Source: Vicinamibacterales bacterium (GTDB lineage: Bacteria > Acidobacteriota > Vicinamibacteria > Vicinamibacterales > UBA2999). From it: 64,000 nt of DNA. How positions within the stretch are numbered: position 1 is the stretch's first letter; each line of letters starts with the position of its first letter. The stretch is from assembly GCA_030680175.1 (NCBI GenBank), contig JAUXWO010000064.1, forward strand, positions 71,949 to 135,948, in the 5' to 3' direction. Positions 1 through 64,000 of this stretch are shown one piece after another. The notes below the pieces were generated by a model. That model did not search any database. It worked only from the letters and a program-made list of their open reading frames with translations, and was not told where the DNA came from. The position numbers were made by a program, and so were the translations under genes.

Positions 1-171
1 CGCCTCGTTGGCCGGCGCCACGTCCGCCGCGGCGTTGTCGTCTAGTGTCACCATGTCCAGGGCGACGCTCCCCTCCCGCAGGGCAAGCGTGTTGTTGAAG
101 CTGCGGTCGTAGTGGCTCTTCCGCGTCGCCGCGCCGACTGTCACCGGGTTCGTTGCGTTGAAGTCAGCCAT
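1..171 (-). CDS. Hypothetical phage protein, 5' part only (tail-distal position)
   Basis: Not in ORF track because it runs off the window. Minus-strand ATG at 171 overlaps the stop of 164..397 by 8 nt and reads MADFNATNPVTVGAATRKSHYDRSFNNTLALREGSVALDMVTLDDNAAADVAPANEA with no stop to position 1. Confidence 0.35.
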   Translation of the reverse strand, partial: MADFNATNPVTVGAATRKSHYDRSFNNTLALREGSVALDMVTLDDNAAADVAPANEA

Positions 172-397
172 TCGTAACGTCCTCGAAGTCAGGCGCATAC
201 CGCTCACGCACCTGCGGATGCGCCACCCACCGCGCCACGCAGGCCAGCGTCGCGAGCTGAATCGGACCGGTGCGTGCGACGCGGCCCTCGTCCGAGAGGA
301 CCCACCAGCGTTCCGGCAGGCGGCCCTCCGCCGTACTCCAGGCGGCCCCGCAGCCGCAGTCACAGGTCGTCACCGTCACCTGCGCCATCACCACCAC
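164..397 (-). CDS. Hypothetical small phage protein (Cys-rich TTCDCGCG motif)
   Basis: 77-aa ORF overlapping the upstream tail gene by 10 nt and the downstream ORF by 8 nt (coupled chain); no family recognised. Confidence 0.4.
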   Translation of the reverse strand: MVVMAQVTVTTCDCGCGAAWSTAEGRLPERWWVLSDEGRVARTGPIQLATLACVARWVAHPQVRERYAPDFEDVTNG

Positions 398-2376
398 CTC
401 GACCCGCCGGCGGACAGCGGGTCCCCCGGGTCCGGGAGGTCGCTGTCATCGGTCCAGAACCCCGAGACCGCCCGCTCCTCATCCGTCGCGTCGTCCCAGT
501 CCGGCGCCAGGTCATCGACCCAACGCCCGATCGTGCCGCCGATCCCTCGGACGTTGCCGAGCCTGGCCGTCACGCGCAGCGTCGGCTCGAACGAGCGTCG
601 CAGCTCGACCACCTCGAAGAGCGCGCTCGACAGTGCCCCGCCGATGACGGGCGCCGGCGCGTAGTTCACCAGCAGCTTGTCGCGCACGGAATGGACCGCG
701 AGCCGTGCGCCGGTTTCCTCGACGTCGACCGACATCTGAATGCCGCCCGCGACGAAGAGCACCTGCGCCGCCAGGCGGTCCGCATCCAGATCTCCCCGCA
801 GGAAGGTGAACACCTGCAGCACGTCGGCGACGTCGTTCAGGTACTCCGTGCGGGCGCTACTCGCCTGCGTGACCCGCCACTCGCCGGTCGCGTGGTTGTA
901 GCCGTAGTACACGTGCACGGCCGAGAAGATCGACTGCAACACGGGCTCCGGGCTGAACTGCGCGAACTCGGACTGGCGGAACGTCGGCACCGACGTCGGG
1001 TCGAAGCCCGGGTCCCAGATGTCGACGCGCCAGGTGCCATCCGGGGTCTGCATCACGGACCCGCCGATCGCGCTCTCGAGCGCCGGGAAGCCGTCTTCGG
1101 CCGTCGACAGAATCGAGGCGAGCGAGCGACGGTTCTTCAGCCAGACACTCATCTCTTCCGGCGCCGCCGTGTTGGCCGCGGCGATCGAGGCGGTATCGAT
1201 GTCCGCTGCGCGGACGCCGGCGAACGTCGTGAGCAGGTCCTGGACGATGTCGGCAAAGGTCTGCAGGTAGCTGCCGCTGCCGTCGGGCTTCCCCGTGACG
1301 TCCACTTCGATCAGGTGCGTCGCGTGCGCGTACGTCGCGTTGACCACGGTGAGCGTGCAGGCGGTCAGGTCAACGGTGTAGTCAGTCCCGGCGCTCAGCG
1401 TCGTGCGCGCGCCGGTCTGGCGGTTGACCGCCCAGGCCTGATGCACGGCGAACAGCGTCTGGAACGCGGCATCGGCGATGGTGTAGATACCGTGGCTGGT
1501 CGTGTCCGTCAGGTCGGGCCGCATCGTCGTGCGCCCGTAGCCCACCCACTTCGTGGTGCCCCGTACGCCGTCGCCGGCGTGCGGATACTCGCCCTCGAAG
1601 TACGGGGTGCGCGGGACGAGCTCGTTGAGCCGAGCCGCCAACGGTTTCAGGGCCAACGTGAGCAGCTCCTCGTTGGCCGTAACGTCGTCGACGAGCATCG
1701 AGAAGATCGGCAGGTAGGCCGAGCGCGGCAGCACCCCGCCGGCATAGCTCCCGCCCAGCCAGGCGGACACCTGCGCGTTCTTCCACCGGTAGGACCCGTT
1801 GTGCGCGACCACCTCGAACCAGAATCCGTGCGTGTTGAGGAGCTGCAGGTCCACCCCGGACATCACCTTGGCCCCGAACAGGTTGTCGTTGTCGCGCTCG
1901 ATCAGTTCCGGCAATCCCCCGATCACCCACGGGTGGTGATAGATGCCCGTGTCCGGGTCGGACGTCTCCCGGTTGAGCACAACCGGGCGCGTGGCCACGT
2001 AGAACCGCACGAGCGCCTGATACGCCGTGTAGGTGTCGGGGTTGCCTCCCCCCGAGGTGTGCACGTAGAGCGTCTCCGCCGCTTCGTCCCAGTACCACGA
2101 CCCGGGCGCCGCCTCGACCGCCTCGACCGACGTCTCCGCGTCGAGCGGGGTGGCGTTCTCACGCACGCCGACCACGCGGCGGTACACGCCCGCCGGCATC
2201 CCGCCGCTCATCTCGAGGCGGGCCAGCGGGGTCTCGTAGACGGCCGTGGTGTCGTCGGTCGCGCCGAACCCCTGCAGCACCAGGCGGGGGGTCAGCTCGA
2301 GCAGGACCACCTCGTCACGCACCGGGGCTTGCAGGAGGCCAGCCAGGGTCGGGGGCATCAGGTCGCCTCCTCCCAC
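388..2376 (-). CDS. Minor tail protein (tail tip / host-specificity region)
   Basis: 662-aa ORF, second gene after the tape measure, 19-nt overlap with the previous gene; assignment by position only. Confidence 0.55.
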   Translation of the reverse strand: MGGGDLMPPTLAGLLQAPVRDEVVLLELTPRLVLQGFGATDDTTAVYETPLARLEMSGGMPAGVYRRVVGVRENATPLDAETSVEAVEAAPGSWYWDEAAETLYVHTSGGGNPDTYTAYQALVRFYVATRPVVLNRETSDPDTGIYHHPWVIGGLPELIERDNDNLFGAKVMSGVDLQLLNTHGFWFEVVAHNGSYRWKNAQVSAWLGGSYAGGVLPRSAYLPIFSMLVDDVTANEELLTLALKPLAARLNELVPRTPYFEGEYPHAGDGVRGTTKWVGYGRTTMRPDLTDTTSHGIYTIADAAFQTLFAVHQAWAVNRQTGARTTLSAGTDYTVDLTACTLTVVNATYAHATHLIEVDVTGKPDGSGSYLQTFADIVQDLLTTFAGVRAADIDTASIAAANTAAPEEMSVWLKNRRSLASILSTAEDGFPALESAIGGSVMQTPDGTWRVDIWDPGFDPTSVPTFRQSEFAQFSPEPVLQSIFSAVHVYYGYNHATGEWRVTQASSARTEYLNDVADVLQVFTFLRGDLDADRLAAQVLFVAGGIQMSVDVEETGARLAVHSVRDKLLVNYAPAPVIGGALSSALFEVVELRRSFEPTLRVTARLGNVRGIGGTIGRWVDDLAPDWDDATDEERAVSGFWTDDSDLPDPGDPLSAGGSRWW

Positions 2377-3119
2377 TCGAGCCCGACGTCATAGCGCCCG
2401 TCGACCTCCCGGAACCGCTCCGTGATCTGCCCCTGCAGGTACAGCATCCATGCGGTCCAGGACCGTGTCTCGTCCAGAACGGCGAATACGGGATGGGCGG
2501 AGCCCAGCGTGCCCCAGAGCGCCCGCAGGTCGCCGCGGTCCGCGTCCGGGAGACCCACCCAGGCGAACTGGCCCATCGTGTACCGCGTCCGCGACACCGT
2601 GGACCGCTGCCGATCCACCGACTGCCGCACGATCGACGGGTCGACCTCAGCCACGTCCATCGGCACCGTGACATTGACCGTCGGCTCGAAGTAGGTCCCG
2701 AGGTAGGCGAACCCGAGTTCGGCGTAGTCCTCGACGGGTCCGGGGTTCGTCCACCGCAGCTGCCAGTGCCGATGGCTTGCCTGCGCGAAGAACGCGAAGG
2801 TGACCCGCCGGTCGGCGTTGGCGGCCGGCAGGGTGGCGACCAAGGTGGCATCCCCCGGGGTCGCGCCGTCGCCGCGCTGATAGAGCGCCACAACACCGCC
2901 GGCCAACAGCTTCACGTTCGCGAGCGCCACGCACGTGACAGCACGGACCGCACCCAGGTCGATGTCGATCATCTGCGCGCTGGCCTCAGCCAGCGATCGC
3001 CAGACATACGACCGGTCCGGGTGCGCCGAGGCCGCCACCGGCAGCGCAAGCGCCTCGGACGACGCCGCCAATGCCGCGCCAGGGTACCAGTTCGCGTTCA
3101 GCAGGCGGAGGCGGGCCAT
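2358..3119 (-). CDS. Minor tail protein, distal-tail-protein position
   Basis: 253-aa ORF starting 1 nt inside the tape-measure stop; this position corresponds to Dit in siphoviruses; no motif recognised. Confidence 0.5.
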   Translation of the reverse strand: MARLRLLNANWYPGAALAASSEALALPVAASAHPDRSYVWRSLAEASAQMIDIDLGAVRAVTCVALANVKLLAGGVVALYQRGDGATPGDATLVATLPAANADRRVTFAFFAQASHRHWQLRWTNPGPVEDYAELGFAYLGTYFEPTVNVTVPMDVAEVDPSIVRQSVDRQRSTVSRTRYTMGQFAWVGLPDADRGDLRALWGTLGSAHPVFAVLDETRSWTAWMLYLQGQITERFREVDGRYDVGLEWEEAT

Positions 3120-5812
3120 CAGCGCACCCGCTCCCCGACCGCACGGCGAGGAATCCGGATCGCACCGCCCGCGACGGCCCGCTCGATCTGCTGGAACTGC
3201 TGTCGGCTAATCGCAGCCGCCTGCCCCTGTGGGCTGACCGCGATGTAGACGTCCCCGGACATCGACCCCATCAGGGAGGACAGCGCGCCGGCGATCTCGC
3301 GTGCCAGACGATGGCCACCCCCCTCGGGGATGACAGCCTCACGACGATGCAGTCGGACCGACCGCTCGTCCCCGAAGTTCATGTAGTCAAGGTTCGGCGT
3401 GCCGGTGCTGAACCCAGGCTCAGACGAGCGAATCCGGTTCACGTTCGCCATGCCAGCCGCGAGCGCGCCGGCCGCGGAGATCAGGTTCGCCGGCCAGGGA
3501 AGGCTCGCCATGCTCTTCGCGACGGCCTGATATGTCGAGATGATCGCGCCGGCAATCGACGCCGCCTTGAACTTGTTGCCGAGGATCGCCAGCGTCGATG
3601 CCGTGTTCGTGATCAGCATCGAATTGGCGGTATCCGTCCAGCTCTTCGTCTGCTCCCCCGCAGCTCGCTTCGCGGCCTCGGCCTTCTCCCAGGCGGCCTT
3701 CACCGCTTCAGACGTGAACTCCCCGCTCGCCTGCATCGCCGCATGAAGCGCCACGGCCTGATCGGCTGTCGCCTGCAGCTCGGCCCGGGTCTTGAAACCC
3801 GCCTCGGCGGCTGCCTGAGCGATCGTCTGGTTGGCGCCGGTGGCCGCGTCGGCCATGAGGCCGTACTTTTCCCGCACCATCGCCGCGAGGGCCTCATACT
3901 CCGCGAAGTGGGTCGCCTTCAGGTGGGCAAGCCCCGCCAGCTCCTTCTCGCGCGCGAAGTCAATTTCAGCTAGCCGGCGCGCGGTGCCGTCTAGCGTGGC
4001 CAGCGTCAGCTCCTGCTGGAGTCGCTGCCCCGCAACGAGGACGCTGCTGAAGTTCTGCTCCCACGTACTCATCTCCCGTGTGACGCCCTCGGTCGTCATG
4101 GTGATGACCGCACCGACGTCGTTGAAGCCGAGGCCCATCCGGTACATCTCTTCGCCCAGCTTCTTCGCTTCGGCGGCGTGCTTCGCGGCCTCCTTGGCGG
4201 CCTTCTCCTGGGCCTCGGCGAGCGCCTTCGGGCTCTTCAAGGCCTCACGATTGGCGGCCTCTGTGGCGGCGATCACCGCGGCCACTTCCTCCAGCGCCTT
4301 CGTATGCGCGTCGACAGCCACATTCGCCGCGTCGTGGGCCTTGCCGGTCTCACTGGTCGCCGACGCCAGGTTCCGCCGCGAGACAATCGCCGCCTCGATG
4401 TCCTGGTCGGCGACCTTGATGCCGTTCCACCAGTTCGACATCTTGACGAACGAGTACTCGAACGACTCTCCCAGAGAAAGCGTCTCGTCGCCGAAGAGCT
4501 TCAAGTCGCTGATCCACTTCCCGACGGTCCACCCGGCAATCGCTGCGCCGAAGACAAGCCCGCCCTTCGCCGCGACACCGAGCGCGCCGGCGACGCGCGG
4601 GGCCATCACCATCAGCTCGCCCCACTTCACCATCACCGTGCCCGCCGCGTAGACGACCGGGCCGGCCGCGGCCGCGACACCCGCCAGGGCGAACGAGACG
4701 GTCTTTACCGGCCCCGGCAGCTCGGCGAACGACTCGCCCATCCCGCCGACGCCGCGGAGCACACTCGACGAGATGGGGATCAGCCGCTCGAGCGCGCCGG
4801 CCAGCTCGACCCCGATCGGCGCGACCGATCGCGCGGCCTCCTCGCGAAGCGTGGCGAGGCGCTCGGCCTGCGTCTCGGAATCCTTCGCCGTCTGCTCGAG
4901 CGTCCCGCCGGCGCCCTGCAGGGCCTGAACGAACTCGTCGATCTCGAACGTGCCGCCTCGGATCTCCTCCTGGAGCTTGCTGCCAACCTGCGCGCCGAAG
5001 GCGTCGGCCGCGATCTGCGTCGCCGTCAGGACGTCCGGGGCCTCCTTGATCTGGCGCAGCAGCTCATTGAACGCGCCCTCCGCGTCCGTGAACCCCTCCC
5101 GCGCCAGCTTCGTGATCGCGATGTTCAGCGACCCGATGACGTCGGTGGGCTTGGCGCCGACCTTCTCGAACTGGGAGAACAGGGCGATGCTCTCGTCGAG
5201 CCCGAAACCCAGCTCGACGAACGCCATGCCGCCACCGATCACGGCATCGGCGAGGGCGTTCGCCCCGATGCCGCTCCGCTGGGCCGCGAACGTGAGCTTG
5301 TCGAGCACCGACGGCAGCTCGCTCACGTCGAGCTCGAGCGCGTTCATGAGGACCGAGACGGTCCGCGTGGACGTCGCGACGTCCTCCTTGTTCACACGCG
5401 CGTAGGCCAGCATGCGCCGCGTGGCATCCTCGAGGCCGTCGCCCATGAGGCCCGTGCGCGTGTTCACGTCGGCGAGGGCCTGCGCCACGACCGCGGCCCC
5501 TTCGGGGACCGTGCCCCAGACCTTCTTGAACGACCCCTCCAGACTCTGCAGGGCTGTCCCGGACGCCCCCGTCCCGCGCACGATGAGGCTCATCGCCTCG
5601 TCGTACTGGGCGCCGGCGACGAGCACAGCGGCGCCGGACGCCACGATCGGCGCCGTCACCCCGACCGTGAGCATGGTCCCGACGGACTGCATCTCGCGGC
5701 CGGTCTTCTTCCACTCCGCCGACACTTTCTTCAGGTCGTCCTGCGTCTGCTTGAACGCCTCGGCCGTCAGATTCTTCGCGGCGATCGTGATGGTGACTTG
5801 CTCGTCAGCCAT
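3119..5812 (-). CDS. Tail tape measure protein
   Basis: 897 aa, Ala/Gly-rich with a long coiled-coil middle and a hydrophobic glycine-rich segment; N-terminal third resembles the TP901-type tape-measure core (…SGIGANALADAVIGGGMAFVELGF…); lies between chaperone and distal tail genes. Confidence 0.9.
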   Translation of the reverse strand: MADEQVTITIAAKNLTAEAFKQTQDDLKKVSAEWKKTGREMQSVGTMLTVGVTAPIVASGAAVLVAGAQYDEAMSLIVRGTGASGTALQSLEGSFKKVWGTVPEGAAVVAQALADVNTRTGLMGDGLEDATRRMLAYARVNKEDVATSTRTVSVLMNALELDVSELPSVLDKLTFAAQRSGIGANALADAVIGGGMAFVELGFGLDESIALFSQFEKVGAKPTDVIGSLNIAITKLAREGFTDAEGAFNELLRQIKEAPDVLTATQIAADAFGAQVGSKLQEEIRGGTFEIDEFVQALQGAGGTLEQTAKDSETQAERLATLREEAARSVAPIGVELAGALERLIPISSSVLRGVGGMGESFAELPGPVKTVSFALAGVAAAAGPVVYAAGTVMVKWGELMVMAPRVAGALGVAAKGGLVFGAAIAGWTVGKWISDLKLFGDETLSLGESFEYSFVKMSNWWNGIKVADQDIEAAIVSRRNLASATSETGKAHDAANVAVDAHTKALEEVAAVIAATEAANREALKSPKALAEAQEKAAKEAAKHAAEAKKLGEEMYRMGLGFNDVGAVITMTTEGVTREMSTWEQNFSSVLVAGQRLQQELTLATLDGTARRLAEIDFAREKELAGLAHLKATHFAEYEALAAMVREKYGLMADAATGANQTIAQAAAEAGFKTRAELQATADQAVALHAAMQASGEFTSEAVKAAWEKAEAAKRAAGEQTKSWTDTANSMLITNTASTLAILGNKFKAASIAGAIISTYQAVAKSMASLPWPANLISAAGALAAGMANVNRIRSSEPGFSTGTPNLDYMNFGDERSVRLHRREAVIPEGGGHRLAREIAGALSSLMGSMSGDVYIAVSPQGQAAAISRQQFQQIERAVAGGAIRIPRRAVGERVR

Positions 5813-6607
5813 GCTTCGTCCTGCGTCTCTCCCGCGCCTGCTCTCGCGACCGCCGGGCGGCCTGTTCTCGCATCACGACCCGTGTCGTCTGCGCAATCAC
5901 GTCCAGCGCCTGCATCGTGCGGGCGTCCTGGTCGGCCACCCCGCCCGCGTGCGGCAGCGCCACCTGCTCGATCGTCACCGTGCCCGACCACCCATCCGCT
6001 CGCGCCTGGTGCGTGTGCTGGAACAGCGCCAGCCAGCCACGTACCTCCGGCGTCAGTTCACGGACGGGGCAGCGTCGAGTAGTGACCTCTCCGTCGATCC
6101 AGACGATGCGTCCGGCATCGTCGGTGTTGCAGCCTCGGTCCTCGCAGAGTCCCCGTCGCCGGCAGGCGCCGCAGTCGTCTCGGGTCTCGGCCCAGCTCCC
6201 ACTGGCGCGGCCGAGGAAGCGGAGGAACCGGCAGGCGAGCGCAATGCTCTTTTTTTTTCCTCGTCGAGCACGTTCTCGAGATAGACCTTCCCGAGCAGCT
6301 CCTGCACCACCAAGCCGTACCGGCCGTACACGCACAGGAAGTCCTTACCGTTCGTGATGCGCCGCTCCGACCCGTCCGACTCCTCGGCCACGAGCTCGCT
6401 CTGCACCACCACGAAGCGGTCGAAGGTGTCGGCCACGAACGCCCGCGCCGCGTCCTCCGTGATCCCGGCATCCGAATGGGTCTTGAAGGCCGCATCGAAC
6501 CAGGCGTACTCCTCGAAGGTCATGCGCTTGATGCCGAAGCGCACCTCTTCGTCGTCGATCCGAACCGTCACCGGGAAAAACGCGGGAACTCGCACACAGC
6601 ACCTCAT
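5805..6607 (-). CDS. Tail assembly chaperone, -1 frameshift fusion product (gpGT-like)
   Basis: ORF 5805..6335 is in the -1 frame relative to 6053..6607 (codon-start coordinates 2 mod 3 versus 1 mod 3 on the minus strand). The two overlap at the A9 run, and the -1 frame ends 8 nt inside the tape-measure start. Confidence 0.6.
6053..6607 (-). CDS. Tail assembly chaperone, zero-frame product (gpG-like)
   Basis: ORF between tail tube and tape measure; contains GAG GAA AAA AAA AGA slippery run at aa ~117; start codon uncertain (no clear SD at 6607). Confidence 0.55.
   Translation of the reverse strand: MRCCVRVPAFFPVTVRIDDEEVRFGIKRMTFEEYAWFDAAFKTHSDAGITEDAARAFVADTFDRFVVVQSELVAEESDGSERRITNGKDFLCVYGRYGLVVQELLGKVYLENVLDEEKKRALRSPAGSSASSAAPVGAGPRPETTAAPAGDGDSARTEAATPTMPDASSGSTERSLLDAAPSVN
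6250..6258 (-). other. Programmed -1 ribosomal frameshift slippery run (A9 on the coding strand)
   Basis: T9 on the plus strand equals GGAAAAAAAAAGAG on the minus strand; zero frame reads E-E-K-K-R, -1 frame reads G-K-K-K-S. Confidence 0.6.
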
Positions 6608-6729
6608 GGAAGGGGGTCAAACACGCCGAGCTGTGTGGCGCGCCCTCTGCGGGGAGGCCCGACTCTCCGCATGGACAGCGGAGAACGTCGGACCTCGGAA
6701 GACGCGAAATGCGGGAGCGAGAGGGTCGT

Positions 6730-7881
6730 CTACGCGAGCACGAGCCGGACTTCGTCGTTCGCCCCGTCGGCCGTCTCGAGCGCCGTGCCCGTGAACGACC
6801 ACGAGACCTCGGTGTCCGGGTCGTCCGTGCCCGGCACCTTGATGTCCACCTTCGGCAGGTAGAGGGCGACGATATTGCCCTCGGTGCGCCCGGTCTGCTT
6901 GAAGATCGAGGGGTAGCTGCCAGCTTCCGCCAGGTCGTACAGCGTGGCTTCGGTCTCGGCGAACGTGTCCAGGGTGACCTCGAGCGAACGCCGATCGGCC
7001 CGGTACAGCTCGCTCGCCTTCGACTGGCCGTACTCCGAGTTCCGCACGACCAGCCCGTTCGTCAGCGTGAGGGCCAGCGACTTGAACGGGAGCGCCGTGC
7101 CGTTGATCAGCAGGTCGCCCACCAGCCCCGATGGCGGATTCGCGCCGACCGTCGTGAACGCCGCCGGCAGGTTCGGCACACCGGCGCCCGTGAACTGCTC
7201 TTTGCCCGGGCCGCTCGCCGTGAACTTCGGCTCTTCGTTCGCGTCGAACGTGAGGCCGAGGCTGTTGATGCCGACCCCCACGAGCGCCCGCTTGAACGTG
7301 TCGAGGTAGTGGGCGATCGCCAGCGAGATGGCCAGCGCCGACGTGAGCTTGTAGGTGAGGCACCCCTTGATGGCCTCGCCGGTCTCCGGCGCGGACGGCA
7401 AGGCCGGCGCCCAGGTGAGCGCGGCCGAGTCCACGGCCGTCAGGATGCGCACATAGCGCACCCCGTTCCGGGTGATGAGGATGGCGTCCCCGGCGGCGAG
7501 CGTGCCCGCCGACGCCACCGTGGCGGTCGTCGTCGAGGGCGAGGGGGACGCCTCCACGGTCGTCGACAGGGTCACACTGGACTTCGACCCGAACGCCGCC
7601 TCGAGCACCTGGTCGCACTCCGGCGCCGTGTTCAGCGTGCCCGAGGGACGCAGGAGCGCCTCGAGCGTCCCGAGCTCCGCGGTCACACGGCGGTCGAACC
7701 GGGTGACCGCACCCGGCGACGACTTCTTCTCCGGGCTCGTCACCCGGTTGAAGGGGTCCGTCGTCATGGCGAGGTTGATGTGACGGAGCGCATCGGTGGA
7801 GTCATGCGCCGTCAACGTCTCGCCGTACTCCAACTCCTTCTTGATGTAGAGCTTCCCCCGACGTCCAATCTCAATCGCCAT
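6730..7881 (-). CDS. Major tail (tube) protein
   Basis: 383-aa ORF immediately upstream of the chaperone pair, Thr/Ser/Ala-rich beta-type composition; assignment by position. Confidence 0.6.
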   Translation of the reverse strand: MAIEIGRRGKLYIKKELEYGETLTAHDSTDALRHINLAMTTDPFNRVTSPEKKSSPGAVTRFDRRVTAELGTLEALLRPSGTLNTAPECDQVLEAAFGSKSSVTLSTTVEASPSPSTTTATVASAGTLAAGDAILITRNGVRYVRILTAVDSAALTWAPALPSAPETGEAIKGCLTYKLTSALAISLAIAHYLDTFKRALVGVGINSLGLTFDANEEPKFTASGPGKEQFTGAGVPNLPAAFTTVGANPPSGLVGDLLINGTALPFKSLALTLTNGLVVRNSEYGQSKASELYRADRRSLEVTLDTFAETEATLYDLAEAGSYPSIFKQTGRTEGNIVALYLPKVDIKVPGTDDPDTEVSWSFTGTALETADGANDEVRLVLA

Positions 7882-8119
7882 CGGTTTTCTCCTCGGTGAC
7901 CAGCTCCGCCGGCGTCAGCCGGCCTCCCCGACGAACCGGGCGGGCTGACTCCACCGCCACCGGTTCGAACCAGGACTCGTGGACGTAGGCGCGGAGCGTG
8001 TGCCCTCCGCCGATCGACTGGTCCAGGTCCACCATCTGGCCGGCCACGAGCTGCGCGCTGCCCTCGAAGGCCGTCCCGGTCACGCTCGCCGTCACGCGGC
8101 ACTTCCGCAGGTCTGCCAT
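7871..8119 (-). CDS. Hypothetical phage protein
   Basis: 82-aa ORF overlapping the tail-tube start by 11 nt; no family recognised. Confidence 0.4.
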   Translation of the reverse strand: MADLRKCRVTASVTGTAFEGSAQLVAGQMVDLDQSIGGGHTLRAYVHESWFEPVAVESARPVRRGGRLTPAELVTEEKTDGD

Positions 8120-8128
8120 CGTCGCCCC

Positions 8129-8617
8129 CTAGCCGTTCGGCCGCCCGTAGGTCCGATGCAGCGCCACCTCGGTCTCGACGATCGCCCAGACCTGCCCGCC
8201 ATCCATCCCGTCGTCCAGTGTCCGACGCACAATCCGCGTGTCCACCGCCAGACCGCCACGGGTGACGTCGACCGCGATGGCGGCCTCGAGGTCGGCGCAC
8301 GCCTTGAAGAACACCTCGTCACGGCTCTCGTCGACGGTCCGGTCCGACTCGCCAATCCAGTGCAGCGTGATCGGCATGACCAGGCGCGCCTGCCCGGATT
8401 GCGGATAGCTCCACCGCTCCGGCTGCACGTCGATCAACACGAACGGCCGAGGCCCGTCCGGCGCGATCAGCTCTTCAACCTTGTGGTTCGGGTCGAGCTT
8501 CACCGCCGTGCTCGCCACCGTGTGCCAGTAGGTGCTCCCGGCCGCAATCGCCGCGATGGCGCTCTGCAGGCTCCGTACGACGCGGTACTCGACGGGTGTG
8601 CTACTCGGCGGCATCAC
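8129..8617 (-). CDS. Tail terminator / tail completion protein (by position)
   Basis: 162-aa ORF between connector genes and tail tube. Confidence 0.45.
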   Translation of the reverse strand: MMPPSSTPVEYRVVRSLQSAIAAIAAGSTYWHTVASTAVKLDPNHKVEELIAPDGPRPFVLIDVQPERWSYPQSGQARLVMPITLHWIGESDRTVDESRDEVFFKACADLEAAIAVDVTRGGLAVDTRIVRRTLDDGMDGGQVWAIVETEVALHRTYGRPNG

Positions 8618-9161
8618 CTGCCCCTGAGCCCTTGAACTGGTACTCGTGCTTGAACCGCTGTGTGAACACCTCGAGCAACCGCGCCATCCCGACGGGCTTG
8701 AACTTCTCGAACACGTGCCCGAGCGACGGCCCGCGCAGCTCGATGATCCCCAGGCGCTTCTTCGAGACGCGCTTGAACACGCCCTTGTGCCCGGACTTCA
8801 TCACGGCGATGAACGCCTTCGGGTCGCGCTTACGGCCCTGGTTCCGCCAGCTCACTCCACGCCCACGGCCGCGAGACGGAAACGGTCCAGTCGCGCCCAT
8901 GTCGATGACCGGGATGCGCTTCAGCCTGCTGCCGCTCAAGCTGGCCTCTGGCCTGGCGATCGACGCCTGCTGCATCCGCAGGGCCTCACGCACCACGCCG
9001 ACGCGCAACTGCAGGTCCTTCGAGATCTCCCGCGCCATCACCGTCCGCGCGGCCTCGATCGCGCGGTTCATGGCGCGCACACCGGCGCGCTCGACATGCG
9101 CGGGCTGGCCCGCCAAGTCAAGCGCCACCCGCTCGTCGCCGTCTACGGTGATGTCAACCAT
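8601..9161 (-). CDS. Head-tail connector / tail completion protein (lambda gpZ or HK97 gp10-like)
   Basis: 186 aa; the segment FIAVMKSGHKGVFKRV and the gene position resemble gpZ/gp10-type proteins (weak recall). Confidence 0.5.
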   Translation of the reverse strand: MVDITVDGDERVALDLAGQPAHVERAGVRAMNRAIEAARTVMAREISKDLQLRVGVVREALRMQQASIARPEASLSGSRLKRIPVIDMGATGPFPSRGRGRGVSWRNQGRKRDPKAFIAVMKSGHKGVFKRVSKKRLGIIELRGPSLGHVFEKFKPVGMARLLEVFTQRFKHEYQFKGSGAGDAAE

Positions 9162-9514
9162 CAGGACACTGCGAGGGTCACGACCATATGCCAGCAGTAG
9201 GCGTCGACGCGGTCCACGCTGTCGATCACCCAGGTCTTGTCGGCGCCGCCCTTTCTCTCAGGGGCGACAACCGTCGTGCCGCGCGGGAGCTGCGTCGCGA
9301 TCTCGCTCTTCCTGAACGACATCACCCGGCGCCCTTCCCGCTTCTGGAAGTCGCCGCCGAAGGGCCGGCGCTCCTGGAGCTGCTCGACGCGGTTGATGAC
9401 CGTGCACGTCACCGGCGCGTTGTCCGGGGCCGGGCGGGTCACCGTGGCCGGCACGCCGTAGACGCCGAAGTTGGCGCCCACGGCGGCCGTCCGGGCCGTG
9501 TCGAAGTTCGCCAC
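9161..9514 (-). CDS. Head-tail adaptor / head closure protein (by position)
   Basis: 117-aa ORF between the decoration gene and connector genes, 1-nt junction with the next gene. Confidence 0.45.
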   Translation of the reverse strand: MANFDTARTAAVGANFGVYGVPATVTRPAPDNAPVTCTVINRVEQLQERRPFGGDFQKREGRRVMSFRKSEIATQLPRGTTVVAPERKGGADKTWVIDSVDRVDAYCWHMVVTLAVS

Positions 9515-9529
9515 CGCGTCGTCCCCGCG

Positions 9530-10246
9530 TTACGCGTAGACGACGTACGCCTCGGCCTCAGCCGTGACGTTGGTCAGGCGGATGTGCACGTTCTTCGAGG
9601 TGTTCTGCGGGATGACCCGCGACGACGCGGTCTGGTTCGCGTCGAAGCCGCCGCCGCTGCCCGCCGCCAGCGTGAGCGCCTCGTCCGCGTCCGAGCCGTT
9701 CACCACGAGGCAGCGGACGATGTCACCCACCTGGGCGCCGGGAATCGCCGCGACGAGCAGCGCGGCCGTCGGCAGCGTGTACGTGCGGCCAGCGCCGGCG
9801 CAGTCGGCCACGACGATACCGCCCAGGATCTCGGCGGCCGTGAGCGTGACCGCCCCGGCCGTCGCCTTCGAAGCCGCGGCCGGCAGCGCATCGCCCTGGA
9901 TGGCCATCGACACGCCCGGCAGCAGCAGGACCTTGCCGGTGCTCGTGGGGTTCCCCGCGGCCTCGATGCAGACGCCGATCAACCGGAAGCCGGCGGTCGG
10001 CACGTTCTCCGCGCGCTTGTCGGTGTTGTTCCAGTAGATCTTGTCGCCGGCGGCCCACACCTGGGTGCTCGTCTTCGCGAGGCTCCAGACGCCGACCGTT
10101 GCGCCCACGAAGTTCGCCGCGGCGAGCACCGTCGAGAGCGCAACGGAGAACAGGCGGCCGATGAGGACGCCCACGCCGGTGGTGACCCCGCCGGTCGGCG
10201 CGGTCAGATCGATGTTCTTGCCGGGCTGCACGAAATTGGATGCCAT
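9530..10246 (-). CDS. DUF2190-like head decoration protein with C-terminal extension
   Basis: N-terminal ~110 aa (MASNFVQPGKNIDLTAP…GVWSLAKTSTQVWAAGDKIYW) match my recall of the DUF2190 family; gene follows the capsid gene; AGGAGA SD upstream. Confidence 0.55.
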   Translation of the reverse strand: MASNFVQPGKNIDLTAPTGGVTTGVGVLIGRLFSVALSTVLAAANFVGATVGVWSLAKTSTQVWAAGDKIYWNNTDKRAENVPTAGFRLIGVCIEAAGNPTSTGKVLLLPGVSMAIQGDALPAAASKATAGAVTLTAAEILGGIVVADCAGAGRTYTLPTAALLVAAIPGAQVGDIVRCLVVNGSDADEALTLAAGSGGGFDANQTASSRVIPQNTSKNVHIRLTNVTAEAEAYVVYA

Positions 10247-10307
10247 GTCTGGTGTCTCCTGCGGCGCTTTCCGGGCCCGCCGTGGCCCTGCCTTCTGACT
10301 CCTAAAG

Positions 10308-10339
10308 GGCGGCCCGGAGGTCGCCCTCCGGGTACCGCC
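10308..10339 (-). terminator. Stem-loop after capsid gene (possible attenuator/terminator)
   Basis: GGCGG-CCCGGAGG-tcgc-CCTCCGGG-ta-CCGCC, followed on the minus strand by CTTTAGGAG (short U tract only). Confidence 0.35.
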
Positions 10340-10385
10340 CTGGCGGAGTGTCAGCGCTCTACGCGAGAGCGAAGTTGCGTCCGGC

Positions 10386-11939
10386 CTACTGGCCGGCGTT
10401 GGTGACCGCGCCGCGGTAGTCGACCACGTCGACTCCGAAGTCGAGGCGGCCCTTCATCTCCACGCCGTCCACGCGCCAGCCGTCCTGCGTCTCAAGCACC
10501 GGCTCACGCTGGCCCTCGAGGAAGCTGACCAGGAACACCGGGTGCTGGGCCGGGTCCGCGAACAGGTAGCGGCGGTTGCCGGTCAGCCGGCCCGTGCCGA
10601 CGACATCCGAGAACATGCCCTTCACGATGTTCGGCTTCTGGAGCTTGCCGGTCGTGTCGGGGTCGTACTCGGCCTCGTTGATGGCGCGCGCCGTCCCCTC
10701 GAGGCCACGCGCCACGAGCAGCACGGACGGCCGCAGGTCGAGGATGTCCTGGCCGTTCGGATCCGTCTGAATGGCCATCACCGTGGCGTCGGCGTCGAGG
10801 CCGGCCATCGTGATCGCGGAGCCCGTCGCGTTGACGTTCTTCCGGTTGGTGTGGAACAGCGGCTCGGTGTCGGCCTGCGTCGGCCCGAGGCCGCTGTTCT
10901 CCGAGAGCAGCGCGTAGACCGCGCGCTCGATGGTCAGCTTGCCGGCGCGCCCGAGGGCCTCGGTCAGACGCATCACGAAGCCGATGTCGTCATTGACGAT
11001 CACCTGGCGGGTCACGGCGATGATGTTGCCCTTCGTCGAGGCGGCGTGCGTCGCCTTCTCGGCGTCGGGAATCGCCTTGCTCTTGAACTCGCCGTGGTCG
11101 GTCAGGTCATCGAGCTGGGTGAGCGAGCCGGTGCGGTACCAGCTGTGCGCCCGGAAGTCGGACACCGAGGCAACACCACACCACCGGGACCAGGTGTCAG
11201 CCTGGATGATGTACCCGGCCCGCAGGACCTTGTGCATCACGTTCTCCAGCGCCACCGCGAAGTCGCTGGCGGTCTGGTAGTTGCTCCGGTAGGCCATCGC
11301 CTGGCCAGCCAGCGTCATGCGATCCATGCCGCGGGTGTTGACGCCGTGCCGTTCGAGGGCCTGCCGTCCGAGGTCGAGCAGCGACAGCCCACGGAACTCG
11401 CCCGGGTCCAGCTTGTCCGGGGTCGTGCCCTCGGCCTTCGCCACCGCGGCGGCCATCCCGCTCCGCTGCAGGAGCCAGTTGCCAACCCCGCGCAGCCACT
11501 TGTCGCGGGCGTCGTCGCCGGAGGTCATGATGGTGTGACGGTGGTCGATCGCCGTCGAATCGCTGCGGGTGGCGAGCTGCTCGAGCACGGCCACGCGGGT
11601 GGCCTCGATCGAGGCGCCGACCGCGATCTGTGCCTGAGCGAACTTGTCGTCCATCCCGTGCCGACGACACAGGTCGGCGACACCCGCCACGCGGGCACGC
11701 TCCTCGATCACCGCGGCTTCACGAGCCGCCGCGAGATCCGCCGGCGTGGGCACCGGGGCCGTGGCCGGCTGGTTGCCGGACTCGAGCGTCCGAATCTGGG
11801 CGTCGATGCCCTCCACCTCGGTGAGCTTCGCGGCGAACTGCGTCCGCGCCTCGTCGGTGGGAAACGCGCCGTCCTGGCGCAGTCCGTCGGCCTCACGCAG
11901 AAGCTGCGTGCGGCGCGCCCGAAGCTGTTCGATCTTCAT
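10386..11939 (-). CDS. Major capsid protein with N-terminal scaffold-like (delta) region
   Basis: Listed ORF trimmed to ATG 11939 (GGAG 13 nt upstream; the upstream 157 aa are R/S/T/W-rich junk overlapping the protease gene). 517 aa with coiled-coil N-terminus then capsid-like body; follows the prohead protease. Confidence 0.85.
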   Translation of the reverse strand: MKIEQLRARRTQLLREADGLRQDGAFPTDEARTQFAAKLTEVEGIDAQIRTLESGNQPATAPVPTPADLAAAREAAVIEERARVAGVADLCRRHGMDDKFAQAQIAVGASIEATRVAVLEQLATRSDSTAIDHRHTIMTSGDDARDKWLRGVGNWLLQRSGMAAAVAKAEGTTPDKLDPGEFRGLSLLDLGRQALERHGVNTRGMDRMTLAGQAMAYRSNYQTASDFAVALENVMHKVLRAGYIIQADTWSRWCGVASVSDFRAHSWYRTGSLTQLDDLTDHGEFKSKAIPDAEKATHAASTKGNIIAVTRQVIVNDDIGFVMRLTEALGRAGKLTIERAVYALLSENSGLGPTQADTEPLFHTNRKNVNATGSAITMAGLDADATVMAIQTDPNGQDILDLRPSVLLVARGLEGTARAINEAEYDPDTTGKLQKPNIVKGMFSDVVGTGRLTGNRRYLFADPAQHPVFLVSFLEGQREPVLETQDGWRVDGVEMKGRLDFGVDVVDYRGAVTNAGQ

Positions 11940-11967
11940 GGTTCCTGTTCTCCGGTGAAGGGGGTCG

Positions 11968-12579
11968 CTATCGTTCCAGGTCGAGGCGCCGACGCATGAG
12001 CGCCAGATCCTCATCCTGCAGGCCCGCGCGCACGACCACGACGCACGGGTTCGTTTCCACATCCTTCGAGGCGCGCACGCGCGCCCCGGCGTCGGCGCCC
12101 ATGGGCACCATCGAGATCTCGTGCGGCTCCCAGTCCACCGCCAACCGAACAGGGACCCCGCCGCGCGTCTCAGCCAGTTCCTCGAACTTGTGCACGCGGT
12201 AGCCGACCGACACGTTGCGGATGATCTTGTCGCGCACGTCCTGGTAGAACGGCTCGACGTCGGCGCGCTTCGAGAACCGGACCTCCGCCGTGCCGCGCTT
12301 GCCATCCAGCGTCGCGGTGTCCACGACGCCGATCTGGTGCGCCAGCGAGTACGCGCTGTGGCTGTCGAGCAGGGGCGCCGCGCCGGAGGCCAGCCGCTGC
12401 ATCCGGACATGCTTCGGGTCGAGGCTCAGGCGCTCATAGAACTTTCGACCGGTCTCCCAGTCAAACCGGAGGACATCCGCCCCCGTGGACCAAGTGAGCG
12501 TGACGGTTCGCGTGTCGTCATCGACCGCGCCGACATCGGCTCGCAGATCGAGGGGCGGCATGACCATCTGGCGCGACAT
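11968..12579 (-). CDS. HK97-family prohead serine protease
   Basis: 203 aa; LLDSHSAYSLAHQIG (His) and EISMVPMGADAGA (Ser) motifs; lies between portal and capsid. Confidence 0.8.
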   Translation of the reverse strand: MSRQMVMPPLDLRADVGAVDDDTRTVTLTWSTGADVLRFDWETGRKFYERLSLDPKHVRMQRLASGAAPLLDSHSAYSLAHQIGVVDTATLDGKRGTAEVRFSKRADVEPFYQDVRDKIIRNVSVGYRVHKFEELAETRGGVPVRLAVDWEPHEISMVPMGADAGARVRASKDVETNPCVVVVRAGLQDEDLALMRRRLDLER

Positions 12580-12631
12580 GCATCCAAGGTCGCAGAGATG
12601 CCGCGGATCTGTAGTTTTTGAGTACGGAAAC

Positions 12632-12847
12632 CTACCCGAGCCGACGACGGCTCAGGTGGTCACGGAGGGCCTGGCGGATGACCTCCGGGAGCGGCTGCCG
12701 CGCGCGCTGCGACACGCGGCACGCGGCATCGAACAGGTCGCGAGGGAGGCGGACACACGTCGGGACGGTCGGCGTGGCGGACCGTGGCCGGCCACCGCGG
12801 TTCGCGCGCGCACCGAACTCCGCACGGTCCTGCACGTCGTCGATCAT
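12632..12847 (-). CDS. Ribbon-helix-helix (CopG/Arc-like) DNA-binding protein
   Basis: 71 aa; C-terminal VRLPRDLFDAACRVSQRARQPLPEVIRQALRDHL has an RHH beta-alpha-alpha pattern; inserted between portal and protease. Confidence 0.45.
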   Translation of the reverse strand: MIDDVQDRAEFGARANRGGRPRSATPTVPTCVRLPRDLFDAACRVSQRARQPLPEVIRQALRDHLSRRRLG

Positions 12848-12919
12848 GCGTCGTCGCCCTTCTCGGAGTCGTCATCACCAGAGTCGTCGCCACCCGAGGC
12901 CTTCGACGGCGCCTCTTTC

Positions 12920-14413
12920 TCAGCCGGCGCCGCGCCCGTCCCCCTGCAGTTGCCCGTTCTGGTTCACCTTTCGCGGGTCGACGTCCAGCACCAGGCCCAG
13001 CTCGTCGAGCCGCTTCATGTCGGCGAGGTATTCCGCGAAGAACTCGTCGGCGTTGTAGCCGCGCTCGCGGATGACTTCGGACATCGTCTTCTGGCCGGCC
13101 CGGACCGCGCGGATGTCTGCCAGGACCTCCTCAGCCGGGTTCACCATCGGGAGCGGCGGGGCGGTCCACTCCGTCTTCGTCTGGCCTTGTTCGCCGGCGA
13201 GCTCGGCGGCCTCCATCGCCCACCGCCACGTCGGCTGCAGGAACTGGAGCACCAGGATCTGCCACTGCCACCGACGCACGCGGACCACGTGCCGCAGCCG
13301 CGACATCCGAGCCGCCGAGAAGGGCATGCCCGCGTAGTCCCCGGTCAGGTCTTCGTACGGCACCCCCAGGCCTGCGCCAATCGCCCGGAGGTTCACCTTC
13401 GAGAACGCCGGGTAGTCGGTCACACTGGGCGGATCGATCACCGTGACGTCACGGCCGGTGGGCGCATTGAGCACCATGCCTGGACCGATCACATCGAGCT
13501 GCGCATCCGTCGCGCTGTCGCCCGTGCTGTGGCCGTTCGCATCCGTCGGCTCCGCGCCGAGCCGCACCCCGTCACCATCCACGTCAGTCGTGATGACCGA
13601 CAGGCACGCGGCGACCTTCTGCTTCATAAGGGTCGCGTCGGCGAGCTCGTCGAAATCCTTGAAGGTCAGGAGCACCGGTGCGTACCAGCTCGTCCCACGT
13701 ACCTGGCCGGGCCGGCGCTTCCGGTAGATGTGCAAGATCTCACGCGCCGGCACAGACACAGAGCCGCTCATGAGGGTGCCCGCCGAGGTCAGCAACGCGC
13801 CCGGGTGTTCACGGAAGACCCAGTACGCAACCCGGCGGCCGAAGCCGTTGTACTCGACGCCCTGAATGACACGGTGGCCGTTCGACAGCCGGGTATCCTT
13901 CCCGGTGTCGAGATAGTCGGCCTCAATCACCTGGAGCTGCATGGGGAGCGCCAGACCATCTTCAATGCGACGAGGGCGCCGGCGGACCAACACTTCGCCG
14001 TCGCTCACGACGGCGCGCATGATCAGCTCCTGGAGGCCCACCAGGTCGTTCTGCCCGTCGGCGTCACAGTCCGTGCTCTCACTCCACCGGCGCCAGGCGT
14101 CATGCTTCGCGGCCGCGCGGATCCCGTCGCCCACCGTGTGGGTCGCGATCGTCTCGGCCGCGCTCTCGGCGTAGCCGTTGTTGCGGATGAGGTCACGCGC
14201 GGCGTCACGGAGACGCGCCAGGGTCATGCCCCCAGCAGCCGCGTTCGCGTCGGTCGCCGCACGACGCCAGGCCTGCGTGCGGCGGCCCGTCGACGCGCCC
14301 TCGTAGTGCCGCGCCAGCAACATCGACGCGATACGGGCACGCTGCCGCTGCAACGCCATGGGCGGCGAGACGAACCCGATCGCGCGGTCGAGCCAGGTCT
14401 GGTGGACCGCCAT
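12920..14413 (-). CDS. Portal protein, lambda (gpB) family
   Basis: 497 aa; N-terminus MAVHQTWLDRAIGFVSPPMALQRQRARIASMLLARHYEGASTGRRTQAWR is typical of lambda-type portals; follows gpW and terminase. Confidence 0.9.
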   Translation of the reverse strand: MAVHQTWLDRAIGFVSPPMALQRQRARIASMLLARHYEGASTGRRTQAWRRAATDANAAAGGMTLARLRDAARDLIRNNGYAESAAETIATHTVGDGIRAAAKHDAWRRWSESTDCDADGQNDLVGLQELIMRAVVSDGEVLVRRRPRRIEDGLALPMQLQVIEADYLDTGKDTRLSNGHRVIQGVEYNGFGRRVAYWVFREHPGALLTSAGTLMSGSVSVPAREILHIYRKRRPGQVRGTSWYAPVLLTFKDFDELADATLMKQKVAACLSVITTDVDGDGVRLGAEPTDANGHSTGDSATDAQLDVIGPGMVLNAPTGRDVTVIDPPSVTDYPAFSKVNLRAIGAGLGVPYEDLTGDYAGMPFSAARMSRLRHVVRVRRWQWQILVLQFLQPTWRWAMEAAELAGEQGQTKTEWTAPPLPMVNPAEEVLADIRAVRAGQKTMSEVIRERGYNADEFFAEYLADMKRLDELGLVLDVDPRKVNQNGQLQGDGRGAG

Positions 14414-14628
14414 CAGGCGCCCTTGTCGTAAATGGGAAAGCGGGAGGTCTGGCGAGTGGAGGTCGCCGTCGACAGCTCGCGACGGAGACGCGCCAGTTCA
14501 TCCGTCGCCGCCGCGTGATCGAAGGACGTGTCCTGTCCATCGAACGACGTCTGGCTCACGCCGGCAAACTGCGCGAGACGCTCTTCGAGTTCAGTGATGC
14601 GGGTCTGTAGTTCGGCGGCGCTGGCCAT
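14413..14628 (-). CDS. Head-tail joining protein gpW-like
   Basis: Trimmed to ATG 14628 (71 aa); pattern …ERLAQFAGVSQTSFDGQDTSFDHAAATDELARLRRELS resembles lambda gpW; 1-nt junction with the portal start. Confidence 0.6.
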   Translation of the reverse strand: MASAAELQTRITELEERLAQFAGVSQTSFDGQDTSFDHAAATDELARLRRELSTATSTRQTSRFPIYDKGA

Positions 14629-14694
14629 GGTCGCCCTCGCGGCACAGTATGCGGGCGCGTCCAGCGTCAACACAATGGCTGAGTGCCAAGAATG

Positions 14695-14922
14695 CTACGA
14701 GATGCGCCTAGCGTCGTGTCGCGCACGTTCCACGGGGAACACTCGTTGAGCCTCATCGAGCGGAATCCGCCACACCCGTCCGACCCTCACCGCGTGCAAG
14801 GCCCCGTCCTCGATCATCCGCAGGATGGTGCGTTCGTCAACCAGCAGGTAAGTCGCCAGGTCAGTGACCGTCACGAACGACACCGGGTGCGACGACAAGT
14901 CAACGAGCGGCGGGCGCTTCAT
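14695..14922 (-). CDS. Excisionase-family helix-turn-helix DNA-binding protein
   Basis: 75 aa; FVTVTDLATYLLVDERTILRMIEDGALHAVRVGRVWRI matches the HTH_17/MerR-type excisionase fold; ATGA overlap with the TerL stop. Confidence 0.55.
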   Translation of the reverse strand: MKRPPLVDLSSHPVSFVTVTDLATYLLVDERTILRMIEDGALHAVRVGRVWRIPLDEAQRVFPVERARHDARRIS

Positions 14923-16892
14923 CGGTTCCTCCGCAGCCAGTCCCGACGGGGCGGCAACCAGGACGTCTTGCGAGCAGGCCCCGTAGACGGAGGCTCACTC
15001 TTCGGCGCCGACACAACCGACGGCGCGGGGCGCTCGATGCCGAGATTCTTTTCGATCGCCACCCAGTCCCCCTCACGGAACCGGTCGAGCCCCACGAGCG
15101 CCGCAGCAGCACGCGCATACACCCGGGTGTCCAGCCAATGGTTCTCACGGCCTGGAATCACTTCCCACCCGTACACGGTGTAGCCCTTCGCGCTCCGATG
15201 CGACACGAGCTGCTCGGCGGTGAGCTGCCTGAAGTACTCTTCACCGTGCTCAGGGAAGTGGCAGAACCCGGCCGGATACGGGCGGCCCTCTGCGAGCGCC
15301 TCCGCGCCTGGCGGCTGAAGCGCCAGCCATCCATACAGCTCCGTCTTCGCAGTGTCCGTCCCGACCGGCCACGCCTTGGCGGACTTCTTGCCGGCGCGGC
15401 CATCGAAACGCACTTCCACCCGCGAGGGAACCCCGATCAACATCAGAGCCTTGGCCTTACCGAACACAGCGATCACCCGCGAGATGGGATGCTTTCGCAC
15501 CCAGCCGTGCACCACCTGCCCGTTGAACCCGCAATCGATCGCGAGCATCGCGATCGGCAACTCTGCACCGGCCTCGTGCGTAAAGGTGCGCGCGAGTAGC
15601 GCCTCGAGTTGGGCCCACGGGCCAGCGGCCAGGTCGGATGTATCCCCGGCGAGCACACCAGCGTCGATCGACCAGGAGCACTTCTCCCGGCCCCAGCCCA
15701 CGACTTCGTAGACGAGCCGGTCCTTCTGGACGTCGACGCCCGCCGTCAGGAACCGCACACCCGACGGGCACGTGCCGAGCTGGTAGGATTCGCGGCGCGC
15801 GTACAGGCGTTCCCACTCCGGCGCCTCGCCGCGGTCCTGCCACGGCTCGCCGAGGCCCGTGTTGACGAACGTCTTCAAGTGCTCGGGGCCCGCGTGCGTC
15901 GCCGCGACGAACTCCGAGCAGATCTGTCCCCAGGTCGCGTTCGGCGAAAAGCTGTAGGCCGCCCAGATGTGGAAGCTCGCGTGACCGGTGAAGGGCGGCG
16001 GCGCCGGCGCGTCTGGGAACTGCGGATGTGGACCAGGACGCCACTCACCGCCCTGCACCATCCGCCGCTTGTCGTCGTGCTCGATCTCGGCGCCGCACTC
16101 GAGGCAGACGTAGATAGCCGCCTCCGGCCGGTTCTTCGGCCACTTGAACCGCGAGAACACCAAGACCTGCATGAAGCCACAATGCGGGCAGGGCACGTAG
16201 TAGCGCCGCTGGTCGCCAGCGTTGAAGAGCTGCTCGATGCGACTCCGGCCGCCGACCGTGGGCGTGCTGCCGGCGATGATCTTCCGGTCCCAGTAGTACT
16301 CGGTGCGCCGGATGCCGAGCTGAATCTGGTCGCCCTCACTCCCCGCACTGGGCGGGTAGCCGTCGGTCTCGTCGAAGATCACCACCTTGCGGCTCACGCG
16401 GCGGAAGCCGCGCGCGCTGTTGGCGCCGACCAGCGAGAGCGACCCCCCGGGGAACCGCTTCAAGAGGATCGTGTTCTCCGAGTCGCGCGTCTTCGGCTCA
16501 GGCACCAGGTCACGGAGCGTCGGGCAGTCGCGCAACATCGGCGCGATCTCTTCCTTCGAGTAGCCGGCGGCATCCTCGATCGTCGGCTGCACCACCATGA
16601 TCGGACACGGGTCCTGGTGGATGTAGTAGCCAACGGTCGCGTTGATGCACTTCGTGTAACCGATGCGGGCGCTCTTCATCACGCTCACCTGCGTGACGAG
16701 GGGATCCGTGATCGCATCCATGATCCCGCGCTGGTAGGGCAGCGTGCGCCACCGACCGGGCTCCGCGGCGGACTCGGCCGACAGGTAGAAGTGCTCCTCG
16801 GCCCAGTCGGACAGGTTCAGGCGCGGCGGCGGCCGCCAGGCGCGCCGGGCCCGCTCGAACAGCGCCTCGCCTTCGATCGAGAGCATCGTCAT
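14919..16892 (-). CDS. terL: Terminase large subunit, lambda GpA family
   Basis: Trimmed to ATG 16892 (ATGA overlap with the small terminase stop); LSDWAEEHFYLSAESAAEPGRWRTLPYQRGIMDAITDP…VMKSARIGYTK is typical of Terminase_GpA. Confidence 0.92.
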   Translation of the reverse strand: MTMLSIEGEALFERARRAWRPPPRLNLSDWAEEHFYLSAESAAEPGRWRTLPYQRGIMDAITDPLVTQVSVMKSARIGYTKCINATVGYYIHQDPCPIMVVQPTIEDAAGYSKEEIAPMLRDCPTLRDLVPEPKTRDSENTILLKRFPGGSLSLVGANSARGFRRVSRKVVIFDETDGYPPSAGSEGDQIQLGIRRTEYYWDRKIIAGSTPTVGGRSRIEQLFNAGDQRRYYVPCPHCGFMQVLVFSRFKWPKNRPEAAIYVCLECGAEIEHDDKRRMVQGGEWRPGPHPQFPDAPAPPPFTGHASFHIWAAYSFSPNATWGQICSEFVAATHAGPEHLKTFVNTGLGEPWQDRGEAPEWERLYARRESYQLGTCPSGVRFLTAGVDVQKDRLVYEVVGWGREKCSWSIDAGVLAGDTSDLAAGPWAQLEALLARTFTHEAGAELPIAMLAIDCGFNGQVVHGWVRKHPISRVIAVFGKAKALMLIGVPSRVEVRFDGRAGKKSAKAWPVGTDTAKTELYGWLALQPPGAEALAEGRPYPAGFCHFPEHGEEYFRQLTAEQLVSHRSAKGYTVYGWEVIPGRENHWLDTRVYARAAAALVGLDRFREGDWVAIEKNLGIERPAPSVVSAPKSEPPSTGPARKTSWLPPRRDWLRRNR

Positions 16893-17491
16893 ACGGACTC
16901 GGTCTTCTCGGCGCCGCGGCCGGCCAGGTCCTCGAGGGCCTCCCGGATCAGCACGTCGAACTGGAGAACGTCGGCGTGCGTCAGGTGCGGCATGGTCGCC
17001 TTCGCCTTCCGGCTCACGGCGAGCAGCTTCGTGCGGCACTTCGAGTACTCGTCAACGATCCGCGCCTCGACTGCCCGGGCGTTCACGAGCTCGCCGGCGC
17101 GCTCCCGGTAGTCGAGCTCGGCGATGCGCGCCTTCCAGTCCTTCTCGAGAGCCGTCGCCTCACTGAGGGTGAGCGAGCGCGACACCGTATCGCCCGAAGG
17201 CGTCTCGTCATCCTGGCTGTCGGACGGTGGCACCACGTCGTCGGCCGCAGACAACGGGAGCGCCGGCGTCGAGGCTGCGCGCGCGTCGGCACGCGCCTTC
17301 ACGTAGCCAGGCGCCCGCGACAGGTCCGTGCCGGCGTCCCACTCCCGGTCGGCCACGGCCACGTCGGCGATCTTCGGGCGGCCCTTCTCGTCGCGCACGA
17401 CGCACAGCCGCAGGCGGCCGGACTGGACCGCGACCACGACCGAACTCGGCGCGACGCCTCTGTGCCTGGCGTAGGCCCGCAACGACATCAT
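16889..17491 (-). CDS. terS: Terminase small subunit (Nu1-like N-terminal HTH)
   Basis: Coupled to TerL; N-terminal MSLRAYARHRGVAPSSVVVAVQSGRL is HTH-like; start 17491 (ATG) or 17506 (GTG). Confidence 0.65.
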   Translation of the reverse strand: MMSLRAYARHRGVAPSSVVVAVQSGRLRLCVVRDEKGRPKIADVAVADREWDAGTDLSRAPGYVKARADARAASTPALPLSAADDVVPPSDSQDDETPSGDTVSRSLTLSEATALEKDWKARIAELDYRERAGELVNARAVEARIVDEYSKCRTKLLAVSRKAKATMPHLTHADVLQFDVLIREALEDLAGRGAEKTESV

Positions 17492-17508
17492 GACCAACCA
17501 CCCCACAA

Positions 17509-17535
17509 CGATCGATCTGTCGATCGATCGATCGG
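17509..17535. repeat. GATC-dense palindromic cluster upstream of terS
   Basis: cGATCGATCtgtcGATCGATCGATCgg: five GATC sites in 27 nt, in the only sizeable gap between the replication and packaging modules. Confidence 0.6.
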
Positions 17536-17629
17536 ACTCACCAACTCCACTGCCTGATCAAATTCCGGGCCTCGTCCACCCGCATGACGCCACAGTCGGC
17601 GGAGAACCTAAGCCCCCCCTCCCCCACCG

Positions 17630-17869
17630 TCACCCGTCGCGCCAGCGGCTGCGGTCGCGCGCGTACTGTCGTTCGCTCGGCAGCTCGTCGCCTCCGTCGC
17701 GGTCCAGCACCTCACGAAGCGCGGGCTGCCGCGCCTCCCCCTGCACATCACGCGTGCCCGTGCACGCAGGGTAGCGAGCACAGCCCCAGAACCGCTGACC
17801 CGTCGACGCGTTCGCGCGACGCACCATCCGGCCATCACAGAGCGGACACGTCACAGGCTCAGGCTTCAC
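17630..17869 (-). CDS. Topoisomerase-type C4 zinc-finger protein
   Basis: 79 aa; CPLCDGRMVRR…GQRFWGCARYPACTGTR matches the zf-C4_Topoisom pattern; ATGA overlap with the DnaB stop. Confidence 0.6.
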   Translation of the reverse strand: MKPEPVTCPLCDGRMVRRANASTGQRFWGCARYPACTGTRDVQGEARQPALREVLDRDGGDELPSERQYARDRSRWRDG

Positions 17870-19203
17870 GAGTCACCGTCCTTCCAACTCTCGAACCGGG
17901 TCTGCTGACTGATGAACCGCAGCTTCACCAACCCCGTCGGGCCGTTGCGCTGCTTAGCCAGCATCAGCTCGGCGAGGCCAGGGTCCGTCGGTTCCCGCTC
18001 GTAGTACTCCGGGCGATGCAGCAGCAGCACGACGTCGGCGTCCTGCTCGAGGGCACCCGACTCCCGCAGGTCTGAGAGCTGCGGCCGCTTGTCGGCGCGC
18101 GCCTCGTTCGCTCGCGACAACTGCGCCAGCGCCACGAGCGGCACCTGCAACTCCTTCGCGATCTGCTTCAGGATGCGGCTGGTCTGCGCCACCTCCTGCT
18201 GACGGTTCTCCGCATCCAAGCCCTTGCCGTCCAGTAGCTGCAGGTAGTCCACCACGAGCAACACCAGGTGATGCGTGGACGCGAGACGCCGAGCACGCGA
18301 CCGCAACTGCTCGGGTCCCATGATCGGGCTGTCGTCGATGGCGAAGCCGCCACGCGCAATCTCGCCGAGCGCCGGCGTGAGCCGCTCGTATTCGCCCGAC
18401 CCGAGCCGTCCCGTCAGGAGGCTGAAGTTGTTGATCCTGGCCTGCAACGCAGCCGCCCGCAGGCCGATCTCCTGTCGCCCCATCTCGACGCTGACGAACC
18501 CCACGGTGCCGTGACGCGCCGCCTCGAGCGCGATCTGCAGCGCGAAGCTCGTCTTACCCATCGACGGCCGCGCAGCGACGATGATGAGGTTCCCGGGCTG
18601 GAGCCCACGCGTCATGCCGTCGAGCTTGCCGAAGCCCGTCGCGAGACCGGTGATGTACTGCTGCCCGTCAGCCAGACGCTGAATCGTCTGGAACGTCTCC
18701 CGCATGAACTGCTCGGCGTGCACGTAGCCCTCGCTCGTGCGACCACGACTCAGGTCCAGCAGCAGCCGCTCGGCCTCCGTGATGATTGCCTCGCCGCCCT
18801 CGACCGCGTCGTAGCCGAGGGCCATCAACCTGTTCGCGACGAAGATAACCTGCCGGCACAGCCACCGGTCACGCACCAGCGCCGCGTAGTGCCCGGTGTT
18901 CACACCGCGTGGCACGCCGTCCATGAGCGCCGCCAGATACGCCGGGCCGCCCACGTCCTCGAGCGTGCCCGCCCGCCGCAGGTGCTCGGCCAGCAGCATC
19001 AGGTCGATGGGGTCGCCCCGACGGTCGACCTCGATCATTGCCGCGTAAATGTTCAGATGCGCCGCGCGATAGAACATCTCCGGGCGTAGCAGCTCGGTCG
19101 CCTCGGCGAGCTGCGCCTGGTCCACCATCACAGCGCCCAGGACCGCGCGCTCGGCGTCCAGGTGGTGCGGCAGTGTGCGCGACTCGCTCATGACGGCACC
19201 CAC
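17866..19203 (-). CDS. dnaB: Replicative DNA helicase DnaB
   Basis: 445 aa; PHHLDAERAVLGAVM N-terminus, Walker A GNLIIVAARPSMGKTSFAL, and …ALAQLSRANEARADKRPQLSDLRESGALEQDADVV. Confidence 0.95.
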   Translation of the reverse strand: MGAVMSESRTLPHHLDAERAVLGAVMVDQAQLAEATELLRPEMFYRAAHLNIYAAMIEVDRRGDPIDLMLLAEHLRRAGTLEDVGGPAYLAALMDGVPRGVNTGHYAALVRDRWLCRQVIFVANRLMALGYDAVEGGEAIITEAERLLLDLSRGRTSEGYVHAEQFMRETFQTIQRLADGQQYITGLATGFGKLDGMTRGLQPGNLIIVAARPSMGKTSFALQIALEAARHGTVGFVSVEMGRQEIGLRAAALQARINNFSLLTGRLGSGEYERLTPALGEIARGGFAIDDSPIMGPEQLRSRARRLASTHHLVLLVVDYLQLLDGKGLDAENRQQEVAQTSRILKQIAKELQVPLVALAQLSRANEARADKRPQLSDLRESGALEQDADVVLLLHRPEYYEREPTDPGLAELMLAKQRNGPTGLVKLRFISQQTRFESWKDGDS

Positions 19204-20087
19204 CCCAGCTCCTCGAGGAGCGCGTCGGTCTCCGCGGCGTCAGGGATGGCCCGACCCGCCGGCGCCGGAGCCACGCCCGCACGGCGGCCGCCGGCGCGGC
19301 CAGGCGGCCCCGTGGACGCCGTCGCCCGGGTCTGGTCCCATCGGTCGCGCCAGTAGACGAACGCATCGCTCGAGCCCACGTAACCGACCGGAGGCACATC
19401 CGCCCGCGCCCACGCGATGACGTCCTCGACGGCGCGCTCGAGCGGCACGCCCGCCAGGCGCTCGGCGAGCTGCTCGGGCATCGACGACGGCATGCACACG
19501 CGGACGGTCGGGTCGCGCCAACGGCAGACCTCCGGGTGGTGGGACGCATGCAGCTTGCGCTGCTGCCGGTCGTAGCTCAGGGACTCGCCCTTGGCGACCA
19601 GCGGCATCCGGGCCGTTGTCGCCGCTCGCGCGCGCGGTGGGTGGGTACTGGATGTACAGGATGTATTAGGTGTCACCAGTGACACCGGTGGCGGTGTCAC
19701 GGATGACACCGGTGTCATTCTGCTACCGGTGTCATCCTGACACCGGGTGGTGTCATCCTGACACCGGTCCGGCTCGCACGCCGGCGGTTCCTGCTGGACC
19801 TGCTCGGGACCAGACCCCGAGGGCTCATATGGACGCATCGGGAGCGTGTAGTAGTTCGAGCGGCCGTCGGCTCGCTTGACAACCAGCTCGCCGAGTTCCT
19901 CGAGCCGCGCCACCGACCGCAGGATCGTGCTCTTCGACAGCCGGGTCTTCTTCGCGATCGTCAGGACGCTCGGCCAGGCATCGACCCCCTCGTCACTGGC
20001 GCGGTCTGCGATCGCCAGCAAGACCAGCCGATCCGCGCCGACCGACCGCGATTCCTTCCACACCCACGACATCACGACTACGCTCAT
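19188..20087 (-). CDS. Phage replication initiator (winged-helix, O/DnaD-like)
   Basis: Trimmed to ATG 20087 (ATGA overlap with the HD gene stop). N-terminal MSWVWKESRSVGADRLVLLAIADRASDEGVDAWPSVLTIAKKTRLSKSTILRSVARLEELGELV is a wHTH; the gene sits directly upstream of dnaB and contains an iteron cluster. Confidence 0.65.
   Translation of the reverse strand: MSVVVMSWVWKESRSVGADRLVLLAIADRASDEGVDAWPSVLTIAKKTRLSKSTILRSVARLEELGELVVKRADGRSNYYTLPMRPYEPSGSGPEQVQQEPPACEPDRCQDDTTRCQDDTGSRMTPVSSVTPPPVSLVTPNTSCTSSTHPPRARAATTARMPLVAKGESLSYDRQQRKLHASHHPEVCRWRDPTVRVCMPSSMPEQLAERLAGVPLERAVEDVIAWARADVPPVGYVGSSDAFVYWRDRWDQTRATASTGPPGRAGGRRAGVAPAPAGRAIPDAAETDALLEELGWVPS
19669..19767. repeat. Iteron cluster: four inverted repeats GGTGTCA(N2-4)TGACACC plus half-sites, putative phage ori
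   Basis: 19669-19686 GGTGTCACcaGTGACACC; 19693-19710 GGTGTCAcggaTGACACC; 19728-19744 and 19749-19765 GGTGTCAtccTGACACC; half-site at 19711-19717; all inside the initiator gene linker. Confidence 0.65.
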
Positions 20088-20683
20088 CCGACCACGCCCC
20101 CCGATTCGACCGCCACGCGCCCGCCCACGCCACCTTCGTCCGACGCTCGATACAACCCAGCGAACCGCCGAAGAAACGCCCGCTCGGCCTCCTCGGCCGA
20201 CCACGGCACCACTCGAAACGACGGGCGCCCCCGCATCCCACGACACGACTCCGGCCAGTCCGGATGCAGCGGCCCGAGCAGGTCCTGCGCCTCGGCCGCC
20301 AGCATTCGCCGGTCCGCCTCGTGCACGCTCGCCGGCTGGGGTCCGCACAGCCCGAACCGGTGGTAGATCACCCGCTGCAGGTGCGCCTCGCACGCTCGAT
20401 AGCCCGCAAACGGCGCCAGGCGCTTCAACGGCGACGGCACGTCGACGAGGTAGGCCTCGCTGGCGTCGTGCAGCAGCCCCCACAGCGCGTCCTCTACCGG
20501 CACGAGCTGCGACACGTGCACGGAGTGCTGCGCGACCGAATACGCCAGCCTGGTGTGCCCGGTGAAGCGGTTCGACAACGCCAGAGCGTGCGCGATGTCC
20601 TCGATCGCGATGTCCTCACGCCGGGGCGCCAAGGGAAACACCTGGCGCCCGGTGTAGGTCTGAATCCAGCCGCTACGACTCAC
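20084..20683 (-). CDS. HD-domain phosphohydrolase (YfbR-like nucleotidase type)
   Basis: 199 aa; RFTGHTRLAYSVAQHSVHV…GLLHDASEAYLVDVPSP gives the H…HD…D signature. Confidence 0.75.
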   Translation of the reverse strand: MSRSGWIQTYTGRQVFPLAPRREDIAIEDIAHALALSNRFTGHTRLAYSVAQHSVHVSQLVPVEDALWGLLHDASEAYLVDVPSPLKRLAPFAGYRACEAHLQRVIYHRFGLCGPQPASVHEADRRMLAAEAQDLLGPLHPDWPESCRGMRGRPSFRVVPWSAEEAERAFLRRFAGLYRASDEGGVGGRVAVESGGVVG

Positions 20684-20892
20684 CGGGCACCCTCTCTCGT
20701 GGCGCGCAACCGTCGACCGACGTAGCGGGCCCGACCCTGGCGGACCCGGTCGGTCCGGTAGCTCCGGCCCGTGGTGAGCCGGTAGACGAACTGGAACGCC
20801 CGCTGGCGACAGGCCGCCGAGCAGTAGTCACCTTCGCTGGGGTGCGGACAGCGGGTCGTCGAGCCCGGGGCGGGGGCGAGACAGCGCCTCAT
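20680..20892 (-). CDS. Hypothetical small Cys-containing protein
   Basis: 70 aa, ATGA-coupled at both ends; the CPHPSEGDYCSAACRQRAF motif resembles small YCSxxCR zinc-binding proteins. Confidence 0.35.
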   Translation of the reverse strand: MRRCLAPAPGSTTRCPHPSEGDYCSAACRQRAFQFVYRLTTGRSYRTDRVRQGRARYVGRRLRATREGAR

Positions 20893-21341
20893 CGTGGCAC
20901 CGCCATGAACTCGCGCACGCGCGCCGTCACCGCGTCGTCAGGCACCCAGAGCTGCTGATACCCTCGGCACGGGATGGGCTCAGGCAGGCGCCGCACGCCC
21001 TCCAGCACCCAGCACCAGGGCCCACGCGCGTGCTCGTGGGTGCGCAGCAGCACGCACTTCGCCGGCCAACTCGCGTTGAGCGCCAGGCACTCGACGAGCC
21101 GCGCCACGGCGACGACGGCGCCGAACGCCATCGCCTCCAGCGGGAACCCGTAGACCCTCTCCTCGGGCTTACCCCATCCGAAGAGGTCTTCCCTCGACCG
21201 ACTGGCGTGGATCAGCAGCGCGCCCCGATAACTCGTGGACCACGTCCGGTTCTCGATCGGCTTGTCGCCGCGCGCGATCAACTCGGCCCACGGCTGGTGA
21301 ATGGTCAACGCTTTCATCCGGCCCCCAACGACATCACTCAT
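20889..21341 (-). CDS. ASCH (PUA-like) domain protein
   Basis: MKALTIHQPWAELIARGDKPIENRTW is the canonical ASCH N-terminus. Confidence 0.75.
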   Translation of the reverse strand: MSDVVGGRMKALTIHQPWAELIARGDKPIENRTWSTSYRGALLIHASRSREDLFGWGKPEERVYGFPLEAMAFGAVVAVARLVECLALNASWPAKCVLLRTHEHARGPWCWVLEGVRRLPEPIPCRGYQQLWVPDDAVTARVREFMAVPR

Positions 21342-21495
21342 CCCGCGCTGCTCCCGACACCTTCAACGCCACCGGACTGGCGCTCATCCGCTCGACGTGG
21401 CCCTCCGCGGTCCGGGTCATCCCGTCGCGTGGGGCCGTCACCCACCAGGACGCATCGCCAGTCGCCGGGGCCGGCTTCTTCGGCGCCTGGCGCAA
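21334..21495 (-). CDS. Hypothetical small protein (frame not in ORF track; alternative to listed 21338..21526)
   Basis: Frame with TTG 21495 (GGAAGG 8 nt upstream) reads …RQAPKKPAPATGDASWWVTAPRDGMTRTAEGHVERMSASPVALKVSGAARDE. Its third positions are visibly more G/C-rich than those of the listed 62-aa frame. Confidence 0.3.
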   Translation of the reverse strand: MRQAPKKPAPATGDASWWVTAPRDGMTRTAEGHVERMSASPVALKVSGAARDE

Positions 21496-21530
21496 CGGCA
21501 AGGCCTTCCGCGGCCGCGGGGTGCATCCGC

Positions 21531-21917
21531 CTAGACGAGCGCGATCCGACGCGACGTGGTCTCGCCCGTCACCTTCACGCGCTTCTGCGCCTTCAGCTCG
21601 CCGATCGCCTTCGTCAGCAGGTAGCGCGACAGCGTCGTCCGAGCCATGAGGCCCAACATCGACACCGGCCCGTCCTTCAGCGCCGCCAGCACCGTTTCGT
21701 GGCTGTCCGACGACGCTTCGGTAGGGCGGGCACTCTTCGACTCCCTCGCCGCCTTCGTCCGCTTCGGGGCCCGGGGCGCCGAACGCCGTACCTTCGCCGG
21801 CCGCGCGGATGCCGGCGGGGCCGCGGACAGCGCCCGGAGGGCGTCGATCGCAATGCCCAACTGGGCGCGCTTGTCCTCGAGCGTCGCGATGATCGCGCCG
21901 TAGTCAGTCGTCTCCAT
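21531..21917 (-). CDS. Hypothetical protein with C-terminal winged-helix-like region
   Basis: 128 aa; basic low-complexity middle; C-terminal ETVLAALKDGPVSMLGLMARTTLSRYLLTKAIGELKAQKRVKV. Confidence 0.45.
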   Translation of the reverse strand: METTDYGAIIATLEDKRAQLGIAIDALRALSAAPPASARPAKVRRSAPRAPKRTKAARESKSARPTEASSDSHETVLAALKDGPVSMLGLMARTTLSRYLLTKAIGELKAQKRVKVTGETTSRRIALV

Positions 21918-21937
21918 ATGGGTCCTCTCTCCTTCGC

Positions 21938-22153
21938 CTACCAGGCCACCAGGTGCGGCGCCGCATCGGCTCCGAGCCAGCGCCGCACCCGCGCGGCTTC
22001 ACGTTGGCAACCGGACCGCGCGCACACCTCGGCGAGGGCCGCGAGCTCCTCACGCGTCGGCGACACGCCGCCCGCGTCGATCGCCTCGGCCAGCGCCTGC
22101 ACCGCGAGCTGCAGACGCCGGCGCACACTCTGGTCGGACGGCAACACCGTCAC
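21938..22153 (-). CDS. Hypothetical phage protein
   Basis: 71-aa ORF, ATGA overlap with the ParB-like gene stop. Confidence 0.4.
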   Translation of the reverse strand: MTVLPSDQSVRRRLQLAVQALAEAIDAGGVSPTREELAALAEVCARSGCQREAARVRRWLGADAAPHLVAW

Positions 22154-23832
22154 CGCTTCACTCTCCGACGCGTCGTCTTCTTCGCGGATGCCCCCTTGGC
22201 CGACTTCGCGGCCTTGGACGCGACCTTCGCAGGCGATGCCTTCTTCTTGGCAGGCGCCGGCGTCTCGGCCGGCAGGTGCTTCACACGGATCGCCTGGAAC
22301 GGCTTCGGCTTCAGACCGAACGGCACGACCACGTCCTTCAGGAACTCCTCGAATGAATCAGCGCGTTCACAGAAGGACAGCACCCCCATCACGAGCAGCG
22401 CCGCCGCGGGCTTCTGATGCCACGACGAGGCGCCAAGGGCCGCGACCGCGTCTCTCACGAGCATCTCGTAGACCGTGGACAGCTTCGCCGCCTGCGTCTT
22501 CGTGATAGACGTCGCGCCCTTCAGCTGACTGACAGCCTCGTCGGTCAGGTCGTCCCGCATGGCGTACCACGCCGCGCGCTTGCGTTCCGCTGCTTCGACC
22601 TCGGCCCGGCGCGCGGCCTCATCGACGACCTCACGCTGTGCCGCCTGGCCGCCCTTCCCCTGCGCCCGCAGCTTCGCGCTCTTCTCGCGGGCCTTGATCT
22701 CCTGCGCCCAGTGGACCTGACACTTGTCCTTGGCGATGCAGACCTGCATGGTGGTGCCGTAGCCGCGGCCGGCGACGAACACCCCGAGCACGCCGTGCTC
22801 ACACACGGGCGCCGAGTCAGACGACCCGTCCGCGCGGTGCCACGACTGAGCGCCGAACGTGCGCTCACCGCCCGGGTCGCGCGCGTCATCGTCGACCCGG
22901 TATTCCTGCGTGATCGAGACAACCTTCTTCCCGCGCCCAGGCACCGCCTTGGCGGCTTCCACCACGGCCTGCACAGGCCCGAAGTCGAGCGGCGCCGCCT
23001 GCGCCATGTGCTGCACGTCGAAGCGCACGTGATACGCGATCCACGCCTCGAGCTCCTTGACCGTGACCGGCTTCAGCCGCGGCCACCCGGCCCGCGCCAG
23101 CTCGAGGAGCTGCGCGTCGATGCCGTCGGGCCCGGCATCCTCATTGAAGCCGTCGAGCGCGTCCACGTCGTCGCAGTCGTCGGGGTCCTCGCCGAAGTCG
23201 AGCGTCTCGCCCGTGCGCGCCCAGAGACCACCACGACCGCGATGGTCGGGTGGCGCGAGCGCGCGCCGCTGGTCCTCGGGCTTGAGCTTGGCCAACAGCT
23301 CGGCATGGCCCACCAGGATCTTCTCGGCCTCGAGCGCGAGTGCCGCCGGCGGGATGAGCTCGAGCAGCTTCATGCGGTCCCACACGTACCGCTCGCTGCG
23401 GCTGATGCGGTCCGCGATGTACGCCGCCGAGTAGCGCGAGGGGTTGCTGGCGAGCAACGCCTGGTAGCCGCGCGCCTCCTCAAGGGGCGTCAGGTCCTGG
23501 CGCTGGATAGCCGAGAGCAACTGGATCTCGATGACCTCGCCGTCGCTCAGCTCGTCGCGGAAGATCACCGGGATCGAAGACAAGCCGACGCGGGCGGCCG
23601 CACGGTAGCGGCGCTCACCGTCGATCACTTCGATGTAGTCGGAGCGGCGCCGGGCCAGCAGCGGCACGATCACGCCGTGCTGCCGGATGTTCGCCTCGAG
23701 GTCCGTCATCGAGCCGGCATCGAACCGCTTCCGCGGGTTCAACGGCGACGGGCGAAGCGCCTCGATCGCGACCCGCTTCGTCTCAATCGCCTCGCCCAGC
23801 GCGGGCGCGTCGCTCATCATCGTGGCTGCCAT
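22150..23832 (-). CDS. ParB/Srx-like nuclease-domain protein with long C-terminal region and Lys-rich tail
   Basis: Trimmed to ATG 23832; IEALRPSPLNPRKRF…IVPLLARRRSDYIEVIDGERRYRAA…IQLLSAIQRQDLTPLEEARGY is a ParB N-terminal domain; the C-terminus ends KKKASPAKVASKAAKSAKGASAKKTTRRRVKR. Confidence 0.8.
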   Translation of the reverse strand: MAATMMSDAPALGEAIETKRVAIEALRPSPLNPRKRFDAGSMTDLEANIRQHGVIVPLLARRRSDYIEVIDGERRYRAAARVGLSSIPVIFRDELSDGEVIEIQLLSAIQRQDLTPLEEARGYQALLASNPSRYSAAYIADRISRSERYVWDRMKLLELIPPAALALEAEKILVGHAELLAKLKPEDQRRALAPPDHRGRGGLWARTGETLDFGEDPDDCDDVDALDGFNEDAGPDGIDAQLLELARAGWPRLKPVTVKELEAWIAYHVRFDVQHMAQAAPLDFGPVQAVVEAAKAVPGRGKKVVSITQEYRVDDDARDPGGERTFGAQSWHRADGSSDSAPVCEHGVLGVFVAGRGYGTTMQVCIAKDKCQVHWAQEIKAREKSAKLRAQGKGGQAAQREVVDEAARRAEVEAAERKRAAWYAMRDDLTDEAVSQLKGATSITKTQAAKLSTVYEMLVRDAVAALGASSWHQKPAAALLVMGVLSFCERADSFEEFLKDVVVPFGLKPKPFQAIRVKHLPAETPAPAKKKASPAKVASKAAKSAKGASAKKTTRRRVKR

Positions 23833-23869
23833 GTGTTTCGTCCCCCCCCCTTTTGAAGTGATTTCCGGT

Positions 23870-24136
23870 CTACGCCCGCGGCGCCACGGCAGGCCCCGGG
23901 TGCAGGGCGCGGCGCGCGAGGAGGATGTCGTTCGATGCCACGAGGACCTCGTGCGCGAGCTGACGCTCCCCGACATCCCAGAGCGTGGACATCGCACGCT
24001 GCAGGTACGCCTGCGCCTCACGAAGACGGCGATCCTTCTCGGGGGCCGTCATCCCCTGGCCCGCTTCGCGCGTGCCACACGCCCCCGTCGACAACGTCGC
24101 GGGTGCATCCGTCGGCCGATCGCACTCGTTCATCAC
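23870..24136 (-). CDS. Hypothetical phage protein
   Basis: 88-aa ORF; the start overlaps the stop of the preceding tiny ORF; internal ATG 24052 is also possible. Confidence 0.35.
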   Translation of the reverse strand: MMNECDRPTDAPATLSTGACGTREAGQGMTAPEKDRRLREAQAYLQRAMSTLWDVGERQLAHEVLVASNDILLARRALHPGPAVAPRA

Positions 24137-24267
24137 TCACACCCCTCGCGACTGTCAGGCTGCGCCATCAGGCAGCGCGTCGACGTGAACAAGCCCAACG
24201 CCATGAGCGCCGTCGCGACGCGCAGCGGCACCGTCTCACCACGGTCTGTGGGCCACCAGATCCGCAT
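24133..24267 (-). CDS. Tiny membrane protein (44 aa)
   Basis: Below ORF-track length as an independent gene. The ATG at 24267 shares 1 nt with the stop of 24267..24584. It reads MRIWWPTDRGETVPLRVATALMALGLFTSTRCLMAQPDSREGCE with high G/C third positions. Confidence 0.4.
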   Translation of the reverse strand: MRIWWPTDRGETVPLRVATALMALGLFTSTRCLMAQPDSREGCE

Positions 24268-24584
24268 CACCGCGCTCCGGCCCGCGCGAGCCCGAGCAGG
24301 CGCTCCACCTCGCGCGCGTGGCCCGTGCACAGCACCCGGCCGGGCAGCAGCTCCGTCACGCCCGGCTGGTCGCACCCGCCCGTCTGACACCGCGGCGGCG
24401 CGGCCGGCGCGGACTCGGTCAGCCGCTCGAGCTGCGCGCGCGTCTCGAACAGGTCCTGGAGCGTCCCAAACGTCGGCTCGATGCCGGCGCGGTGCATCCG
24501 CTCCACGCGTCCGAGCTGCGTCACCAGCAGCCGCGCGGTGTCGAACAGCAAGGTGTCGCGCGCCGGCGTCACGGAATCCATCAC
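24267..24584 (-). CDS. Hypothetical phage protein
   Basis: 105 aa, strongly G/C-biased third positions; no family recognised. Confidence 0.45.
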   Translation of the reverse strand: MMDSVTPARDTLLFDTARLLVTQLGRVERMHRAGIEPTFGTLQDLFETRAQLERLTESAPAAPPRCQTGGCDQPGVTELLPGRVLCTGHAREVERLLGLARAGAR

Positions 24585-24612
24585 TCACTCCTCCTTCCAG
24601 GTCCCACACGGG

Positions 24613-24918
24613 TCATCGCCGGGCCGCGCGCTGCTTGAACCGCGCCGTCGCGTCAATCGGTGGCGCGGCCGGCTTCGGCCGGCGTCGACGACGACGCGCG
24701 TCACGTGCGGCCGCCTCGCGCCGAATCTCTTCCGGCTTCCACGTCCCGCGGTCGGCGCGCGGATACCGGCGCCAGCACCGCGGGCATTCCCACGCCGGCG
24801 TCCCGTCGTCTAGCGACGCGAAGCGCGGGTCGGGGTCGTGGTGGCCGCGGCGGCACAACACGACGTAGAGCCCTCCGAGGGTCAGCGTGTTCACCAGCGC
24901 CAGCAGGGCCGCCCTCAT
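24613..24918 (-). CDS. Hypothetical membrane-anchored protein with CxxC pair
   Basis: 101 aa; N-terminal TM (ALLALVNTLTLGGLYVVL), then WECPRCW, then an Arg-rich tail. Confidence 0.4.
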   Translation of the reverse strand: MRAALLALVNTLTLGGLYVVLCRRGHHDPDPRFASLDDGTPAWECPRCWRRYPRADRGTWKPEEIRREAAARDARRRRRRPKPAAPPIDATARFKQRAARR

Positions 24919-25208
24919 CGGTCCCTCGCGACCCAGCGGCCCGGCGAGGCCTCGGCGCGCAGCGTCGCCGCCCGCAACGCCAGCAGCCGTCGACGTTCGC
25001 GCTCCTCACGCTCCCGGCCGGCCGCGAACGCGCGCACCTGCCGGCGTGTCCGCCAGTGGCGCCACGCGCGCCGGAGACGCCGGATGCTCGCGAGCGCCAG
25101 CGCCGCGAAGACGAAGAGCCCGAGCAGGCCGTAGCACGCCAGGACCACCGCCAACGCCCGGTCGTTGGTCGCCGCCGTCCACACCCGCAGGAAGAGTTCG
25201 CCGTGCAT
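24915..25208 (-). CDS. Hypothetical membrane protein
   Basis: 97 aa; TM segment LAVVLACYGLLGLFVFAALALA; GGAG SD upstream; ATGA overlap downstream. Confidence 0.4.
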   Translation of the reverse strand: MHGELFLRVWTAATNDRALAVVLACYGLLGLFVFAALALASIRRLRRAWRHWRTRRQVRAFAAGREREERERRRLLALRAATLRAEASPGRWVARDR

Positions 25209-25212
25209 GCGC

Positions 25213-25320
25213 CTACTCCTCTCGCCCGGCGCGGATCTCGCGCCGAATCTCCCCCATCTGCCACACCGTCACCAGCCCCGCGGCCGCCGCCAACACGAGG
25301 TAGCCGAGCACCACGGACAT
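25213..25320 (-). CDS. Tiny membrane protein (35 aa)
   Basis: Unlisted; ATG 25320 lies 4 nt after the upstream stop; reads MSVVLGYLVLAAAAGLVTVWQMGEIRREIRAGREE. Confidence 0.35.
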   Translation of the reverse strand: MSVVLGYLVLAAAAGLVTVWQMGEIRREIRAGREE

Positions 25321-25324
25321 CGGC

Positions 25325-25594
25325 TTACGCCGGCACCGCGCGCGAGGGCTGCGGATTCGGCCCCGCCCAGTTCGCACGGCTGTTGTCGAGCCGCAGCGGT
25401 TTCCCGTCGACGAGCTCGAGCCGCTGGTCGTCGAACCACTGCGGACTCTTCGTCTCGCCGTCGCCGTCCTTCACCGGGGCCTGCACCCCGTACGTGTCGC
25501 ACCCCGTGAGGTGCTGACAGCGCGAAATGACGACGCCCGTGAATCCCGTCACCCGGTCGCGCACCTTCACGCCCATCGCGAACTTGAATGTCAT
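25325..25594 (-). CDS. Hypothetical conserved-looking phage protein
   Basis: Trimmed to ATG 25594 (AAGGGGGG SD 6 nt upstream): MTFKFAMGVKVRDRVTGFTGVVISRCQHLTGCDTYGVQ…. An in-frame upstream TM-like stretch lacks a canonical start. Confidence 0.5.
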   Translation of the reverse strand: MTFKFAMGVKVRDRVTGFTGVVISRCQHLTGCDTYGVQAPVKDGDGETKSPQWFDDQRLELVDGKPLRLDNSRANWAGPNPQPSRAVPA

Positions 25595-25739
25595 GTCGCC
25601 CCCCTTGGATCCGAGCCAGTTACGAATTGCGGTGAACATCACGCGGTTCACATGAAGCGCCGCGAGCAGAAGCGCACAGAAGAGCGCCAAGCCAGCGCCG
25701 GCGATCGCGATCGCGACGAGAGACTCCAGAGCTCTCGCG

Positions 25740-26009
25740 TCACGGCAGTTCCGCCTCGCGCGCCACCCGCTCTGCACACGCCGTGCAGCACCCGTGCGAC
25801 ACCGGCCCGTCCGGGGCGCCCGGCTTGAGCTCCACGCCGCACCAGGCGCACACCGCCGGCCCAACCACCGGTGTCGCGCGCGCGATCACGCGGCGCGTCG
25901 CCCGGTTCGACAGCGCGCGGTCGAGCGCCTGGCGCAGCACGTCGACGGCCTCGCCGTCGGACAGCTCACGTCCCTCATCCGCTGACAGGGCGCACGGGTC
26001 GTTCGCCAT
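25740..26009 (-). CDS. Hypothetical protein with C-terminal zinc-ribbon-like motif
   Basis: Trimmed to ATG 26009; contains CAWCGVELKPGAPDGPVSHGCCTAC. Confidence 0.4.
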   Translation of the reverse strand: MANDPCALSADEGRELSDGEAVDVLRQALDRALSNRATRRVIARATPVVGPAVCAWCGVELKPGAPDGPVSHGCCTACAERVAREAELP

Positions 26010-26148
26010 TACAGGCACCGGTCCGAACTCTTGAAGCGCGGCCGGCCCAGCACCAACAACAGAGCCGCGCACGACGGAGGTTGACTTTTGTCCTCTGACA
26101 GGCAGACTTCCGAGACGCGACGAGGCCCGACAGAGCACAGGGGCACCA

Positions 26149-26415
26149 TCACAGGTAGCGGTCGGCGCCCTTGATGCGCGGTTGTCCAGGCACGGGCGGG
26201 TGCGGCACACGGACGGGCGTCTCGGCCAGCGGCCGCTCGACGCGCACGCGGTTCCGCACCTTGAAGCGTTCGATCGCGGCGGGCTCCACGCGCAGCAAGC
26301 GACCGACGCGGATTGCCTCGAGCTTGCCTTGCGCGACCAGGTCGTAGCCGGCGCGCCGCGAGATTCCGAGGCGCGCCGCCGCCTCCTCGATGGTGATCAA
26401 CGCCTCGCGCGTCAC
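26149..26415 (-). CDS. Excisionase-family HTH DNA-binding protein
   Basis: LITIEEAAARLGISRRAGYDLVAQGKLEAIRVGRLLRV is a classic HTH_17 pattern; ATGA-coupled to the CII-like gene. Confidence 0.6.
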   Translation of the reverse strand: MTREALITIEEAAARLGISRRAGYDLVAQGKLEAIRVGRLLRVEPAAIERFKVRNRVRVERPLAETPVRVPHPPVPGQPRIKGADRYL

Positions 26416-26915
26416 AGTGCCCCCCCCTCGGGCCGCGCCACGATCGTCAGTGCCCCATCACCGCTGCGCTGTGCCACGACCGCTCGCAGGGCGGCGAGCC
26501 GGGTCAGCATTTCGTCGATGTCACGGAGAATCGCAGTCGCCTCGTCGGCGTCGATGCGGCCGTCGCGGGAGAGCGCCGACCCGATCGCCTGGGCGTCCTC
26601 CCCTACTTCGCGCAGCACCTCCGCGTGGGCCCGGACCACATCCAGGTCACCCGCATCCGCGCGCGGGCGCTCGATGAACAGCCCGCCGCATTCGTGGGCC
26701 AGATACCGAACGATCGCGGGGTTCCCCTGCGCCAGCGTCAGCGGGACGATGAGCTGCGCCTGGAACTTGAGCTCGTCATGCGGGTTCGACGCGTCCAGCA
26801 GGTAGCCGTGCGTCTTCCCCACCCGCGCCGCGAGCTGCTTCGGCGGGAGCGGCCCGCCGTGCACCACCTCGTAGACGGCGTCCGCCAACGTCGCCGGCAC
26901 CGGCCCGCGCGTCAT
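26412..26915 (-). CDS. Phage regulatory protein CII (CP76-like)
   Basis: Trimmed to ATG 26915 (ATGA overlap); …KQLAARVGKTHGYLLDASNPHDELKFQAQLIVPLT…ALSRDGRIDADEATAILRDIDEM resembles my recall of the Phage_CP76 family. Confidence 0.55.
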   Translation of the reverse strand: MTRGPVPATLADAVYEVVHGGPLPPKQLAARVGKTHGYLLDASNPHDELKFQAQLIVPLTLAQGNPAIVRYLAHECGGLFIERPRADAGDLDVVRAHAEVLREVGEDAQAIGSALSRDGRIDADEATAILRDIDEMLTRLAALRAVVAQRSGDGALTIVARPEGGAL

Positions 26916-27295
26916 GCCGCACCGCCCTTCGCCTTGGCGATGGCGGCCTCGGCCACGCAGGTTGCGCAACCAGTGCAGAAGCCCTTGGCGTAGCCGCATG
27001 GATGGTCCGCGACCATTTGCTCCAGCGCCGGCAGCAGGACCGGGAGGGCCGCGATCGCGTGCGCGGTCTCGCGCTCTGTGTCGAGCGTGTCGCCGGGCTG
27101 GCCATTCTCGACGGTGGCAATCAGCCACTTGCGCGGGCCGTCCACGACGACGGTCCACCGCGTGGCGTCGTCGCCGAGCCCCTGCATGGCCTTCCACCGG
27201 CGGTTCTGTTCGCCCGAATTTTCGCCCTTCGATTCGGCTGGTACGGCGGACCCGCGACGACCAACGATAGAGGGGACACGAGGACAAGATGACAT
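26912..27295 (-). CDS. Hypothetical protein (Cys cluster CGYAKGFCTGCATC)
   Basis: Trimmed to ATG 27295, which shares 1 nt with the Cro-like stop. Confidence 0.4.
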   Translation of the reverse strand: MSSCPRVPSIVGRRGSAVPAESKGENSGEQNRRWKAMQGLGDDATRWTVVVDGPRKWLIATVENGQPGDTLDTERETAHAIAALPVLLPALEQMVADHPCGYAKGFCTGCATCVAEAAIAKAKGGAA

Positions 27296-27558
27296 CAAGC
27301 CACCGCTCCTTCCCGAGACGGGAACAGGTCCTCGATCGAGCAGCCGAAGTACGCGGCGAGGCGACGGGCCGTCTCGAGCCGAATGGCCCGATAGCGACCA
27401 CGGCACAAGTCGCTCATCTGCGCGTCGGTCATGCCGAGCTCGGTGGCGACCGCACGCTGCGTCACTCCGAGCAGCTTGATCGCCGCGGCGACGCGGTTCG
27501 GCGAGTCCTGGTCTATCGGGACATCCCGAAGGCTTTCGATTTGTGCCGCATCGAGCAT
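27295..27558 (-). CDS. Cro-like XRE-family HTH regulator
   Basis: 87 aa; VAAAIKLLGVTQRAVATELGMTDAQMSDLCRGRY…AYFGCSIEDLF; divergent from the CI-like repressor. Confidence 0.75.
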   Translation of the reverse strand: MLDAAQIESLRDVPIDQDSPNRVAAAIKLLGVTQRAVATELGMTDAQMSDLCRGRYRAIRLETARRLAAYFGCSIEDLFPSREGAVA

Positions 27559-27670
27559 GCACGTAATTTACGCATCTCCCGATAACGTGTCAACACGAAA
27601 TTACGCGATGAGTGTAAATCTATCCGGCTCTTGCGTTTATGGACTGCACGTAGCTGTATGCTCTGACCCG
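27559..27670. promoter_or_regulatory. Divergent immunity switch region with operator-like palindromes
   Basis: Locally AT-rich spacer; perfect palindrome CGTAAtTTACG at 27562-27572 abutting the cro start; related CGAAATTACG at 27596-27605; GTAAAT at 27614. Confidence 0.5.
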
Positions 27671-28558
27671 GTGGGGACCATCGGGGAGAACATCCGTCGA
27701 CTACGCGTCGAGAGAGGATTTCGCGCGCAAGGCGACTTCGCTGAGGCGATGAGGGTCCCCCAGAGCCGCGTCTCGGACTGGGAGAACGATCGCTACGGGC
27801 TACCGGACACAAGCACACTGCTCAAGATCGCGAAGACACTCGGCTGCTCCATCGACGACCTGCTCTCCGGCGTGGACCCGCGCTACGACACCGCGGCGTC
27901 GACGTCGGTGAACGAGCTGCTCGAGAAGCTGCGGGCGATGACGGGCACGCCGGCGAAGCCCGTGAAGGCGAAGACGCGGGTACCGAACGCGATTCCGCCG
28001 GATCGGGATGCGGTGATTGCGGAGATTCGAGCCGTGGCGGCCCGGCTGGGGCGCGGTCCAGGTGGTGGCGGCGACGACGCGGGCGAGTTCGTCGACATCT
28101 CCGGCTCGGTGCGCGACGACCTGCCGGTGATCGGCGAGGGCGAGGCCTCCCCACGCGACACGCTCTTCTGGGACGACACAGGCGCTCTGCTCGCGCGCAT
28201 CACGGACCGGATCCGCCGGCCGTACGACGTGCGCGACCCGCGCGCCTACGGCGTGCGGGTGCGGGGCGACTCGATGATCCCGATCTACGAACCGGGCATG
28301 ACGGTCGTCGTCTCGCCGTCGCGCCCGGTGCGCAGCGGGCACCGCGTCTACCTGGAGCTCACCTCCGGCGAGCGCCTGGTGAAGATCGCGCGGAAGGCCG
28401 GGGACGGCTGGATGCTCGAGAGCGCGAACCCTGCGCACGAGCCACGGTTCGTGCGCAAGAGCGACGTGAAGCTGATGCACCGGATCGTCTGGGTCCGCGA
28501 ACCGGACGACGACGAGCACCTGGTCGACGAAGAGAACGGCGGGAAGCGGCGGCGGTAG
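27671..28558 (+). CDS. CI/LexA-like repressor (XRE HTH plus S24 peptidase domain)
   Basis: VGTIGENIRRLRVERGFRAQGDFAEAMRVPQSRVSDWEN HTH; C-terminal AYGVRVRGDSMIP…ERLVKIARK Ser/Lys dyad. Start is GTG 27671 (HTH-proximal) or ATG 27608. Confidence 0.85.
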   Translation: MGTIGENIRRLRVERGFRAQGDFAEAMRVPQSRVSDWENDRYGLPDTSTLLKIAKTLGCSIDDLLSGVDPRYDTAASTSVNELLEKLRAMTGTPAKPVKAKTRVPNAIPPDRDAVIAEIRAVAARLGRGPGGGGDDAGEFVDISGSVRDDLPVIGEGEASPRDTLFWDDTGALLARITDRIRRPYDVRDPRAYGVRVRGDSMIPIYEPGMTVVVSPSRPVRSGHRVYLELTSGERLVKIARKAGDGWMLESANPAHEPRFVRKSDVKLMHRIVWVREPDDDEHLVDEENGGKRRR

Positions 28559-28583
28559 TCCATGACACTGGAGGAGCCTGAAG

Positions 28584-28919
28584 GTGAGCACACCATTGAA
28601 GGAGAAGAGTCTGCCGCTCGCGATCGGCCTGAACCTCGTACTCCCCGGGGCGGGGTACATCTACATGGGGCGCGTCATCCTCGGGCTCGCTGCGTTGTGC
28701 CTCGTGTCCCTCGTGGTGGTGTCGACGGGCCTCCTGCTTCTCCTGCCGACCTGGTTGGGCATCAACGCGATCATGGCGATCGACATGGTGATTCTCTTCA
28801 ACAAGCGGCGGAAGGCCCAGACACGACGGTGCCCTCGATGCGCGGAGGAGGTCCAACTCCAAGCGGAGATCTGCAAGCACTGCCGCAGCGATCTACCCCC
28901 GCTCGTCACAGCGAGCTGA
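28584..28919 (+). CDS. Membrane protein with C-terminal zinc ribbon
   Basis: 111 aa, GTG start with GGAGGAG upstream; two or three TM segments (LPLAIGLNLVLPGAGYIYMG, ILGLAALCLVSLVVV, TGLLLLLPTWLGINAIMAI); CPRCAEEV…CKHCRS. Confidence 0.55.
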   Translation: MSTPLKEKSLPLAIGLNLVLPGAGYIYMGRVILGLAALCLVSLVVVSTGLLLLLPTWLGINAIMAIDMVILFNKRRKAQTRRCPRCAEEVQLQAEICKHCRSDLPPLVTAS

Positions 28920-28972
28920 GTCAGACGGCTGGCCCCACTCCCGGGGTCGAGCCGAACCCCTGGAGGTCGACC

Positions 28973-29488
28973 ATGAGAGCGGTGCGGGTTCTGTCGTTCG
29001 TCGTCGGCGCCGCGACCATCTTGCTCACCGCGGCAGCGGAAGCCCAGCCCAAGCCCACGACGACCGTCGTGGCACAGCACGATGCACCGGTCACCATTTC
29101 CAGCTACACGGCGCAGTACCGCGAGCGCTCACAGTACGCCGCCGAAGGCGTGCACCATTCGGTGAAGTACCAGAACAGCTCCGGAAGGACGATCGTTGCG
29201 ATCCAGTTCGGCCTGGCGACATTCGACGTATGGAACGAGTTCCTCAACCGTACGAACGGGATCGCCCTGGAGACGGTCACTGGCGGGCGATCCCAGAGTG
29301 GCACATGGATCGCGAACCCTCTAAGGGCCTTTACTTTCCTGACCGGCGTCGCCTGGGTCAGCAAGGTGCGGTTCGAGGACGGGGAGATCTGGACCGCCGA
29401 CGAGAAGACCGTCCTTGAAGCACTGAGAGCGATCGAGGCCGATTTTGACGCGGCGCGCCTGAAACCGGAACCTCCTCCAGGCGGCTAA
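28973..29488 (+). CDS. Secreted hypothetical protein
   Basis: Trimmed to ATG 28973 (GGAGG 7 nt upstream); signal peptide MRAVRVLSFVVGAATILLTAAAEA-QP; no family recognised. Confidence 0.55.
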   Translation: MRAVRVLSFVVGAATILLTAAAEAQPKPTTTVVAQHDAPVTISSYTAQYRERSQYAAEGVHHSVKYQNSSGRTIVAIQFGLATFDVWNEFLNRTNGIALETVTGGRSQSGTWIANPLRAFTFLTGVAWVSKVRFEDGEIWTADEKTVLEALRAIEADFDAARLKPEPPPGG

Positions 29489-29628
29489 CTAGGAGGCGCC
29501 AAGGGAACCAGCACCGGGCGGCTACATCCCGGCAGGCGGTAAAGGCAGGCGACGATGCAGCTTGCCGTGAAGGACCAGGATGGGCCACCGACGAGGCCGT
29601 TGGAACGGGCGGTGAGGGGCGAGCACCT

Positions 29629-30069
29629 ATGAAGAAAGTCGGCCTACTCGTCGTCCTCCTGGCGTTCTACGCGCTCTGGTACGTCGGCACGGTGACGAAC
29701 CCACCGCCGCCGCCCACCACGAGCACGCAGCCGGCGCGGACGCGGCCGGTCGTGGCGGCCGACCCAACGGGCTGCGTTCCGCATGCCGTGATCCACAGCA
29801 GTGCGTACTGGGCGGCGGAGCTCGGCCAGCCGGAGGCGGTCGTGCTGCAGACCCACCGCATCAACCTCTGGAACCGGCCGGATGACCGGCGCCAGAAGGT
29901 CGGCGAGATGCGCGTGGGGTCGCGCGCGGTGATTCTCGACGAGCGCGATGGCTTCTACCGTGTCAGGAGCCCGCTCGACAACGCCGCGGGCTGGGTCAAC
30001 GAGCTGCAGGTGGAGAGCGTCGTGCACGCCGACACCGAGACCAGGGAACTCTGCACGCCGTCATCGTAG
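29629..30069 (+). CDS. Membrane-anchored protein with Pro-rich linker and SH3b-like domain
   Basis: MKKVGLLVVLLAFYALWYVG anchor, PPPPPTTST linker, then …NLWNRPDDRRQKVGEMRVGSRAVILDERDGFYRVRSPLDNAAGWVN (bacterial SH3 pattern). Confidence 0.55.
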   Translation: MKKVGLLVVLLAFYALWYVGTVTNPPPPPTTSTQPARTRPVVAADPTGCVPHAVIHSSAYWAAELGQPEAVVLQTHRINLWNRPDDRRQKVGEMRVGSRAVILDERDGFYRVRSPLDNAAGWVNELQVESVVHADTETRELCTPSS

Positions 30070-30096
30070 CGACAGGACCACGTCGGGAATTATCCA

Positions 30097-30474
30097 ATGC
30101 CGTGTGACTACACCATCGACCCCGTCGATGGCATACTCCGCCTCCGGGCGACCGGCGCGTGCACGTATGCGTGCTGGTCGGCCACGCTCACCCGCGCCAC
30201 ACAGGATCCGGCCTTCACCGCCGGCATGCCGGTGTTCGTAGACGTGCGCGAAGGCACGGCCCTGCCCGCACCCGGGAAGGTGGAGCGGATCGCGCGGACC
30301 TGGGAGGTGACGTTTCCCCGGAGCCGGGTGGCCCTGGTCGCGCTGCCGGGGAGCGCCGCGTACGGCATCGCCCGGCAGGTTGGCGTTCACGCGAAGGACC
30401 GGGTTGCGGCCTTCGACGACATCGCCGAGGCCGAGGCTTGGTTGCAGCCCCCACGGAGCGGACCCGATGTATAG
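30097..30474 (+). CDS. Hypothetical cytoplasmic protein (possibly STAS/SpoIIAA-like fold)
   Basis: 125-aa ORF 27 nt after the previous gene; the pattern VFVDVREGTALP…RVALVALPGSAAYGIARQ…AFDDIAEAEAWL only loosely recalls STAS-like proteins. Confidence 0.45.
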   Translation: MPCDYTIDPVDGILRLRATGACTYACWSATLTRATQDPAFTAGMPVFVDVREGTALPAPGKVERIARTWEVTFPRSRVALVALPGSAAYGIARQVGVHAKDRVAAFDDIAEAEAWLQPPRSGPDV

Positions 30475-30556
30475 CGAGAAGCGTGACTACGCCGGCGGCA
30501 CGGTGATGACGATCGCCGCTGCGGCCGGCGAGTCCGCCTGGGAAACCATCTAGCTC

Positions 30557-31078
30557 ATGGCTGTCGGCTTCTCGAAACCGCGCGACACCCGGGCGATTCC
30601 CGAGCACGTCCTCTGGACGCTCACGAAGGGCGGGCGCACGGCGGAGGCGCGCACCCGGATGGTGCCACTCGGGCCCGAACTCCGGGTCTACGTCTCACAC
30701 CTCGAGACCGGCGCGCTCGAGCTGCTGTGGTCCGAGGTGTTCCGCGTGCAGGACGGGGGCGGTGCCGCACTCCGCGACCTGGCCGAGCAGACACAGCGGG
30801 ACTTCGAGGCGCGCGGGTGGAAAGCGGTGAATCAGGTCCAGCGAGGCGATCTTGTCGTGACACCGACGCTGGTCGGCGGGACCCTCGCCCACCATGCGGC
30901 GTTCCAGATCGTTGTCTGGGAAGAAGGTCGCCGGCTCGGCCCCCTTTTCGACGACGCCGCGCGCGCGACTGAGCGGGCTCGGACATGGGGCGCTCGGCTA
31001 GGGGTCCGCGCCTGGCACACCACCGCGCGCGACCATGAGGGGCAATGGGTCCTGCACGAGGTCGTGAATGGCGAATAA
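30557..31078 (+). CDS. Hypothetical cytoplasmic protein
   Basis: 173-aa ORF on the same strand; no family recognised. Confidence 0.45.
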   Translation: MAVGFSKPRDTRAIPEHVLWTLTKGGRTAEARTRMVPLGPELRVYVSHLETGALELLWSEVFRVQDGGGAALRDLAEQTQRDFEARGWKAVNQVQRGDLVVTPTLVGGTLAHHAAFQIVVWEEGRRLGPLFDDAARATERARTWGARLGVRAWHTTARDHEGQWVLHEVVNGE

Positions 31079-31256
31079 CTGTCCCCGAGACACCGTGGCC
31101 TTGAAGCGTTGCCTGGTCAGCGACCCGACGGAGCAGACGCAGCGGGACTTCGAGGCGGGCGGATGGGCCTCGGTCGGGACGATGCCGTGAGCACGGTCGA
31201 AAGGCGCTACTATGTCTACAGGCGCGCCACCCGGGCGGCTGGGGAGGTGATCTCTC

Positions 31257-31958
31257 GTGACCAAGAAGCTCGACATCTACAAGGGACGCGATCCGCGCCA
31301 GATCCCGGCCTACACGATCCAGGAAGCAGCGCACTATGTGCGGGTGCCGGAGCAGACGCTGCATCGGTGGCTGTACGGCTGGAACAAGGGCGCCGGTGGT
31401 CGCGCGACCCGGCTCGTGGCGCCGGCGGATCCTGCGGGACATCGCCTCTCGTTCGTGAATCTGGTCGAACTACACGTGCTCCGCGCCATCACCAGGGAGC
31501 ACGCGGTCAGAATGCCGAAGGTGCGCGAGGCCATCAACACGCTCGAGCGGAAATTCAAGACGCCGCACCCATTGGTCGACGAAGAGATGCAGACCGACGG
31601 ACGCAATCTCTTCGTGACCAGGCTCGGCAAGCTGTTCAACCTGAACAGGGACGGACAGATGGCAATGCGCGAGATCTTGGAGGCGCACCTGAAGCGGATC
31701 GAACGCGACGAAGCGGGTCTAGCCGTTCGCCTCTACCCGTTCACACGCGACACGACGAAGGCGGAATCGGTGCCGCGGCTGGTTGCAATCGACCCACGGG
31801 TGGCCTTCGGTCGGCCGACGATCGTGGGCACGCGCATCCCAACCGCCGAAGTGGCAGACCGGTTCGCGGCGGGCGATTCCGTGGAGTTGCTGGTCGGTGA
31901 GTACGGTGCCACCGCTGCGGCGCTCGAGGAAGCGATCCGCTACGAGCACGCCGCCTAG
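31257..31958 (+). CDS. DUF433-domain protein with N-terminal HTH (putative antitoxin)
   Basis: C-terminal DPRVAFGRPTIVGTRIPTAEVADRFAAGDSVELLVGEYGATAAALEEAIRYE matches DUF433; N-terminal YTIQEAAHYVRVPEQTLHRWLYG is an HTH. Confidence 0.7.
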   Translation: MTKKLDIYKGRDPRQIPAYTIQEAAHYVRVPEQTLHRWLYGWNKGAGGRATRLVAPADPAGHRLSFVNLVELHVLRAITREHAVRMPKVREAINTLERKFKTPHPLVDEEMQTDGRNLFVTRLGKLFNLNRDGQMAMREILEAHLKRIERDEAGLAVRLYPFTRDTTKAESVPRLVAIDPRVAFGRPTIVGTRIPTAEVADRFAAGDSVELLVGEYGATAAALEEAIRYEHAA

Positions 31959-32370
31959 CGCGGTTCGACTCCTGATCGACGAGTGCCTTGGCCGCGTGGC
32001 CGTTCCCGAGGCACTTCGCCAGGCCGGCGCCTCGGTCGTCCTCCACAGCCAGCTCTTCGCGCCCGGCCTTGACGACGTGGACTGGCTGCGCCAACTGGCG
32101 AATCATCCTGACCTTGTTGTCCTCTCGAAGGACAAGCGAATCAGGAAGCGAACGATCGAGCTTGAAGCGGTCATGGCAGGGCGTGTGCGACTCTTCGTGC
32201 TCACGGCAGGCAAACTGAACGGGGCCGAGCAGGCCGAGTCCTTCGTGCGTGCGCTCACACGGATCCTGCGATTGGCCAGACGCCCAGGCCCATTCATCGC
32301 AACCGTGACTGCTGGCGGTCACGTCACAATCACCTTCGACGGCGGTCACGGGACCCGCCGCCATCGGTAG
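31906..32370 (+). CDS. DUF5615 / PIN-like (Mut7-C-like) protein (putative toxin)
   Basis: Core VRLLIDECLGRVAVPEALRQAGASVVLHSQLFAPGLDDVDWLRQLANHPDLVVLSKDKRIRKR fits DUF5615. The family-typical N-terminus (31963) has no canonical start; the nearest in-frame GTGs are 31906 and 31897, inside the upstream gene. Confidence 0.55.
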   Translation: MPPLRRSRKRSATSTPPSAVRLLIDECLGRVAVPEALRQAGASVVLHSQLFAPGLDDVDWLRQLANHPDLVVLSKDKRIRKRTIELEAVMAGRVRLFVLTAGKLNGAEQAESFVRALTRILRLARRPGPFIATVTAGGHVTITFDGGHGTRRHR

Positions 32371-32381
32371 GAACACCGTCG

Positions 32382-33629
32382 ATGGCCAGCTTCCACGAAC
32401 CCGGCCGCGGCTGGCGCTACGACTTCCGGATGTACGGGCGGCGGCACCGTGCGCCACGCGCCTTCCGCACGAAGAAGCTGTGCGACGCCGCAGAGCGCGC
32501 GCTGCGCGACCGCCTGCAGCGCGTATCCGCCGGCATCCCGGACGACGCGCCTGGTCACGGCCCTCGGTTCTCGGAGTGGGCCGCCGTGTGCTACACCTAC
32601 GCCGCAGAGCGGCGCCGCCTCCGGTCCCCAGAGTCGTTCGACCACGTCCTGCGTGTCATCCTGCGGTTCTGGGGCGCCGAGCCGAGCGACCCGGCCAAGG
32701 TGGTCAAGGGCGAGCCGTACCACGATCTGACGCTCGACGCGCCGATCCGCGATGGGCGCTGGCTGTTGCGCTTCGAGGAGTGGATGGCCGAGAAGGGGCT
32801 GTCGGGCTCGACGAAGAATCACTACCGCTCAGCCTGCTCGCGGCTCTACGCCGTCGCCATGCTCCCGGAGTACCGCACGCAGAGCGGCATCATGTTGAAC
32901 CCGTTCCGAGGCATCCTGCGCGACCAGACGCGACGCCGCGATGCGACCTTCAGCCTAGCGCAGCTCCGCGACGTGCTCGGGGCCGCACCGCCAGAACTCG
33001 CGCTGGCCATCCAGATCGCGCTGCTCGCGCCAAAGCTGCGCCTGGCGAACATCACGGCGCTGCGCTGGGATGCCAACCTCGATCGCGAGCTGACGTGGAT
33101 TCGCCTGCGTGAGCACAAGACCGCCGACGTCACCGGCCGCCCGCTCGTGACCCCGATCGTCCCCGCGCTGCGCGCGCTGCTCGCGGCCGTCCAACCGCCG
33201 GCGCGCCAGGTGACGCGGCGGCCCTGGGTCATCAACGTCGACGGCGCGCCCGTGAAGCCGCGACAGATCCAGCGCGCGCTCGAGCGCGTGTGCCGCCAGC
33301 TCGAGATTCCCTACGGCCTGGCGGCCGACGGCGTCACGTTCCACAGCTTGCGACACACGGCCGCGACGCAGCTCGCCGCCATCGGCGTGCCCGAGGCCCT
33401 CCGGAAGGACGCCATCGGTCACCGCGACATCCAGACCACGCAACGGTACACCCACCTCACGCCGTCGCACGAGCTCGCGCCGCTCGAGCTCCTCGCGGCC
33501 GCGTTTGCACCGGCAATGAGCGGGGTGAATTCCGGGGGGACTCCGAAGCTGGCGGGCCGGAAACGGGCGCGCGTGACGCGACGGCCCGCACGTCAAGAAA
33601 CGCCCGCCAAATCGAGGAAAACGGCGTAA
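32382..33629 (+). CDS. int: Tyrosine recombinase / phage integrase
   Basis: 415 aa; …ALLAPKLRLANITALRW…, VTFHSLRHTAATQLAAIG and GHRDIQTTQRYTHL give the R-H-R-Y catalytic set. Confidence 0.92.
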   Translation: MASFHEPGRGWRYDFRMYGRRHRAPRAFRTKKLCDAAERALRDRLQRVSAGIPDDAPGHGPRFSEWAAVCYTYAAERRRLRSPESFDHVLRVILRFWGAEPSDPAKVVKGEPYHDLTLDAPIRDGRWLLRFEEWMAEKGLSGSTKNHYRSACSRLYAVAMLPEYRTQSGIMLNPFRGILRDQTRRRDATFSLAQLRDVLGAAPPELALAIQIALLAPKLRLANITALRWDANLDRELTWIRLREHKTADVTGRPLVTPIVPALRALLAAVQPPARQVTRRPWVINVDGAPVKPRQIQRALERVCRQLEIPYGLAADGVTFHSLRHTAATQLAAIGVPEALRKDAIGHRDIQTTQRYTHLTPSHELAPLELLAAAFAPAMSGVNSGGTPKLAGRKRARVTRRPARQETPAKSRKTA

Positions 33630-33672
33630 TCGAGCGCCTGTGTGGCGACCGTCGAAAAGGGCCTGATCTAAC

Positions 33673-33726
33673 TCAAAATCCTGTGCCCGCAAGGGCGTGT
33701 GGGTTCGACCCCCTCCGCCGGCACCA
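33673..33726 (+). other. attR: 3' fragment of tRNA-Leu(CAA), from anticodon loop through variable arm, T arm and acceptor 3' strand to CCA
   Basis: CTCAAAA-TCCTG-tGCCCgcaaGGGCgt-GTGGG-TTCGACC-CCCTC-CGCCGGC-A-CCA. The class II variable arm and T loop are clear. No matching 5' anticodon stem, D arm or 5' acceptor strand lies upstream. Confidence 0.5.
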
Positions 33727-33732
33727 ACACGA

Positions 33733-33756
33733 ACGGCCGCGCGCTCGCGCGGCCGT
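33733..33756. terminator. GC-rich hairpin just after the tRNA fragment
   Basis: ACGGCCGCGC-gctc-GCGCGGCCGT, perfect 10-bp stem; flanked by aaag (+) and ttcgtgttgg (-), so the U tracts are weak. Confidence 0.4.
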
Positions 33757-33853
33757 AAAGGGGCTGTCAGCACTCAGCTGCCGGCTCTCGGCTCTCCCGA
33801 AACGTCTGTCGGGCGTCGCTTCGTGGTCTTCGTGTCCTTCGTGTTGGCCCGTT

Positions 33854-35335
33854 TCAGCGCGGCGGCACGTGCGTGTGATGGCTCGACGGCTTCACGTCGC
33901 CCACCAGCACCGTGCCCATCAGGCCGCCGTCCGCGTGGTCGAGGATGTGGCAGTGGATCATCCACTCGCCCGGCCGTTCATCGAACGTCACGAGCAGGCG
34001 GATCGTCTCGTTCATCGGAACGTTCAGCGTGTCCTTCCACTCCATGGGGCTGATTGGCACGCCCGCCTCGTCGACCGGCATGAAGAAATACCCGTGCAGG
34101 TGGAACGGGTGGTCCCACGGCGTCTGGTTGTCGAGCGTCCAGAACTGCGTCTCGCCAATCCGCGCCTTGAAGGGCTCCGCCTTCCAGAACGGCACGCCGT
34201 TGATCCGGAACTCCGACTCGCCCTTTCCGTCCACCGGCGGCAGCGTGAACTGCATGGTCACCGGGGTGGCGCCCTCCACCGCGGGCGGCACGATCGCCCG
34301 GCGCATCTCCGGGAGCACCGGCGCGGGGAGCGGGGCCTCGTCGGTGAACTGGATGGTGAACAGATCCTCGACGCTCCGGTATTCGATGCTGCCGTACCCG
34401 CGGTTGTAGAGCAGGGACCGCAGCGTGATCTCACCGCCGGGCTCGCCCATGGGCATGACGATCAGGTCGACGCGCTCCCCCGCCGTCACGAGCACCACGT
34501 CCTTCCGCTCGCTGTATTCCTGGATGCCGCCATCCCCGCCGATCTTGATGAACGTCTGCCCTTCGAGATCGAGGAAGAAGAACCGGCTCTTCGCGGTGTT
34601 GACGATGCGCCAGCGCTGCGGGACGCCGGCGCGGGCGCGCAGTTCAGGCCGCACACGGCCGTTGACGAGCACGTGATTGCCTTCGCGGCCGAACACCATC
34701 CCCGCGGACCCGCCCGAATCGGCCGGCTCGAGCAGGCCGCGCGGGCCGATGCCGATGTCGCTCAGCACGATCGTCAACGCGTCGGCCACGCCCACGTCCT
34801 CATCGGGTTCCTCGACGAGCAGCGGGCCGTACAGCCCGTAGCCCACCTGCGCCGCCGACATCACATGCGGGTGGTACCAGAAGAGGCCGCTGTCGGGCAC
34901 GACGAAGTCGTACACGAACGTCTCGCCCGTCTTCACGGGCGGCTGCGAGATGCCCGGCACGCCGTCCATCTCGATCGGCACACGGATCCCATGCCAATGG
35001 ATCGTCGTCTCCTGCTCGAGCTCGTTCCGGAAGTGAACGATCAGCCGATCGCCGACCCGTGCGCGGATCAGCGGGCCGGGGAGGCCGCCGTTGTAGGTCC
35101 ACGCCGTGACGCGCGTCCCCGGGGCCACCTCGACCTCGGCCAGCTTCGCCACGATCTCGATCTCGACAATGCCGGGGTCGGGGTTGCGGTCGGGCGCCTC
35201 GGCGAGCTTGATGTCCGCATCCCACCCGGCGGGCAGGAGCGAAGGACGCTCGGCAACGGCAGGGACCGCACTGACGGCAGCCAGGCCGGCCGCCAGAGCC
35301 AGCAATCGGACGGAGGACCAACGGACGGGGATCAT
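33854..35335 (-). CDS. Multicopper oxidase (CopA/CueO-like)
   Basis: 493 aa; signal peptide; copper-site motifs HWHGIRVP, WYHPH and HCHILDHADGGLMG. Confidence 0.9.
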   Translation of the reverse strand: MIPVRWSSVRLLALAAGLAAVSAVPAVAERPSLLPAGWDADIKLAEAPDRNPDPGIVEIEIVAKLAEVEVAPGTRVTAWTYNGGLPGPLIRARVGDRLIVHFRNELEQETTIHWHGIRVPIEMDGVPGISQPPVKTGETFVYDFVVPDSGLFWYHPHVMSAAQVGYGLYGPLLVEEPDEDVGVADALTIVLSDIGIGPRGLLEPADSGGSAGMVFGREGNHVLVNGRVRPELRARAGVPQRWRIVNTAKSRFFFLDLEGQTFIKIGGDGGIQEYSERKDVVLVTAGERVDLIVMPMGEPGGEITLRSLLYNRGYGSIEYRSVEDLFTIQFTDEAPLPAPVLPEMRRAIVPPAVEGATPVTMQFTLPPVDGKGESEFRINGVPFWKAEPFKARIGETQFWTLDNQTPWDHPFHLHGYFFMPVDEAGVPISPMEWKDTLNVPMNETIRLLVTFDERPGEWMIHCHILDHADGGLMGTVLVGDVKPSSHHTHVPPR

Positions 35336-35367
35336 GGCAGTACTCTAGCACCACCCCGCGGAACGGG

Positions 35368-35387
35368 CGTATGACGAGCGTCATACG
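35368..35387. promoter_or_regulatory. Perfect palindrome upstream of the oxidase gene (operator candidate)
   Basis: CGTATGACG-ag-CGTCATACG, 33-52 nt upstream of ATG 35335. TGcTAGAGT (extended -10-like) ends 5 nt before the ATG, so the palindrome covers the -35 region. Confidence 0.35.
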
Positions 35388-35408
35388 ACGCCTTGGGGCG
35401 TGACGGGA

Positions 35409-36110
35409 TCAGGCGACGATTTCCATCCGCAGGCCGCGCGCATCGCGCTGTTCGGTGGCCAGCGGCAGGGCAAGCGCGCGGCCTTCGGCCACGCGCCAGG
35501 CCGCATACGCACATGCCGCCGCATCCAGGATGTCGTCGATGCCCGCCTGCGACGGGCCCAGCCGGATCCGGGCGGCGTGCGGGTCGAGGCGCAGCCCGGC
35601 CGCTTCGAGCAGGGCCTGCCGCTCGCGCTGCCCCTCAGGGGTCTTCTTCCGATGGACCAGCGCGCGGTGTGCGAGCAGGCGGAAGATCAGCTCGGGATGC
35701 CCCTCGCGGACGCGCTGCTGCAGCGGCGGCGCGAGGATCCCGTCCACGTGCGCGATGCGCGTGAGCAGATGGAACGACTGCCGGGACAGCCGCCGCCCCG
35801 ACGCGCGATGGTTCAGGCGGCACGCCCTGTCGTAGTCGTCCACACCGCGCAGCGCACTGCGGCAGGGCGCCGGAAACACGCTGGCCGCCAGCTGACGGCC
35901 GATCAGCGAACGGGCTTCGAGATCGCAGAGCCGCGGACCCGCGTCCGGGAGGCCGATCGGCACATCGATCACCACCGTCGCGCGACCAAGCCGCGCCACC
36001 CGCAGCACATCATCGAGGCACTCGACGAGCGCAAACCGTGTGTCCACACCCGGTGCGTCCACAACCGCCACCACCCATCCGCCGCGACTGCCGTCCACGC
36101 CGATGTACAC
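35409..36110 (-). CDS. DUF429-domain protein (RNase H-like fold)
   Basis: 233 aa, GTG start; MYIGVDGSRGGWVVAVVD…VVIDVPIGLPD…DDILDAAACAYAAW is typical of DUF429. Confidence 0.7.
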   Translation of the reverse strand: MYIGVDGSRGGWVVAVVDAPGVDTRFALVECLDDVLRVARLGRATVVIDVPIGLPDAGPRLCDLEARSLIGRQLAASVFPAPCRSALRGVDDYDRACRLNHRASGRRLSRQSFHLLTRIAHVDGILAPPLQQRVREGHPELIFRLLAHRALVHRKKTPEGQRERQALLEAAGLRLDPHAARIRLGPSQAGIDDILDAAACAYAAWRVAEGRALALPLATEQRDARGLRMEIVA

Positions 36111-36163
36111 GGGGCCCTCGCTTCCGCCCGGCCGGGGCTCAGAAGCGAGACGCTATCACAGAC

Positions 36164-36227
36164 GGGGTGCCGGGGTGCCGAAGTGCCGAAGTGCCGGGGT
36201 GCTGCAGTGCCGGGGTGCCGGGGTGCC
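36164..36227 (+). repeat. Tandem 8-bp array (RRRGTGCC) x8
   Basis: ggggtgcc ggggtgcc gaagtgcc gaagtgcc ggggtgct gcagtgcc ggggtgcc ggggtgcc, in the spacer between two minus-strand genes. Confidence 0.9.
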
Positions 36228-36232
36228 GCAGG

Positions 36233-37000
36233 CTAGAAGAGCTGGCGGCCTTCCTCGCGGAGCCAGCGCCGGGCCGGCTGGTAGTCGGGGCAGACCGCCG
36301 CGACCAGGCGCCAGAAGCGCGACGAGTGGTTCAGCTCGCGCAGGTGCATCAGCTCGTGCAGCAGCACATAATCACGCACGAACGGGGGCACCTGGAGGAG
36401 CCGCCAGTTGAGCGTGATGCTGGCGCGCCGCGAGCAGGCGCCCCAGCGCGACTGCTGGTCGCGGATGGAGATGCGCGCGACCGTCAGCCCATGGACCTCG
36501 GCCAGCGCGAGCAGGGCCGGCGGCAACTCGCGGCGCGCCCGTATCCGCAGCCACCGCGTGACGTGGGGCGCCAGGTCCGCCCGATCGAACACGCCCCGCA
36601 CGGGCACCCGCGTCTCGCCGCACCACAGGCGGGGCCCGTCCTCATGCGCCTCGATCCGCAGCACCTGCGGCACGCCATCCAGCAGCACCGTGGTGCCCTC
36701 GCGCCACCGTCGATCCACGGCGGCCGCCGCCTCGCGCGCGGCGCGCTGTCGCGACACCCACTCGTGACTCTCCTCGACGAAGCGGCGCGCGTCGCGCTGG
36801 CTCCCCCATCGCGGCACCGTCACGCGCAAGGTGCCATCGGGCAATACGCGCAGGATGTAACGGCGCGCACGGCGATGGCGGACGAAGACAAGGGCAGGTG
36901 GCGCCGGCGGCGTGGAAGACGTGGGCGCGGGCGCCGGAGGCGCGGCGGTCTGAGGCGCAACAGCCGCAGGCGCGTCATGAAAGGGCAACCCCGGCTGCAT
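36233..37000 (-). CDS. YgjP/SprT-like (DUF45, M48-type) metal-dependent hydrolase
   Basis: C-terminal YVLLHELMHLRELNHSSRFWRLV contains HExxH in the DUF45 context. Confidence 0.8.
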   Translation of the reverse strand: MQPGLPFHDAPAAVAPQTAAPPAPAPTSSTPPAPPALVFVRHRRARRYILRVLPDGTLRVTVPRWGSQRDARRFVEESHEWVSRQRAAREAAAAVDRRWREGTTVLLDGVPQVLRIEAHEDGPRLWCGETRVPVRGVFDRADLAPHVTRWLRIRARRELPPALLALAEVHGLTVARISIRDQQSRWGACSRRASITLNWRLLQVPPFVRDYVLLHELMHLRELNHSSRFWRLVAAVCPDYQPARRWLREEGRQLF

Positions 37001-37019
37001 CGTCGGTAGGATACTACCT

Positions 37020-37110
37020 GGGTGGTGGGTAGTGGGTCGTGGGTCGTGGGTCGTGGGTCGTGGGTCGTGGGTCGTGGGTGGTGGGTCGTGGGTGGTGGGT
37101 GGTGGGTCGC
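37020..37110 (+). repeat. Tandem 7-bp array (GGGTNGT) x13, G-quadruplex-capable
   Basis: gggtggt gggtagt (gggtcgt)x6 gggtggt gggtcgt gggtggt gggtggt gggtcgc; followed by two copies of gctgaYagccga; lies in the divergent spacer between the YgjP-like gene and guaB. Confidence 0.92.
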
Positions 37111-37161
37111 CGAGAGCTGACAGCCGATCGCTGATAGCCGACCGCCTTGTTTCAGAGCGAG

Positions 37162-38661
37162 ATGCCAGTGTCCAAGCTTCTTGACGCCGTCCAGGGTTGT
37201 ACCTTCGACGACTTCCTCTTCCGGCCCCAGGAGAGCATCGTCGAGCGCCGTGACCCGGCGGTCATCGACCTGACGAGCCGCTTCTCGACACGGCTCACGC
37301 TGCGGCGGCCAATCGTGTCAGCCAACATGGACACCGTGACGCGGGCGCCGATGGCGATTGTGCAGGCGGAGGAGGGCGGACTCGGCATCATCGACCGCGG
37401 CTTCCGCGCGGGCGACATCGAGCCCCAGGTCCGCGAGGTCGAGAAGGTCAAGCGCACGCAGCACGGCGTCGTCAGGACGCCCTATGCCGTCACGCCGGAG
37501 ACGCGGCTCGACGAAGCGGTGGCATTGATGCAGCGGTCGCGCGTCGGCACGCTCGTCGTGATTGACGATGCGGGACGGCTGCAGGGGCTGCTGACCGACC
37601 GCGACGTGCGGTTCGTGACCGCCCTCGACGCCCCCGTCCGCAGCCGGATGACGCCGGTCGCGTCGCTGGTCGTCGGCGCCGGTGAGATCCCGCTCGCCGA
37701 GGCGGAGCGGCTGATGGTCGCGCGGAAGGTGAAGAAGCTGCCGCTCGTGGATCGGGACGGCGCGCTGCTCGGGCTCGTCACCGCGCGCGACCTGGAGAAA
37801 CACAAACAGCAGCCGTTCGCCACACGCGATGCCCACGGACGCCTGTCGGTGGGCGCCGCCATCGGCGCGACCGGCGACTACCTGGAACGCGCCACGGCCC
37901 TCGTGGCGGCCGGTGTGGACGTCCTGGTGATCGACATCGCCCACGGCCACTCGGCCGTGATGGCCCGCGCGCTCGAGGCCGTGCGCGCCCGCGTCGGTGA
38001 CATCGACCTCGTCGCGGGCAACGTCGCCACGGGCGACGGCGTCCGCTTTCTCGTCGAGCGGGGCGCCAACGCCGTGAAGGTGGGGATCGGCCCCGGCGGC
38101 GGCTGCACGACGCGCCTCACGACCAGCTTCGGCGTGCCGCAGCTCCAGGCGCTTGTCGAGTGCCGGCTCGCCGCCGGGCTCGAGGACGGCGTCCCGCTCA
38201 TCGCCGACGGCGGCGTGAAACGCCACGGCGCGATCTTCGAGGCCCTGATGTTCGGCGGCGACACCGTGATGCTCGGCAGCGCCTTCGCCGGTACCGAGGA
38301 AACCCCCGGCGACATCGTCCAGAAGGCGGTGCTGCTGCCCGAAGGCCAGCGCACGGTGCAGGTCCCCTTCAAGGTGCTGCGAGGCATGGCCTCACTCGAA
38401 GCCATCCGCGACCGGCTCGACGTCGAAGACGACGCGACGGTCGACCTCGAGGCGCTCGGAGCGGAAGGCACCGAGGTGAGCGTGCCGGCGCGCGGGTCGG
38501 TCCGGCCCCTCATCCACGACATGTTGAAGCACCTGTGCTCGTCGATCAGCTACGGCGGCGGGGCCAGCCTGGCCGACGTGCGCGCGCGCTTCTGGCAGGA
38601 CCCGTTCCGGTACCTGGTGCGGCTGTCCGCGGCCGGAGGGCGCGAGTCTTACGAGCGGTGA
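37162..38661 (+). CDS. guaB: IMP dehydrogenase
   Basis: Tandem CBS region plus catalytic loop VKVGIGPGGGCTTRLTTSFGVPQ; ATG 37162 preferred over TTG 37147. Confidence 0.9.
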   Translation: MPVSKLLDAVQGCTFDDFLFRPQESIVERRDPAVIDLTSRFSTRLTLRRPIVSANMDTVTRAPMAIVQAEEGGLGIIDRGFRAGDIEPQVREVEKVKRTQHGVVRTPYAVTPETRLDEAVALMQRSRVGTLVVIDDAGRLQGLLTDRDVRFVTALDAPVRSRMTPVASLVVGAGEIPLAEAERLMVARKVKKLPLVDRDGALLGLVTARDLEKHKQQPFATRDAHGRLSVGAAIGATGDYLERATALVAAGVDVLVIDIAHGHSAVMARALEAVRARVGDIDLVAGNVATGDGVRFLVERGANAVKVGIGPGGGCTTRLTTSFGVPQLQALVECRLAAGLEDGVPLIADGGVKRHGAIFEALMFGGDTVMLGSAFAGTEETPGDIVQKAVLLPEGQRTVQVPFKVLRGMASLEAIRDRLDVEDDATVDLEALGAEGTEVSVPARGSVRPLIHDMLKHLCSSISYGGGASLADVRARFWQDPFRYLVRLSAAGGRESYER

Positions 38662-38689
38662 ATCGGGGATCAGGGATCGGGGATCAGGG
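38662..38689 (+). repeat. Tandem 7-bp array (ATCRGGG) x4
   Basis: atcgggg atcaggg atcgggg atcaggg, directly after the guaB stop, between convergent genes. Confidence 0.85.
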
Positions 38690-38704
38690 CAGCACCACTG
38701 CCGG

Positions 38705-39322
38705 TCACCGGATCCAAGTCCAGCCGACGTAGGCCTGGTGGCTGTTGATGCCGGGGTTGCGCTCGATGCGGTTGCCGTTCGAGATGTGGTGAAACCGGTA
38801 CGCGAGGACGAGGCCGTGACGACGGTCCGGGAGCCAGCGGATGCCGGCGCCCAGATGCGCGGTGAAGTTGCTGCCGATCGTGCGCTCGGGCACGGGCTCG
38901 GTCGTCCAGAGGCCGCCACCGCCCAGTTCGACGAACGGCAGCACCGTGCCGCGCGCATCGAAGTTCCAGCGCCAGACGATCGGCGTGACGCCGACGCCGT
39001 ACACCTTCCTCGGTTCGTACTGGCCGAACACCGGCATCACCTCGATCGCCCACTGCAGGCGGCCACGGAGGAGGCCCGGTCCGCGCGGCGCGGTAAGCAC
39101 GCGGCCCCACGACAGCGTCTGGAAGGCGAAGTCGTGGCCCGTGCTCGAGTGGAAGACCTCGACGCCCCAGGCCGCACCGCCCCCCACCGTGATCTCACTC
39201 GCGCCCGCGCGCAGCGGACTGGCCGGGGCGGCTGGCGCCGGGTCAGTCGGCGCCGGGGCCGGCTGGGCGAGTGCCGTCGCCGGCAGGCCGGACAGCAGCA
39301 GGAGGAGCAGGAGTCCCCACAT
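38705..39322 (-). CDS. PagL-like lipid A deacylase / acyloxyacyl hydrolase outer-membrane barrel
   Basis: Trimmed to ATG 39322 (signal peptide MWGLLLLLLLSGLPATALA); C-terminal LAYRFHHISNGNRIERNPGINSHQAYVGWTW carries the HxSNG motif. Confidence 0.65.
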   Translation of the reverse strand: MWGLLLLLLLSGLPATALAQPAPAPTDPAPAAPASPLRAGASEITVGGGAAWGVEVFHSSTGHDFAFQTLSWGRVLTAPRGPGLLRGRLQWAIEVMPVFGQYEPRKVYGVGVTPIVWRWNFDARGTVLPFVELGGGGLWTTEPVPERTIGSNFTAHLGAGIRWLPDRRHGLVLAYRFHHISNGNRIERNPGINSHQAYVGWTWIR

Positions 39323-39410
39323 GTGATTGATGCTAGCCCTGTGCAAGGCGGCCGGCAATACCACGATCGGCCAAGTGGCGTCCCCCCGCGGGGCCTGCTA
39401 CCATCGTGGG

Positions 39411-39770
39411 ATGTCAATGCGCGAACTGGACTCATTGGACGCGCTCGACGCGGCCCTCGCGGCGTCGGCCTCGCGGCCGGTCGTGCTGTTCAAGCACAGC
39501 CGCACATGCGGCACGAGCGCGCAGGCGTACGACGAGGTTACGACGCTTCTTGACGATGACGGCCTGGGGGCTGACGTGTACGTCGTGCCGGTGCAGACCA
39601 GCCGCGGCGTCTCGAACGCGATCGCGTCCCGCTTCCAGGTTCGCCACGAATCCCCGCAGGTGTTCGTCGTCCACGACGGGCACGTTGCGTGGCATGCCTC
39701 GCACTTCCGCGTGACCGCCGAGGCCATCGCCCGCGCCGTGGGCTCGGTCGCGCAGCCCGCCCGGAGTTAG
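39411..39770 (+). CDS. YtxJ-like thioredoxin-fold protein (DUF2847, TCxxS motif)
   Basis: Trimmed to ATG 39411; VVLFKHSRTCGTS…ESPQVFVVHDGHVAWHASH. Confidence 0.7.
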   Translation: MSMRELDSLDALDAALAASASRPVVLFKHSRTCGTSAQAYDEVTTLLDDDGLGADVYVVPVQTSRGVSNAIASRFQVRHESPQVFVVHDGHVAWHASHFRVTAEAIARAVGSVAQPARS

Positions 39771-40603
39771 TCGCGCCGCGCGACGACCGACGCCATCAGC
39801 TTGCCGTCCACCTCGCCTTCGCGCTGCGCGAGCACCGTCAGCGGCGCCACGCGCGTGACGAGTTCACCCGGGTCGAGGAGGAACGCGGGGTTCTTCGGAT
39901 GCCCCCGCTCGGCCTGTCCCGCGAGGAACGTCTCGTAGAACAGCACACCGCCCGGCGCGAGCGCGCGCACGATCGCCGGGAACAGCGGCCGGTGCAGGTA
40001 GTGGAAGACGAGGACGAGGTCGAACCGGGCCTCTCCCAGATCGACCTCGTCGCCGGTTTCGAGATCCCGGACCTCCGTGACGAGCGGCGCGCCGACGCGC
40101 GCCGCCGCCTCCGCCAGCGCCGCAAGCGCGTCGGCGTCGCGATCGACGGCGGTGACCGCGAAGCCCGACGCCGCCAGCAGGAGCGCATGCCGGCCGCGGC
40201 CGGCCGCCAGGTCCAGCGCGCGCGCCTTCGCCGGGATCAGGTTCGCGTGCTCGAGCAGCCACGGCGAGGGGCCGCGCACCACGCCGGGGCCGAACACGCG
40301 CGGCCCGGTCCACGCCGCCATGCCGCCGGCCATGTTGAGGAGCGGCGTCACCCCGGCCATGGCGAGCCACTGGCAGGCCGCCACGCTGCGCACGCCGTGC
40401 TCGCAGCAGACGAGCACGGGCCGGTCGTCGCGCGGCAGGATGGGCGGCGCCGCCGCGATCAGATCGACCGGAATGAGCCACGCGCCCGGGATGTGGCCGA
40501 GGCGCCGGTACTCGTCGGGCGTCCGCACGTCGATGACGTGCGCCGTGCCGGACTCGACAAAGGCCTGCGCCTCGGCGGGTGCGATCGAGCGGAACGCGCT
40601 CAC
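39767..40603 (-). CDS. Rhodanese domain fused to SAM-dependent methyltransferase
   Basis: Trimmed to GTG 40603 (GTGA overlap with the VOC stop); rhodanese VIDVRTPDEYRRLGHIPGAW…VLVCCEHGVRS, then ALDLAAGRGRHALLLAASGFAVTAVD methyltransferase motif I. Confidence 0.75.
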   Translation of the reverse strand: MSAFRSIAPAEAQAFVESGTAHVIDVRTPDEYRRLGHIPGAWLIPVDLIAAAPPILPRDDRPVLVCCEHGVRSVAACQWLAMAGVTPLLNMAGGMAAWTGPRVFGPGVVRGPSPWLLEHANLIPAKARALDLAAGRGRHALLLAASGFAVTAVDRDADALAALAEAAARVGAPLVTEVRDLETGDEVDLGEARFDLVLVFHYLHRPLFPAIVRALAPGGVLFYETFLAGQAERGHPKNPAFLLDPGELVTRVAPLTVLAQREGEVDGKLMASVVARRD

Positions 40604-40995
40604 GCGTCGACCTTCTCGGCGAACGTGATGATGTGGCCGTCGGGGTCCTCGATGGCGAACTCGCGCATGCCGTAGAACTGCGTCTTGATCGGCATGATCA
40701 CCGTCACCTGCGGCGCGATCAGGGCGTGGTAGGCGTCGACGCCGGTTACCGCGAAGAAGAGCGTCGCCGTACCGCCGGGCGGACGCTGTCCCGCGCCCGG
40801 CAGGTCGTGGTCCACCGTGGCCGCATCGTTCAGGAACACGGGCACGCCGTCGCGCTCCAGCCAGACGAAGACGAACGGCGGCGCGTCGGGCACGGTCGTC
40901 GTGACCGTGAAGCCGAGCACGTCGCGATAGAAGCGCAGGCTGGCGTCGATGTCGCGCACGATGAGATTCGGGGTGATCGCGTGAAATGTCGTCAT
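40600..40995 (-). CDS. VOC/glyoxalase-family protein
   Basis: Trimmed to ATG 40995 (GGAG SD); ITPNLIVRDIDASLRFYRDVLGF…REFAIEDPDGHIITF. Confidence 0.8.
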   Translation of the reverse strand: MTTFHAITPNLIVRDIDASLRFYRDVLGFTVTTTVPDAPPFVFVWLERDGVPVFLNDAATVDHDLPGAGQRPPGGTATLFFAVTGVDAYHALIAPQVTVIMPIKTQFYGMREFAIEDPDGHIITFAEKVDA

Positions 40996-41275
40996 GGTTC
41001 GGCTCCTTCGGCACGGGAGCACGGGCGACCAGGCTGAAGGCGCCTGGGCACACGCTTCCCGCGTATGCTCGCTGACGCCTCCATCTGCCGCCCCACGAGT
41101 CTCGGAGGGCCACCAACGGAGTGTCGTTGGCGACCTGCGACCGGGCCGCCCGTCGGGCGGCCCGCAGAACTGCGGCTGAGCAGGGGCGCGAAGATTACCT
41201 CCTCAGTCGATACACGCCACGAGAGGGGCCTTTGAACGGCCCCCCGCGAGGAACCCGGGAAGTCTAGTGCATCGG

Positions 41276-43714
41276 CTAATCGACGCGTAGCGCGATCATC
41301 GGATCGACGCGCATCGCGCGGATTGCAGGGATGCCGCTGGCCGCCAGGGCGACGAGGGCGAGAAGCGCCGGGAGGATCATGAACGTCACCGGGTCGGTGG
41401 TGCTGATGCCGTAGACGAGGCGCTCGAGCGCCCGCGACACCAGCCACGACGCCATCACGCCCACCACGAGGCCGGCCGCCACCGGCTTGAACGCCTGCCA
41501 CATGATGAGGCGCAGGATCTCGCCCGGCGTGGCGCCGAGCGCGAGGCGGATGCCGATCTCCGACGTGCGCTGCGCCACCGCGTACGCCACCGTGCCGTAG
41601 ATGCCGGCCACGGCCAGCACCAGCGCAATCCCGGCAAACACCATCAGCAGCGTCATGTTGAACCGGCGCTGCGCCAGCGACGCTCCGACGACCTCGCCGA
41701 GCGGCCGGGCGCGCGAGATGGGGAGTCCGCCGTCGACGGCCTGGATCGCCGCCCGCACCGAGGGTGCCGCGGCCTCCGGTGATCCGGCGGTGCGCACGAG
41801 CAGCGTCAGCGCCTGCTGGGGCGCGCTGGTGTGCACCACGTAGGTCATGGGGACCGGCTCCTCGTCCGCGCGGTACTGGCGGACGTTGCCGACGACGCCG
41901 GCAATCTCGAGCCACTCCGGTTCGCCGTCGTCTCCAGGGCCGAAGGAGAACCGCGCCCCGATGGGATCCGCGTCGCTGAACTCACGGCGCGCCATCGCCT
42001 CGTTGATCAGGATGACGCGGGGCGCGATCACCGCGTCGCGCGGCTCGAACTCGCGGCCGCGAAGGACGGGAATGCCCAGCGTCGCGAAGTAGCCGGGGGA
42101 CACGGAGACGAAGTGCGAGAGGGGCTGCTGGCTCGGCGGCAGCTCGGGCCGGCCCTGAACGGCGAACGAGAAGATGCCCATGTTGCCGCCGAGCGGCACG
42201 GCGTTGGTGAGCGCCGCGCGCTCGACACCGGGCACCGCGGCCACGCGCTCCACCACCTGGTCCCAATACCCCACGAAGTGCTCCGGCGAGCGGTAGTTCT
42301 CCCCCGTCGGCGCCACCTGCATGGTGAGCACCTGGCTCGACGTGAAGCCGAGCGGCACGTCGAGCAGCGTCATCAGGCTGCGGAACAGCAACCCGGCGCC
42401 CACGAGCAGCACGAGCGAGATCGACACCTCCGCCAGCACCAGCGCCCCGCGCGCATAGTGGCGGCCCCCGTCTCCGGTCGAACCGCGTGTCTGGTCCTTG
42501 AGCGTGCTCTGCAGTTCGGGTCGCGAGGCCTGCCACGCGGGCACGAGGCCGAACAGCAGGCCCGTCAGCACCGACAGCCCCGAGGCGAACGCCAGCGCCT
42601 GGCCGTTCACGGTGATCGGCGCCACGCGCGGCACCTCGCCCGGATCGAGCGCGAGGATCAGGTCCACGCCCCAGAACGCGAGCAGGACGCCGATGCCGCC
42701 CCCGACGAGCGCCAGGAGCACGCTCTCCGTCAGGAGCTGCCGCATCAAAGTATTGCGCGTCGCGCCGATCGCGGCGCGGATGGCGAGCTCCCGCGCGCGG
42801 ACGGTCGCGCGCGCCATCTGCAGGTTGGCCACGTTCGCCACGACGATGAGGAGCACGCACAGGACGGCGCCGAGCAGGATCAGGAGCGGCGTGCGTGCCG
42901 ATCCGACGAGCTGGGCCTGAAGCGGCCGGACGATGGGGATGAAGTTGCTGTTCGTGTCCGGATACGCCTCGGCCAGCTGGCGGCCGATCGTCTCGAGTTC
43001 GGCGTTGGCCTGCTCGACGGTCACACCCGCTTTCAGCCGCGCGATGCCGCGCAGGTAGTGCAGGCCCCGATTTTCGCGCGGATCCCCCGGGCCGGCCGCC
43101 GGCAGGTCGTGGGTCGCCGGCAGCCAGAACTCGGCGTCCTGCGGGAAGTTCACCGTGGCCGGCATCACCCCCACCACCGTGTGCGGCTCGCCGTTGAGCC
43201 GCAGCTGCTGGCCGACGACCTGCGGGTCGCCCGCAAACCGGCGCTGCCAGATCCCGTAGCTGAGCATGACCTGCGCGGACTGGCCGGGCTCGCGATCCTG
43301 CACGGTGAACTGCCGCCCGAGGATCGGCGACGCGCCCAGCACGTCGAAGAAGTTCGTGGACGCCACGGCGCCCGGCAGGCGCTCGGGCTCGGCGTTCCCC
43401 GTCGCCACGTTGAAGGTGCGGCGCTGGTAGACGCTCATGCCGTCGAAGCTCTGCGTCTGGGCCCGCCAGTCCACGAAGTTCGCCGGGGCAATGGCGCCGC
43501 GCGAGCGGTTGTCCACCTCGACCTCGTTCAGGTCGAGCAGGCGGTCGGCGTCACGAAACGGCAGGCCCGACAGCAGCACGGCGTTGACGACGCTGAACAT
43601 CGCGGTGTTGGCGCCGATGCCCACGGCCAGCGTGAAGATGACGACCAGGGTGAACGCTGGCGCCTTGCGGAGCATGCGGGCGGCGTGGCGGATGTCTTGA
43701 ATGAAGCGGTCCAT
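41276..43714 (-). CDS. ADOP-family duplicated FtsX/MacB-like ABC permease
   Basis: Trimmed to ATG 43714; MDRFIQDIRHAARMLRKAPAFTLVVIFTLAVGIGANTAMFSVVNAVLL plus two FtsX modules and C-terminal RAMRVDPMIALRVD. Confidence 0.9.
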   Translation of the reverse strand: MDRFIQDIRHAARMLRKAPAFTLVVIFTLAVGIGANTAMFSVVNAVLLSGLPFRDADRLLDLNEVEVDNRSRGAIAPANFVDWRAQTQSFDGMSVYQRRTFNVATGNAEPERLPGAVASTNFFDVLGASPILGRQFTVQDREPGQSAQVMLSYGIWQRRFAGDPQVVGQQLRLNGEPHTVVGVMPATVNFPQDAEFWLPATHDLPAAGPGDPRENRGLHYLRGIARLKAGVTVEQANAELETIGRQLAEAYPDTNSNFIPIVRPLQAQLVGSARTPLLILLGAVLCVLLIVVANVANLQMARATVRARELAIRAAIGATRNTLMRQLLTESVLLALVGGGIGVLLAFWGVDLILALDPGEVPRVAPITVNGQALAFASGLSVLTGLLFGLVPAWQASRPELQSTLKDQTRGSTGDGGRHYARGALVLAEVSISLVLLVGAGLLFRSLMTLLDVPLGFTSSQVLTMQVAPTGENYRSPEHFVGYWDQVVERVAAVPGVERAALTNAVPLGGNMGIFSFAVQGRPELPPSQQPLSHFVSVSPGYFATLGIPVLRGREFEPRDAVIAPRVILINEAMARREFSDADPIGARFSFGPGDDGEPEWLEIAGVVGNVRQYRADEEPVPMTYVVHTSAPQQALTLLVRTAGSPEAAAPSVRAAIQAVDGGLPISRARPLGEVVGASLAQRRFNMTLLMVFAGIALVLAVAGIYGTVAYAVAQRTSEIGIRLALGATPGEILRLIMWQAFKPVAAGLVVGVMASWLVSRALERLVYGISTTDPVTFMILPALLALVALAASGIPAIRAMRVDPMIALRVD

Positions 43715-43965
43715 AGGGGTCAGGTCATGAATGGTGAACGGTCGGCAGCGCACAACCAATAGCGAGCGGTGCCGACCCCGTCAGAGGCAAAGCCATTGCC
43801 ATCACGATGCCTACCTTATAAGCGAATGATAACAATGCAGTTAGGTCACTCACCCTCCACTAGCATGCGCGCCGGGGTGTGTCCGATTCCGGGATACCCG
43901 CGTCCCGGCACGGAGAATGGCGCGGGCACTTGCATTCGCCTTCCAAGCTGGCCTACCCTGCCCCC

Positions 43966-44223
43966 ATGGCGCGGGGCTGGGAGAGCAAGGCCGTCGAGTC
44001 ACAGCAGCAGGACGCCTCCCGCGCTCGGTCCGAGCGCCGTTCGCTGACTCCCATCGAGCGCGAGGCCCACACGCGACGCGAGACGCTGGGGCTGGCACTG
44101 GCCCAGGCGCAGGCGGAGCTCATCGCGGCCTGCCGTCCGGTGCATCGCGACATGGTGCGGCTCCGCATCACGGCCCTGCAAGATGAGCTGGTCGCGCTCG
44201 GGGCGCCGGAGGAGGAACGGTGA
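43966..44223 (+). CDS. Hypothetical small coiled-coil protein
   Basis: Trimmed to ATG 43966: MARGWESKAVESQQQDAS…; TACCCT lies 6 nt upstream of the ATG. Confidence 0.5.
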   Translation: MARGWESKAVESQQQDASRARSERRSLTPIEREAHTRRETLGLALAQAQAELIAACRPVHRDMVRLRITALQDELVALGAPEEER

Positions 44224-44447
44224 GGGCCGCGCCTTGTTCCGACTGGCGGAGTCTGCTATGCTTCGACCCGAGAAGCGTGTCAGTTCCCGCATGGCCGTTC
44301 GGCCACCCTCCATTCCCTTCTTGCACTGACACACCCACGGCAACCGTCAACCACGAGCGAAGCCCACAGCCCTGAGCCACCGCGGAGTTCAGTCGCGAGG
44401 TCAACGCCACACATCAGGATCGTTTCTCCACCCGAGAGCCTTACACC

Positions 44448-45143
44448 GTGCCTGTCCGACTCTTCATCGGTAATCTCCCGTACACCGCCACCGACGACGA
44501 CCTGCGCGCGCACTTCACGCAGGTCGCGCCGCCCACCCAGGTCGTCCGCCCGCTCGATCGCGAGACCGGGCGCGCCCGCGGCTTCGCGTTCATCGAGTAC
44601 GCGGAGCGCGCCGACGCCGAGGAGGCGGTCAAGCGCTTCGATGGCCAGCTGTTCATGGGCCGTCCCATTGCCGTCAGCGAAGCGCGCGCGCGGGAGGCGG
44701 GCGGTCCGCCGCGGCCGGCCGGCGGCTTCGCGCCGCGGCCTCCGGGCAGTGGCTTCGCGCCGCGGCCCGGCGGCGCCACCGAGGGCTTCAGCAGCCGTCC
44801 GGGCGGCGGCTTCCGTGGCGGCGATACGGGCCCCGATGTCCCGGCCAATCGCGCCCGCAACTTCGGCCCCCCGGCCCCCCCCAAGAAGAAGGGCGGCAAG
44901 GGCGGCTTCGTGAAGAAGGAAGACAAGCCGCGCGGTCCGATTCCGACCAAGCACACCGGCCGCATGTACGGGCTCGACGAGGAAGAAGAGGAAGCCGCCG
45001 CGGCCGCCGCCGCCGATGCCCTGCCGGACTTCATGAAGCCGGACACCGACGCGGACCTCGGCGACGACGACACGGCACTCGACACGGCGGACGGCGATGA
45101 CGTCGATGTCGATGACGATGATGAGGGCGACGAGAAGGAGTAG
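44448..45143 (+). CDS. RRM (RNP-1) RNA-binding protein with Gly/Arg/Pro-rich and acidic tails
   Basis: LFIGNLPYTATDDDLRAHF (RNP-2) and RGFAFIEY (RNP-1); GTG start. Confidence 0.85.
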   Translation: MPVRLFIGNLPYTATDDDLRAHFTQVAPPTQVVRPLDRETGRARGFAFIEYAERADAEEAVKRFDGQLFMGRPIAVSEARAREAGGPPRPAGGFAPRPPGSGFAPRPGGATEGFSSRPGGGFRGGDTGPDVPANRARNFGPPAPPKKKGGKGGFVKKEDKPRGPIPTKHTGRMYGLDEEEEEAAAAAAADALPDFMKPDTDADLGDDDTALDTADGDDVDVDDDDEGDEKE

Positions 45144-45146
45144 GTG

Positions 45147-45713
45147 ATGCTCAAGCGGGAAGACTGCATCCTCTTCAGCGGCGGCGCGCAGGGCGCCGAG
45201 GCCGAGTTCGGCGCCTGCGCCGAGCGCTTCGGCATCGAGGAGGTGAACTTCTCGTTCGAGGGGCACAAGCCGACGCGGACGCGCGGGCTCCGCGTGCTCA
45301 ACCACGAGGAGCTCGCCAGCGGCGACGTGAGCCTCGCCTACGTCTCGCGCCTGATGCACCGGCGCTATCCCGACACGCCGACCTTCCGCAAGATCCTCCA
45401 GTCGATCTGGTACCAGATCAACGCCGGCCAGGAGATCTACGTCATCGGCGCGATCCAGGACGACGACACGGTCCGCGGCGGGACGGGCTGGGGCGCGGAG
45501 TTCGCGAAACTGTGCAACAAGCCGGTCTTCGTCTACGACCAGGCCCGGCACGGCTGGTTCGAGTGGGACGGCGCGCAGGGGAAGTGGGCGGCCCGCCAGG
45601 GCGCCGACGAGCCCGTCATCGAACACGTCCACATCACCGGCACCGGCACGCGCTTCCTCGACGACCAGGGCCGCCAGGCCATCCACCAGCTGTTCGAGCG
45701 CTCGTTCAAGTAG
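45147..45713 (+). CDS. Hypothetical Rossmann-like protein (SLOG / MoCo-carrier-like recall)
   Basis: Starts 1-4 nt after the RRM stop (TAG GTG ATG); ILFSGGAQGAEAEFGACAERFGI resembles the SGGxxGxD motif of SLOG-type proteins (weak). Confidence 0.5.
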   Translation: MLKREDCILFSGGAQGAEAEFGACAERFGIEEVNFSFEGHKPTRTRGLRVLNHEELASGDVSLAYVSRLMHRRYPDTPTFRKILQSIWYQINAGQEIYVIGAIQDDDTVRGGTGWGAEFAKLCNKPVFVYDQARHGWFEWDGAQGKWAARQGADEPVIEHVHITGTGTRFLDDQGRQAIHQLFERSFK

Positions 45714-45728
45714 CCGGGACGGCGGCCA

Positions 45729-45822
45729 GCTGTCGGCTGTCGGCTGTCGGCCGGCTAGACGCTGGCGGCTGCCACCACATCGCACCATCCCCTACGTCGC
45801 AACATCGCAACATCGCAACATC
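45729..45822 (+). repeat. Two mini-arrays: (GCTGTCG)x3 at 45729-45749 and (GCAACATC)x3 at 45799-45822
   Basis: Read directly; the same convergent spacer continues to 45948 with eight GATC sites (six as AGATC, three as CGATCA) and a duplicated CACCACATCA. Confidence 0.85.
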
Positions 45823-45948
45823 GGAGGTCGCCACGGCCTCGGGGCTGGAGATCGGTCGCACGATCACAAGATAGATCCGACCATCCGCAGATCAAGCTCC
45901 AGATCGATAGATCGCGCGATCAGTTCACCACATCAGTCGATCACCACA

Positions 45949-47319
45949 TCACAAGATGGATGCTTCCCACGGCCCGGTGATGGCGAATGTGACACCGGGG
46001 GCCATCACGTTCACGAACAGCCAGCGGCCGTCGGGGCTGAACGTAGCGCCGGCGAACTCGCTGTTGGTGTAGTTGCCGCTGAAGTTGTTGCGGCGCCCGT
46101 CGAGGGCGAGGCTGTTGCGCGCGAAGCGGAAGATGCGGCCGTCGCGCGTCAGGCCGTGCAGGCAGGGATTCTCCGTGCCGTCCTCACACAGTACGAGCCC
46201 GCCGCGCGGGCTCACGCAGATGTTGTCCGGCATGTTGAGCGTGTCCTTGCCGGGGGACTCGTAGACCAGCCGCAATTCCTCGCGGGCGGGGTCCAGTTCC
46301 CAGACCTGCCCCGTGCGCGCATCGCCGCCGCTCGTGCTCGTGAAGTAGATGAGCCCGCCGCCGTACCACGCGCCCTCGAGGCGCGCGAAGCACGCGCCGC
46401 CCTGCACACGGCCCTGCTGGTACACGCCCTGGCCATCGGCCGCGGCCTCGTCCGTGTGCGCGCGATCGGGGTCCTCGATATCGACCCAGGTCACCGGGTA
46501 GCGGACGTTCACGACCTGCGCGGTGCGCAGGTCGATGGCAGGGGCCCCCTTCACCGCCAGCATCTGCAGGCGTCCGCCCTGGGTCAGGTCGCCCCGCGCG
46601 GCCGGCAGGAACCGGTAGAGCCCCGACTCGCGCGCATCCTGCGTCTCGTAGATGATGCCGGTCGCCGGGTCGACGGCCACGGCTTCGTGAACGAACCGCC
46701 CCATCGCCTTGAGCGGCACGGCCGTCGCCTCGCCGTCCGAGGGGACCTCGAAGACGTACCCGTGCGGCTCGCGGAACGACGTATTCGGGCTCGGGCCGAC
46801 GAGCGTCTCCTCGCAGGTGAGCCACGTCCCCCACGGCGTGGGACCGCCCGCGCAATTGCGCACGGTGCCCGAGAGGCTGGCGCGCTGGTCCACGACGCGG
46901 CCGCGTTCGGGGTCGAACCGGAGGGTCGTCGTGCCGCCCCCCGCCGACCGGTCATAGCGCGGATACCCGAACGCATCACCCCCGCCGACTTCGTGGTTGC
47001 GGATGAGCGTGATCGTACCGCGCGGCCCGGGAAACGCCGCCATCCCGTCGGGCAGGCGCGGGGTGGGGATGCCGCCACGCATGCGATCCCCCGCCCACCC
47101 GAACGACAGGTAGCGGAAGCCTTCCGGCAGATGCAGCAGCGTCATGCCCGTCGTCTCGTCCACGGCCGGGACGAGCGGGCCGTAGCCCACCCCCGCGAGG
47201 AGGCGGTCGTCGTGGACCCGCGCCAGCAGCGCCTCGAGCGGCGCGGCCATGGTCACGCCACCGGCGGCAAGCGCCGTGCGGATGAAGCCCCGGCGATCGA
47301 TGGTGTGGCGATTCGACAT
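45949..47319 (-). CDS. PhoX-like / DUF839 secreted phosphatase-family protein (Tat signal)
   Basis: Trimmed to ATG 47319; MSNRHTIDRRGFIRTALAAGG Tat motif; …NCAGGPTPWGTWLTCEE…HEAVAVDP… typical of DUF839. Confidence 0.85.
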   Translation of the reverse strand: MSNRHTIDRRGFIRTALAAGGVTMAAPLEALLARVHDDRLLAGVGYGPLVPAVDETTGMTLLHLPEGFRYLSFGWAGDRMRGGIPTPRLPDGMAAFPGPRGTITLIRNHEVGGGDAFGYPRYDRSAGGGTTTLRFDPERGRVVDQRASLSGTVRNCAGGPTPWGTWLTCEETLVGPSPNTSFREPHGYVFEVPSDGEATAVPLKAMGRFVHEAVAVDPATGIIYETQDARESGLYRFLPAARGDLTQGGRLQMLAVKGAPAIDLRTAQVVNVRYPVTWVDIEDPDRAHTDEAAADGQGVYQQGRVQGGACFARLEGAWYGGGLIYFTSTSGGDARTGQVWELDPAREELRLVYESPGKDTLNMPDNICVSPRGGLVLCEDGTENPCLHGLTRDGRIFRFARNSLALDGRRNNFSGNYTNSEFAGATFSPDGRWLFVNVMAPGVTFAITGPWEASIL

Positions 47320-47368
47320 GTGGCTCACCTTACCAAAACCCTGTAAACACGTCGCGACGCCCCCCGCC

Positions 47369-47404
47369 CCCCGATCCCCGACCCCGATCCCGATCCCGAT
47401 CCCC
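47369..47404 (+). repeat. C-rich 6-7 bp array (CCCCGAT/CCCGAT) x5, reverse complement of the GGGATC family
   Basis: ccccgat ccccgac cccgat cccgat cccgat cccc, in a divergent spacer; followed by TATTAT-cccccc-ATG. Confidence 0.85.
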
Positions 47405-47418
47405 ATTATTATCCCCCC

Positions 47419-48711
47419 ATGTCCGCCCCGCCCGCCCCGGCCCGGCCCGCCTGGCTCCGCGAGACCATCGCCGGCATCACCACCTTCTTCACCATGGCCT
47501 ACATCGTCGTGGTGAACCCGTCGATCCTGGCGACCGAGGGCACGGGCATGCCGTTCTCCGGCGTGCTGACGGCGACGGTGCTCGTCTGCTTTTCGATGAC
47601 GCTGCTGATGGGCGTCTACGCGAAGCTGCCCTTCGGCGTGGCGCCTGGCATGGGCCTGAACGCGTTCTTCGCCTACACGCTGGTGATCCAGGGCGGGGTG
47701 CCGTGGCCGGTCGCGCTCGGCATCGTCTTCTGGTCGGGTGTGCTGTTCCTGCTGGTGTCCGCCACGTCGCTGCGCGAATCGATCGCGCTGGCGATCCCCG
47801 GCTCGCTGCGATCGGCCACGGCCGCGGGCATCGGCCTGCTGCTCACGTTCATCGGGCTGCAGCACGCCGGCTTCGTCGTCGCCAACCCGGCCACCATCGT
47901 CGGCGCCGGCCCGCTCGACCACCGCGCGCTGCTCACGCTCGTCGGCGTGCTGGTCATCGCGCACATGGGCCGCCGGCACAGCCCGTTCGCGTATCTGATG
48001 AGCATCTTCGTCGTGACGACGTCCGCGTGGGCCGGGGGCTGGGTGGACGCCCCGGCGCAGTGGTTCAGCGCGCCCGACTTCTCGTCCGTCTTCCTGAAGC
48101 TCGACCTCGTCGGCGCGCTGCAGCTGGCGCTCGTGCCGGCGATCGTCACGCTGATGATGACGGATCTCTTCGACTCGCTCTCGACGTTCATCGGCGTGTC
48201 GCAGGCGACCGGCTACGTGGACGAGGAGGGCCGGCCGCGGCGTCTGCGCCAGGGGCTGATCGTCGACGCGCTGGCCACGGCGGGCGCCGGCCTTGCCGGC
48301 ACCTCGTCCGGCACCGCCTATGTGGAGAGCGTCGCGGGCATCCGCATGGGCGGCCGCACCGGCCTCACCGCAGTCGTCACCGCCCTCTGCTTCCTGCCGT
48401 GCCTGTTCATCGCGCCGGCGGCGGCCGCGGTGCCGCCGTACGCCACGGCGGCGGTGCTCATCATGGTGGGCGTTACGATGTTCCAGACGGTGACCACGGT
48501 AGACTTCGCCCGGGTGGAAATCGGCGTGCCGGCGTTCGCCACGCTGGTGCTGATCCCGCTCACGTTCTCGATCACGCAGGGCATCCTGTGGGGCTTCGTC
48601 CTCCACGCGGCGCTGCACACGCTCGCCGGGACGCGCCGGGACGTCGCCCCCGGCGCCTGGGCGCTCGCCGTTGTCTCGGCGGCGCTTCTGGTTCTTGAAC
48701 ACGCATGGTAG
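47419..48711 (+). CDS. NCS2/AzgA-family purine (adenine/guanine/hypoxanthine) permease
   Basis: 430 aa; EIAGITTFFTMAYIVVVNPSIL N-terminus and multi-TM body. Confidence 0.9.
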   Translation: MSAPPAPARPAWLRETIAGITTFFTMAYIVVVNPSILATEGTGMPFSGVLTATVLVCFSMTLLMGVYAKLPFGVAPGMGLNAFFAYTLVIQGGVPWPVALGIVFWSGVLFLLVSATSLRESIALAIPGSLRSATAAGIGLLLTFIGLQHAGFVVANPATIVGAGPLDHRALLTLVGVLVIAHMGRRHSPFAYLMSIFVVTTSAWAGGWVDAPAQWFSAPDFSSVFLKLDLVGALQLALVPAIVTLMMTDLFDSLSTFIGVSQATGYVDEEGRPRRLRQGLIVDALATAGAGLAGTSSGTAYVESVAGIRMGGRTGLTAVVTALCFLPCLFIAPAAAAVPPYATAAVLIMVGVTMFQTVTTVDFARVEIGVPAFATLVLIPLTFSITQGILWGFVLHAALHTLAGTRRDVAPGAWALAVVSAALLVLEHAW

Positions 48712-49253
48712 ACAGACCTATGGCCTCCGACGCCCTGATCTCCACCTCCCTTGACGAGCTGCGCAAGGTCAAGAAGCTCGCCGACAAGGCCATCGCCCAG
48801 CTGGACGACGCGCAGCTGCACGCGCGGCTCGACGGCGACGCCAACAGCGTGGCCATCCTGATGCGGCACATGGCGGGCAACATGCGCTCACGATGGACGG
48901 ACTTCCTGACGAGCGACGGCGAGAAGCCCGACCGGCAGCGCGACCAGGAGTTCGAGCCGGCGGACGTGCCGCGCGAGGCGCTCCTCGCGGACTGGGAGGA
49001 CGGCTGGCAGGCGGTGTTCGACGCGCTCACCCCCCTCTCTGATGCCGACCTCACGCGGATCGTCGTCATCCGGAGCGAGCCGCATACGGTCCACAAGGCG
49101 ATCTGCCGGCAGATCGTGCACTACGCCGGGCACGCGTACCAGATCGTCATGCTCGCCAAGCACCTGCGCGGCGCGGCGTGGACCACTCTGTCGATCCCGC
49201 GCGGCCAGTCGGACGAATTCAACCGCCGGATGCAGGCCCGGGCGAAGCAGTGA
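48705..49253 (+). CDS. DinB-superfamily protein (DUF1572)
   Basis: …NSVAILMRHMAGNMRSRWTDFL…HTVHKAICRQIVHYAGHAYQIVMLAK. Confidence 0.75.
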   Translation: MVDRPMASDALISTSLDELRKVKKLADKAIAQLDDAQLHARLDGDANSVAILMRHMAGNMRSRWTDFLTSDGEKPDRQRDQEFEPADVPREALLADWEDGWQAVFDALTPLSDADLTRIVVIRSEPHTVHKAICRQIVHYAGHAYQIVMLAKHLRGAAWTTLSIPRGQSDEFNRRMQARAKQ

Positions 49254-50245
49254 CCGGCGGGCGGCTGCGGTGGGGCCTGGTGGGCACGGGCCGGATCAAC
49301 CGCCGGATCCTCCCCGCGCTCGCCGCTTCCCCGCGCCACGAGATCGTCGCCGTCGCGAGCCGGGACGCCGCGCGCGCCGAGGCGTACGCGCGGGACTGGA
49401 AGATCCCGCGCGCGCATGCGCCGTACGAGGCGCTGCTCGACGCGCCGGACATCGACGCGGTCTACATCTCGCTGCCCAACAGCCTGCACGCCCACTGGAC
49501 GCTCGCGGCCCTCGCGGCGGGCAAGCACGTGCTGTGTGAGAAGCCGATCGCGCTCGATCCGGACGACGTCGACCGCATCGCGACGGTCGCGGCGGCCGCC
49601 GGACGCCACGTGGCCGAGGGCTACATGTACCGGCACGAGCCGCAGACCGGCGCGGTGCAGGCGCTCGTCGCACAGGGCGCCATCGGCGAGCTCCGCGGCA
49701 TCGCGGGGGCGTTCACCTACCCGCGCACGCGGGCCCACGACGTGCGGCTGGACCCCGCGCTTGGCGGCGGCAGCCTCTGGGATGTGGGGTGCTATCCGGC
49801 CGGCTTCGCGCAGTTCGTCGCCGGGGCGCCCCCGGTCGAGGTCATGGGGTGGGCGCTCACCGGCCCCACAGGGGTGGACGAGATGTTCAGCGGCCTGCTC
49901 CGCTACGGCTCTGGCCTCATCGCGCACCTCGACTGCGGCTTCCGCGCGGTGTCGCGCACGTGGATGGAGGTGACCGGCAGCGACGGCGTCCTGGTGGTGC
50001 CGAGCCCGTTCAAGCCGGGTCCGCGCGAGGAGCTGGGCCTGCGGCGGCATGACGGGCACCAGGTGATCGTCGTGGAGGGCTCGCGTGAGCTCTTCGTCCG
50101 GCAGGTGGACGACTTCGCGGCCGTCGTGTTCGATGGCGCCGCGCCGGTCGTCCCGCTCGCTGATTCGCGGGCGATCGTGGCGACGCTGGCCGCCCTGCAC
50201 GCCTCGGCCCGCGCCAACCGGCCGGTGCTGGTGCCCCCGGCCTGA
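49250..50245 (+). CDS. Gfo/Idh/MocA-family oxidoreductase
   Basis: Trimmed to GTG 49250 (GTGA overlap); LRWGLVGTGRINRR…VYISLPNSLHAHW…GKHVLCEKP. Confidence 0.85.
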   Translation: MTGGRLRWGLVGTGRINRRILPALAASPRHEIVAVASRDAARAEAYARDWKIPRAHAPYEALLDAPDIDAVYISLPNSLHAHWTLAALAAGKHVLCEKPIALDPDDVDRIATVAAAAGRHVAEGYMYRHEPQTGAVQALVAQGAIGELRGIAGAFTYPRTRAHDVRLDPALGGGSLWDVGCYPAGFAQFVAGAPPVEVMGWALTGPTGVDEMFSGLLRYGSGLIAHLDCGFRAVSRTWMEVTGSDGVLVVPSPFKPGPREELGLRRHDGHQVIVVEGSRELFVRQVDDFAAVVFDGAAPVVPLADSRAIVATLAALHASARANRPVLVPPA

Positions 50246-50288
50246 TCGCGGGCTGCGGGACGCCCGCCAGACCCTGTATGATCGTGGG

Positions 50289-50510
50289 ATGGAATTATCG
50301 GCGCCGACCACCCTGTGGCGGCTCTATCACCCGCGGGGCGACCACGCCCGGGCGGTGGTGATCCCCGGCGACCCGCAGAGCACCGTCACGTTCTTCGTGA
50401 ACAACGTGATGGACCGTGCCGAGAACTTCGATGAGCTCGACGTGGCGCTGATGCGCGCCGACGACATCCGCCGCGACCTCGTCGACCACGGCTGGCGCGA
50501 AGAGGACTGA
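50289..50510 (+). CDS. Hypothetical small protein
   Basis: Trimmed to ATG 50289, preceded by TATGAT-cgtggg; 73 aa. Confidence 0.45.
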   Translation: MELSAPTTLWRLYHPRGDHARAVVIPGDPQSTVTFFVNNVMDRAENFDELDVALMRADDIRRDLVDHGWREED

Positions 50511-50518
50511 CGCGCCCG

Positions 50519-52426
50519 ATGCCACTCATCACGCTTGAACATGTCTCGATGGCCTACGGCCATCTCCCGCTGCTCGACGACGCCGCCCTTCAGATCGACG
50601 CGGGCGAACGCGTGGCCGTGCTCGGCCGCAACGGCACCGGCAAGTCCACGCTGCTGCAGATCCTGAGCGGCGAGCTGCCGCCGGATGCGGGCGTCGTGTG
50701 GCGCACGCCGAACCTGCGCGTCGCCCGTCTCGTCCAGGACGTGCCGCTCTCCGCCAACCGGCCGGTCTTCGACGTCGTCGCCGACGGCCTCGGCGCCCTG
50801 GGCGATCTCGTGAAGGCGTACCACCACGCGGCCCACGCCGTCGCGGACCACGGCGGCGACGCGGAGCTCGCGACGCTCGGGCGGCTGCAGCAGCAGCTCG
50901 ACGAGCAGGATGGCTGGAGCCTCGAGCAGCGCGTCGAGGAGGTGCTGGAGCGGCTCTCGCTGCCCCCGGATCAGATCGTCGACACGCTGTCGGGCGGGTG
51001 GCGGCGGCGCGTGCTGCTGGCGCGGGCGCTGGTGAGCGATCCGGACCTCCTGCTGCTCGACGAGCCGACGAACCATCTCGACATCGAGGCGATCCTGTGG
51101 CTCGAGGCGTTCCTGCTCGAGTACCGCGGGGCCGTGGTCTTCGTCACGCACGATCGGGCCTTCCTCGATCGGATCTCGACCCGCATCATCGAACTGGACC
51201 GCGGCCAGGTGACCTCCTGGCCTGGAGACTACCAGGTCTACCTGCGCCGGAAGGAAGAGGCGCTGGCGAACGAGGCGGCGGAGTTCACTCGCTTCGACAA
51301 GAAGCTGGCCGAGGAAGAGGTGTGGGTGCGGCAGGGCATCAAGGCCCGCCGCACGCGCAACGAGGGCCGCGTCCGGGCGCTGCAGGCGATGCGAGCCGAG
51401 CGCGCCGAGCGGCGCGAGCGGATGGGCAACGTCAAGGTCCAGGTCTCGCTCGCCGAGGCGTCGGGCAAGCTCGTGTTCGAGGCGAAGGGCGTCTCGAAGG
51501 CGTACGACGAACGCGTGGTCGTGCGCGACTTCTCGACGCGCATCATGCGCGGGGACCGCATCGGCCTCGTGGGGCCGAACGGCGCGGGCAAGACCACGCT
51601 GCTCCGGATGCTGCTCGGCGAGCTCGAGCCGGATACCGGCACGGTGCGGCGCGGCGCCAACGTGGAGGTCGCCTACTTCGACCAGCAGCGCGAGCAGCTC
51701 GACCCCGAGCGCACGGTCGTCGACACAATCGGCGACGGCAACGACACCGTCACCGTGATGGGCCAGCCACGCCATGTGATCGGCTACCTGCGCGACTTCC
51801 TCTTCCCGGCCGAACGCGCGCGGTCGCCGGTGAAGGCGCTGTCGGGCGGTGAACGCAACCGGCTGCTGCTGGCGCGCCTGTTCACGCGGCCGGCCAACGT
51901 GCTGGTGCTCGACGAGCCCACCAACGACCTCGATCTCGAGACGCTGGAGCTGCTCGAGGCGCAGCTCGCCGAGTTCCCCGGCACGCTCCTGCTCGTGAGC
52001 CACGACCGCGTCTTCCTCGACAACGTCGTCACCAGCACGCTGGTCTTCGAGGGTGACGGCCGCGTCGCGGAGTACGTCGGGGGGTACGAAGACTGGCTGC
52101 GCCAGCGCACGGCTCCGGTGCCCGAGGCGGCATCGCGCCCGGCCCTCGTGCCCAAGGCGCCGGCCGCGCCGACACGCGCCGTGACGACCGCCGCGCCGAA
52201 GAAGCTCACCTTCAAGGAGCAGCGGGAACTCGAACGGCTGCCGGCCGCCATCGAGGCCCTCGAACGCGAGCAGGCCGAGCTGCAGGCGGCCGTGGCGGCG
52301 CCCGACTTCTACAAGGCCGGCGCCGAGGCCATTCGCGCCACCCTGGCGCGCCAGGAGGCCCTCGCCGCCGAGCTGCACGCCACCTACGAGCGGTGGCATG
52401 CGCTCGAGGAGCGCGCCGCCGGGTGA
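50519..52426 (+). CDS. ABC-F family ATPase (Uup-like)
   Basis: Two ABC cassettes ([28 protein letters not shown] signatures) and a C-terminal coiled coil. Confidence 0.9.
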
Positions 52427-52469
52427 CGCCGCCCGGACGCGGCGTCTTTGCTATGATCGTGGGACGCCC

Positions 52470-53714
52470 ATGATTCAGCCCACCGTTCGCCATCGCACCG
52501 TCGGCGTCAAGGTCGGCCCCGTCCAGGTTGGCGGCGGCGCGCCGATCGTCGTGCAGTCGATGACGATGACGGATACGGCGGATGCGGCCGGGACGGCGCG
52601 GCAGTGCATCGAGCTGTGGGAAGCCGGATCCGAGATGGTGCGGGTGACGGTGAACGTGCCCGACGCGGCGAAGGCCGTGCCCGAGATCAAGCAGCGGATG
52701 CGCGACGCCGGCTGCACGGCGCCGCTCATCGGCGACTTCCACTACAACGGCCACCTGCTCCTCACGCGCGACCCGGCGTGCGCGGCGGCCCTCGACAAGT
52801 ACCGCATCAACCCCGGCAACGTCGGCACCGGCACGCGGCGGGACGAGCAGTTCACCACCATCTGCCGGGTGGCGATGGACCACGGCAAGCCCGTGCGCAT
52901 CGGCGTCAACGGCGGCTCCCTGAACCAGGAGCTCGTCATGGCGAAGATGCAGGAGAACACCGACCGCGGGCTGGGCAAGACCTCGGAGGAGATCGTCAAC
53001 GAGTGCATGGTGATCTCGGCGCTCGAGTCCACCGCGCTCGCGCTCGAGGCCGGGCTCCGCACCGACCAGATCATCATCTCGTGCAAGGTCTCGCGCCCGA
53101 GCCATCTCATCCAGGTGTACCGCGCGCTCGCGCGCCAGACGACGCAGCCGCTGCATCTCGGGCTGACCGAGGCGGGCATGGGCACGAAGGGGCTGGTGTG
53201 GTCGGCCTCCGCGATGGGCGTGCTGCTCGAGCAGGGCATTGGCGACACCATCCGCGTCTCCCTTACGCCGCGTCCGGGCGGCGACCGCCGCGAGGAGGTG
53301 TACGCCGCGTGCGAGCTGCTGCAGGCGCTCGGCCTGCGCACCTTCGCGCCGAGCGTGACGGCGTGCCCGGGCTGCGGCCGCACGACCAGCAGCACCTTCC
53401 AGGAGCTGGCCGAGCGCGTGCAGCAGTACATCCGCGAGCAGATGCCGCGCTGGAAGCTGGAATACGAGGGCGTCGAGTCGCTCACGCTCGCCGTGATGGG
53501 CTGCATCGTCAACGGCCCCGGCGAATCGAAGGCCGCCAACATCGGCATCAGCCTCCCCGGCACGGGCGAGGCGCCGCAGTGCCCCGTCTTCATCGACGGC
53601 GTCCACGAGACGACGCTGCGGGGGACGTACGAGGAGCTGGCGGCGGCGTTCCAGGCGCTCGTGGACGGCTACGTCGAGCGCACGTATCCGAAGCGCGTCC
53701 CGGCGACCGCCTGA
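52470..53714 (+). CDS. ispG: 4-hydroxy-3-methylbut-2-enyl diphosphate synthase
   Basis: Trimmed to ATG 52470; …QSMTMTDT…RVTVN…GDFHYNGH…CPGCGRT…[10 protein letters not shown]. Confidence 0.93.
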
Positions 53715-53787
53715 CGCGGCCGGTCCGCCCTCACCCATCCGGCCTATTGCCGCCGGAGGGGCCACCCGGCACAATCGAGCGATCGCC

Positions 53788-55611
53788 ATGCCAGCCCAGC
53801 CAGACGAGACCATGGACCCCGCGGGTGACTCCCCGTGCGCCGAGGCCGCCACCGAGCGCGCGGCGCTGACCGGCGCCATCGAGCGGCGCGAGGCGCTGCT
53901 GCGCGGCGTGGCGGGCGCCGCCGAGGCGCTCCTCACCTCCGGTGACGATCTCGCGGTCGCGATCCCGCGCGCCCTCGCGTCGCTTGGCGAGGCCTCCGCC
54001 GCCGATCGCGTGAGCGTGTACCGGCGGCTGCCGGCCGCCACGCGCGACGGCGATCAGGTGGTGTGCCCGTACGAGTGGACGCAGCCCGGCGTCCTGCGGC
54101 ATTCGGAGCTGCCGGGCCGCTTCCCGGTGTCCTGCTGTTCGTTCGGCGAGGCGTGGCGCGATCGGCTGCAGGAGGGGCAGGCCCTGCAGGCGCACACGGC
54201 GCAGATGCCCGACGCGCTGCGCGCCCTCAAGGAGCGCGACGGCACGCGCTCCGTCCTCGTCGTCCCCATCGTCGTGCGCGGCGAGTTCTGGGGCGTGTTG
54301 AGCTTCGACAACTGCCATACGGATCGCGAGTGGAGCCCCGCCACGGTCTCGACGATCGAGACGGCGGCGTCGCTGCTCGCCGGCGCCGTGGAGCGCGACA
54401 CGGCGGTGGCGGCGCGCCTCGAGGCGGAGCGCCGGCGCATCATGGAGCTGGCGGCGGCCAACGACGTGCTGGCGCGCACGTCCACGCACCTGGCGAGCCA
54501 GCCGGATCTGTCGTCCTTCCTCTCACAGCTCGTGCTCGAGACGACGCGCCAGCTCGGCGCGGCGAGCGGCTACGTCGTGCTCATCGACGACAACGGCGAG
54601 CAGCGGCGGGCCATTTCCATCGAGGACGGCGTGATCAGCGAGCCCCGGCTCGTCGCGGCCACGGACGTCGCCGAAGCGCGGGCGCTCGAGCTGCTGCGCG
54701 CGAGCCGCCAGCCGCGGCAGTTCGACATCGAGCGTGACCTGGACGTGTTTTGTCCCGAGGCGCGCGCGCACTTCCGCCAGCGCGGCGTGCGCGTGCTGGT
54801 GGCGACGGCCCTCCAGGCCGGCGACCGCCTCGTGGGCTTCCTCGGCCTCGCCTTCCGCGAGCACACCACGCTCGACGCCATCAGCCAGCAGCTGCTGCGC
54901 GCGCTGGCGCAGCAGGCGGCGCTGGCCATCCAGCTGACGCGGCTCGCCCACGAGGCACAGGAGCAGGCACGGCAGGCGGCCGTGCTCGAGGAGCGCAATC
55001 GCCTGGCGCGCGAGATCCACGACACGATGGCGCAGGGCTTTGCCGCGATCGCCATGCAGCTGCAGGGCGTGCGCCGGCACGGCGGGCCGCTGCCGCAGGC
55101 GGTGGCCGCGAGCCTCGACCAGGTGATGGAGCTGGCGCGCGAGAATCTGCTCGAGGCGCGGCGATCGGTGCTGGCGCTGCGCCCGCGCGTGCTCGACGGC
55201 GCCGGGCTGCCGGATGCGCTCTCGCGGCTCGTCCACGGCGTGCAGCGCGGGGCGTCGATCCCGCTCGCGCTCGACGTGACCGGCACACCGGCCGCACCCG
55301 AGGCGGTGGAGCACGAGGTGGTGCGCATCGCGCAGGAGGCGCTCACCAACGCGGTGCGGCACGCCGGGGCCTCGCGCATCTGGGTGCGCCTGGCGGCCGG
55401 CGACCGCGGCCTGCGGCTCATCGTCGGTGACGATGGGCGCGGGTTCGCGCACGACGGCGTCACGCATGGCGATGGCCTGCGCGGCATGCAGGAGCGCGCG
55501 GAGCGCATCGGTGCGTCGTTCACGATCGTCACGGAGCCGGGCGGCGGCACCGAGTTGATCCTGGCATGGGCGGACGAGGGCGCGGGCGCGGGGTATCCGC
55601 GCGCCGTATGA
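53788..55611 (+). CDS. Sensor histidine kinase, two GAF domains plus HisKA_3 and HATPase
   Basis: EERNRLAREIHDTMAQGF H-box; C-terminal DDGRGF…GLRGMQERAERIGASF. Confidence 0.85.
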   Translation: MPAQPDETMDPAGDSPCAEAATERAALTGAIERREALLRGVAGAAEALLTSGDDLAVAIPRALASLGEASAADRVSVYRRLPAATRDGDQVVCPYEWTQPGVLRHSELPGRFPVSCCSFGEAWRDRLQEGQALQAHTAQMPDALRALKERDGTRSVLVVPIVVRGEFWGVLSFDNCHTDREWSPATVSTIETAASLLAGAVERDTAVAARLEAERRRIMELAAANDVLARTSTHLASQPDLSSFLSQLVLETTRQLGAASGYVVLIDDNGEQRRAISIEDGVISEPRLVAATDVAEARALELLRASRQPRQFDIERDLDVFCPEARAHFRQRGVRVLVATALQAGDRLVGFLGLAFREHTTLDAISQQLLRALAQQAALAIQLTRLAHEAQEQARQAAVLEERNRLAREIHDTMAQGFAAIAMQLQGVRRHGGPLPQAVAASLDQVMELARENLLEARRSVLALRPRVLDGAGLPDALSRLVHGVQRGASIPLALDVTGTPAAPEAVEHEVVRIAQEALTNAVRHAGASRIWVRLAAGDRGLRLIVGDDGRGFAHDGVTHGDGLRGMQERAERIGASFTIVTEPGGGTELILAWADEGAGAGYPRAV

Positions 55612-56255
55612 ACCGCACCCGCGCCACGCGCCCGCCGGTCCGGGCGCGCGTCCTGATCGCCGACGACCACGCGCTGATGCGCAACGGCGTGGCGAACCTG
55701 CTGAACCAGGAAGCCGACCTCGAGGTGGTGGCGGAAGCGCCGGACGGCCTGAGCGCCGTCGCGCTCTACGAGACCCATCGCCCGGACGTGGCGCTCATCG
55801 ACCTCCGCATGCCGCGGCTCGAAGGCGTCGAGGTCGTGCGGCAGATCCGCGCCGCGCATCCCGAGGCGCGGCTCATCATCCTGACGACCTACGATACGGA
55901 CGAGGACATCGACCGCGCGCTGAAGGCGGGCGCGCAGGCCTACCTGCTGAAGGACGTGTCGGCGGACGGCCTGCTGGCGTGCATCCGCGACGTGCTGCGG
56001 GGCCAGACGCATGTGGCGCCCGCGGTGGCGGCGCGCCTGGCGGCGCGCGGCGCGCGTGTGCAGCTCACGCCGCGCGAGCTGGCCGTGCTGCGCGAACTGG
56101 CCGACGGCCGCGCCAACAAGGAGATCGCCTCGAGCCTCGGCATCAGCGAGGGCACGGTGAAGGTGCACCTCGCGCACCTGTTCGATAAACTGGGTGTCTC
56201 GAGCCGCACCGAAGCGATCGCCGTCGCCGTCCGCCGCGGCCTCGTCCGCCTGTAG
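55608..56255 (+). CDS. NarL/LuxR-family response regulator
   Basis: Trimmed to ATG 55608 (ATGA overlap with the kinase); VLIADDHALMR…DLRMP receiver; LTPRELAVLRELADGRANKEIA HTH. Confidence 0.9.
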   Translation: MNRTRATRPPVRARVLIADDHALMRNGVANLLNQEADLEVVAEAPDGLSAVALYETHRPDVALIDLRMPRLEGVEVVRQIRAAHPEARLIILTTYDTDEDIDRALKAGAQAYLLKDVSADGLLACIRDVLRGQTHVAPAVAARLAARGARVQLTPRELAVLRELADGRANKEIASSLGISEGTVKVHLAHLFDKLGVSSRTEAIAVAVRRGLVRL

Positions 56256-56311
56256 GCGTTCAGGCCGCGCGAACACGCCACCTCTTCCCCGCACAAGGAG
56301 TCACCTGATCA

Positions 56312-57367
56312 ATGAAAGACGCTGGAGCCACGACAGAAGCCGCCACGCCGAACACCTTCTTCGTGGAGGTGACGGGCGCGGGCCTCCCTGAAGTCGATGG
56401 CCTCTTCGTGCCGTCCACGGCCCCGCCCACGACATCTGAATCCGGCACGGTGTCGAGTCCCGGCTACTGGAACGGCAAGATGGCGTGGGACCGTGCCGAC
56501 GGCAGGGCGGCGAGAAGCCCGGCGATCTCCTATTCCAACAGCTACAAGTCCTGGAGAATCTCCCGCCTCGACGGGCATCTGGCGTACGACATCTCGTCCG
56601 AGGAGGCGATGCCCCCGACTGACCGGGAATGGCACGTCTACAAGAAGGGCGTTGCGCCGGCGCCGACGGTCGTGCTCCATCACTTCGACCCGAGACAGCC
56701 CTGCCCCGCGCCGAACGTCGTCTTCGTGCTCGGCGCGCCCGGCGCCGGCAAAGGCACCATGTGTGAGCTGGCCGAGTCCCAACTCGGCTGGACGCACCTC
56801 TCCACGGGAGACCTGCTCCGCGCCGAGCACCAGGCGGGAGGGCCGAACGCCGCCATCATCGACGAGTACCTGGCGGCGGGACAGCTGGTCCCCAACGACA
56901 TCACGGTGACCCTGCTGCGACAGGCGATGGAGCGCATCACCAGAACGACAGGCCGGAAGAACTTCCTCCTGGATGGCTTCCCGCGCTCCCTGTCCAACCT
57001 GGAGGCCTGGTACGAGATCTTCGGCCGGGAGGCGGAGCTCCCCGGCATGCTGTACTTCGAGTGCCCCTCCGCCGTCCTCGAGCAACGCATCCTGGGACGC
57101 GCAAAGTACTCCGGCAGGAGTGATGACAACGTCGAGAGCATGAAGCTGAGATTCGACACCTTCAAGGCTGAGACGCTGCCGACCGTGGAGCTGTTCAAGA
57201 GCCTGGGCAAATGTGTGGAGGTCGACACCAGCCAGGACCGTCAGGCCGTGTATGCCCTCGTGGCGGCCCACCTGGCCGAGCACACCGAGAGCACGTTCGC
57301 GGCCAGGCCACTCACCGAGCGCGCGGAAATGCTGCTCGGCCTGAGGCCGTACCCCAGGAAGGAATAG
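56312..57367 (+). CDS. Short-type adenylate-kinase-family enzyme closest to eukaryotic UMP-CMP kinase, with ~130-aa unknown N-terminal domain
   Basis: VVFVLGAPGAGKGTMCE…THLSTGDLLRAE…FLLDGFPRSLSNLEAW…SGRSDDNVESMKLRFDTF aligns by eye to human/yeast UMP-CMP kinase motifs; AAGGAG SD 10 nt upstream. Confidence 0.8.
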   Translation: MKDAGATTEAATPNTFFVEVTGAGLPEVDGLFVPSTAPPTTSESGTVSSPGYWNGKMAWDRADGRAARSPAISYSNSYKSWRISRLDGHLAYDISSEEAMPPTDREWHVYKKGVAPAPTVVLHHFDPRQPCPAPNVVFVLGAPGAGKGTMCELAESQLGWTHLSTGDLLRAEHQAGGPNAAIIDEYLAAGQLVPNDITVTLLRQAMERITRTTGRKNFLLDGFPRSLSNLEAWYEIFGREAELPGMLYFECPSAVLEQRILGRAKYSGRSDDNVESMKLRFDTFKAETLPTVELFKSLGKCVEVDTSQDRQAVYALVAAHLAEHTESTFAARPLTERAEMLLGLRPYPRKE

Positions 57368-57519
57368 GGGGATCTCGCACAGGACCTTCCGGCGACTCTG
57401 CCCTTGACGGAGGCGTAGCCGGGGCCTACACTCTCGCGGCAACCTCGTCGCCGTCCCCGTCGCGTTCGGCGTCCGCTGCGCGAGTGGCGTCGAGCCGGCA
57501 CTTCCCCCGGGAGGTTCCG

Positions 57520-58227
57520 ATGCCGCGCCCCTGCCGCCTGGTTCCCCGTCGTCACAGCGCCCGCCTGCTCATCGGCGTGTGCGTGCTCAGCCTTGCCGCC
57601 TGCTCCGCGGCCCCGCCGGAGGCCGCCGACGCCGGCGCCCCTGACGCGCCGGCCGTTGCCGCTGCCTCCGGGGCACCAGGGCCGGGCGAGCCCAGCCTCG
57701 AAGAGGTGCGGCGCGCCACCGAGCGGTTCCGCGACGTGAACGTCGCGCTCGCCGAAGGCTACGTGCGCGATCCGTTCGACGTGTGTGACACGGCTGAGAT
57801 GATGGGACGCCCCGGCGAACTCGGCGCCATGGGGATCCACTACGTGCGCATGGACCTGCTCGGCATCACGGGGCCCCCGAACCCGAAGGTGGACGGCACC
57901 GGCATCCACACGGACTTTCGCACGCCGTCGATCCTGATCTACGAGCCGCAGGCCGACGGCTCGCTGGAACTGGTCGCGGTCGAGAACCTCGCGTTCGCGG
58001 CCGCGTGGGAGGCGGCCGGCCACCCTGCCCCGCCCACGTTCCACGGGGTGCCCTACGACTACATGGCCGACGACCCGGCCACGCCGGCCGAGGAATCCCA
58101 CATGTTCGAGCCGCACTGGGATCGGCACGTGTGGCTCTACCGCGAGAACCCGGCAGGCACGTTCGCGCCGTTCAACCCGCGCGTGAGCTGCGAGCACCAC
58201 ACGGGCGCCGCGCACTGGCACGAGTGA
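57520..58227 (+). CDS. Lipoprotein, function unknown
   Basis: Trimmed to ATG 57520 (GGGAGG SD); lipobox LSLAAC; no family recognised. Confidence 0.6.
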   Translation: MPRPCRLVPRRHSARLLIGVCVLSLAACSAAPPEAADAGAPDAPAVAAASGAPGPGEPSLEEVRRATERFRDVNVALAEGYVRDPFDVCDTAEMMGRPGELGAMGIHYVRMDLLGITGPPNPKVDGTGIHTDFRTPSILIYEPQADGSLELVAVENLAFAAAWEAAGHPAPPTFHGVPYDYMADDPATPAEESHMFEPHWDRHVWLYRENPAGTFAPFNPRVSCEHHTGAAHWHE

Positions 58228-58270
58228 GTCGTGCGCTGCGATCAGTGGTATGATGTTTTGTCATACTCCA

Positions 58271-58513
58271 ATGCCCAAGACAAAAGTTGCCCTGACGATC
58301 GACGCCGATCTGCTCGAGCGTGTGGACCACCTCGTGGCCCGGCAGCGCTTTCGCAATCGCAGCCAGGCGATTGAGACGGCGCTCGCCGAGAAGCTGTCAC
58401 GACTGGCCCGCGTCCGCCTGGCCGAGGAGTGTGCCAAGCTCGACCCCGCGGAGGAACGGCTCCTGGCCGATGAAGGCCTCGCGGCCGCGGATGAATCATG
58501 GCCCGAATACTGA
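58271..58513 (+). CDS. mazE: RHH-type antitoxin paired with MazF
   Basis: MPKTKVALTIDADLLERVDHLVARQRFRNRSQAIETALAEKL; 16-nt overlap with mazF; TGgTATGAT extended -10 at 58246-58254. Confidence 0.7.
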   Translation: MPKTKVALTIDADLLERVDHLVARQRFRNRSQAIETALAEKLSRLARVRLAEECAKLDPAEERLLADEGLAAADESWPEY

Positions 58514-58833
58514 GGGGTGAGATCCGGTGGGCCGATCTCAATCCCGTCCGCGGTCACGAGCAGGCCGGACAACGCCCGGTACTGATTCTGAGCCACGACG
58601 TGTTCAACGAACGGTCCGGCACCGTGATCGCCGTCGCCCTGACCAGTCAGGAGCCGCGCGCGGGCTATCCGCTCACGCTCGCACTGACTGACGCCAGGCT
58701 CCCCAAGCCCTCCTGGGCGAAGATCAGCCAAATCCGCACGCTCTCGACCGAACGCCTCGGCAAGAGACTCGGTCGTGCCTCGGACGAGGAGCTGACCAGG
58801 GTGCTGGACGGCCTCATGGAGATCGTCGGCTAG
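58498..58833 (+). CDS. mazF: MazF/PemK-family endoribonuclease toxin
   Basis: RGEIRWADLNPVRGHEQAGQRPVLILSHDVFNERSGTVIAVALTSQ. Confidence 0.88.
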   Translation: MARILRGEIRWADLNPVRGHEQAGQRPVLILSHDVFNERSGTVIAVALTSQEPRAGYPLTLALTDARLPKPSWAKISQIRTLSTERLGKRLGRASDEELTRVLDGLMEIVG

Positions 58834-58860
58834 CCGGCTCGCCTTGAATCACCGTTAAGC

Positions 58861-59189
58861 CCGAGGTGGCCGGCACCACTTGCGACAGACGGAAGCCGGA
58901 TCGGCGACTGGTCGACCCGGATCGAGGGACGGCCGTACGTTCCGGAGGAGAACCCCAACGGCGACTTCCAGGCCGTCACGCCCGGGTACTTCGAGGCGAT
59001 GGGGCTCACCCTCGTCCGCGGCCGCTTCCTGAACGACGCCGATCATGAAGACGCGATGCCGGCGGTGGTCATCAACGACACCATGGCCGGGCGCTACTGG
59101 CCCGGCGAGGACGCCCTCGGCCGGCAGTCCTCGTCCCGGCGCGCCGGGCCGCCTCGATCGATCCGATCGTCACACTGAGACAGAGCTGA
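58861..59189 (+). pseudogene. Remnant of an ADOP/MacB-type permease (internal deletion plus frame change)
   Basis: One frame reads …IEGRPYVPEENPNGDFQAVTPGYFEAMGLTLVRGRFLNDADHEDAMPAVVINDTMAGRYWPGEDALGRQ (periplasmic domain). Another frame then reads ARRAASIDPIVTLRQS-stop, the family-typical extreme C-terminus. There is no start and no TM modules. Confidence 0.6.
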
Positions 59190-59214
59190 GGATCGCGGCA
59201 GGGCAACCGGCCGC

Positions 59215-59454
59215 TCATCGAGCGGCGCGTGATCGCCGGAGGGCCCCTCGCAGCAGGTACCAGGCCATCATCACGACCGCGCCAATCAGGATGCCGACCA
59301 GCCAGCGCAAGGGGCCGACGGCGCCGTTGGGGACGACGTCCGTCGAGACGACATCAGGGAACAGACGCGGTGTTCCCAGGACGTACACGAATGCCAGCAA
59401 CCCCGCACCAAGCATCACCCGGGAGAGCATCGCTGCAATTGCCGCATTGTTCAT
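59215..59454 (-). CDS. Small two-TM membrane protein
   Basis: 79 aa; downstream of and co-oriented with the cyclase gene. Confidence 0.4.
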   Translation of the reverse strand: MNNAAIAAMLSRVMLGAGLLAFVYVLGTPRLFPDVVSTDVVPNGAVGPLRWLVGILIGAVVMMAWYLLRGALRRSRAAR

Positions 59455-59525
59455 GAACGGCTCGTCTTCCTCGGGGTGGGGCTACCGGACTGCGGTGGCG
59501 CCGGGCTGCCGCCGGGAACGAATCG

Positions 59526-60422
59526 CTACGCGCCGGGCGCGCGGCGGGCCGACAGCTGCGTGCGGGTGCTGGCCACGCTGAAGAGTTCGTGCTCGCCGGG
59601 GAACCCGTCGAGCGCGTGGACGCCGGCCGACTCGAAGTGCAGGAGCGGCGCGAGCGCCGCCCGCGCGGCGGCGCTCACCACCGCGTCGCGCTCCAGGCGC
59701 GCCGCGACCTTCTCCATCCGGAACACGTAGATCACCTCGAGCCCCGAGATGTTGTTCGCCCCGCCCGCGCCGCCCGCCATCGTCGCGCGGCCGAAGTGCA
59801 GCACCAGGCGGAACGCCGGCGCCGCCTCCGCCTGCAGGCCCTGCAGCGTGCCGATCACCGGCGCAAGGCGCGCCGCCGTGTCGGGCTCGGCTTCCCAGTA
59901 CGCGAAGATCGCGTCGCCCAGGAACTTGTCCACCACGCCGCCCGCCGATTCGATCACCTCGCGCGTCCGCCGCAGCCACGTCCCGACCGTGCGCCCCAGC
60001 GCCTCGGGCGGCAGCGACTGCATGATCGTCGTGAAGCTCTTGATATCCAGCATCAACAGCCAGCACGGCCGCGACGACTGCACGACCACCGTGGCGGCAA
60101 ACTGCGGGGTGCCCAGGGCCAGGTCGGGCGCGTTGTCCTGACGGAACGTCAGGCGCGTGTCGCCGACGACGATGATGTCGCCGTCGATGAGGCGGGTCGG
60201 CATCGTGATGCGGCGCCCGTTGCGGATCGTGCCGTTCGTGCTGCCGAGATCGGCGATCCAGCACTCGGTGCCCTCGACCGAGTCCTGCAGGTGGACGAAG
60301 GCGTGCTGCCGCGAGACCTGGTCGGAATCAATCCGGATCGCCGCGCCCTGCGCGCGTCCAATCTGGCAGTTGGCGCCCACCTCGACCTCGCGGCCATCCG
60401 GGAGAATCAGCCAGGCCTTCAT
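59526..60422 (-). CDS. FHA domain fused to class III adenylate/guanylate cyclase domain
   Basis: Trimmed to ATG 60422; FHA IGRAQGAAIRIDSDQVSRQHAFV…GSTNGTIRNG; cyclase LLMLDIKSFTT…KFLGDAIFAYW. Confidence 0.8.
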   Translation of the reverse strand: MKAWLILPDGREVEVGANCQIGRAQGAAIRIDSDQVSRQHAFVHLQDSVEGTECWIADLGSTNGTIRNGRRITMPTRLIDGDIIVVGDTRLTFRQDNAPDLALGTPQFAATVVVQSSRPCWLLMLDIKSFTTIMQSLPPEALGRTVGTWLRRTREVIESAGGVVDKFLGDAIFAYWEAEPDTAARLAPVIGTLQGLQAEAAPAFRLVLHFGRATMAGGAGGANNISGLEVIYVFRMEKVAARLERDAVVSAAARAALAPLLHFESAGVHALDGFPGEHELFSVASTRTQLSARRAPGA

Positions 60423-60545
60423 CGGGGACCGACGGGGTTCATCTACGCATCCTGGGACGGCCGGCCGCGCCGATCGCGGCCCGCCCACGAGGGGGCCGTG
60501 GCGACCTTGTATCACGCCCCGGCCACCCCCGTCGAGATTCAGGCG

Positions 60546-61445
60546 TCAGGCCCGCACCGTCAACACGGGGCACGGCGCCTCACGGACGATGTGGTGCGTC
60601 GTCGATCCGAAGAGCGTGAGGTCGACGGCCCCGCGGCCGAGCACGCCCAGCACGATCAGGTCGGCTGCCCGCTCTCGCGCGACGCGCAGGATCTGGCGCC
60701 ACGGCTTCCCTTCCGTCACCAGGATCTCGGGCTTGCACCACTCGCGGGCCGGCACCGGCACCGCCTCCCCCAGCAGCCGCTCGGCCTCGGCCGTCCGCGA
60801 CTCGGTGTACGCCGTCAGCATCACGCCGTGCGTGCCCGCCGCCCACGTCTCGGCCGCCCAGTCGACGACGTGCATCAGCACCAGTTCGGCGTCGCTCTCC
60901 TGCGCCACCGACATCGCATACTCGAGCGCGCGCAGCGATGCGTCGGAGAAGTCCACCGCGCAGAGGATGGTCTTCGGCAATTCGATCGCCTCCGGCGGCC
61001 CCTGCGCCCCCGGGGGCACGGTGAGCACGGGACACGTCGCGCGCCGCAGCACCTTCTCGGCCACCGACCCGAGCACGAGCCGCTGCACGCCCGACCGGCC
61101 ATGCGTGCCGAGCACGATCAGATCCGGGGCGTACTGCTCCGCCTCGAGCAGCAGCTGCTCCACGATGTACCCGCCGTGGACCCGGGTCTCGACCGGCACG
61201 CCCGCGCCCAGCACCGGGGCCACGAACGCCTCGAGCGCCACCACGTGCGCGTTCTGCTGATCCGGCGTCAGCGCAAACTCCGCAGGCGCGGGCGGATAGT
61301 CCACGCTCGGAAGGCCAATCGGCACGACCTCGACGACGCGGAGGGCGGCCTCGTAGCGCTTCGCGAGGACGGCCGCGTACTCGAGCGCGCGCCGGGAGAT
61401 CTCGGAGTGATCAACGGGACAAAGAATGCGGTCGATGCGGATCAT
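60546..61445 (-). CDS. Tandem universal stress protein (two UspA domains)
   Basis: Trimmed to ATG 61445; [36 protein letters not shown] and a second copy [36 protein letters not shown]. Confidence 0.88.
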
Positions 61446-61587
61446 GGCTGATCCTTTCCCCCCACGCATGTGGGGTCAGGCAGCGTCCGGCGACGCCTGC
61501 GGGCTGTGGGGACCTCAACGCACGCCGGCGCGCGCGGCCTTCTCCCACATCATACCGGCGCAGGGGCTACAATGCGCCAGGATACGA

Positions 61588-61810
61588 GGGTGCTCAGGGT
61601 GCTCAGGGTGCCCAGGGTGCTCAGGGTGCTCAAGGTGCCCAGGGTGCTCAGGGTGCTCAAGGTGCCCAGGGTGCTCAGGGTGCTCAGGGTGCTCAGGGTG
61701 CCCAAGGTGCCCAGGGTGCTCAGGGTGCTCAAGGTGCCCAGGGTGCCCAGAGTGCCCAGAGTGCCCAGAGTGCTCAGGGTGCTCAAGGTGCTCAAGGTGC
61801 CCAGGGTGCG
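61588..61810 (+). repeat. Tandem 9-bp array (RRGTGCYCA) x~24
   Basis: gggtgctca/gggtgccca/aggtgccca/gagtgccca units read directly; lies in the divergent spacer between the USP gene and the peptidase gene. Confidence 0.95.
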
Positions 61811-61839
61811 GGGACGTGGTTCAGCGTGAGGGTCATCGG

Positions 61840-63108
61840 GTGAATAGCTCGTCGGGTGCAACACAGCGGTCGTGGCGAGGGATCGGTCTCGCGCTGCTCA
61901 GTCTCTGCGGTCTCGCGGCGGGTCCTGCATCCGCTCAGCAGGCGCTGCCGCTGGCCCTCGCCGATCCGGCCGTGGCCGGGGCGTTGGCTGACATCGATGC
62001 GCGGCGCGACCAGATCGCGGGCTGGCTGGCCCGCATCGGCGGCATCATCTCGCCCTCGGGCCAGGAGCAGGCGCGCGCCGAGGCCGTGGCCGCGGAGATG
62101 CGGCGCATCGGCCTCAGCGACGTGGTGGTCGATGCGTCGCCGAATGCGGTCGGCGTGATCCCCGGACGCTCGGGCAAGGCCCTCGTCTTCGTCTCCACCC
62201 TCGACGACCTCGCCACGGTCGCCGAACACCAGCGCGCCGCCGCCGCCCCGCCCCGCATCGAGGGCGACCGTGTCGTCGGGCCCGGCACGAACACGTCGCT
62301 GACGACCGCCGCGATGATCGCCGCGGCCGAGGCGCTCATCACGCGGGGCATCCAGCCGGAACACGATCTGGTCTTCGCGGCCGTGGCGCAGGAGGAGACC
62401 GGCCTCAAGGGGATGGCCGCCCTCTACGCGCGCTACCGGGAACGCGCCATCGCGTTCGTCGACATCCTCGGCGACGGATCGAGCATCAGCTACGGCGCCA
62501 TCACCATCCACTGGTGGCGCGTCGTCGCCAACGGCCCCGCCGGGCACTCGCTCGGCGGCGGCCTGCCCAACGTCAACCAGGGCATCGGCCGCGCCGTGGA
62601 CCGCATCCTCCAGCTGCCGCATCCCACCCTCCACGCGGATACGCGGACCATCATCAACGTGGCGATGCTGCAGAGCGGGGCCGTGTTCAACCACAAGCCG
62701 GACGCCGGCTGGTTCTCGCTCGACATCCGGTCGCTCGATGGCACACACGTCGACGCCGTCGAGACCGAGGTGCGGGCGCTGCTCGCGCGCGTCACCGAGG
62801 AGACCGGCATCCGCTTCACGATGGAGCCCGTGCAGCTCACGCCGGGCGGACAGCTCCCCGGCTTCGACCGCGCCCCGATCGTCGTCACGTCCGTGGCCAT
62901 CGCGAAGCACCTCGGGGTCGAAGGCCGGCTCGGGAACGCCGGCTCGTCGAACATGAACGTGGCGCTCGGCCAGGGGACGCCCGCGATTGGACTGGGCGGC
63001 AGCCGCGGTGGACAACGCGGGTTCCCCGACGAATGGGCCGATATCCCGGCGATGCTGCGGACGGCCAAGCATGTCGTGCTGCTGGCGGCAACGATAGGGC
63101 GACGATGA
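61840..63108 (+). CDS. Secreted M20/M28-type metallopeptidase-family protein
   Basis: Trimmed to GTG 61840 (GAGGG 8 nt upstream; GTG 61816 is also possible); signal peptide [23 protein letters not shown]; …[17 protein letters not shown]…. The upstream Cys-rich part of the listed ORF is the repeat array. Confidence 0.75.
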
Positions 63109-63122
63109 TGACGAGTGTCGAT

Positions 63123-64000
63123 ATGCGTGTGACGGCAAGAACCCTCGTCGGCGCACTGGCTCTGGTGCTGCTCACCGCGCCCATGACGTCCGGGCACCTT
63201 GGGCACCCCGGGCACCCTGAGCACCTCGAGCACCCCGAGCACCTCGAGCACCCTGAGCACCCCGGGCACCCTGAGCACCCCGGGCACCTCGTGCACCCTG
63301 GGCACCTTGAGCACCTCGAGCACCCTGGCTCCAATCAGCCAGCCCACTTCGATCTGCTGATCCGCGGCGGACGCGTGCTCGATGGCAGCGGCAACCCGTG
63401 GCAGCGGCTCGACATCGGCATCACGGGCGACCGGATCCGCGCGGTCGGGCGGCTCGACCAGGCGACGGCGTCGCGGACCATCGATGCCTCAGGGCTCTAT
63501 GTGACGCCCGGGTTCATCGACGTCCACTCACACGCCGGCCCCGGGCTGCTCGCCGACCTCCGGCACGCCGAGCCGCTGCTCGCGCAGGGCATCACGACGG
63601 CGCTCGTCAATCCTGACGGGGGCGGCCCCGTGGCGCTTGCCGGCCAGCGCGCGGCCTACGAGAAGTTCGGCACGGGCGTGAACGTCGGCCTCTTCGTCCC
63701 CCACGGATCCGTCCGCGCGGCGGTGATGGGGATGTCCGACGCGGATCCCGATTCCGAGGCGCTCGCCAAGATGGTCGACCTCGTCAACGACGGCATGAAG
63801 GCCGGCGCCGTCGGGCTGTCGAGCGGGCTCTACTACGCGCCCGGCAGCTACTCGAAGACGGACGAGGTCGTGGCGATGGCGCGGATCGCCGCGCAGTACG
63901 GCGGCGTCTACTCCAGCCACATCCGCGACGAAGGCGACTACTCCGTCGGCGTGATCGCCGCCGTGCAGGAAGTCATCGACATCGCGGAGCAGGCCGGGAT
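63123..64000 (+). CDS. N-acyl-D-amino-acid deacylase (D-aminoacylase) family amidohydrolase, 5' part, with signal peptide and His-rich repeat linker
   Basis: Not in ORF track (no stop before the window end). MRVTARTLVGALALVLLTAPMTS + (GH[LP]/EH[LP]) x15 + FDLLIRGGRVLDGSGNPWQRLDIGITGDRIRAVG…GFIDVHSH…YSSHIRDEGD. ATG 63105 or 63108 are alternative starts. Confidence 0.85.
   Translation, partial: MRVTARTLVGALALVLLTAPMTSGHLGHPGHPEHLEHPEHLEHPEHPGHPEHPGHLVHPGHLEHLEHPGSNQPAHFDLLIRGGRVLDGSGNPWQRLDIGITGDRIRAVGRLDQATASRTIDASGLYVTPGFIDVHSHAGPGLLADLRHAEPLLAQGITTALVNPDGGGPVALAGQRAAYEKFGTGVNVGLFVPHGSVRAAVMGMSDADPDSEALAKMVDLVNDGMKAGAVGLSSGLYYAPGSYSKTDEVVAMARIAAQYGGVYSSHIRDEGDYSVGVIAAVQEVIDIAEQAG
63192..63326 (+). 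repeat. Tandem 9-bp array x15, inverted relative to 61588..61810, inside a coding region
   Basis: gggcacctt gggcacccc gggcaccct gagcacctc …; the unit is the reverse complement of the left-array unit (TGAGCACCC versus GGGTGCTCA). Confidence 0.95.

Follow-up and report, generated by a model that had tools for sequence, protein, structure and literature searches.

Five small cargo genes, probably acquired independently, between the repressor and integrase of an Acidobacteriota prophage

Organization of the locus

The DNA analysed here, a 64,000-nt stretch referred to as the window, derives from a Vicinamibacterales (Acidobacteriota) MAG and carries a tailed prophage, as confirmed by the presence of terminase, portal, head-protease, tape measure and DnaB genes. 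Five consecutive ORFs, g1 to g5, occupy positions 28584-31078, all on the + strand. The same five genes were called independently on a Logan contig, the GC3 (0.79-0.91) and GC2 (0.44-0.57) values of the individual ORFs are of the coding type, and conserved homologues were found for g2, g3, g4 and g5. Coordinates, strand, coding GC3 and the Logan gene call thus agree with the initial annotation, which had described five consecutive same-strand ORFs. The GC3 of the block, 0.843, lies below that of the structural genes (0.889), the early genes (0.886) and the host genes (0.920), consistent with the earlier impression that its third positions are less extreme than those of the structural genes. 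The GC content at 27-32 kb (0.65-0.70) differs modestly from the ~0.69-0.71 of the rest.

The block is preceded by a CI-like repressor gene (27671..28558, + strand, starting at GTG 27671 or ATG 27749) whose product contains HTH_3 and Peptidase_S24 domains (Pfam E values of 1e-11 and 5.6e-16) and matches the transcriptional repressor PHROG_4 at 1.4e-35. Divergent from it lies the gene of a Cro-like HTH regulator (27295..27558, - strand; PHROG transcriptional regulators, E ~ 3e-9; Pfam HTH_31/HTH_3 on the identical Logan gene), accompanied by a promoter-like TTGACA-17-TAAATT sequence at 27593-27565 on the minus strand. On the other side, outside the block, the + strand encodes a type II toxin-antitoxin (TA) pair that passes the Pfam cut-offs, given here in parentheses after each score: a DUF433/HTH_66 antitoxin-like protein at 31257..31958 (DUF433 1.1e-13, 51.2 bits (23.6); HTH_66 8.1e-6, 26.6 bits (24.3)) and a PIN_10 toxin-like protein of uncertain start codon at 31963..32370 (2.3e-18, 66.5 bits (26.2)). 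A tyrosine integrase gene follows (32382..33629, + strand; Pfam Phage_integrase 1.2e-18). The placement of a repressor upstream and of TA and integrase genes downstream, as first proposed, is therefore backed by Pfam. Just past the integrase gene, a tRNA 3'-end-like fragment comprising T-arm, acceptor and CCA was read from the sequence (33701..33726, + strand). The window contains no intact tRNA, and Rfam assigned no family within it, this fragment included. The fragment aligns with the 3' part of the integrase-adjacent tRNA in L003, a related prophage locus described below, and is a probable att remnant marking the right prophage boundary.

The five genes share the direction of the repressor gene and are separated by short gaps, in keeping with their description as cargo of a lysogeny module. 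Consensus scans of the block found neither a sigma-70-like promoter on the + strand nor an intrinsic terminator, for which a U-tract was required. Given the orientation, the short gaps and the lack of consensus terminators, the lysogen would transcribe the block along with the repressor gene or directly after it. A GC-rich stem-loop in the gap between g4 and g5 (30481..30537, + strand) is a strong predicted hairpin: the region 30465-30560 has an MFE of -50.1 kcal/mol (z = -4.95), and none of 200 shuffles folds as well. The terminator scan did not call this hairpin because no U-tract follows it. It is a possible transcription-unit or moron boundary and may split the block into units.

Predicted products of the five genes

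PADLOC-DB v2 gave no match for g1, g3 and g4, and noise for g2 (PD-Lambda-5_B, E = 0.022) and g5 (ZorC, E = 0.0058), both partial and of 12-13.5 bits. NCBIfam gave no match for g1-g5, PHROGs v4 none for g2-g5, and tblastn with the five concatenated proteins none among GenBank phages and PLSDB plasmids. As the initial annotation had supposed, no recognised family accounts for the block, and Pfam, PADLOC, PHROGs and NCBIfam provided no known defence, lysis or structural match. Single-protein scans of IMG/VR with g1, g2, g3 or g4 yielded no match; alignment-based scans found relatives of g3, and none for g2 or for the N-domain of g5 (g5N). Family profiles of g2, g3 and g5 had no match among PDB sequences, and that of g4 matched PDB 2q3l/2ook weakly (E 0.01-0.016). 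The first three products are predicted to be envelope-targeted, as had been proposed.

The g1 gene (28584..28919, + strand; GC3 0.85) encodes a small inner-membrane protein of 111 aa. Its hydropathy profile shows three hydrophobic segments, two strong and one weaker, followed by KRRK and by a C-terminal zinc ribbon, CPRC...CKHC, read directly as CPRC-x12-CKHC. The description of g1 as a multi-TM protein with a C-terminal CxxC...CxxC ribbon stands, with two to three segments and with Pfam Zn_ribbon_3/DZR matches (E ~ 3e-4, 20.2-20.7 bits) below the cut-off of 27. The protein would sit in the inner membrane with the ribbon probably on the cytoplasmic side. No annotated PHROG was matched by g1; all of its PHROG matches (8032 and 8436 at E ~ 1e-9, also 1788) are entries without functional annotation. 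When g1 alone was searched by tblastn at E <= 1, GenBank phages and PLSDB plasmids gave weak partial matches consisting of one TM segment and the zinc ribbon. These look-alikes adjoin tape-measure genes in enterobacterial temperate phages.

The g2 product (28973..29488, + strand; 171 aa) combines an N-terminal signal-like segment with an AlphaFold model (pLDDT 75.7) that is all-beta with a C-terminal helix, which bears out its assignment as a signal-peptide protein; it would be exported as a soluble beta-sandwich of an uncharacterised family. The six homologues (32-61% identity) reveal 31 invariant columns. Comparison of the model with the PDB returned generic Ig/ApaG/arrestin-like sandwiches and nothing at E < 1e-3. 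An antisense ORF at 29104-29364 (GC3 0.82) was rejected as a gene; it is a shadow ORF of g2, since the third codon positions of g2 are common to both and g2 has conserved homologues.

In the g3 product (29629..30069, + strand; 146 aa), an N-terminal TM anchor and a Pro-rich linker precede a conserved periplasmic domain of ~95 aa that has an SH3b-like core and is bracketed by two invariant Cys (C49...C142). The family comprises 12 homologues and 11 further loci, shares the motifs HRINLW, GSRA and YRVRSPLD, and has 19 invariant columns in its alignment. Scores of g3 against Pfam SH3_3 (18.0 bits, cut-off 27) and SH3_16 (16.9 bits, cut-off 25.8) are below the gathering thresholds, so that the domain is SH3b-like by resemblance only; such sub-threshold matches recur in 8 (SH3_3) and 6 (SH3_16) of 13 family members. 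Together with the TM segment and the linker, they uphold the view of g3 as a membrane-anchored protein with a Pro-linker and an SH3b-like domain. Tethered to the inner membrane, g3 would present this domain in the periplasm on a proline-rich stalk, where it would most likely bind peptidoglycan or some other part of the envelope, or else a component of an incoming phage. Homologues of g3 were found in at least 11 different genomic contexts and adjoin integrases in at least four elements. Other neighbours of g3 homologues include Abi_C and SIR2_2/DUF1780 genes.

The g4 product (30097..30474, + strand; 125 aa) is predicted to be a cytoplasmic, single-domain SpoIIAA-like protein of the STAS fold, presumably of host type. 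An exhaustive HMMER library identified 176 relatives at E <= 1e-3 among 1.84 billion representatives. PF11964 (SpoIIAA-like) was matched by 24 of the 50 aligned relatives (best E 9.5e-9), whereas g4 itself, similar in its ~125 aa and single domain, is below detection, with no Pfam match at E <= 0.1. The loose STAS likeness noted at first is thus carried by the relatives. PF11964 is a family without established function, and the g4 locus shows no anti-sigma partner-switching link.

The g5 gene (30557..31078, + strand) encodes 173 aa, of which a ~95-aa N-domain (four strands and a helix) is conserved and an 85-aa tail is not. Homologues are 96-126 aa long and cover only residues 1-~95; an AlphaFold-type model has a pLDDT of ~90 at residues 12-90 and of 29-52 in the tail, and GC3 falls from 0.90 in the N-domain to 0.74 in the tail (30821-31078). 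Of the 173-aa protein originally described, the + strand ORF and the N-domain therefore hold, while the C-terminal 85 residues are not conserved. The tail lies between two copies of a 50-nt direct repeat, D1 (30771-30820 and 31117..31166, + strand), which are 86% identical with a spacing of 346 nt. In another frame (ORF 31068-31190), copy 2 reads ...EQTQRDFEAGGWASVGTMP* and matches the C-termini of g5 homologues; on this match, copy 2 is what is left of the 3' end that the N-domain gene originally had. The C-terminal extension would then be recent and probably non-functional, the product of a ~346-nt rearrangement. A search for a decayed second g5N paralogue 3' of g5 detected only the ~20-aa C-terminal remnant. 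A minus-strand ORF at 30998-31276 was also discarded, its GC pattern being explained by the frame of the remnant ORF. Fold searches with the N-domain (PDB, BFVD) gave nothing significant, the look-alikes at E ~ 0.25-2 including PC4/Whirly/PUR-type beta4-alpha folds; one uncharacterised phage protein at E 2.8e-3 was not built on.

Gene neighbourhoods of the homologues

Co-occurrence was assessed in ~25 loci carrying a homologue of g2, g3, g4 or g5. The g2, g3 and g5 families each provided 5-12 homologues, many of them on contigs of 1-5 kb, too short to reveal neighbours. A tblastn comparison of all five proteins with the 25 loci placed no two of g2-g5 in any locus, and the sole g1-like exception was a weak zinc-ribbon gene near the g3 homologue in L026. 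Gene tables drawn up for loci of this set gave the same result. The initial annotation had treated the five genes as one module and had itself named their failure to co-occur outside this phage as grounds for rejection; this is what was found, and the one-module reading is not supported.

Related prophages lead to the same picture. The integrase of the window is 41-42% identical to those of two such elements. In the L003-L005 prophage (integrase 41.5%, repressor HTH 47% identical), g5N is the only component common to the repressor-integrase interval; the L003 homologue is 71% identical, and its neighbours encode a YebY/DUF2511 protein, a PycTM-like protein, a 272-aa protein and a PIN protein. 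The second, L014 (42%), carries none of g1-g5. Individual cargo genes are shared between elements, namely YebY/DUF2511 by L003 and L018, g3 by L017, L018 and the window, and g5N by L003 and the window. The neighbours of g2 homologues are resolvases or IS1595/RM genes in unrelated islands, and the two nearest relatives of g4 are singletons in ordinary chromosomal contexts.

Interpretation of the gene block

The preferred reading, to which we assign a probability of about 0.68, is that the interval between the repressor and the TA/integrase genes is a hypervariable moron region holding five unrelated small-protein families, independently acquired and not forming one system. Morons in the sense of Juhala and Hendrix occur in one phage while its relatives lack them at the corresponding position; they have their own composition, promoter and terminator and are expressed from the prophage (PMC3594210). 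The set is absent at this position from the related phages, of which the L003-L005 prophage has only g5N and L014 none of the genes, and the composition of the block deviates, modestly, from the surrounding phage genes in GC3 and GC. The g5 product would be a small beta4-alpha protein moving among related prophages. The locus is a well-delimited, moron-rich lysogeny module in a prophage of a host group whose phages have barely been studied, and three small families recur as phage cargo: g1-like, g3 and g5N. The tight packing of the genes on one strand is how an operon-encoded system would look, and counts against a patchwork.

Under the moron reading, any phage exclusion would be exerted by single genes at the envelope rather than by a five-part machine, with g3 as the first candidate and g1 as the second, in the manner of HK97 gp15, P22 SieA or T4 Imm/Sp. 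Individual genes may have a defence or exclusion role, most of all g3 and, less surely, g1; superinfection exclusion by g3 as a single gene is plausible, perhaps in concert with g1.

The independence of g1 and g3 may not be complete, in view of three fusions and one neighbouring gene. In three single-chain proteins (P0017; L017, 4496-5050; L018, 7746-8288), the g3 domain is joined through a Pro/Ala linker to a TM segment that is preceded by a zinc ribbon; the L017 and L018 copies are encoded in viral contigs, with the regulators on one side and the integrase on the other. In L026, a gene for an 89-aa TM protein with a C-terminal zinc ribbon, matching g1 pairwise at E 2e-8 over 43 aa, lies 730 nt upstream of the g3 homologue, and the order of zinc-ribbon gene, secreted protein and g3 homologue is that of g1-g2-g3. 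It is thus conceivable, if unlikely, that g1 and g3, perhaps with g2, constitute an envelope module, a split version of the single-chain proteins that blocks superinfecting genome entry or cell-wall penetration. All seven small zinc-ribbon and TM ORFs in 263 kb of loci are fused to, or within 2.4 kb of, a g3 domain, a count that is not a clean statistic because every locus was selected through g3 and some are related (L018 = L021; L023 ~ L026). On the other hand, the zinc ribbon of the fusions is N-terminal (CPxCG...CPxCG) and that of g1 C-terminal, the likeness does not extend beyond one TM segment and a CxxC...CxxC motif of a generic kind, and zinc-ribbon/TM anchors are frequent on many bacterial membrane proteins. 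Moreover, no zinc-ribbon/TM partner accompanies at least six g3 homologues whose flanks are adequate (L009, L010, L011, L012, L022, L025), and the secreted protein encoded between the zinc-ribbon gene and g3 in L026 is not a homologue of its counterpart in the window.

A bolder and more doubtful proposal is that the g3 domain defines a new, widespread family of prophage superinfection-exclusion proteins, often zinc-ribbon-fused and acting at the envelope, for which g1 supplies the ribbon in trans here. Shielding of peptidoglycan and trapping of the incoming tail tip or tape-measure protein are examples of how such a family might act. Its hosts would be soil and aquatic bacteria.

Still less probable is that the block is largely neutral baggage, made up of captured host-like genes and decaying fragments that linger in a recombination-prone region and are under no selection for a function in the lysogen. 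Any function would then be a lysogenic conversion that has nothing to do with phages, for example in envelope stress or adhesion. Non-defence morons are well known, among them lambda Lom and O-antigen modification genes (PMC3594210); the g5 tail and the downstream remnant point to ongoing rearrangement, the relatives of g4 and g2 are cellular rather than phage-borne, and the GC3 of the block is below that of both phage and host genes. Against this, g3 and g5N recur specifically in prophage lysogeny modules, and the intact ORFs together with the strong column conservation in the g2 and g3 families favour selection on the proteins.

A single exclusion or defence system built from the whole set, in which a zinc-ribbon protein of the membrane serves as sensor or effector next to two periplasmic and two cytoplasmic partners, would amount to a new defence architecture. 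It would suit the shared strand, the short gaps, the position downstream of the repressor as in lambda rexAB, the lack of any claim by a known family and a mix of envelope and cytoplasmic products compatible with signalling, but it is highly improbable given the absence of any pair of g2-g5 from the ~25 loci, the related prophages without the set, the chromosomal singletons nearest to g4, and the rearrangement scar and low-confidence tail of g5 behind a strong hairpin.

Comparison with known systems

The type example of a moron product is HK97 gp15 (Juhala et al. 2000; Cumby et al. 2012, via PMC3594210), an exclusion protein that is small, resides in the inner membrane and has homologues in cells; its gene occupies a tape-measure-adjacent slot (PMC3594210). 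Like such morons, the genes of the block are absent at their position in relatives, deviate in composition, encode in part small envelope proteins and, for some, have cellular homologues. The tape-measure slot also holds g1-like TM and zinc-ribbon genes in Cronobacter phiES15 and in Klebsiella prophages. No sequence similarity was detected between HK97 gp15/YebO and the block.

The lambda rexAB genes resemble the block in lying directly downstream of a cI-type repressor gene on the same strand and in including a membrane protein. In contrast, rexAB is a conserved two-gene pair of a cytoplasmic sensor and a four-TM channel, whereas the block comprises five unrelated genes without conserved pairing. 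PHROG and PADLOC searches matched the block to no named exclusion or defence family.

Single-gene envelope exclusion proteins include P22 SieA, T4 Imm/Sp, lactococcal Sie2009, S. thermophilus Ltp and T5 Llp. They are small, membrane-anchored or lipoproteins, expressed from prophages, and act in the periplasm or at the outer face of the cytoplasmic membrane; the architecture of g3 and its position by integrases are alike. A domain of the g3 type, in which an SH3b-like core is combined with two invariant Cys, is not known from this group of proteins. P22 SieA is treated in PMC10883804 and superinfection-exclusion proteins are reviewed in PMC11436027. No homology was detected between g3 and any annotated PHROG family. 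The g3 family offers a concrete and cheap target in the search for a new envelope-level exclusion mechanism.

Bacterial SH3b domains (SH3_3, SH3_16) typically provide lysins and NlpC/P60 enzymes with a module for cell-wall binding. The repeated sub-threshold matches of the g3 domain to them fall at the same place, in its C-terminal half. The g3 protein differs from such enzymes in having no catalytic partner domain, and its domain adds two invariant Cys and a conserved helical N-terminal half that contains HRINLW.

Organization of the prophage

A tailed prophage extends from <1 to ~33.7 kb of the window, which has a G+C content of ~70%. The genes for the tape measure (3119-5812), head-protease (10386-12410), portal (12920-14413), large terminase (14919-17039) and a DnaB-like helicase (17866-19203) lie on the minus strand, as does the early-region gene of a protein of ~560 amino acids with ParB_N and HTH_ParB domains (22150-23832). 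Many small ORFs without a family match follow this ParB-type gene at 24.2-26.4 kb. A Cro-like HTH gene (27295-27558, minus strand) faces the plus-strand gene of a CI-like repressor with HTH_3 and Peptidase_S24 domains, which ends at 28558. The AT-rich divergent switch region between the two genes (27559-27670) contains a promoter-like TTGACA-17-TAAATT on the minus strand (27593-27565). Imperfect palindrome-like CGTAATTTACG / CGAAATTACG motifs in the same region are possible operators.

Downstream, the plus strand encodes the TA pair, comprising a DUF433/HTH_66 protein (31257-31958) and a PIN_10 protein (31963-32370), and a tyrosine integrase (32382-33629). A tRNA 3'-end-like fragment, GGGTTCGACCCCCTCCGCCGGCACCA, spanning the T-arm, acceptor and CCA (33701-33726), begins 72 nt past the integrase stop and aligns with the 3' part of the integrase-adjacent tRNA of a related prophage (L003). 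ARAGORN detected no intact tRNA in the window; thus the fragment probably remains from the att site and marks the right-hand boundary of the prophage. Beyond it lies a host multicopper-oxidase-like gene, read by eye from its translation (33854-35335, minus strand). The 17-kb Logan contig SRR13727517_33575 (L001/L002) carries an identical lysogeny end and stops ~70 bp beyond the integrase, which indicates that the assembly breaks at the prophage boundary. Possible reasons for the break are a repeat of the att/tRNA sequence and a mixture of lysogens and non-lysogens in the population.

The five ORFs between the repressor and the TA pair

Five consecutive plus-strand ORFs, g1 (28584-28919), g2 (28973-29488), g3 (29629-30069), g4 (30097-30474) and g5 (30557-31078), occupy the interval between the repressor and the TA pair, exactly where the initial annotation had placed them. 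All five are genes, each coding as judged by GC3 (0.79-0.91 per ORF, with GC2 of 0.44-0.57); an independent gene call on the identical Logan contig returned the same five products, and conserved homologues of four of the five occur elsewhere. As had been noticed by eye, the third positions of this block are less extreme than those of the structural genes, with pooled GC3 of 0.843 versus 0.889. The corresponding values are 0.842 for the TA pair plus integrase, 0.886 for the early genes and 0.920 for the host genes.

The PADLOC profile search proposed in the initial annotation gave no match for g1-g5, nor did NCBIfam, and no PHROG with an annotated function was matched, in keeping with the earlier failure to recognize a family. 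Thus the block comprises neither ordinary lysis or structural genes nor a listed defence system. Identical copies of g2, g3 and g5 are listed in the source database for a Vicinamibacterales (Acidobacteriota) MAG, where they are named hypothetical proteins.

Absence of co-occurrence

The genomic surroundings of g2, g3, g4 and g5 homologues were fetched, and the five proteins, together with the repressor, TA pair and integrase, were compared with every fetched locus by tblastn. No fetched locus contained two of g2-g5, and a viral contig with a 42% identical integrase (L014) contained none of g1-g5. Co-occurrence in other phages had been the initial annotation's own test of a novel five-gene exclusion or defence module, and this result speaks against such a module. 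What stands of that interpretation is cargo in the expected place, without a known family and with an envelope bias; the single five-gene unit is not supported.

The individual genes have dissimilar relatives. The six homologues of g2 (171 aa, with a signal-like N-terminus) are 32-61% identical and have 31 invariant columns in common; they are found among resolvases (L006) or beside IS1595 and a type I RM system (L007/L008). The AlphaFold model of g2 is a β-sandwich with a C-terminal helix (pLDDT 75.7), with no match in the PDB at E<1e-3. For g4 (125 aa), a search of 1.84 billion representatives yielded 176 relatives at E<=1e-3, and 24 of 50 aligned relatives match the SpoIIAA-like family PF11964, so the earlier label "loosely STAS-like" was right. 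The two nearest relatives of g4 are chromosomal singletons with sulfatase/TonB-type or AP-endonuclease-type genes as neighbours. Both g2 and g4 look like captured cellular genes; capture from the cell has likewise been proposed for gp15/YebO (PMC3594210).

All homologues of g5 (173 aa) are only 96-126 aa long and align to residues 1-~95. This N-terminal domain, g5N, is modelled as four antiparallel strands and a helix (pLDDT ~90). The closest g5N homologue (71% identical) resides in the same repressor-to-integrase interval of a related prophage (L003-L005), whose integrase, repressor HTH and dNMP phosphatase are 41.5%, 47% and 48% identical to those of the window. The genes around it encode a membrane protein of the YebY/DUF2511 type, a PycTM-like protein, a protein of 272 aa and a PIN protein, along with small ORFs; g1-g4 are absent from L003-L005. 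At L003 7761-8559, three small genes of 74, 96 and 96 aa have overlapping stops and starts, and the second of them is the g5N homologue. The first of the three has a CPTC...C zinc-ribbon-like motif, and only the middle gene is kept in the window.

A probable recombination-prone cargo region

The 85-aa tail of g5 has a pLDDT of 29-52 and a GC3 of 0.74, versus 0.90 in g5N. It lies between the copies of a 50-nt direct repeat (30771-30820 and 31117-31166, 86% identical), and the original 3' end of the g5N gene, which terminates in EQTQRDFEAGGWASVGTMP and a stop codon, is now found 346 nt downstream in another frame (ORF 31068-31190). The repeat and the displaced end indicate that the 173-aa ORF arose by rearrangement, and the tail looks like a recent product of it. 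The g4-g5 gap contains a GC-rich stem-loop (30481-30537; -50 kcal/mol, z -4.95, with 0 of 200 shuffles as stable) that lacks a following U-tract; it may serve as a terminator or RNA-processing site, or mark a recombination boundary.

Taken together with the shifted composition, the scar left in g5 and the g4-g5 hairpin, the absence of co-occurrence fits the classical picture of a recombination-prone region rich in morons, defined as accessory genes present in one phage and absent at the same position in its relatives (PMC3594210). The block is best read as a prophage moron region, a kind already known.

Predicted envelope proteins and a possible g1-g3 link

The g1 protein (111 aa) has one weak and two strong hydrophobic segments, followed by KRRKAQTRR and CPRC-x12-CKHC. 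Its zinc-ribbon Pfam matches are below threshold; two PHROGs of unknown function match the last TM segment and ribbon (E~1e-9), and GenBank phages provide only weak matches (E 5e-4 to 1), all of them TM and zinc-ribbon proteins. Two such look-alikes, each a two-TM protein with a zinc ribbon, adjoin tape-measure genes: gp43 of Cronobacter phage phiES15, immediately after the tape-measure gene (L029 3860-4429), and a protein of the Klebsiella prophage ST974-OXA48phi18.2, before a 2.9-kb "tail protein" gene (L030 3851-4282). They occupy the slot of the classic HK97 exclusion moron, gene 15 (PMC3594210).

In the g3 protein (146 aa), a TM anchor is joined through a proline-rich linker to a domain of ~95 aa, which lies between two invariant cysteines, C49 and C142, and has the motifs HRINLW, GSRA and YRVRSPLD. 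Sub-threshold matches to SH3_3 (8/13 family members) and SH3_16 (6/13) fall at the same position. At least 11 different genomic contexts are represented among its homologues, and both g3 and g5N recur in prophage lysogeny modules. An alignment-based scan of IMG/VR located the g3 domain in two viral contigs of ~44 kb. In L017, the gene (4496-5050) is flanked directly by two divergent HTH genes (3614-3898, minus; 3862-4254, plus) on one side and by a convergently oriented integrase gene (5022-6272) on the other, an interval equivalent to that of g3 in the window; in L018 (7746-8288) it is 0.8 kb from the integrase and adjoins a DUF2511/YebY gene. Other homologues lie 1.2 kb from an integrase and a DUF3631 protein (L022), next to an HTH_17 gene (L010), next to an Abi_C protein (L009 2833-4434), or beside genes for a DUF1780 endonuclease-like protein and a SIR2_2 protein of 1233 aa (L012 7887-13025). 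The L012 and L009 neighbourhoods look like defence islands.

A functional link between g1 and g3 is suggested by the company that the g3 domain keeps. In the L017, L018 and P0017 members of the g3 family, a single chain starts with a CPxCG...CPxCG zinc ribbon and continues through a TM segment and a Pro/Ala linker to the g3 domain. On a low-GC metagenomic contig (L026), an 89-aa g1-like gene with a TM segment and C-terminal zinc ribbon (725-994) is located 730 nt upstream of a g3 homologue (1723-2184), and the order g1-like gene, secreted protein, g3 homologue is that of g1-g2-g3, with no homology between the two secreted middle proteins. Two further small zinc-ribbon membrane genes are found nearby (2172-2444 and 4561-4866). 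Across 263 kb of fetched loci, 7/7 small zinc-ribbon and TM ORFs are either fused to a g3 domain or no more than 2.4 kb away from one, in a locus sample that is small and partly redundant. However, the ribbons of g1 and of the fusion proteins are at opposite ends, their motif is generic, and a zinc-ribbon and TM gene is absent from at least six g3 loci whose flanks are long enough to show one. The association is thus a lead rather than proof.

The block is probably expressed in the lysogen, its transcription accompanying or following that of the repressor gene. The g1 protein is predicted to sit in the inner membrane with its ribbon inside the cell, and g2 would be periplasmic. The SH3b-like domain of g3 may be held in the periplasm on its proline-rich stalk, where it could bind the cell wall or part of an incoming phage. 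Any phage exclusion would presumably be exerted by single genes acting at the envelope, in the manner of HK97 gp15, P22 SieA, T4 Imm/Sp and Ltp (PMC3594210, PMC10883804, PMC11436027). We consider it unlikely that g3-type proteins, by themselves or together with a zinc-ribbon partner in the membrane, make up a new class of prophage-encoded exclusion proteins.

A small envelope protein of the YebY/DUF2511 type is encoded in two lysogeny modules (L003 6324-6962 and L018 7367-7678). Its presence in phages that carry g5N (L003) or g3 (L018) suggests that these phages draw on a common pool of exchangeable morons.

Follow-up and report, generated by a model that had tools for sequence, protein, structure and literature searches.

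A eukaryotic-type UMP-CMP kinase gene with an undescribed N-terminal domain in scattered bacteria, and its intron-bearing counterparts in algae

The fusion kinase gene and its genomic setting

The window, a 64,000-nt stretch of a contig from a Vicinamibacterales bacterium (Acidobacteriota), carries a complete 351-aa open reading frame (P0001) in which an N-terminal domain, a short-LID NMP kinase domain and a C-terminal tail are joined in one protein (Table 1). Its start lies 56 nt downstream of a LuxR-type response regulator gene and is preceded by a Shine-Dalgarno-like AAGGAG; both this sequence and the spacing from the two-component system were read at the locus as the first-pass annotation had described them. 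A scan for promoters and terminators found no promoter-like site 5′ of the fusion kinase gene and no terminator-like site, the sole promoter-like match being located 3′ of its stop codon (57404-57432).

The gene is part of a genome-specific islet, which also comprises a 234-aa lipoprotein-like ORF, an RHH-MazF toxin-antitoxin pair and a gene for an FHA-domain protein (Pfam). A genome of the same genus (G001) retains ispG and the histidine kinase, response regulator and universal stress protein (USP) genes at 79-84% nucleotide identity; between its response regulator and USP genes there is one unrelated 464-aa gene and no 4.3-kb islet.

Codon usage had been described as different from that of the neighbouring genes, with lower third-position G/C. 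The latter part did not hold, since the GC3 of the fusion gene (0.869) falls at the 22nd percentile of the genome and is therefore unremarkable. The difference itself was borne out when codon adaptation was compared with the flanks: on a CAI-like index the gene lies at the 17th percentile, against the 85th-98th for the flanking ispG, histidine kinase and response regulator genes. AGA and AGG make up 10 of its 23 arginine codons, against a genome median of 3%, a share reached by 0.07% of the ORFs. With a GC3 that is nearly host-like, the foreign origin of the gene is betrayed only by its AGR usage and by the modest drop in the CAI-like index.

Table 1. Features of the fusion kinase gene and its islet (positions within the window).
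Feature	Position	Strand	Remarks
Genome-specific islet, 4.3 kb	56259..60545		Between response-regulator gene and universal-stress-protein gene, both conserved
AAGGAG, Shine-Dalgarno-like	56295..56300	+	11 nt 5′ of ATG; read from sequence
Complete ORF P0001, 351 aa	56312..57367	+	N-domain, UMP-CMP-type kinase, C-tail
Orphan all-beta N-domain, aa 13-128	56348..56695	+	Includes highly conserved loop SESGTVSSxGYWNGKMAWDRADG
Linker DPRQPCPAPN, N-domain to kinase beta-1	56687..56716	+	Short, conserved; alignment A1
Short-LID NMP kinase domain, predicted eukaryotic UMP-CMP kinase type, aa 133-322	56708..57277	+	Profiles, PDB matches, Foldseek
P-loop GAPGAGKGT, aa 141-149	56732..56758	+	Alignment A1, PDB alignments
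DGFPRSLSN motif, aa 221-229	56972..57001	+	HMMER alignments to 1qf9, 1tev, 1z83; invariant in A1
Short LID RAKYSGRSDDN, aa 263-273	57098..57130	+	R263, R269, D271, D272 inside; R280 after
C-terminal tail, aa 323-351, conserved PLTERAEMLLGLRPYP	57278..57364	+	Kept in bacterial alignment A1 and algal copies

The kinase domain

The kinase domain matches the Pfam ADK family (PF00406; aa 139-298; E 1.6e-36), scoring 126.2 bits where the cut-off is 26.8. Among the NCBIfam models, TIGR01359, the UMP-CMP kinase family, fits the protein best, with a score of 183.9 bits that stays under the curated cut-off of 207.6 bits. Scores against this model fall from 282 bits in Dictyostelium through 210-213 bits in Triparma to 184-188 bits in the bacterial copies, so that the algal kinase domains exceed the cut-off and the bacterial ones do not. 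Bacterial Adk models (TIGR01351 and the NF0013xx and NF0111xx equivalogs) reach 131.1 bits at best against a cut-off of 168, several bacterial short-Adk models of NCBIfam score 98-130 bits, and the long-form Adk models align in two pieces only, around the absent LID. The AK1 model (TIGR01360) gives 137.1 bits, below its cut-off of 284.1, and Cmk (TIGR00017, PF02224) is similar in the P-loop only (E 0.016-0.27). The best PDB matches are the UMP-CMP kinases of Dictyostelium, human and yeast (1qf9, 1tev and 1uky; E ~1e-43), with AK1 next (~1e-34) and bacterial short Adk at ~1e-26. This agrees with the first-pass annotation, which had placed the domain with eukaryotic UMP-CMP and AK1-type short kinases and apart from Cmk and long-LID Adk, and all four motifs that it quoted are found, as NVVFVLGAPGAGKGTMC, THLSTGDLLR, FLLDGFPRSLSNLEAW and SGRSDDNVESMKLRFDTF.

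Identity with the eukaryotic UMP-CMP kinases (Dictyostelium UmpK, 1QF9 and 2UKD; human CMPK1, 1TEV and 7E9V; yeast Ura6, 1UKY) is about 40% over the whole kinase domain, and the predicted fold superposes on 2ukd, 1uke and 1uky with a TMt of 0.85-0.87 (Foldseek). The P-loop, the short LID with SGRSDDN, DGFPR with an asparagine at R+4 and the catalytic arginines are common to both. In the bacterial alignment A1, the P-loop (G141, P143, G144, G146, K147, G148 and T149), R170, R225, R263, R269, D271, D272, N273 and R280 are invariant and align with 1qf9, 1tev and 1uky. M150 is likewise invariant and follows the P-loop directly, at a position where the usual residue of NMP kinases, including the eukaryotic UMP-CMP kinases, is Gln in the PDB alignments. 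Within DGFPRSLSN, R225 is the putative NMP-phosphate arginine, and N229 is matched in the alignments by Asn97 of Dictyostelium UmpK and by its human equivalent; we take this asparagine, four residues past the DGFPR arginine, where adenylate kinases have Gln, to be the base-reading position.

AK1 (1Z83, 3ADK) shares the short-LID architecture and the fold but has Gln at the position of N229 and no N-domain. Bacterial Adk, whether long- or short-LID, has the NMP-kinase fold in common with the window protein, which lacks the LID insertion of the long-LID enzymes. In bacteria the corresponding pyrimidine reactions belong to Cmk and PyrH (TIGR02075), the latter of an unrelated fold family. These comparisons support assignment of the domain to the eukaryotic UMP-CMP kinase type rather than to bacterial Cmk, PyrH or long-LID Adk, and specificity for pyrimidines (UMP/CMP) is likely from the alignment and from what is known of the family. 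Genome annotation labels these proteins ‘adenylate kinase’ or ‘nucleoside monophosphate kinase’.

The N-terminal domain and the C-terminal tail

Canonical UMP-CMP kinases have neither the extra 130-aa N-domain nor the 29-aa C-tail of the window protein. That the N-terminal part resembles no recognised family had already been suspected, and searches of its 130 residues against Pfam, NCBIfam, PHROG and PADLOC, as well as against PDB sequences, returned no match. The structure prediction that had been proposed yielded a confident AF2 model with seven strands (pLDDT 88.9, pTM 0.81), for which Foldseek found no fold match in the PDB (best E 0.4, TM ≤0.32); the BFVD search gave one weak match, to a viral protein (E 3e-3, TMq 0.51). 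Only 77 matches to the N-domain occur among 1.84 billion representatives. On this model, the N-domain appears to be an undescribed domain family with a confident predicted fold.

Within the protein the N-domain is the most conserved part, with a median identity of 84.5% and a dN/dS of ≤0.05. Its conservation exceeds that of the attached enzyme and therefore points to an important function; most likely the domain takes no part in catalysis and would serve in binding, regulation or targeting. Relatives of the domain outside the fusion are eukaryote-looking sequences, namely the 807-aa protein P0257 from an ENA contig and the MMETSP transcript P0301 with four divergent repeats. The one exception is bacterial (L096) and has a near-identical N-domain behind a methyltransferase.

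Distribution and accessory status in bacteria

Full-length homologues with 73-98% identity were found in more than 400 bacterial species scattered over at least seven phyla, including Planctomycetota, Verrucomicrobiota, Pseudomonadota and Acidobacteriota. Some are located in complete chromosomes, e.g. those of Novipirellula sp. SH528 and Stieleria magnilauensis. The gene is present in 17 of 201 genomes of the planctomycete family of Novipirellula, in 3/201 of the gammaproteobacterial family of Halomonas and in one of 61 among the relatives of the window genome, the other 60 of the same genus, family and order all lacking it; no bacterial family tested has it in more than 8.5% of genomes. Across the bacterial copies synonymous sites are saturated (pS 0.73), pN is 0.12 and dN/dS is ≤0.07, and the GC content of the fusion gene tracks that of its host.

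All-against-all clustering of the ORFs around 80 loci revealed no shared neighbours and no operon partner. Sulfatase paralogues alone recur, which is background in Planctomycetota and Verrucomicrobiota. Nor is flanking DNA conserved at these loci beyond close relatives, attC-like sites and inverted repeats included. A viral vector was rejected, as IMG/VR holds no relative of the fusion protein and PHROGs gave weak P-loop/kinase matches only (E 1e-4 or weaker), none of them on the N-domain. A defence system was rejected as well, with no PADLOC-DB profile matching any part of the protein.

Unlike the hosts of the eukaryotic enzymes, the bacterial hosts already possess PyrH and Cmk. The window genome encodes separate adk, cmk (on contig C46) and pyrH genes, and its own Adk has a long LID with Cys4. 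Replacement of cmk or pyrH by the fusion was rejected, since both are also kept in 17/17 other carriers tested. Full-text searches of the literature gave no description of the fusion.

Algal copies and phylogeny

The same three-part gene is found among the nuclear genes of Triparma (Bolidophyceae) and on other marine eukaryotic contigs, where it contains spliceosomal introns. The Triparma strigata gene (GMH64433.1) is interrupted by a 66-nt intron and is surrounded by genes of eukaryotic type on a contig of 59 kb, and its product is 61% identical to the window protein and collinear with it over 338 aa, with a single 3-aa gap. Further copies occur in T. verrucosa, T. laevis and, as an MMETSP transcript (MMETSP1320), T. 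eleuthera. Two eukaryotic contigs have GT-AG introns at different positions in the gene, one at 1269-1456 (L081) and the other of about 140 nt from 1433 (L084). For the second, the acceptor tested (1572) leaves one extra residue, and an acceptor 3 nt downstream suits the homologues better by eye; an ankyrin-repeat gene adjoins the fusion gene on this contig. The Triparma fusions have the identical architecture including the C-tail, with PLTERSECLLGLRPWP or PLTEKSEMMLGLRPWP in algal copies at the position of PLTERAEMLLGLRPYP. Unlike the bacterial genes, the algal ones are nuclear, their introns are at lineage-specific positions, and some have linkers of 17 to ~70 aa in place of DPRQPCPAPN or two tandem N-domains.

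The first-pass annotation had named the gene a candidate for inter-domain transfer and suggested a phylogeny of the kinase domain. When the kinase domain was used by itself to search for homologues, the matches were overwhelmingly fragments of this family and included no outgroups; outgroup sequences came instead from the PDB alignments and the eukaryotic tandem kinases. Eukaryotic sampling consisted of the sequences returned by three homology searches, and branch supports are bootstrap and SH-aLRT values. In the kinase-domain tree (110 rows) the fusion clade (100/99) contains the bacteria as a single clade (100/100), which groups with Triparma (98/98), and the eukaryotic tandem kinases are sister to the fusion clade (94/69). 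The full-length tree (68 rows, 334 columns) likewise unites the bacteria (100/100), with the Triparma group as their sister (99/97) and both nested among the remaining eukaryotic fusions; the sister of the fusion clade is again the eukaryotic tandem UMP-CMP kinases (100/99). Together with the intron-bearing nuclear orthologues, the trees thus sustain the transfer that had been proposed.

Both trees support a bacterial clade that would branch inside the eukaryotic UMP-CMP kinases. Trees in which the eukaryotic fusions are monophyletic were not rejected by AU tests (p 0.46 for the kinase domain, p 0.22 for the full length), and the nested position of the bacteria consequently rests on bootstrap and SH-aLRT supports and on indirect polarity arguments. 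The whole three-part gene moved between the domains of life, not the kinase alone. This passage between domains is ancient, and the gene's spread among the bacterial phyla, which are intermixed in the gene tree, came after it. The transfer seems to have occurred once, from algae to bacteria. The copy nearest to the window gene is in an Acidobacteriota MAG (95/92), and the immediate donor to the window genome was probably another bacterium.

Discussion

We consider it probable that the gene encodes a predicted cytoplasmic ATP:UMP/CMP phosphotransferase of the eukaryotic short-LID type, fused to an orphan N-domain, of algal origin and with one entry into bacteria. In such an enzyme, the P-loop with K147 would bind ATP-Mg, the NMP and the phosphate in transfer would be enclosed by R170, R225 and the LID residues R263, R269, R280, D271 and D272, and N229 would take the position at which the pyrimidine base is read. 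The kinase would be permanently joined to the ~115-aa all-beta domain, apparently under purifying selection stronger than its own, and to a C-terminal helix-plus-basic tail. The three-part gene probably arose in eukaryotes, namely stramenopile algae such as Bolidophyceae, and after a single entry would have travelled on its own, as a single-gene unit, among Planctomycetota, Verrucomicrobiota, Pseudomonadota, Acidobacteriota and further phyla. In its bacterial carriers it would be an addition to the native Adk, Cmk and PyrH and not a substitute for them, and it may have reached the window genome together with the variable islet or have inserted into it.

The direction could also be reversed, with a fusion born in bacteria, e.g. 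Planctomycetota, passing to stramenopile algae and gaining its introns and linkers there. The AU tests tolerate all eukaryotic fusions as one clade beside the bacteria and database copies are far more numerous in bacteria, but we regard this direction as quite unlikely: the fusion clade lies inside the eukaryotic UMP-CMP kinases and is sister to the eukaryotic tandem kinases, both ML trees make the eukaryotic fusions paraphyletic to the bacteria, and it is the bacterial kinase domains that depart furthest from the TIGR01359 profile. In addition, the divergent N-domain paralogues and architectures (tandem copies, P0257 and P0301) are eukaryote-looking whereas the bacterial L096 is near-identical, and carriers are a minority in every bacterial family tested. 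Scores of the short-Adk models would fit a bacterial adenylate kinase of the ordinary short type that was inherited vertically and carries a lineage-specific extension, a reading which is very improbable and is contradicted by the absence of the gene from all 60 relatives and by both trees; the genome has a canonical long-LID adk already, the best matches are eukaryotic UMP-CMP kinases, orthologues in algae bear introns, and few ORFs of the genome (0.07%) use AGR codons to this extent. Eukaryotic DNA mis-assembled or mis-binned into a bacterial contig, for which nothing speaks beyond the eukaryote-like sequence itself, has a negligible chance of being the explanation. It is contradicted by bacterial genes on both sides within a 144-kb contig, by a GC3 of 0.87 and by the homologues in complete chromosomes, and the gene has no introns and a Shine-Dalgarno-like sequence.

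As to function, the kinase fold could have been repurposed for another substrate or as a sensor or effector, e.g. in antiviral defence acting on the nucleotide pool with the N-domain as sensor, and the patchy spread and extreme conservation would therefore be explained. An accessory distribution under very strong constraint, the position beside a MazEF pair within a variable islet of the window, the Met in place of the usual Gln after the P-loop and the weak structural match of the N-domain to a viral protein all fit such a role. It is nevertheless unlikely, given that the protein keeps every residue by which UMP-CMP kinases bind the NMP and carry out catalysis, that the algal genes resemble ordinary nuclear genes, that no defence-type neighbours recur at the 80 loci, and that the PADLOC, PHROG (N-domain) and IMG/VR searches were empty. 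A more specific and rather speculative proposal, to which we give a low probability, is that the N-domain is a new fold binding a particular ligand or partner, which would make a housekeeping-type UMP/CMP kinase a conditionally valuable device, either for control of the pyrimidine pool or for dealing with unusual pyrimidine nucleotides when the host interacts with viruses or with algae. If so, the N-domain would be a portable module for sensing or for recruiting substrates, as its reuse behind a methyltransferase in L096 and its tandem duplication in eukaryotes would indicate.

To our knowledge, well-documented gene transfers from eukaryotes to bacteria are rare, and those in which the gene then spread across phyla at ~80% protein identity are rarer still. 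The trail in the present case is unusually clear: the algal orthologues bear introns, the bacterial copies form one clade, their synonymous sites are saturated, and a sister genome has an empty site. Current annotation labels hide both the likely pyrimidine specificity of these proteins and their extra domain, and the case exposes what appears to be an undescribed domain family without a match in Pfam or the PDB.

Gene and kinase assignment

The protein P0001 joins an N-domain, a short-LID NMP kinase and a C-terminal tail (C-tail). Its gene lies 56 nt downstream of a NarL/LuxR-type response regulator gene, which is itself preceded by a GAF-HisKA_3 histidine kinase gene. The first-pass annotation had reported this distance to the two-component system, the AAGGAG motif ahead of the gene and a set of kinase motifs in the protein, and all were found as described.

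Its proposal that the kinase is closer to eukaryotic UMP-CMP kinases than to bacterial Cmk or Adk is borne out by the profile and structure searches. The Pfam ADK family matches aa 139–298 (126 bits). Among NCBIfam models, TIGR01359 (‘UMP-CMP kinase family’) scores highest with 183.9 bits, which is below its cut-off of 207.6 bits. The AK1 model scores 137 bits and the best bacterial Adk model 131 bits, while the Cmk profile matches at the P-loop only. The top PDB matches are the UMP-CMP kinases of Dictyostelium, human, and yeast (E ~1e-43, ~40% identity), followed by AK1 (E ~1e-34) and bacterial short Adks (E ~1e-26). An AlphaFold model of P0001 superposes on UMP-CMP kinase structures with a TMt of 0.85–0.87.

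The NMP-kinase catalytic set is complete and family-invariant, comprising K147 in the P-loop, R170, R225, the LID residues R263, R269, D271 and D272, and R280. In the alignment, N229 occupies the position that is Asn in UMP-CMP kinases and Gln in adenylate kinases. The usual residue of NMP kinases directly after the P-loop is Gln, but the fusion family, including the algal copies, has Met there (GKGT-M-C; Met150, window 56759–56761); only in a single eukaryotic lineage (proteins P0338 and P0345) is the Gln retained. P0001 would be an active ATP:UMP/CMP kinase, possibly also acting on dCMP. It is expected to be cytoplasmic because no signal peptide was seen by eye, and the N-domain and tail may contribute binding, regulation or localisation.

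Genomic context and codon usage

The fusion gene sits in a genome-specific islet. In the same-genus genome G001, both flanks are conserved (79–84% nucleotide identity), with ispG and the histidine kinase and response regulator genes to one side and a universal-stress-protein gene to the other, but a single unrelated 464-aa gene separates the response regulator from the universal-stress-protein gene. The FHA-protein gene of the islet has no DNA-level counterpart at the same position in G001, and the lipoprotein-like ORF has no Pfam match.

Features of the islet around the fusion kinase gene (window coordinates)
Feature	Position	Strand	Remarks
Islet	56259–60545		4.3 kb; fusion kinase, lipoprotein-like ORF, RHH-MazF toxin-antitoxin pair, FHA-domain protein
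AAGGAG	56295–56300	+	11 nt upstream of ATG
Fusion kinase ORF (P0001)	56312–57367	+	Open, 351 aa
Sigma-70-like promoter match	57404–57432		Ahead of 234-aa ORF
234-aa ORF	57523–58227		Lipoprotein-like N-terminus (LSLAACS); directly downstream of kinase
RHH (CopG-type) antitoxin and PemK/MazF toxin	58250–58833		16-nt overlap; in islet
329-aa protein	59526–60515	-	N-terminal FHA domain; C-terminal half without assignment

Two proteins, P0473 and P0477, are 90%-identity cluster mates of the response regulator and of MazF in the window (55608–58833), and each is recorded on a 4,274-nt Logan contig. If both lie on one and the same contig, a similar islet arrangement would be present in another sample.

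Codon usage had been described as different from that of the neighbouring genes, with lower third-position G/C. The difference holds for AGA/AGG codons and for the CAI-like index, but GC3 is unremarkable (0.869, 22nd percentile of the 4.98-Mb, 70.1% GC genome). AGA and AGG supply 10 of the 23 Arg codons, against a genome median of 3%, and such a share is attained by only 0.07% of 2,976 ORFs. By the CAI-like index, the fusion gene ranks at the 17th percentile and its flanking genes (ispG, histidine kinase, response regulator) at the 85th–98th; the RHH/MazF pair has the lowest value of the neighbourhood (~6th percentile). Overall GC (66.1%) is at the 5th percentile, mainly due to codon positions 1 and 2. 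Since the median AGA/AGG share across homologues is 37%, we read that of the window gene as a retained family trait.

The bacterial family

Queried against 5.8 billion proteins, P0001 gave more than 6,500 matches, the best 120 of which are full-length (344–406 aa, most 345–356) and 77–84% identical to it. Three parts are conserved in the alignment: the N-domain, the kinase after a short DPRxPCPxPN linker, and the C-tail (PLTERAEMLLGLRPYP). The fusion was not described in the literature searched, and no relative turned up in IMG/VR.

With one genome per species, at least 409 carriers were counted. They include Planctomycetota (Pirellulaceae, Planctomycetaceae, Gemmataceae, and a Phycisphaera-labelled MAG), Pseudomonadota (Halomonas, Marinobacter, Cellvibrionaceae, Rhodocyclaceae, and Burkholderiales), Verrucomicrobiota, Myxococcota or ‘Deltaproteobacteria’, Acidobacteriota, and Hydrogenedentota. 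The gene is sporadic within families, being found in 17 of 201 genomes in the family of Novipirellula sp. SH528, in 3 of 201 in that of Halomonas campaniensis, and in none of 60 relatives of the window’s genome (same genus, family, and order). Besides the fusion, that genome has genes for Cmk, PyrH, and a canonical long-LID Zn-type Adk, and Cmk and PyrH are kept in all 17 other carriers tested. Four ~200-aa proteins that are kinase-only as called (P0200, P0210, P0225, and P0228; 77–80% identical to the window’s kinase domain) bear the database label ‘UNVERIFIED_CONTAM … [Idotea baltica]’ and represent bacterial contigs within an isopod assembly.

The 80 loci with the best matches among the carriers encode proteins 75–82% identical to P0001; no shared flanking DNA was found in them, and no shared neighbour gene families except sulfatase paralogues. 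The bacterial copies are old rather than recent, with fusion-gene GC tracking the host (0.465–0.66 where flanks are 0.33–0.715) and synonymous differences saturated (median pS 0.73, pN 0.12, hence dN/dS at most 0.07). The N-domain is the best conserved part (84.5% identity, dN/dS at most 0.05), ahead of the kinase (78%) and the tail (73%).

The N-domain

The N-terminal part had been said to resemble nothing recognisable, and residues 1–132 indeed have no match in Pfam, NCBIfam, PHROGs, or PADLOC. An AlphaFold model built from a more diverse alignment is confident and all-beta, with seven strands (pLDDT 88.9, pTM 0.81). Foldseek found no counterpart for it in the PDB (best E 0.4, TM at most 0.32) and a single weak match in BFVD, the 267-aa viral protein A0A516MNE9 (E 3e-3, TMq 0.51, 19% identity). 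This protein is the sole structural match of the model (ma131d2bd5709) with high Foldseek probability.

Searched alone against 1.84 billion representatives, the N-domain gave 77 matches, mostly same-family fragments and some of eukaryotic appearance. On the bacterial metagenome contig L096 (2358–3326), an N-domain 82% identical to that of the window follows a class-I SAM methyltransferase, and the kinase is absent. This is therefore a second bacterial architecture for the N-domain, and suggests that it is a portable module. In some eukaryotic relatives (P0335, P0338, and P0345), the kinase is preceded by a tandem pair of N-domains. A divergent N-domain is contained in the 807-aa protein P0257, and the MMETSP transcript P0301 has four still more divergent repeats without the SESGT..GYWNGK loop.

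Eukaryotic copies

Two contigs confirm the eukaryotic look of the N-domain matches. L081 (52% GC) carries a complete three-part gene split by a GT-AG intron (1269–1456). In L084 (38% GC), which has an ankyrin-repeat gene adjoining, a ~140-nt GT-AG intron begins at 1433, at another gene position than that of L081. The scripted acceptor at 1572 gives one extra residue; by eye, an acceptor 3 nt downstream suits the homologues better. The C-tail is encoded in both contigs. With the spliced L081 protein as query, orthologues were retrieved from Bolidophyceae/Parmales, namely Triparma strigata (GMH64433.1), T. verrucosa, T. laevis, and T. eleuthera (MMETSP1320). In T. strigata, the gene has eukaryote-type neighbours on a 59-kb contig, and a 66-nt intron interrupts the part for the N-domain loop; the T. 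strigata protein is collinear with P0001 over 338 aa (61% identity). Triple tandem UMP-CMP kinases without the N-domain also occur in protists (P0337, P0339, P0340, P0343, and P0357), one of them from Leptophrys vorax.

Phylogeny and probable direction of transfer

Maximum-likelihood trees nest the bacterial clade in eukaryotic UMP-CMP kinases. In the kinase-domain tree (110 rows, LG+C20), support is 100/99 for the fusion clade and 100/100 for a single clade of all 81 bacterial sequences, which has a stem length of 0.64. Bacteria join the Triparma group (98/98), the eukaryotic triple-tandem kinases are sister to the fusion clade (94/69), and both are placed among the UMP-CMP kinases of Dictyostelium, yeast, human, and Leptophrys. 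The full-length tree (68 rows, 334 columns) recovers the bacteria (100/100) with the Triparma group as sister (99/97), this pair lying within the remaining eukaryotic fusions (97/87), and the fusion clade joining the tandem kinases (100/99).

A tree keeping all eukaryotic fusions together was not rejected by AU tests (p 0.46 for the kinase domain, 0.22 for the full length). The eukaryote-to-bacteria polarity is argued independently by the TIGR01359 scores, which descend from Dictyostelium (282 bits) through Triparma (210–213) to bacteria (184–188). It is further argued by the N-domain’s divergent paralogues and diverse architectures, which come from eukaryotic-looking sequences, and by the lack, among the bacterial families tested, of any in which the gene is highly prevalent.

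Phyla are intermixed inside the bacterial clade of the kinase-domain tree. The closest partner of the window’s copy is the one in an Acidobacteriota MAG (95/92). The inter-domain transfer put forward in the first-pass annotation is supported in a refined form, in which the whole fusion would have been transferred and then spread between bacterial phyla. Most probably, it moved once, long ago, from a stramenopile alga to bacteria, and after entry it most probably spread across phyla as a single-gene accessory.

Follow-up and report, generated by a model that had tools for sequence, protein, structure and literature searches.

REP, BIME and REPIN elements of Proteobacteria are GC-rich intergenic palindromic hairpins located near gene ends, doublets of which form longer hairpins, and the roles proposed for REP include mRNA stabilisation, termination and supercoiling (PMC3733652, PMC3184786). 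In the intervening sequences (IVS) of 23S rRNA, terminal inverted repeats form a long stem, which RNase III cuts and whose loop carries an ORF; the TIGR02436 four-helix-bundle family occurs inside these excised stem-loops (PMC4990558). Fungal and algal mitochondria contain palindromes built from short repeated motifs, which are optional between close species and have been proposed as processing or recombination sites (PMC7218506, PMC4524435). In the literature searched, no bacterial chromosomal counterpart of the mitochondrial palindromes was found.

Inspection of a 64-kb stretch of DNA from a soil acidobacterium (the whole stretch analysed, hereafter the window) revealed two inverted arrays of a 9-bp unit, which lie on either side of a peptidase gene and of the beginning of the deacylase gene that follows it. 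The features of the locus are these:

60546..61445, minus strand: universal stress protein gene with tandem Usp domains (Pfam Usp, E=2.9e-64)
61566..61574, plus strand: GCTACAATG, a conserved 9-mer with a putative -10 element (TACAAT, 61568-61573)
61587..61809, plus strand: left arm, 24.8 units, G-rich on the plus strand, non-coding (Tandem Repeats Finder, frame analysis)
61828..61832, plus strand: GAGGG, likely ribosome-binding site of the peptidase gene, 7 nt before the GTG at 61840 (read from the sequence)
61840..63108, plus strand: M20-family peptidase/deacylase gene with a signal-peptide-like N-terminus (Pfam Peptidase_M20, M20_dimer)
63105..63194, plus strand: deacylase start and signal-peptide-like N-terminus, inner flank of the right arm (translation)
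63190..63327, plus strand: right arm, about 15 units GRGCACCYN, C-rich on the plus strand, coding (Tandem Repeats Finder, in-frame translation)
63330..64000, plus strand: N-acyl-D-amino-acid deacylase catalytic domain, Amidohydro_3, continuing past the window end (Pfam, NCBIfam)

Tandem Repeats Finder described the left array as a period of 9 with 24.8 copies, 89% matches and the consensus AGGGTGCTC, and the right array as periods of 9, 18 or 27 with about 14-15 nonamers and 79-85% matches. The right array is the reverse complement of the left one, whose unit is GGGTGCTCA with variants. This confirms the initial annotation, which had reported inverted 9-bp arrays of about 24 and 15 units around the M20 peptidase gene; Pfam and translation also bore out its statement that the bracketed segment consists of this gene plus the ATG and signal peptide of the deacylase. 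Its description of the repeat as near-identical was overstated, as exact inverted matches reach no more than 24 nt and the overall identity is 78-87%. The best ungapped pairing of the arms extends over 139 nt at 86%, and one 35-nt stretch matches at 97%; other registers lie between 78 and 87%, many of them contain perfect matches of 14-24 nt, and no single register is clearly the best. Besides a weak 33-nt pair, the arrays are the sole long inverted repeat (at least 30 nt, at most 3 kb apart) of the 64-kb window, and for this reason their pairing is far beyond chance. An inverted duplication had also been argued from the relatedness of the inner flanks. When these were compared by local alignment against 2000 shuffles, they scored no better than the shuffles in the window (p=0.65) or in the related locus L064 (p=0.56), so that the flank evidence is not significant. 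Other G-rich arrays, with 7- and 8-bp units, are present in the window, all without partners. Nothing in the window reached the gathering score in Rfam 15. A G-quadruplex in the G-rich arm was considered and discarded: the left arm contains only 3 overlapping motif matches, as compared to 16 and 14 on the two strands of the window, and this reading is therefore not distinctive.

The universal stress protein gene is divergent from the peptidase gene, and its start faces the left array. Its orthologue adjoins the left arm in L064 and an array-free spacer in the syntenic locus L002. The 9-mer GCTACAATG lies 13 nt upstream of the left array in the window and recurs 16 nt before the left array in L064 and 17 nt before the peptidase ATG in L002. 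It is on the conservation of this 9-mer that we base its putative assignment as a promoter; a strict sigma-70 consensus scan detected no full promoter. The peptidase gene runs from the GTG at 61840 to the TGA at 63108 and occupies the "loop" between the arms, and the ATG of the deacylase gene at 63105 overlaps its stop codon as ATGA. Homologues of the peptidase were found at 62 loci. Those of the deacylase are annotated as N-acyl-D-amino-acid deacylase by both JGI and NCBI, and only one exceeds 80% identity.

The two arms differ in coding status. The right arm translates in frame and without stops as (His-Pro/Leu-Glu/Gly)x15, adding a 45-residue linker that separates the signal peptide of the deacylase from its catalytic domain. 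None of the 120 best deacylase homologues contains this His-rich insert. In the right arm 8 of the 15 Pro/Leu codons end in C, in line with the GC3 of about 0.9 of the neighbouring genes. In the minus-strand His-Pro-Glu frame of the left arm, all 25 Pro/Leu/Ser codons end in T, stops precede the array and there is no start codon. By frame analysis, then, the left arm does not code for protein. It belongs to the leader region of the peptidase/deacylase pair, downstream of the putative -10 element and upstream of the peptidase ribosome-binding site, a position that would place it in the mRNA leader. The T-to-C changes at third positions of the right arm give A-C mismatches in the sense RNA, and the complementarity of the window arms (78-87%) is far below that of the compact hairpins described below. 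Coding pressure seems to outweigh pairing in the window arms. Depending on the protein, the 9-mer family encodes His-Pro-Glu, Gly-Ala-Gln or Leu-Ala-Pro; 9-mer arrays also sit singly upstream of unrelated genes.

In the comparison of the locus between relatives, which the initial annotation had proposed as a check, L064 has inverted arms; L002, which is syntenic and about as related to the window as L064, has neither arm and its genes are intact. At the peptidase/deacylase locus, the array-bearing lineages found were only two, the window and L064. L064 shows the order universal stress protein gene (minus strand), GCTACAATG, 11-unit G-rich arm, ATG and signal peptide, 13.8-unit C-rich arm, catalytic domain; both arms surround the deacylase start, with no peptidase gene between them. 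Its deacylase and that of the window share 85% identity in the catalytic domain (first ~223 residues) and 87% by BLASTP, the flanking proteins are 79-85% identical, and the stretch 63105-63194 is orthologous to its signal peptide region (local alignment, p<0.0005). The whole 366-nt element of L064 is predicted to fold as one stem at -277 kcal/mol. Its right arm has a net +1 frameshift, which may stem from misassembly or mark a genuine pseudogene, and the gene call of its deacylase omits the signal peptide and the repeat. The unit counts, 24.8 and 15 in the window as compared to 11 and 13.8 in L064, lend indirect support to the unit-number slippage that had been suggested, and the rare unit variant CACTCT is common to the left arm of the window and both arms of L064. 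As regards concerted evolution of the arms within a genome, identity of the same arm across lineages (87%) equals that between the two arms within the window (86%), and the remaining comparisons are confounded by indels in L064. We compared the peptidase leader of the window with the deacylase leader of L064, aiming to reconstruct the loss of the peptidase gene in L064, and their homology was not significant. In L002 only 1.5 units (GCACCTGAGCACC) are present, at the right site; one lineage lives without either arm, and the arms are therefore dispensable. A more distant homologue (P0031, at L193) carries a C-type nonamer array at the N-terminal position of the deacylase, read as Leu-Ala-Pro and in a different context, and L005 carries one directly after the peptidase stop. 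The Logan contig L001, the only one from the source sample, encodes a peptidase identical to that of the window and ends inside both arrays; the organism is present in SRR13727517.

In about 1.03 Mb of sequence (the window and the genome loci L002-L064), arrays were found only in the window, L005, L009, L050 and L064. A scan of metagenomes showed both array orientations in 18 of 68 high-GC loci, and many of the array matches lay at contig ends. The G-rich array precedes the C-rich one in 16 of these 18 paired loci, the opposite order occurs in 1 and the remaining one is ambiguous (binomial p ~1e-4). The paired loci are high-GC soil contigs, one of which was assigned to Gemmatimonadaceae. In the majority, the two arrays form a compact and very stable hairpin at a gene boundary. 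The loops measure about 10-55 nt, the predicted folding energies are -67 to -135 kcal/mol, and the arms mirror even the order of unit variants. The window and L064 agree with the paired loci in the 9-bp unit, in its core GGTGC/GCACC, in having the G-rich arm first and in lying at a gene boundary. Three widely spaced pairs (L103, L121 and L131) enclose a TIGR02436 four-helix-bundle gene. As a separate observation, the unit GAGCACCTC matches GATCACCTC at 8 of 9 positions, which is an anti-Shine-Dalgarno lead.

In five Gemmatimonadaceae lineages the pgsA-cinA spacer holds a tandem-repeat hairpin of about 100 nt, which reaches the cinA ATG or stops within ~25 nt of it. By lineage, the units are GAGGTGCTC; GGGGTCCTC; AAGGCGCTA; CAGCGCCTC; and the 7-mers GAGGAAY. 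At this orthologous site the position of the hairpin is conserved and the unit sequence is replaced. In two pairs of contigs with identical CinA (L187 and L188, L190 and L191), one arm is longer by exactly one unit in one member than in the other. In Rfam 15 the compact hairpins gave only sub-threshold microRNA-hairpin look-alikes. Intrinsic terminators were considered as well: a consensus scan found none, and the absence of T-tracts sets the hairpins apart from canonical intrinsic terminators. Across 14 hairpins, and across 7 orthologous cinA hairpins, G-U versus A-C mismatches did not consistently favour the sense strand; for lack of such a strand preference, a role at the RNA level is not distinguished from one at the DNA level. 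A repeat-built hairpin class of this kind in soil bacteria is apparently undescribed, as an incomplete search of the literature found no account of such bacterial elements, which is absence of evidence only.

On these grounds, and with slightly less than even confidence, we propose that the arrays together make up an imperfect palindrome split into two arms, with a 9-bp unit whose core is GGTGC/GCACC, and that it belongs to a group of "tandem-repeat palindromes" that recurs in high-GC soil bacteria; further cases are one in a relative of the Vicinamibacterales-like organism and one in Gemmatimonadaceae. The arrays would lengthen and shorten by replication slippage, with the 9-bp unit preserving the frame of an arm that lies in a gene, and the complementarity of the arms would be maintained since the stem matters. 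In a transcript starting just upstream of the left arm, the first ~220 nt could pair with deacylase codons ~30-75, which would yield a stem of ~135 bp whose 1.4-kb loop contains the ORF of the peptidase and the start of the deacylase. This duplex may act as a substrate of double-strand RNases or as a barrier to ribosomes, and may so set the output of deacylase relative to peptidase. The predicted duplex of the window arms has -272 kcal/mol, as compared to -126 for shuffled arms. The left arm folds on itself with a predicted -139 kcal/mol, which in the model would compete with the long-range pairing, and ribosomes on the peptidase ORF could disrupt this pairing.

A wider reading, which we regard as possible and on the doubtful side, is that polar tandem-repeat palindromes, undescribed so far, are present in high-GC soil bacteria, Gemmatimonadaceae and the Vicinamibacterales-like lineage among them, as cargo-bearing modules of RNA processing or translation control, in which the stem and not the sequence is selected. 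A G- or purine-rich arm would be followed by its complement, the arms would evolve in concert and slippage would alter their length; the cargo would be a four-helix-bundle ORF, as it is in rRNA intervening sequences, or, in the window, a whole gene together with the translation start of the next one. If this is true, the window is the first case of one arm recruited as protein-coding sequence.

The pairing may instead have no selected function, an explanation that we consider possible, if rather unlikely. The C-type array would then be a microsatellite of long standing, prone to slippage, at the N-terminal end of the deacylase. It would be tolerated there or be of slight use as a flexible linker rich in His, with metal capture for a zinc hydrolase as a possible function. 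The left array would have arisen as an inverted copy at an ectopic site or by template switching and would happen to do no harm in the leader, and both would persist only by the self-renewing dynamics of tandem repeats. The lone C-type arrays of L193 and L005 fit this account well, as do the intact genes of L002 without arms, the occurrence of the 9-mer family in several reading frames of different proteins and singly upstream of unrelated genes, the partnerless G-rich 7- and 8-bp arrays, and the erosion of arm complementarity in the window by coding-type substitutions. Hard to explain by neutral persistence are the 16:1 polarity of the pairs, the almost perfect mirroring of the arms in the compact hairpins, the retention of the pgsA-cinA hairpin through complete turnover of its unit sequence, and the survival of both arms in two lineages with a flanking-protein identity of only 79-85%. 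That the two arrays grew independently, each from its own unrelated seed, and owe their reverse complementarity to the chance use of one favoured motif, is very improbable. L002 does retain a 1.5-unit seed at the right site only, the inner flanks have no significant inverted homology and no register between the arms is clearly the best; but L064 has an inverted pair at the same two sites, the rare variant CACTCT is found in the left arm of the window and in both arms of L064, and 16 further loci show matching polar pairing.

The initial annotation had suggested an invertible segment, in which homologous recombination between the arrays would reversibly flip 61810-63189 as a form of phase variation, also turning the peptidase gene away from its leader. 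The outcome of a flip is as it had predicted, with the deacylase catalytic domain losing its start codon and signal peptide: the TGA stops that it placed at 61835-61833 and 61823-61821 are indeed present in the minus-strand His-Pro-Glu frame, and the replacing frame has no start codon upstream. The geometry, the many registers with perfect matches of 14-24 nt and the 35-nt stretch at 97%, the breaking of assemblies in the arms (that of the short-read contig L001 in both arrays is neutral on orientation) and the varying gene content between the arms, with a peptidase in the window and none in L064, would all suit a flip. The only orientation seen in the window and L064 is, however, the ORF-continuous "ON" one, which agrees with the synteny of L002, L019, L014 and L053. 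A Pfam scan detected no recombinase or invertase in the 14 kb upstream, where the genes at 47-61.5 kb encode ABC-F, IspG, a GAF histidine kinase, a LuxR regulator, adenylate kinase, MazF, an FHA protein and Usp, and the 15-kb contig of L064 likewise has none among its called genes. RecA-dependent exchange is inefficient between homeologous sequences with 13-22% divergence and at most 24 nt of perfect match, and should be rare here. The 9-bp unit gives no frameshift switching. The chief argument against a switch is that the G-then-C layout is found again at many unrelated loci, mostly with loops of about 10-55 nt, in which a flip would change nothing; this points to a class of structural repeat elements rather than to a dedicated gene-inversion switch. 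We therefore judge phase variation by inversion improbable, DNA inversion between the arms being possibly a rare side reaction and not a designed function. We give still less credence to the nonamers being iteron-like sites for an oligomerising protein, arranged head-to-head around start sites in the manner of an operator or centromere. The CIRCE/HrcA operator is TTAGCACTC-N9-GAGTGCTAA, with the C-type half first and a 9-nt spacer. The regular 9-bp spacing, the G-then-C layout symmetric about a centre, the siting at promoters and gene starts and the agreement of the unit with the half-site GAGTGCTAA at 8 of 9 positions would be expected of such sites. Units of 9, 8 and 7 bp within one genome (that of the window), and different unit sequences at orthologous sites of related genomes, argue instead against one sequence-specific binder, and one arm is inside a coding region. 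CIRCE itself was rejected, because here the G-type comes first, the halves are arrays and the spacers are 10-1400 nt, opposite to the half-site order and fixed N9 of the operator.

If the class of tandem-repeat palindromes is real and functional, it represents a new type of cis-acting structured repeat in two abundant and poorly studied soil phyla. Being defined by architecture and polarity and not by sequence, it would be missed by motif-based repeat finders and by Rfam. In the window, one microsatellite serves as a non-coding leader element and, on the opposite strand and 1.4 kb apart, as an in-frame protein linker. The arrays have also practical consequences, since they break short-read assemblies (L001) and mislead gene callers (the L064 deacylase). 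The link with the S23p/Avd-like four-helix-bundle proteins provides a testable way into the unexplained biology of rRNA intervening sequences.

With respect to known systems, the locus resembles the contingency loci of Neisseria, Haemophilus and Campylobacter in having short tandem repeats of variable unit number at the leader and 5' coding region, with copy variation between lineages. Here, in contrast, the two arrays are inverted partners and the unit length is divisible by three; as the 9-bp unit keeps the frame, copy changes alter the length of linker and stem and give no on/off switch. As in fimS, hin and the Bacteroides invertons, inverted repeats flank a gene start and a flip would switch expression off. 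Those systems have short exact repeats, a dedicated site-specific recombinase nearby and coexisting orientations, whereas here the repeats are long and degenerate, one orientation is seen and the 14 kb upstream contain no recombinase. Histidine-rich metal-binding tails are known from metalloprotein accessory factors such as HypB, UreE, Hpn and SlyD. The linker shares with them a density of His and acidic residues and has a zinc-hydrolase context, metal binding being hypothetical in this case; it differs in its strict tripeptide period, which derives from a DNA microsatellite, in its position right after the signal peptide and in its absence from close homologues. The mitochondrial palindromes are similarly built from short repeated motifs, but they are organellar and of different composition.

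The likeness to REP, BIME and REPIN consists in recurrent GC-rich palindromic hairpins that adjoin gene ends. A REP is a 20-40-bp unique palindrome present in many copies, whereas the arms described here are tandem arrays of 3-25 nonamers, 30-220 bp long, whose unit varies between loci and between orthologous sites and whose copy number appears low, at about one pair in 64 kb. The nonamer class is without the GTAG/CGTC tag, one arm can be coding, and no RAYT transposase was seen in the window. The IVS of 23S rRNA are matched in that long terminal inverted repeats form a stem, here the predicted -272 kcal/mol duplex, around an ORF, and in that L103, L121 and L131 carry the S23p/four-helix-bundle family between their arms. 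The present elements differ from IVS in lying outside rRNA and in having tandem-repeat arms of 40-150 nt instead of a 28-bp unique stem, and the loop of the window holds, in place of the S23p ORF (TIGR02436/PF05635), an M20 peptidase gene and the start of another gene.

The initial annotation had described two inverted 9-bp arrays around the peptidase gene, and these were recovered by Tandem Repeats Finder at a locus with the following features.

60546-61445, minus strand: tandem-domain universal stress protein (USP) gene
61587-61809: left array, G-rich, 9-bp unit, 24.8 copies, consensus AGGGTGCTC, 89% matches (Tandem Repeats Finder)
61840 (GTG) to 63108 (TGA): M20 peptidase gene, signal-peptide-like N-terminus
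63105 (ATG) onwards: Amidohydro_3 gene, overlapping the peptidase stop as ATGA, with homologues annotated N-acyl-D-amino-acid deacylase
63190-63327: right array, C-rich, period 9/18/27, about 14-15 nonamers, 79-85% matches (Tandem Repeats Finder)

The two arrays are reverse complements, and when the arms are paired without gaps over 108-142 nt, complementarity lies at 78-87% in many registers. The best short inverted stretch between them spans 35 nt at 97%, and exact inverted matches reach at most 24 nt, so that calling the arrays near-identical was an overstatement. Apart from one weak 33-nt pair, the 64-kb window has no other inverted repeat of at least 30 nt within 3 kb; this uniqueness indicates that the pair is real and not a product of chance.

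The right array lies within the deacylase ORF and is translated in frame and without stops, yielding a 46-residue stretch that follows the signal peptide and precedes the first conserved strand (FDLLIRGG). In a search of 5.8 billion proteins, none of the best 120 homologues covered the repeat region of the query, and in these the signal peptide runs directly into the catalytic domain. C-ending codons account for 8 of the 15 Pro/Leu codons of the right array, matching the GC3 of about 0.9 of the neighbouring genes, and this shows a coding imprint; in the left array all 25 equivalent triplets end in T. The left array is non-coding: the corresponding minus-strand frame has two TGA codons ahead of it and no start codon, and no homologue supported the plus-strand frames across it. 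Some 3 kb before the locus there is a MazF/PemK-type toxin gene (58498-58833), and a short ORF ahead of it may be a candidate antitoxin.

The 9-mer GCTACAATG is found at 61566-61574, 13 nt upstream of the left array, and recurs just 5' of the first gene in the two closest relatives. We read it as a putative -10 element, which would place the left array at the extreme 5' end of the mRNA; a scan for consensus promoters gave no hit. The motif AGGATAC precedes both the left array and the first of two further arrays of the window, each G-rich on the plus strand and with no inverted partner.

37019-37109: 13 GTGGGTC units, directly upstream of the start of a YgjP-like metallopeptidase gene (36233-37000, minus strand) and just 5' of an IMP dehydrogenase gene
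36163-36231: 8 CGGGGTGC units, directly downstream of the stop of the same metallopeptidase gene

The locus was then compared with its relatives. Judged by its peptidase, the organism belongs to the Vicinamibacterales (Acidobacteriota) or stands near them. L002 is syntenic (USP on the minus strand, peptidase and deacylase on the plus strand; 78%, 86% and 86% identity, respectively) and has neither array, retaining 1.5 units, GCACCTGAGCACC, at the right-hand site. L064, a 15-kb JGI contig, encodes the protein-database deacylase most similar to that of the window (87% identity by BLASTP); its order is USP (minus strand), GCTACAATG, G-rich array (11 units), about 20 nt, ATG and signal peptide, C-rich array (13.8 units) and catalytic domain. 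The peptidase gene is absent from L064 and the spacer between the arms measures 125 nt, as compared to 1.4 kb in the window; since the arms are found at the deacylase start, the inverted pair is conserved in a second lineage. The window, L002 and L064 are roughly equidistant, and the arms were either lost together in L002 or gained twice, in both cases at these two sites. In the right arm of L064 (4459-4500), an 11-nt unit and an 8-nt unit give a net +1 shift that cuts the catalytic domain off from its signal peptide, and for this reason the public gene call P0001 begins 3' of the repeat; the shift reflects either a genuine pseudogene or an assembly error of the homopolymer type. More distant relatives carry lone C-type arrays at the same position, such as about 5 units of TTGGCACCT in L193 (3960-4010), translated as Leu-Ala-Pro repeats in the hydrophobic core of the deacylase signal peptide, and 8 units of GGCACCCCT in L005, starting at the peptidase stop codon. 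From this the C arm appears to predate the G arm. In the public MAG records L002, L004 and L009, which contain close homologues of this Vicinamibacterales-type peptidase, the title reads 'uncultured Bifidobacteriaceae bacterium' or 'Clostridia', and the taxonomy of these TPA assemblies looks mislabelled.

When JGI metagenome contigs were scanned for four consecutive units, at least 120 loci were obtained. Low-GC matches were set aside as long coding repeats. Among the matches listed, both orientations occurred close together in 18 of 68 loci with GC of at least 0.6, and these pairs were G-rich-then-C-rich in 16 cases, reversed in one and ambiguous in one (binomial p ~1e-4). Detection was strand-symmetric, and the polarity is therefore real. 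Twelve of the pairs listed are compact hairpins (loops of about 10-55 nt, arms of 3-11 units, predicted folding energies of -67 to -135 kcal/mol), which abut stop or start codons directly. Even the succession of unit variants is mirrored in L122, L135 and L097, and in L122 the symmetry continues into the flanking sequence. Unpaired arrays were also found within or upstream of unrelated genes; in L181 (1300-1421) the family is translated as (Gly-Ala-Gln)n, like the Leu-Ala-Pro of L193 a frame other than that of the window deacylase, within a minus-strand ORF that we read as a putative M28-like peptidase. The class-level claim is based on about 25 loci.

One such hairpin occupies the pgsA-cinA spacer of a Gemmatimonadaceae bacterium (L145, 996-1095), upstream of grpE-dnaJ. 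This spacer was compared with those of five further lineages (L185-L192; CinA 84-91% identical). Every spacer contains a hairpin of about 100 nt with the purine/G-rich arm first, terminating at the cinA ATG or within about 25 nt of it; L185 is truncated by the contig end, which leaves the C arm alone in view. The repeated unit is GAGGTGCTC in L145, GGGGTCCTC in L187 and L188, AAGGCGCTA in L190-L192, CAGCGCCTC in L185 and the 7-mer GAGGAAY in L186. As the hairpin is found everywhere and the units are lineage-specific, the structure was kept through complete sequence turnover, which is taken as evidence that the stem is probably under selection. L187 and L188, like L190 and L191, have identical CinA proteins, and in each pair one arm is longer by exactly one unit in one contig than in the other; this documents slippage polymorphism directly. 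Counts of G-U pairs in the hairpins gave no indication of the active strand, nor of an RNA or DNA form.

Units with GGAGG/CCTCC-type cores occur at the cinA locus in L185 and L186. The C-arm unit GAGCACCTC (for example 63221-63229 in the window; L122, 71-102) matches at 8 of 9 positions the 3' end of 16S rRNA, GATCACCTC, the anti-Shine-Dalgarno region, and the G arm (GAGGTG) is Shine-Dalgarno-like. The same unit matches, again at 8 of 9 positions, the CIRCE half-site. Either match may be coincidental.

The window arrays, whose architecture, right-arm coding status, conservation in L064 and membership in the recurrent polar class are documented here, are most readily understood as the paired arms of a single element of this class, in which the loop is unusually large and the C arm lies within a gene. 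This reading is probably correct in its structural and evolutionary part. The initial annotation had proposed instead an invertible segment, and its geometry holds: a flip between the arms would detach the deacylase catalytic domain from its start and signal peptide. However, perfect identity between the arms does not exceed 24 nt, neither the 14 kb upstream nor the L064 contig encodes a recombinase, and the sole orientation seen is the ORF-continuous one, in agreement with the synteny in L002, L019, L014 and L053. The similarity of the inner flanks, put forward as a sign of inverted duplication, is not above chance, and the lone same-sample contig terminates within both arrays and is hence orientation-neutral. 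Inversion is very improbable, and conceivable as a rare event.

As for function, a transcript starting near 61580 could pair its leader with deacylase codons ~30-75, and the arm duplex has a predicted energy of -272 kcal/mol, as compared to -126 for shuffled arms. Such a stem would close around the peptidase ORF and the deacylase start, might act as a target of a double-strand RNase or as a barrier to ribosomes, and would tune deacylase expression relative to that of the peptidase; slippage would alter stem and linker length jointly. Against a strong role in the window stand the arm complementarity of only 78-87%, which codon-type substitutions of the right arm have worn down, the self-folding of the left arm (predicted -139 kcal/mol) and one sister lineage that lives without either arm. 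We regard this RNA-stem mechanism as doubtful, and structure, evolution and mechanism taken as a whole as a tentative reading, slightly nearer to doubt than to acceptance. The main rival, a purely neutral origin of the arm pairing, also seems unlikely.

No Rfam family matches these elements. Microsatellites, palindromic extragenic repeats and stem-flanked ORFs are known separately, and their combination was not found in a literature search or in Rfam. It consists of polar, inverted, short-unit tandem arrays conserved in position but not in sequence, which sometimes enclose genes and one arm of which also serves as coding sequence. Among the matches listed, four pairs are widely spaced, and three of them enclose a TIGR02436 (S23p/Avd-like) four-helix-bundle gene (L103, 398-1290; L121, 892-1521; L131, 1179-1730), and in L121 the C-terminus of the protein extends into the C arm, translated as 14 residues. 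Members of this family are encoded in 23S rRNA intervening sequences, within the stem-loops that RNase III excises (PMC4990558); the three elements resemble these intervening sequences, but are located outside rRNA.
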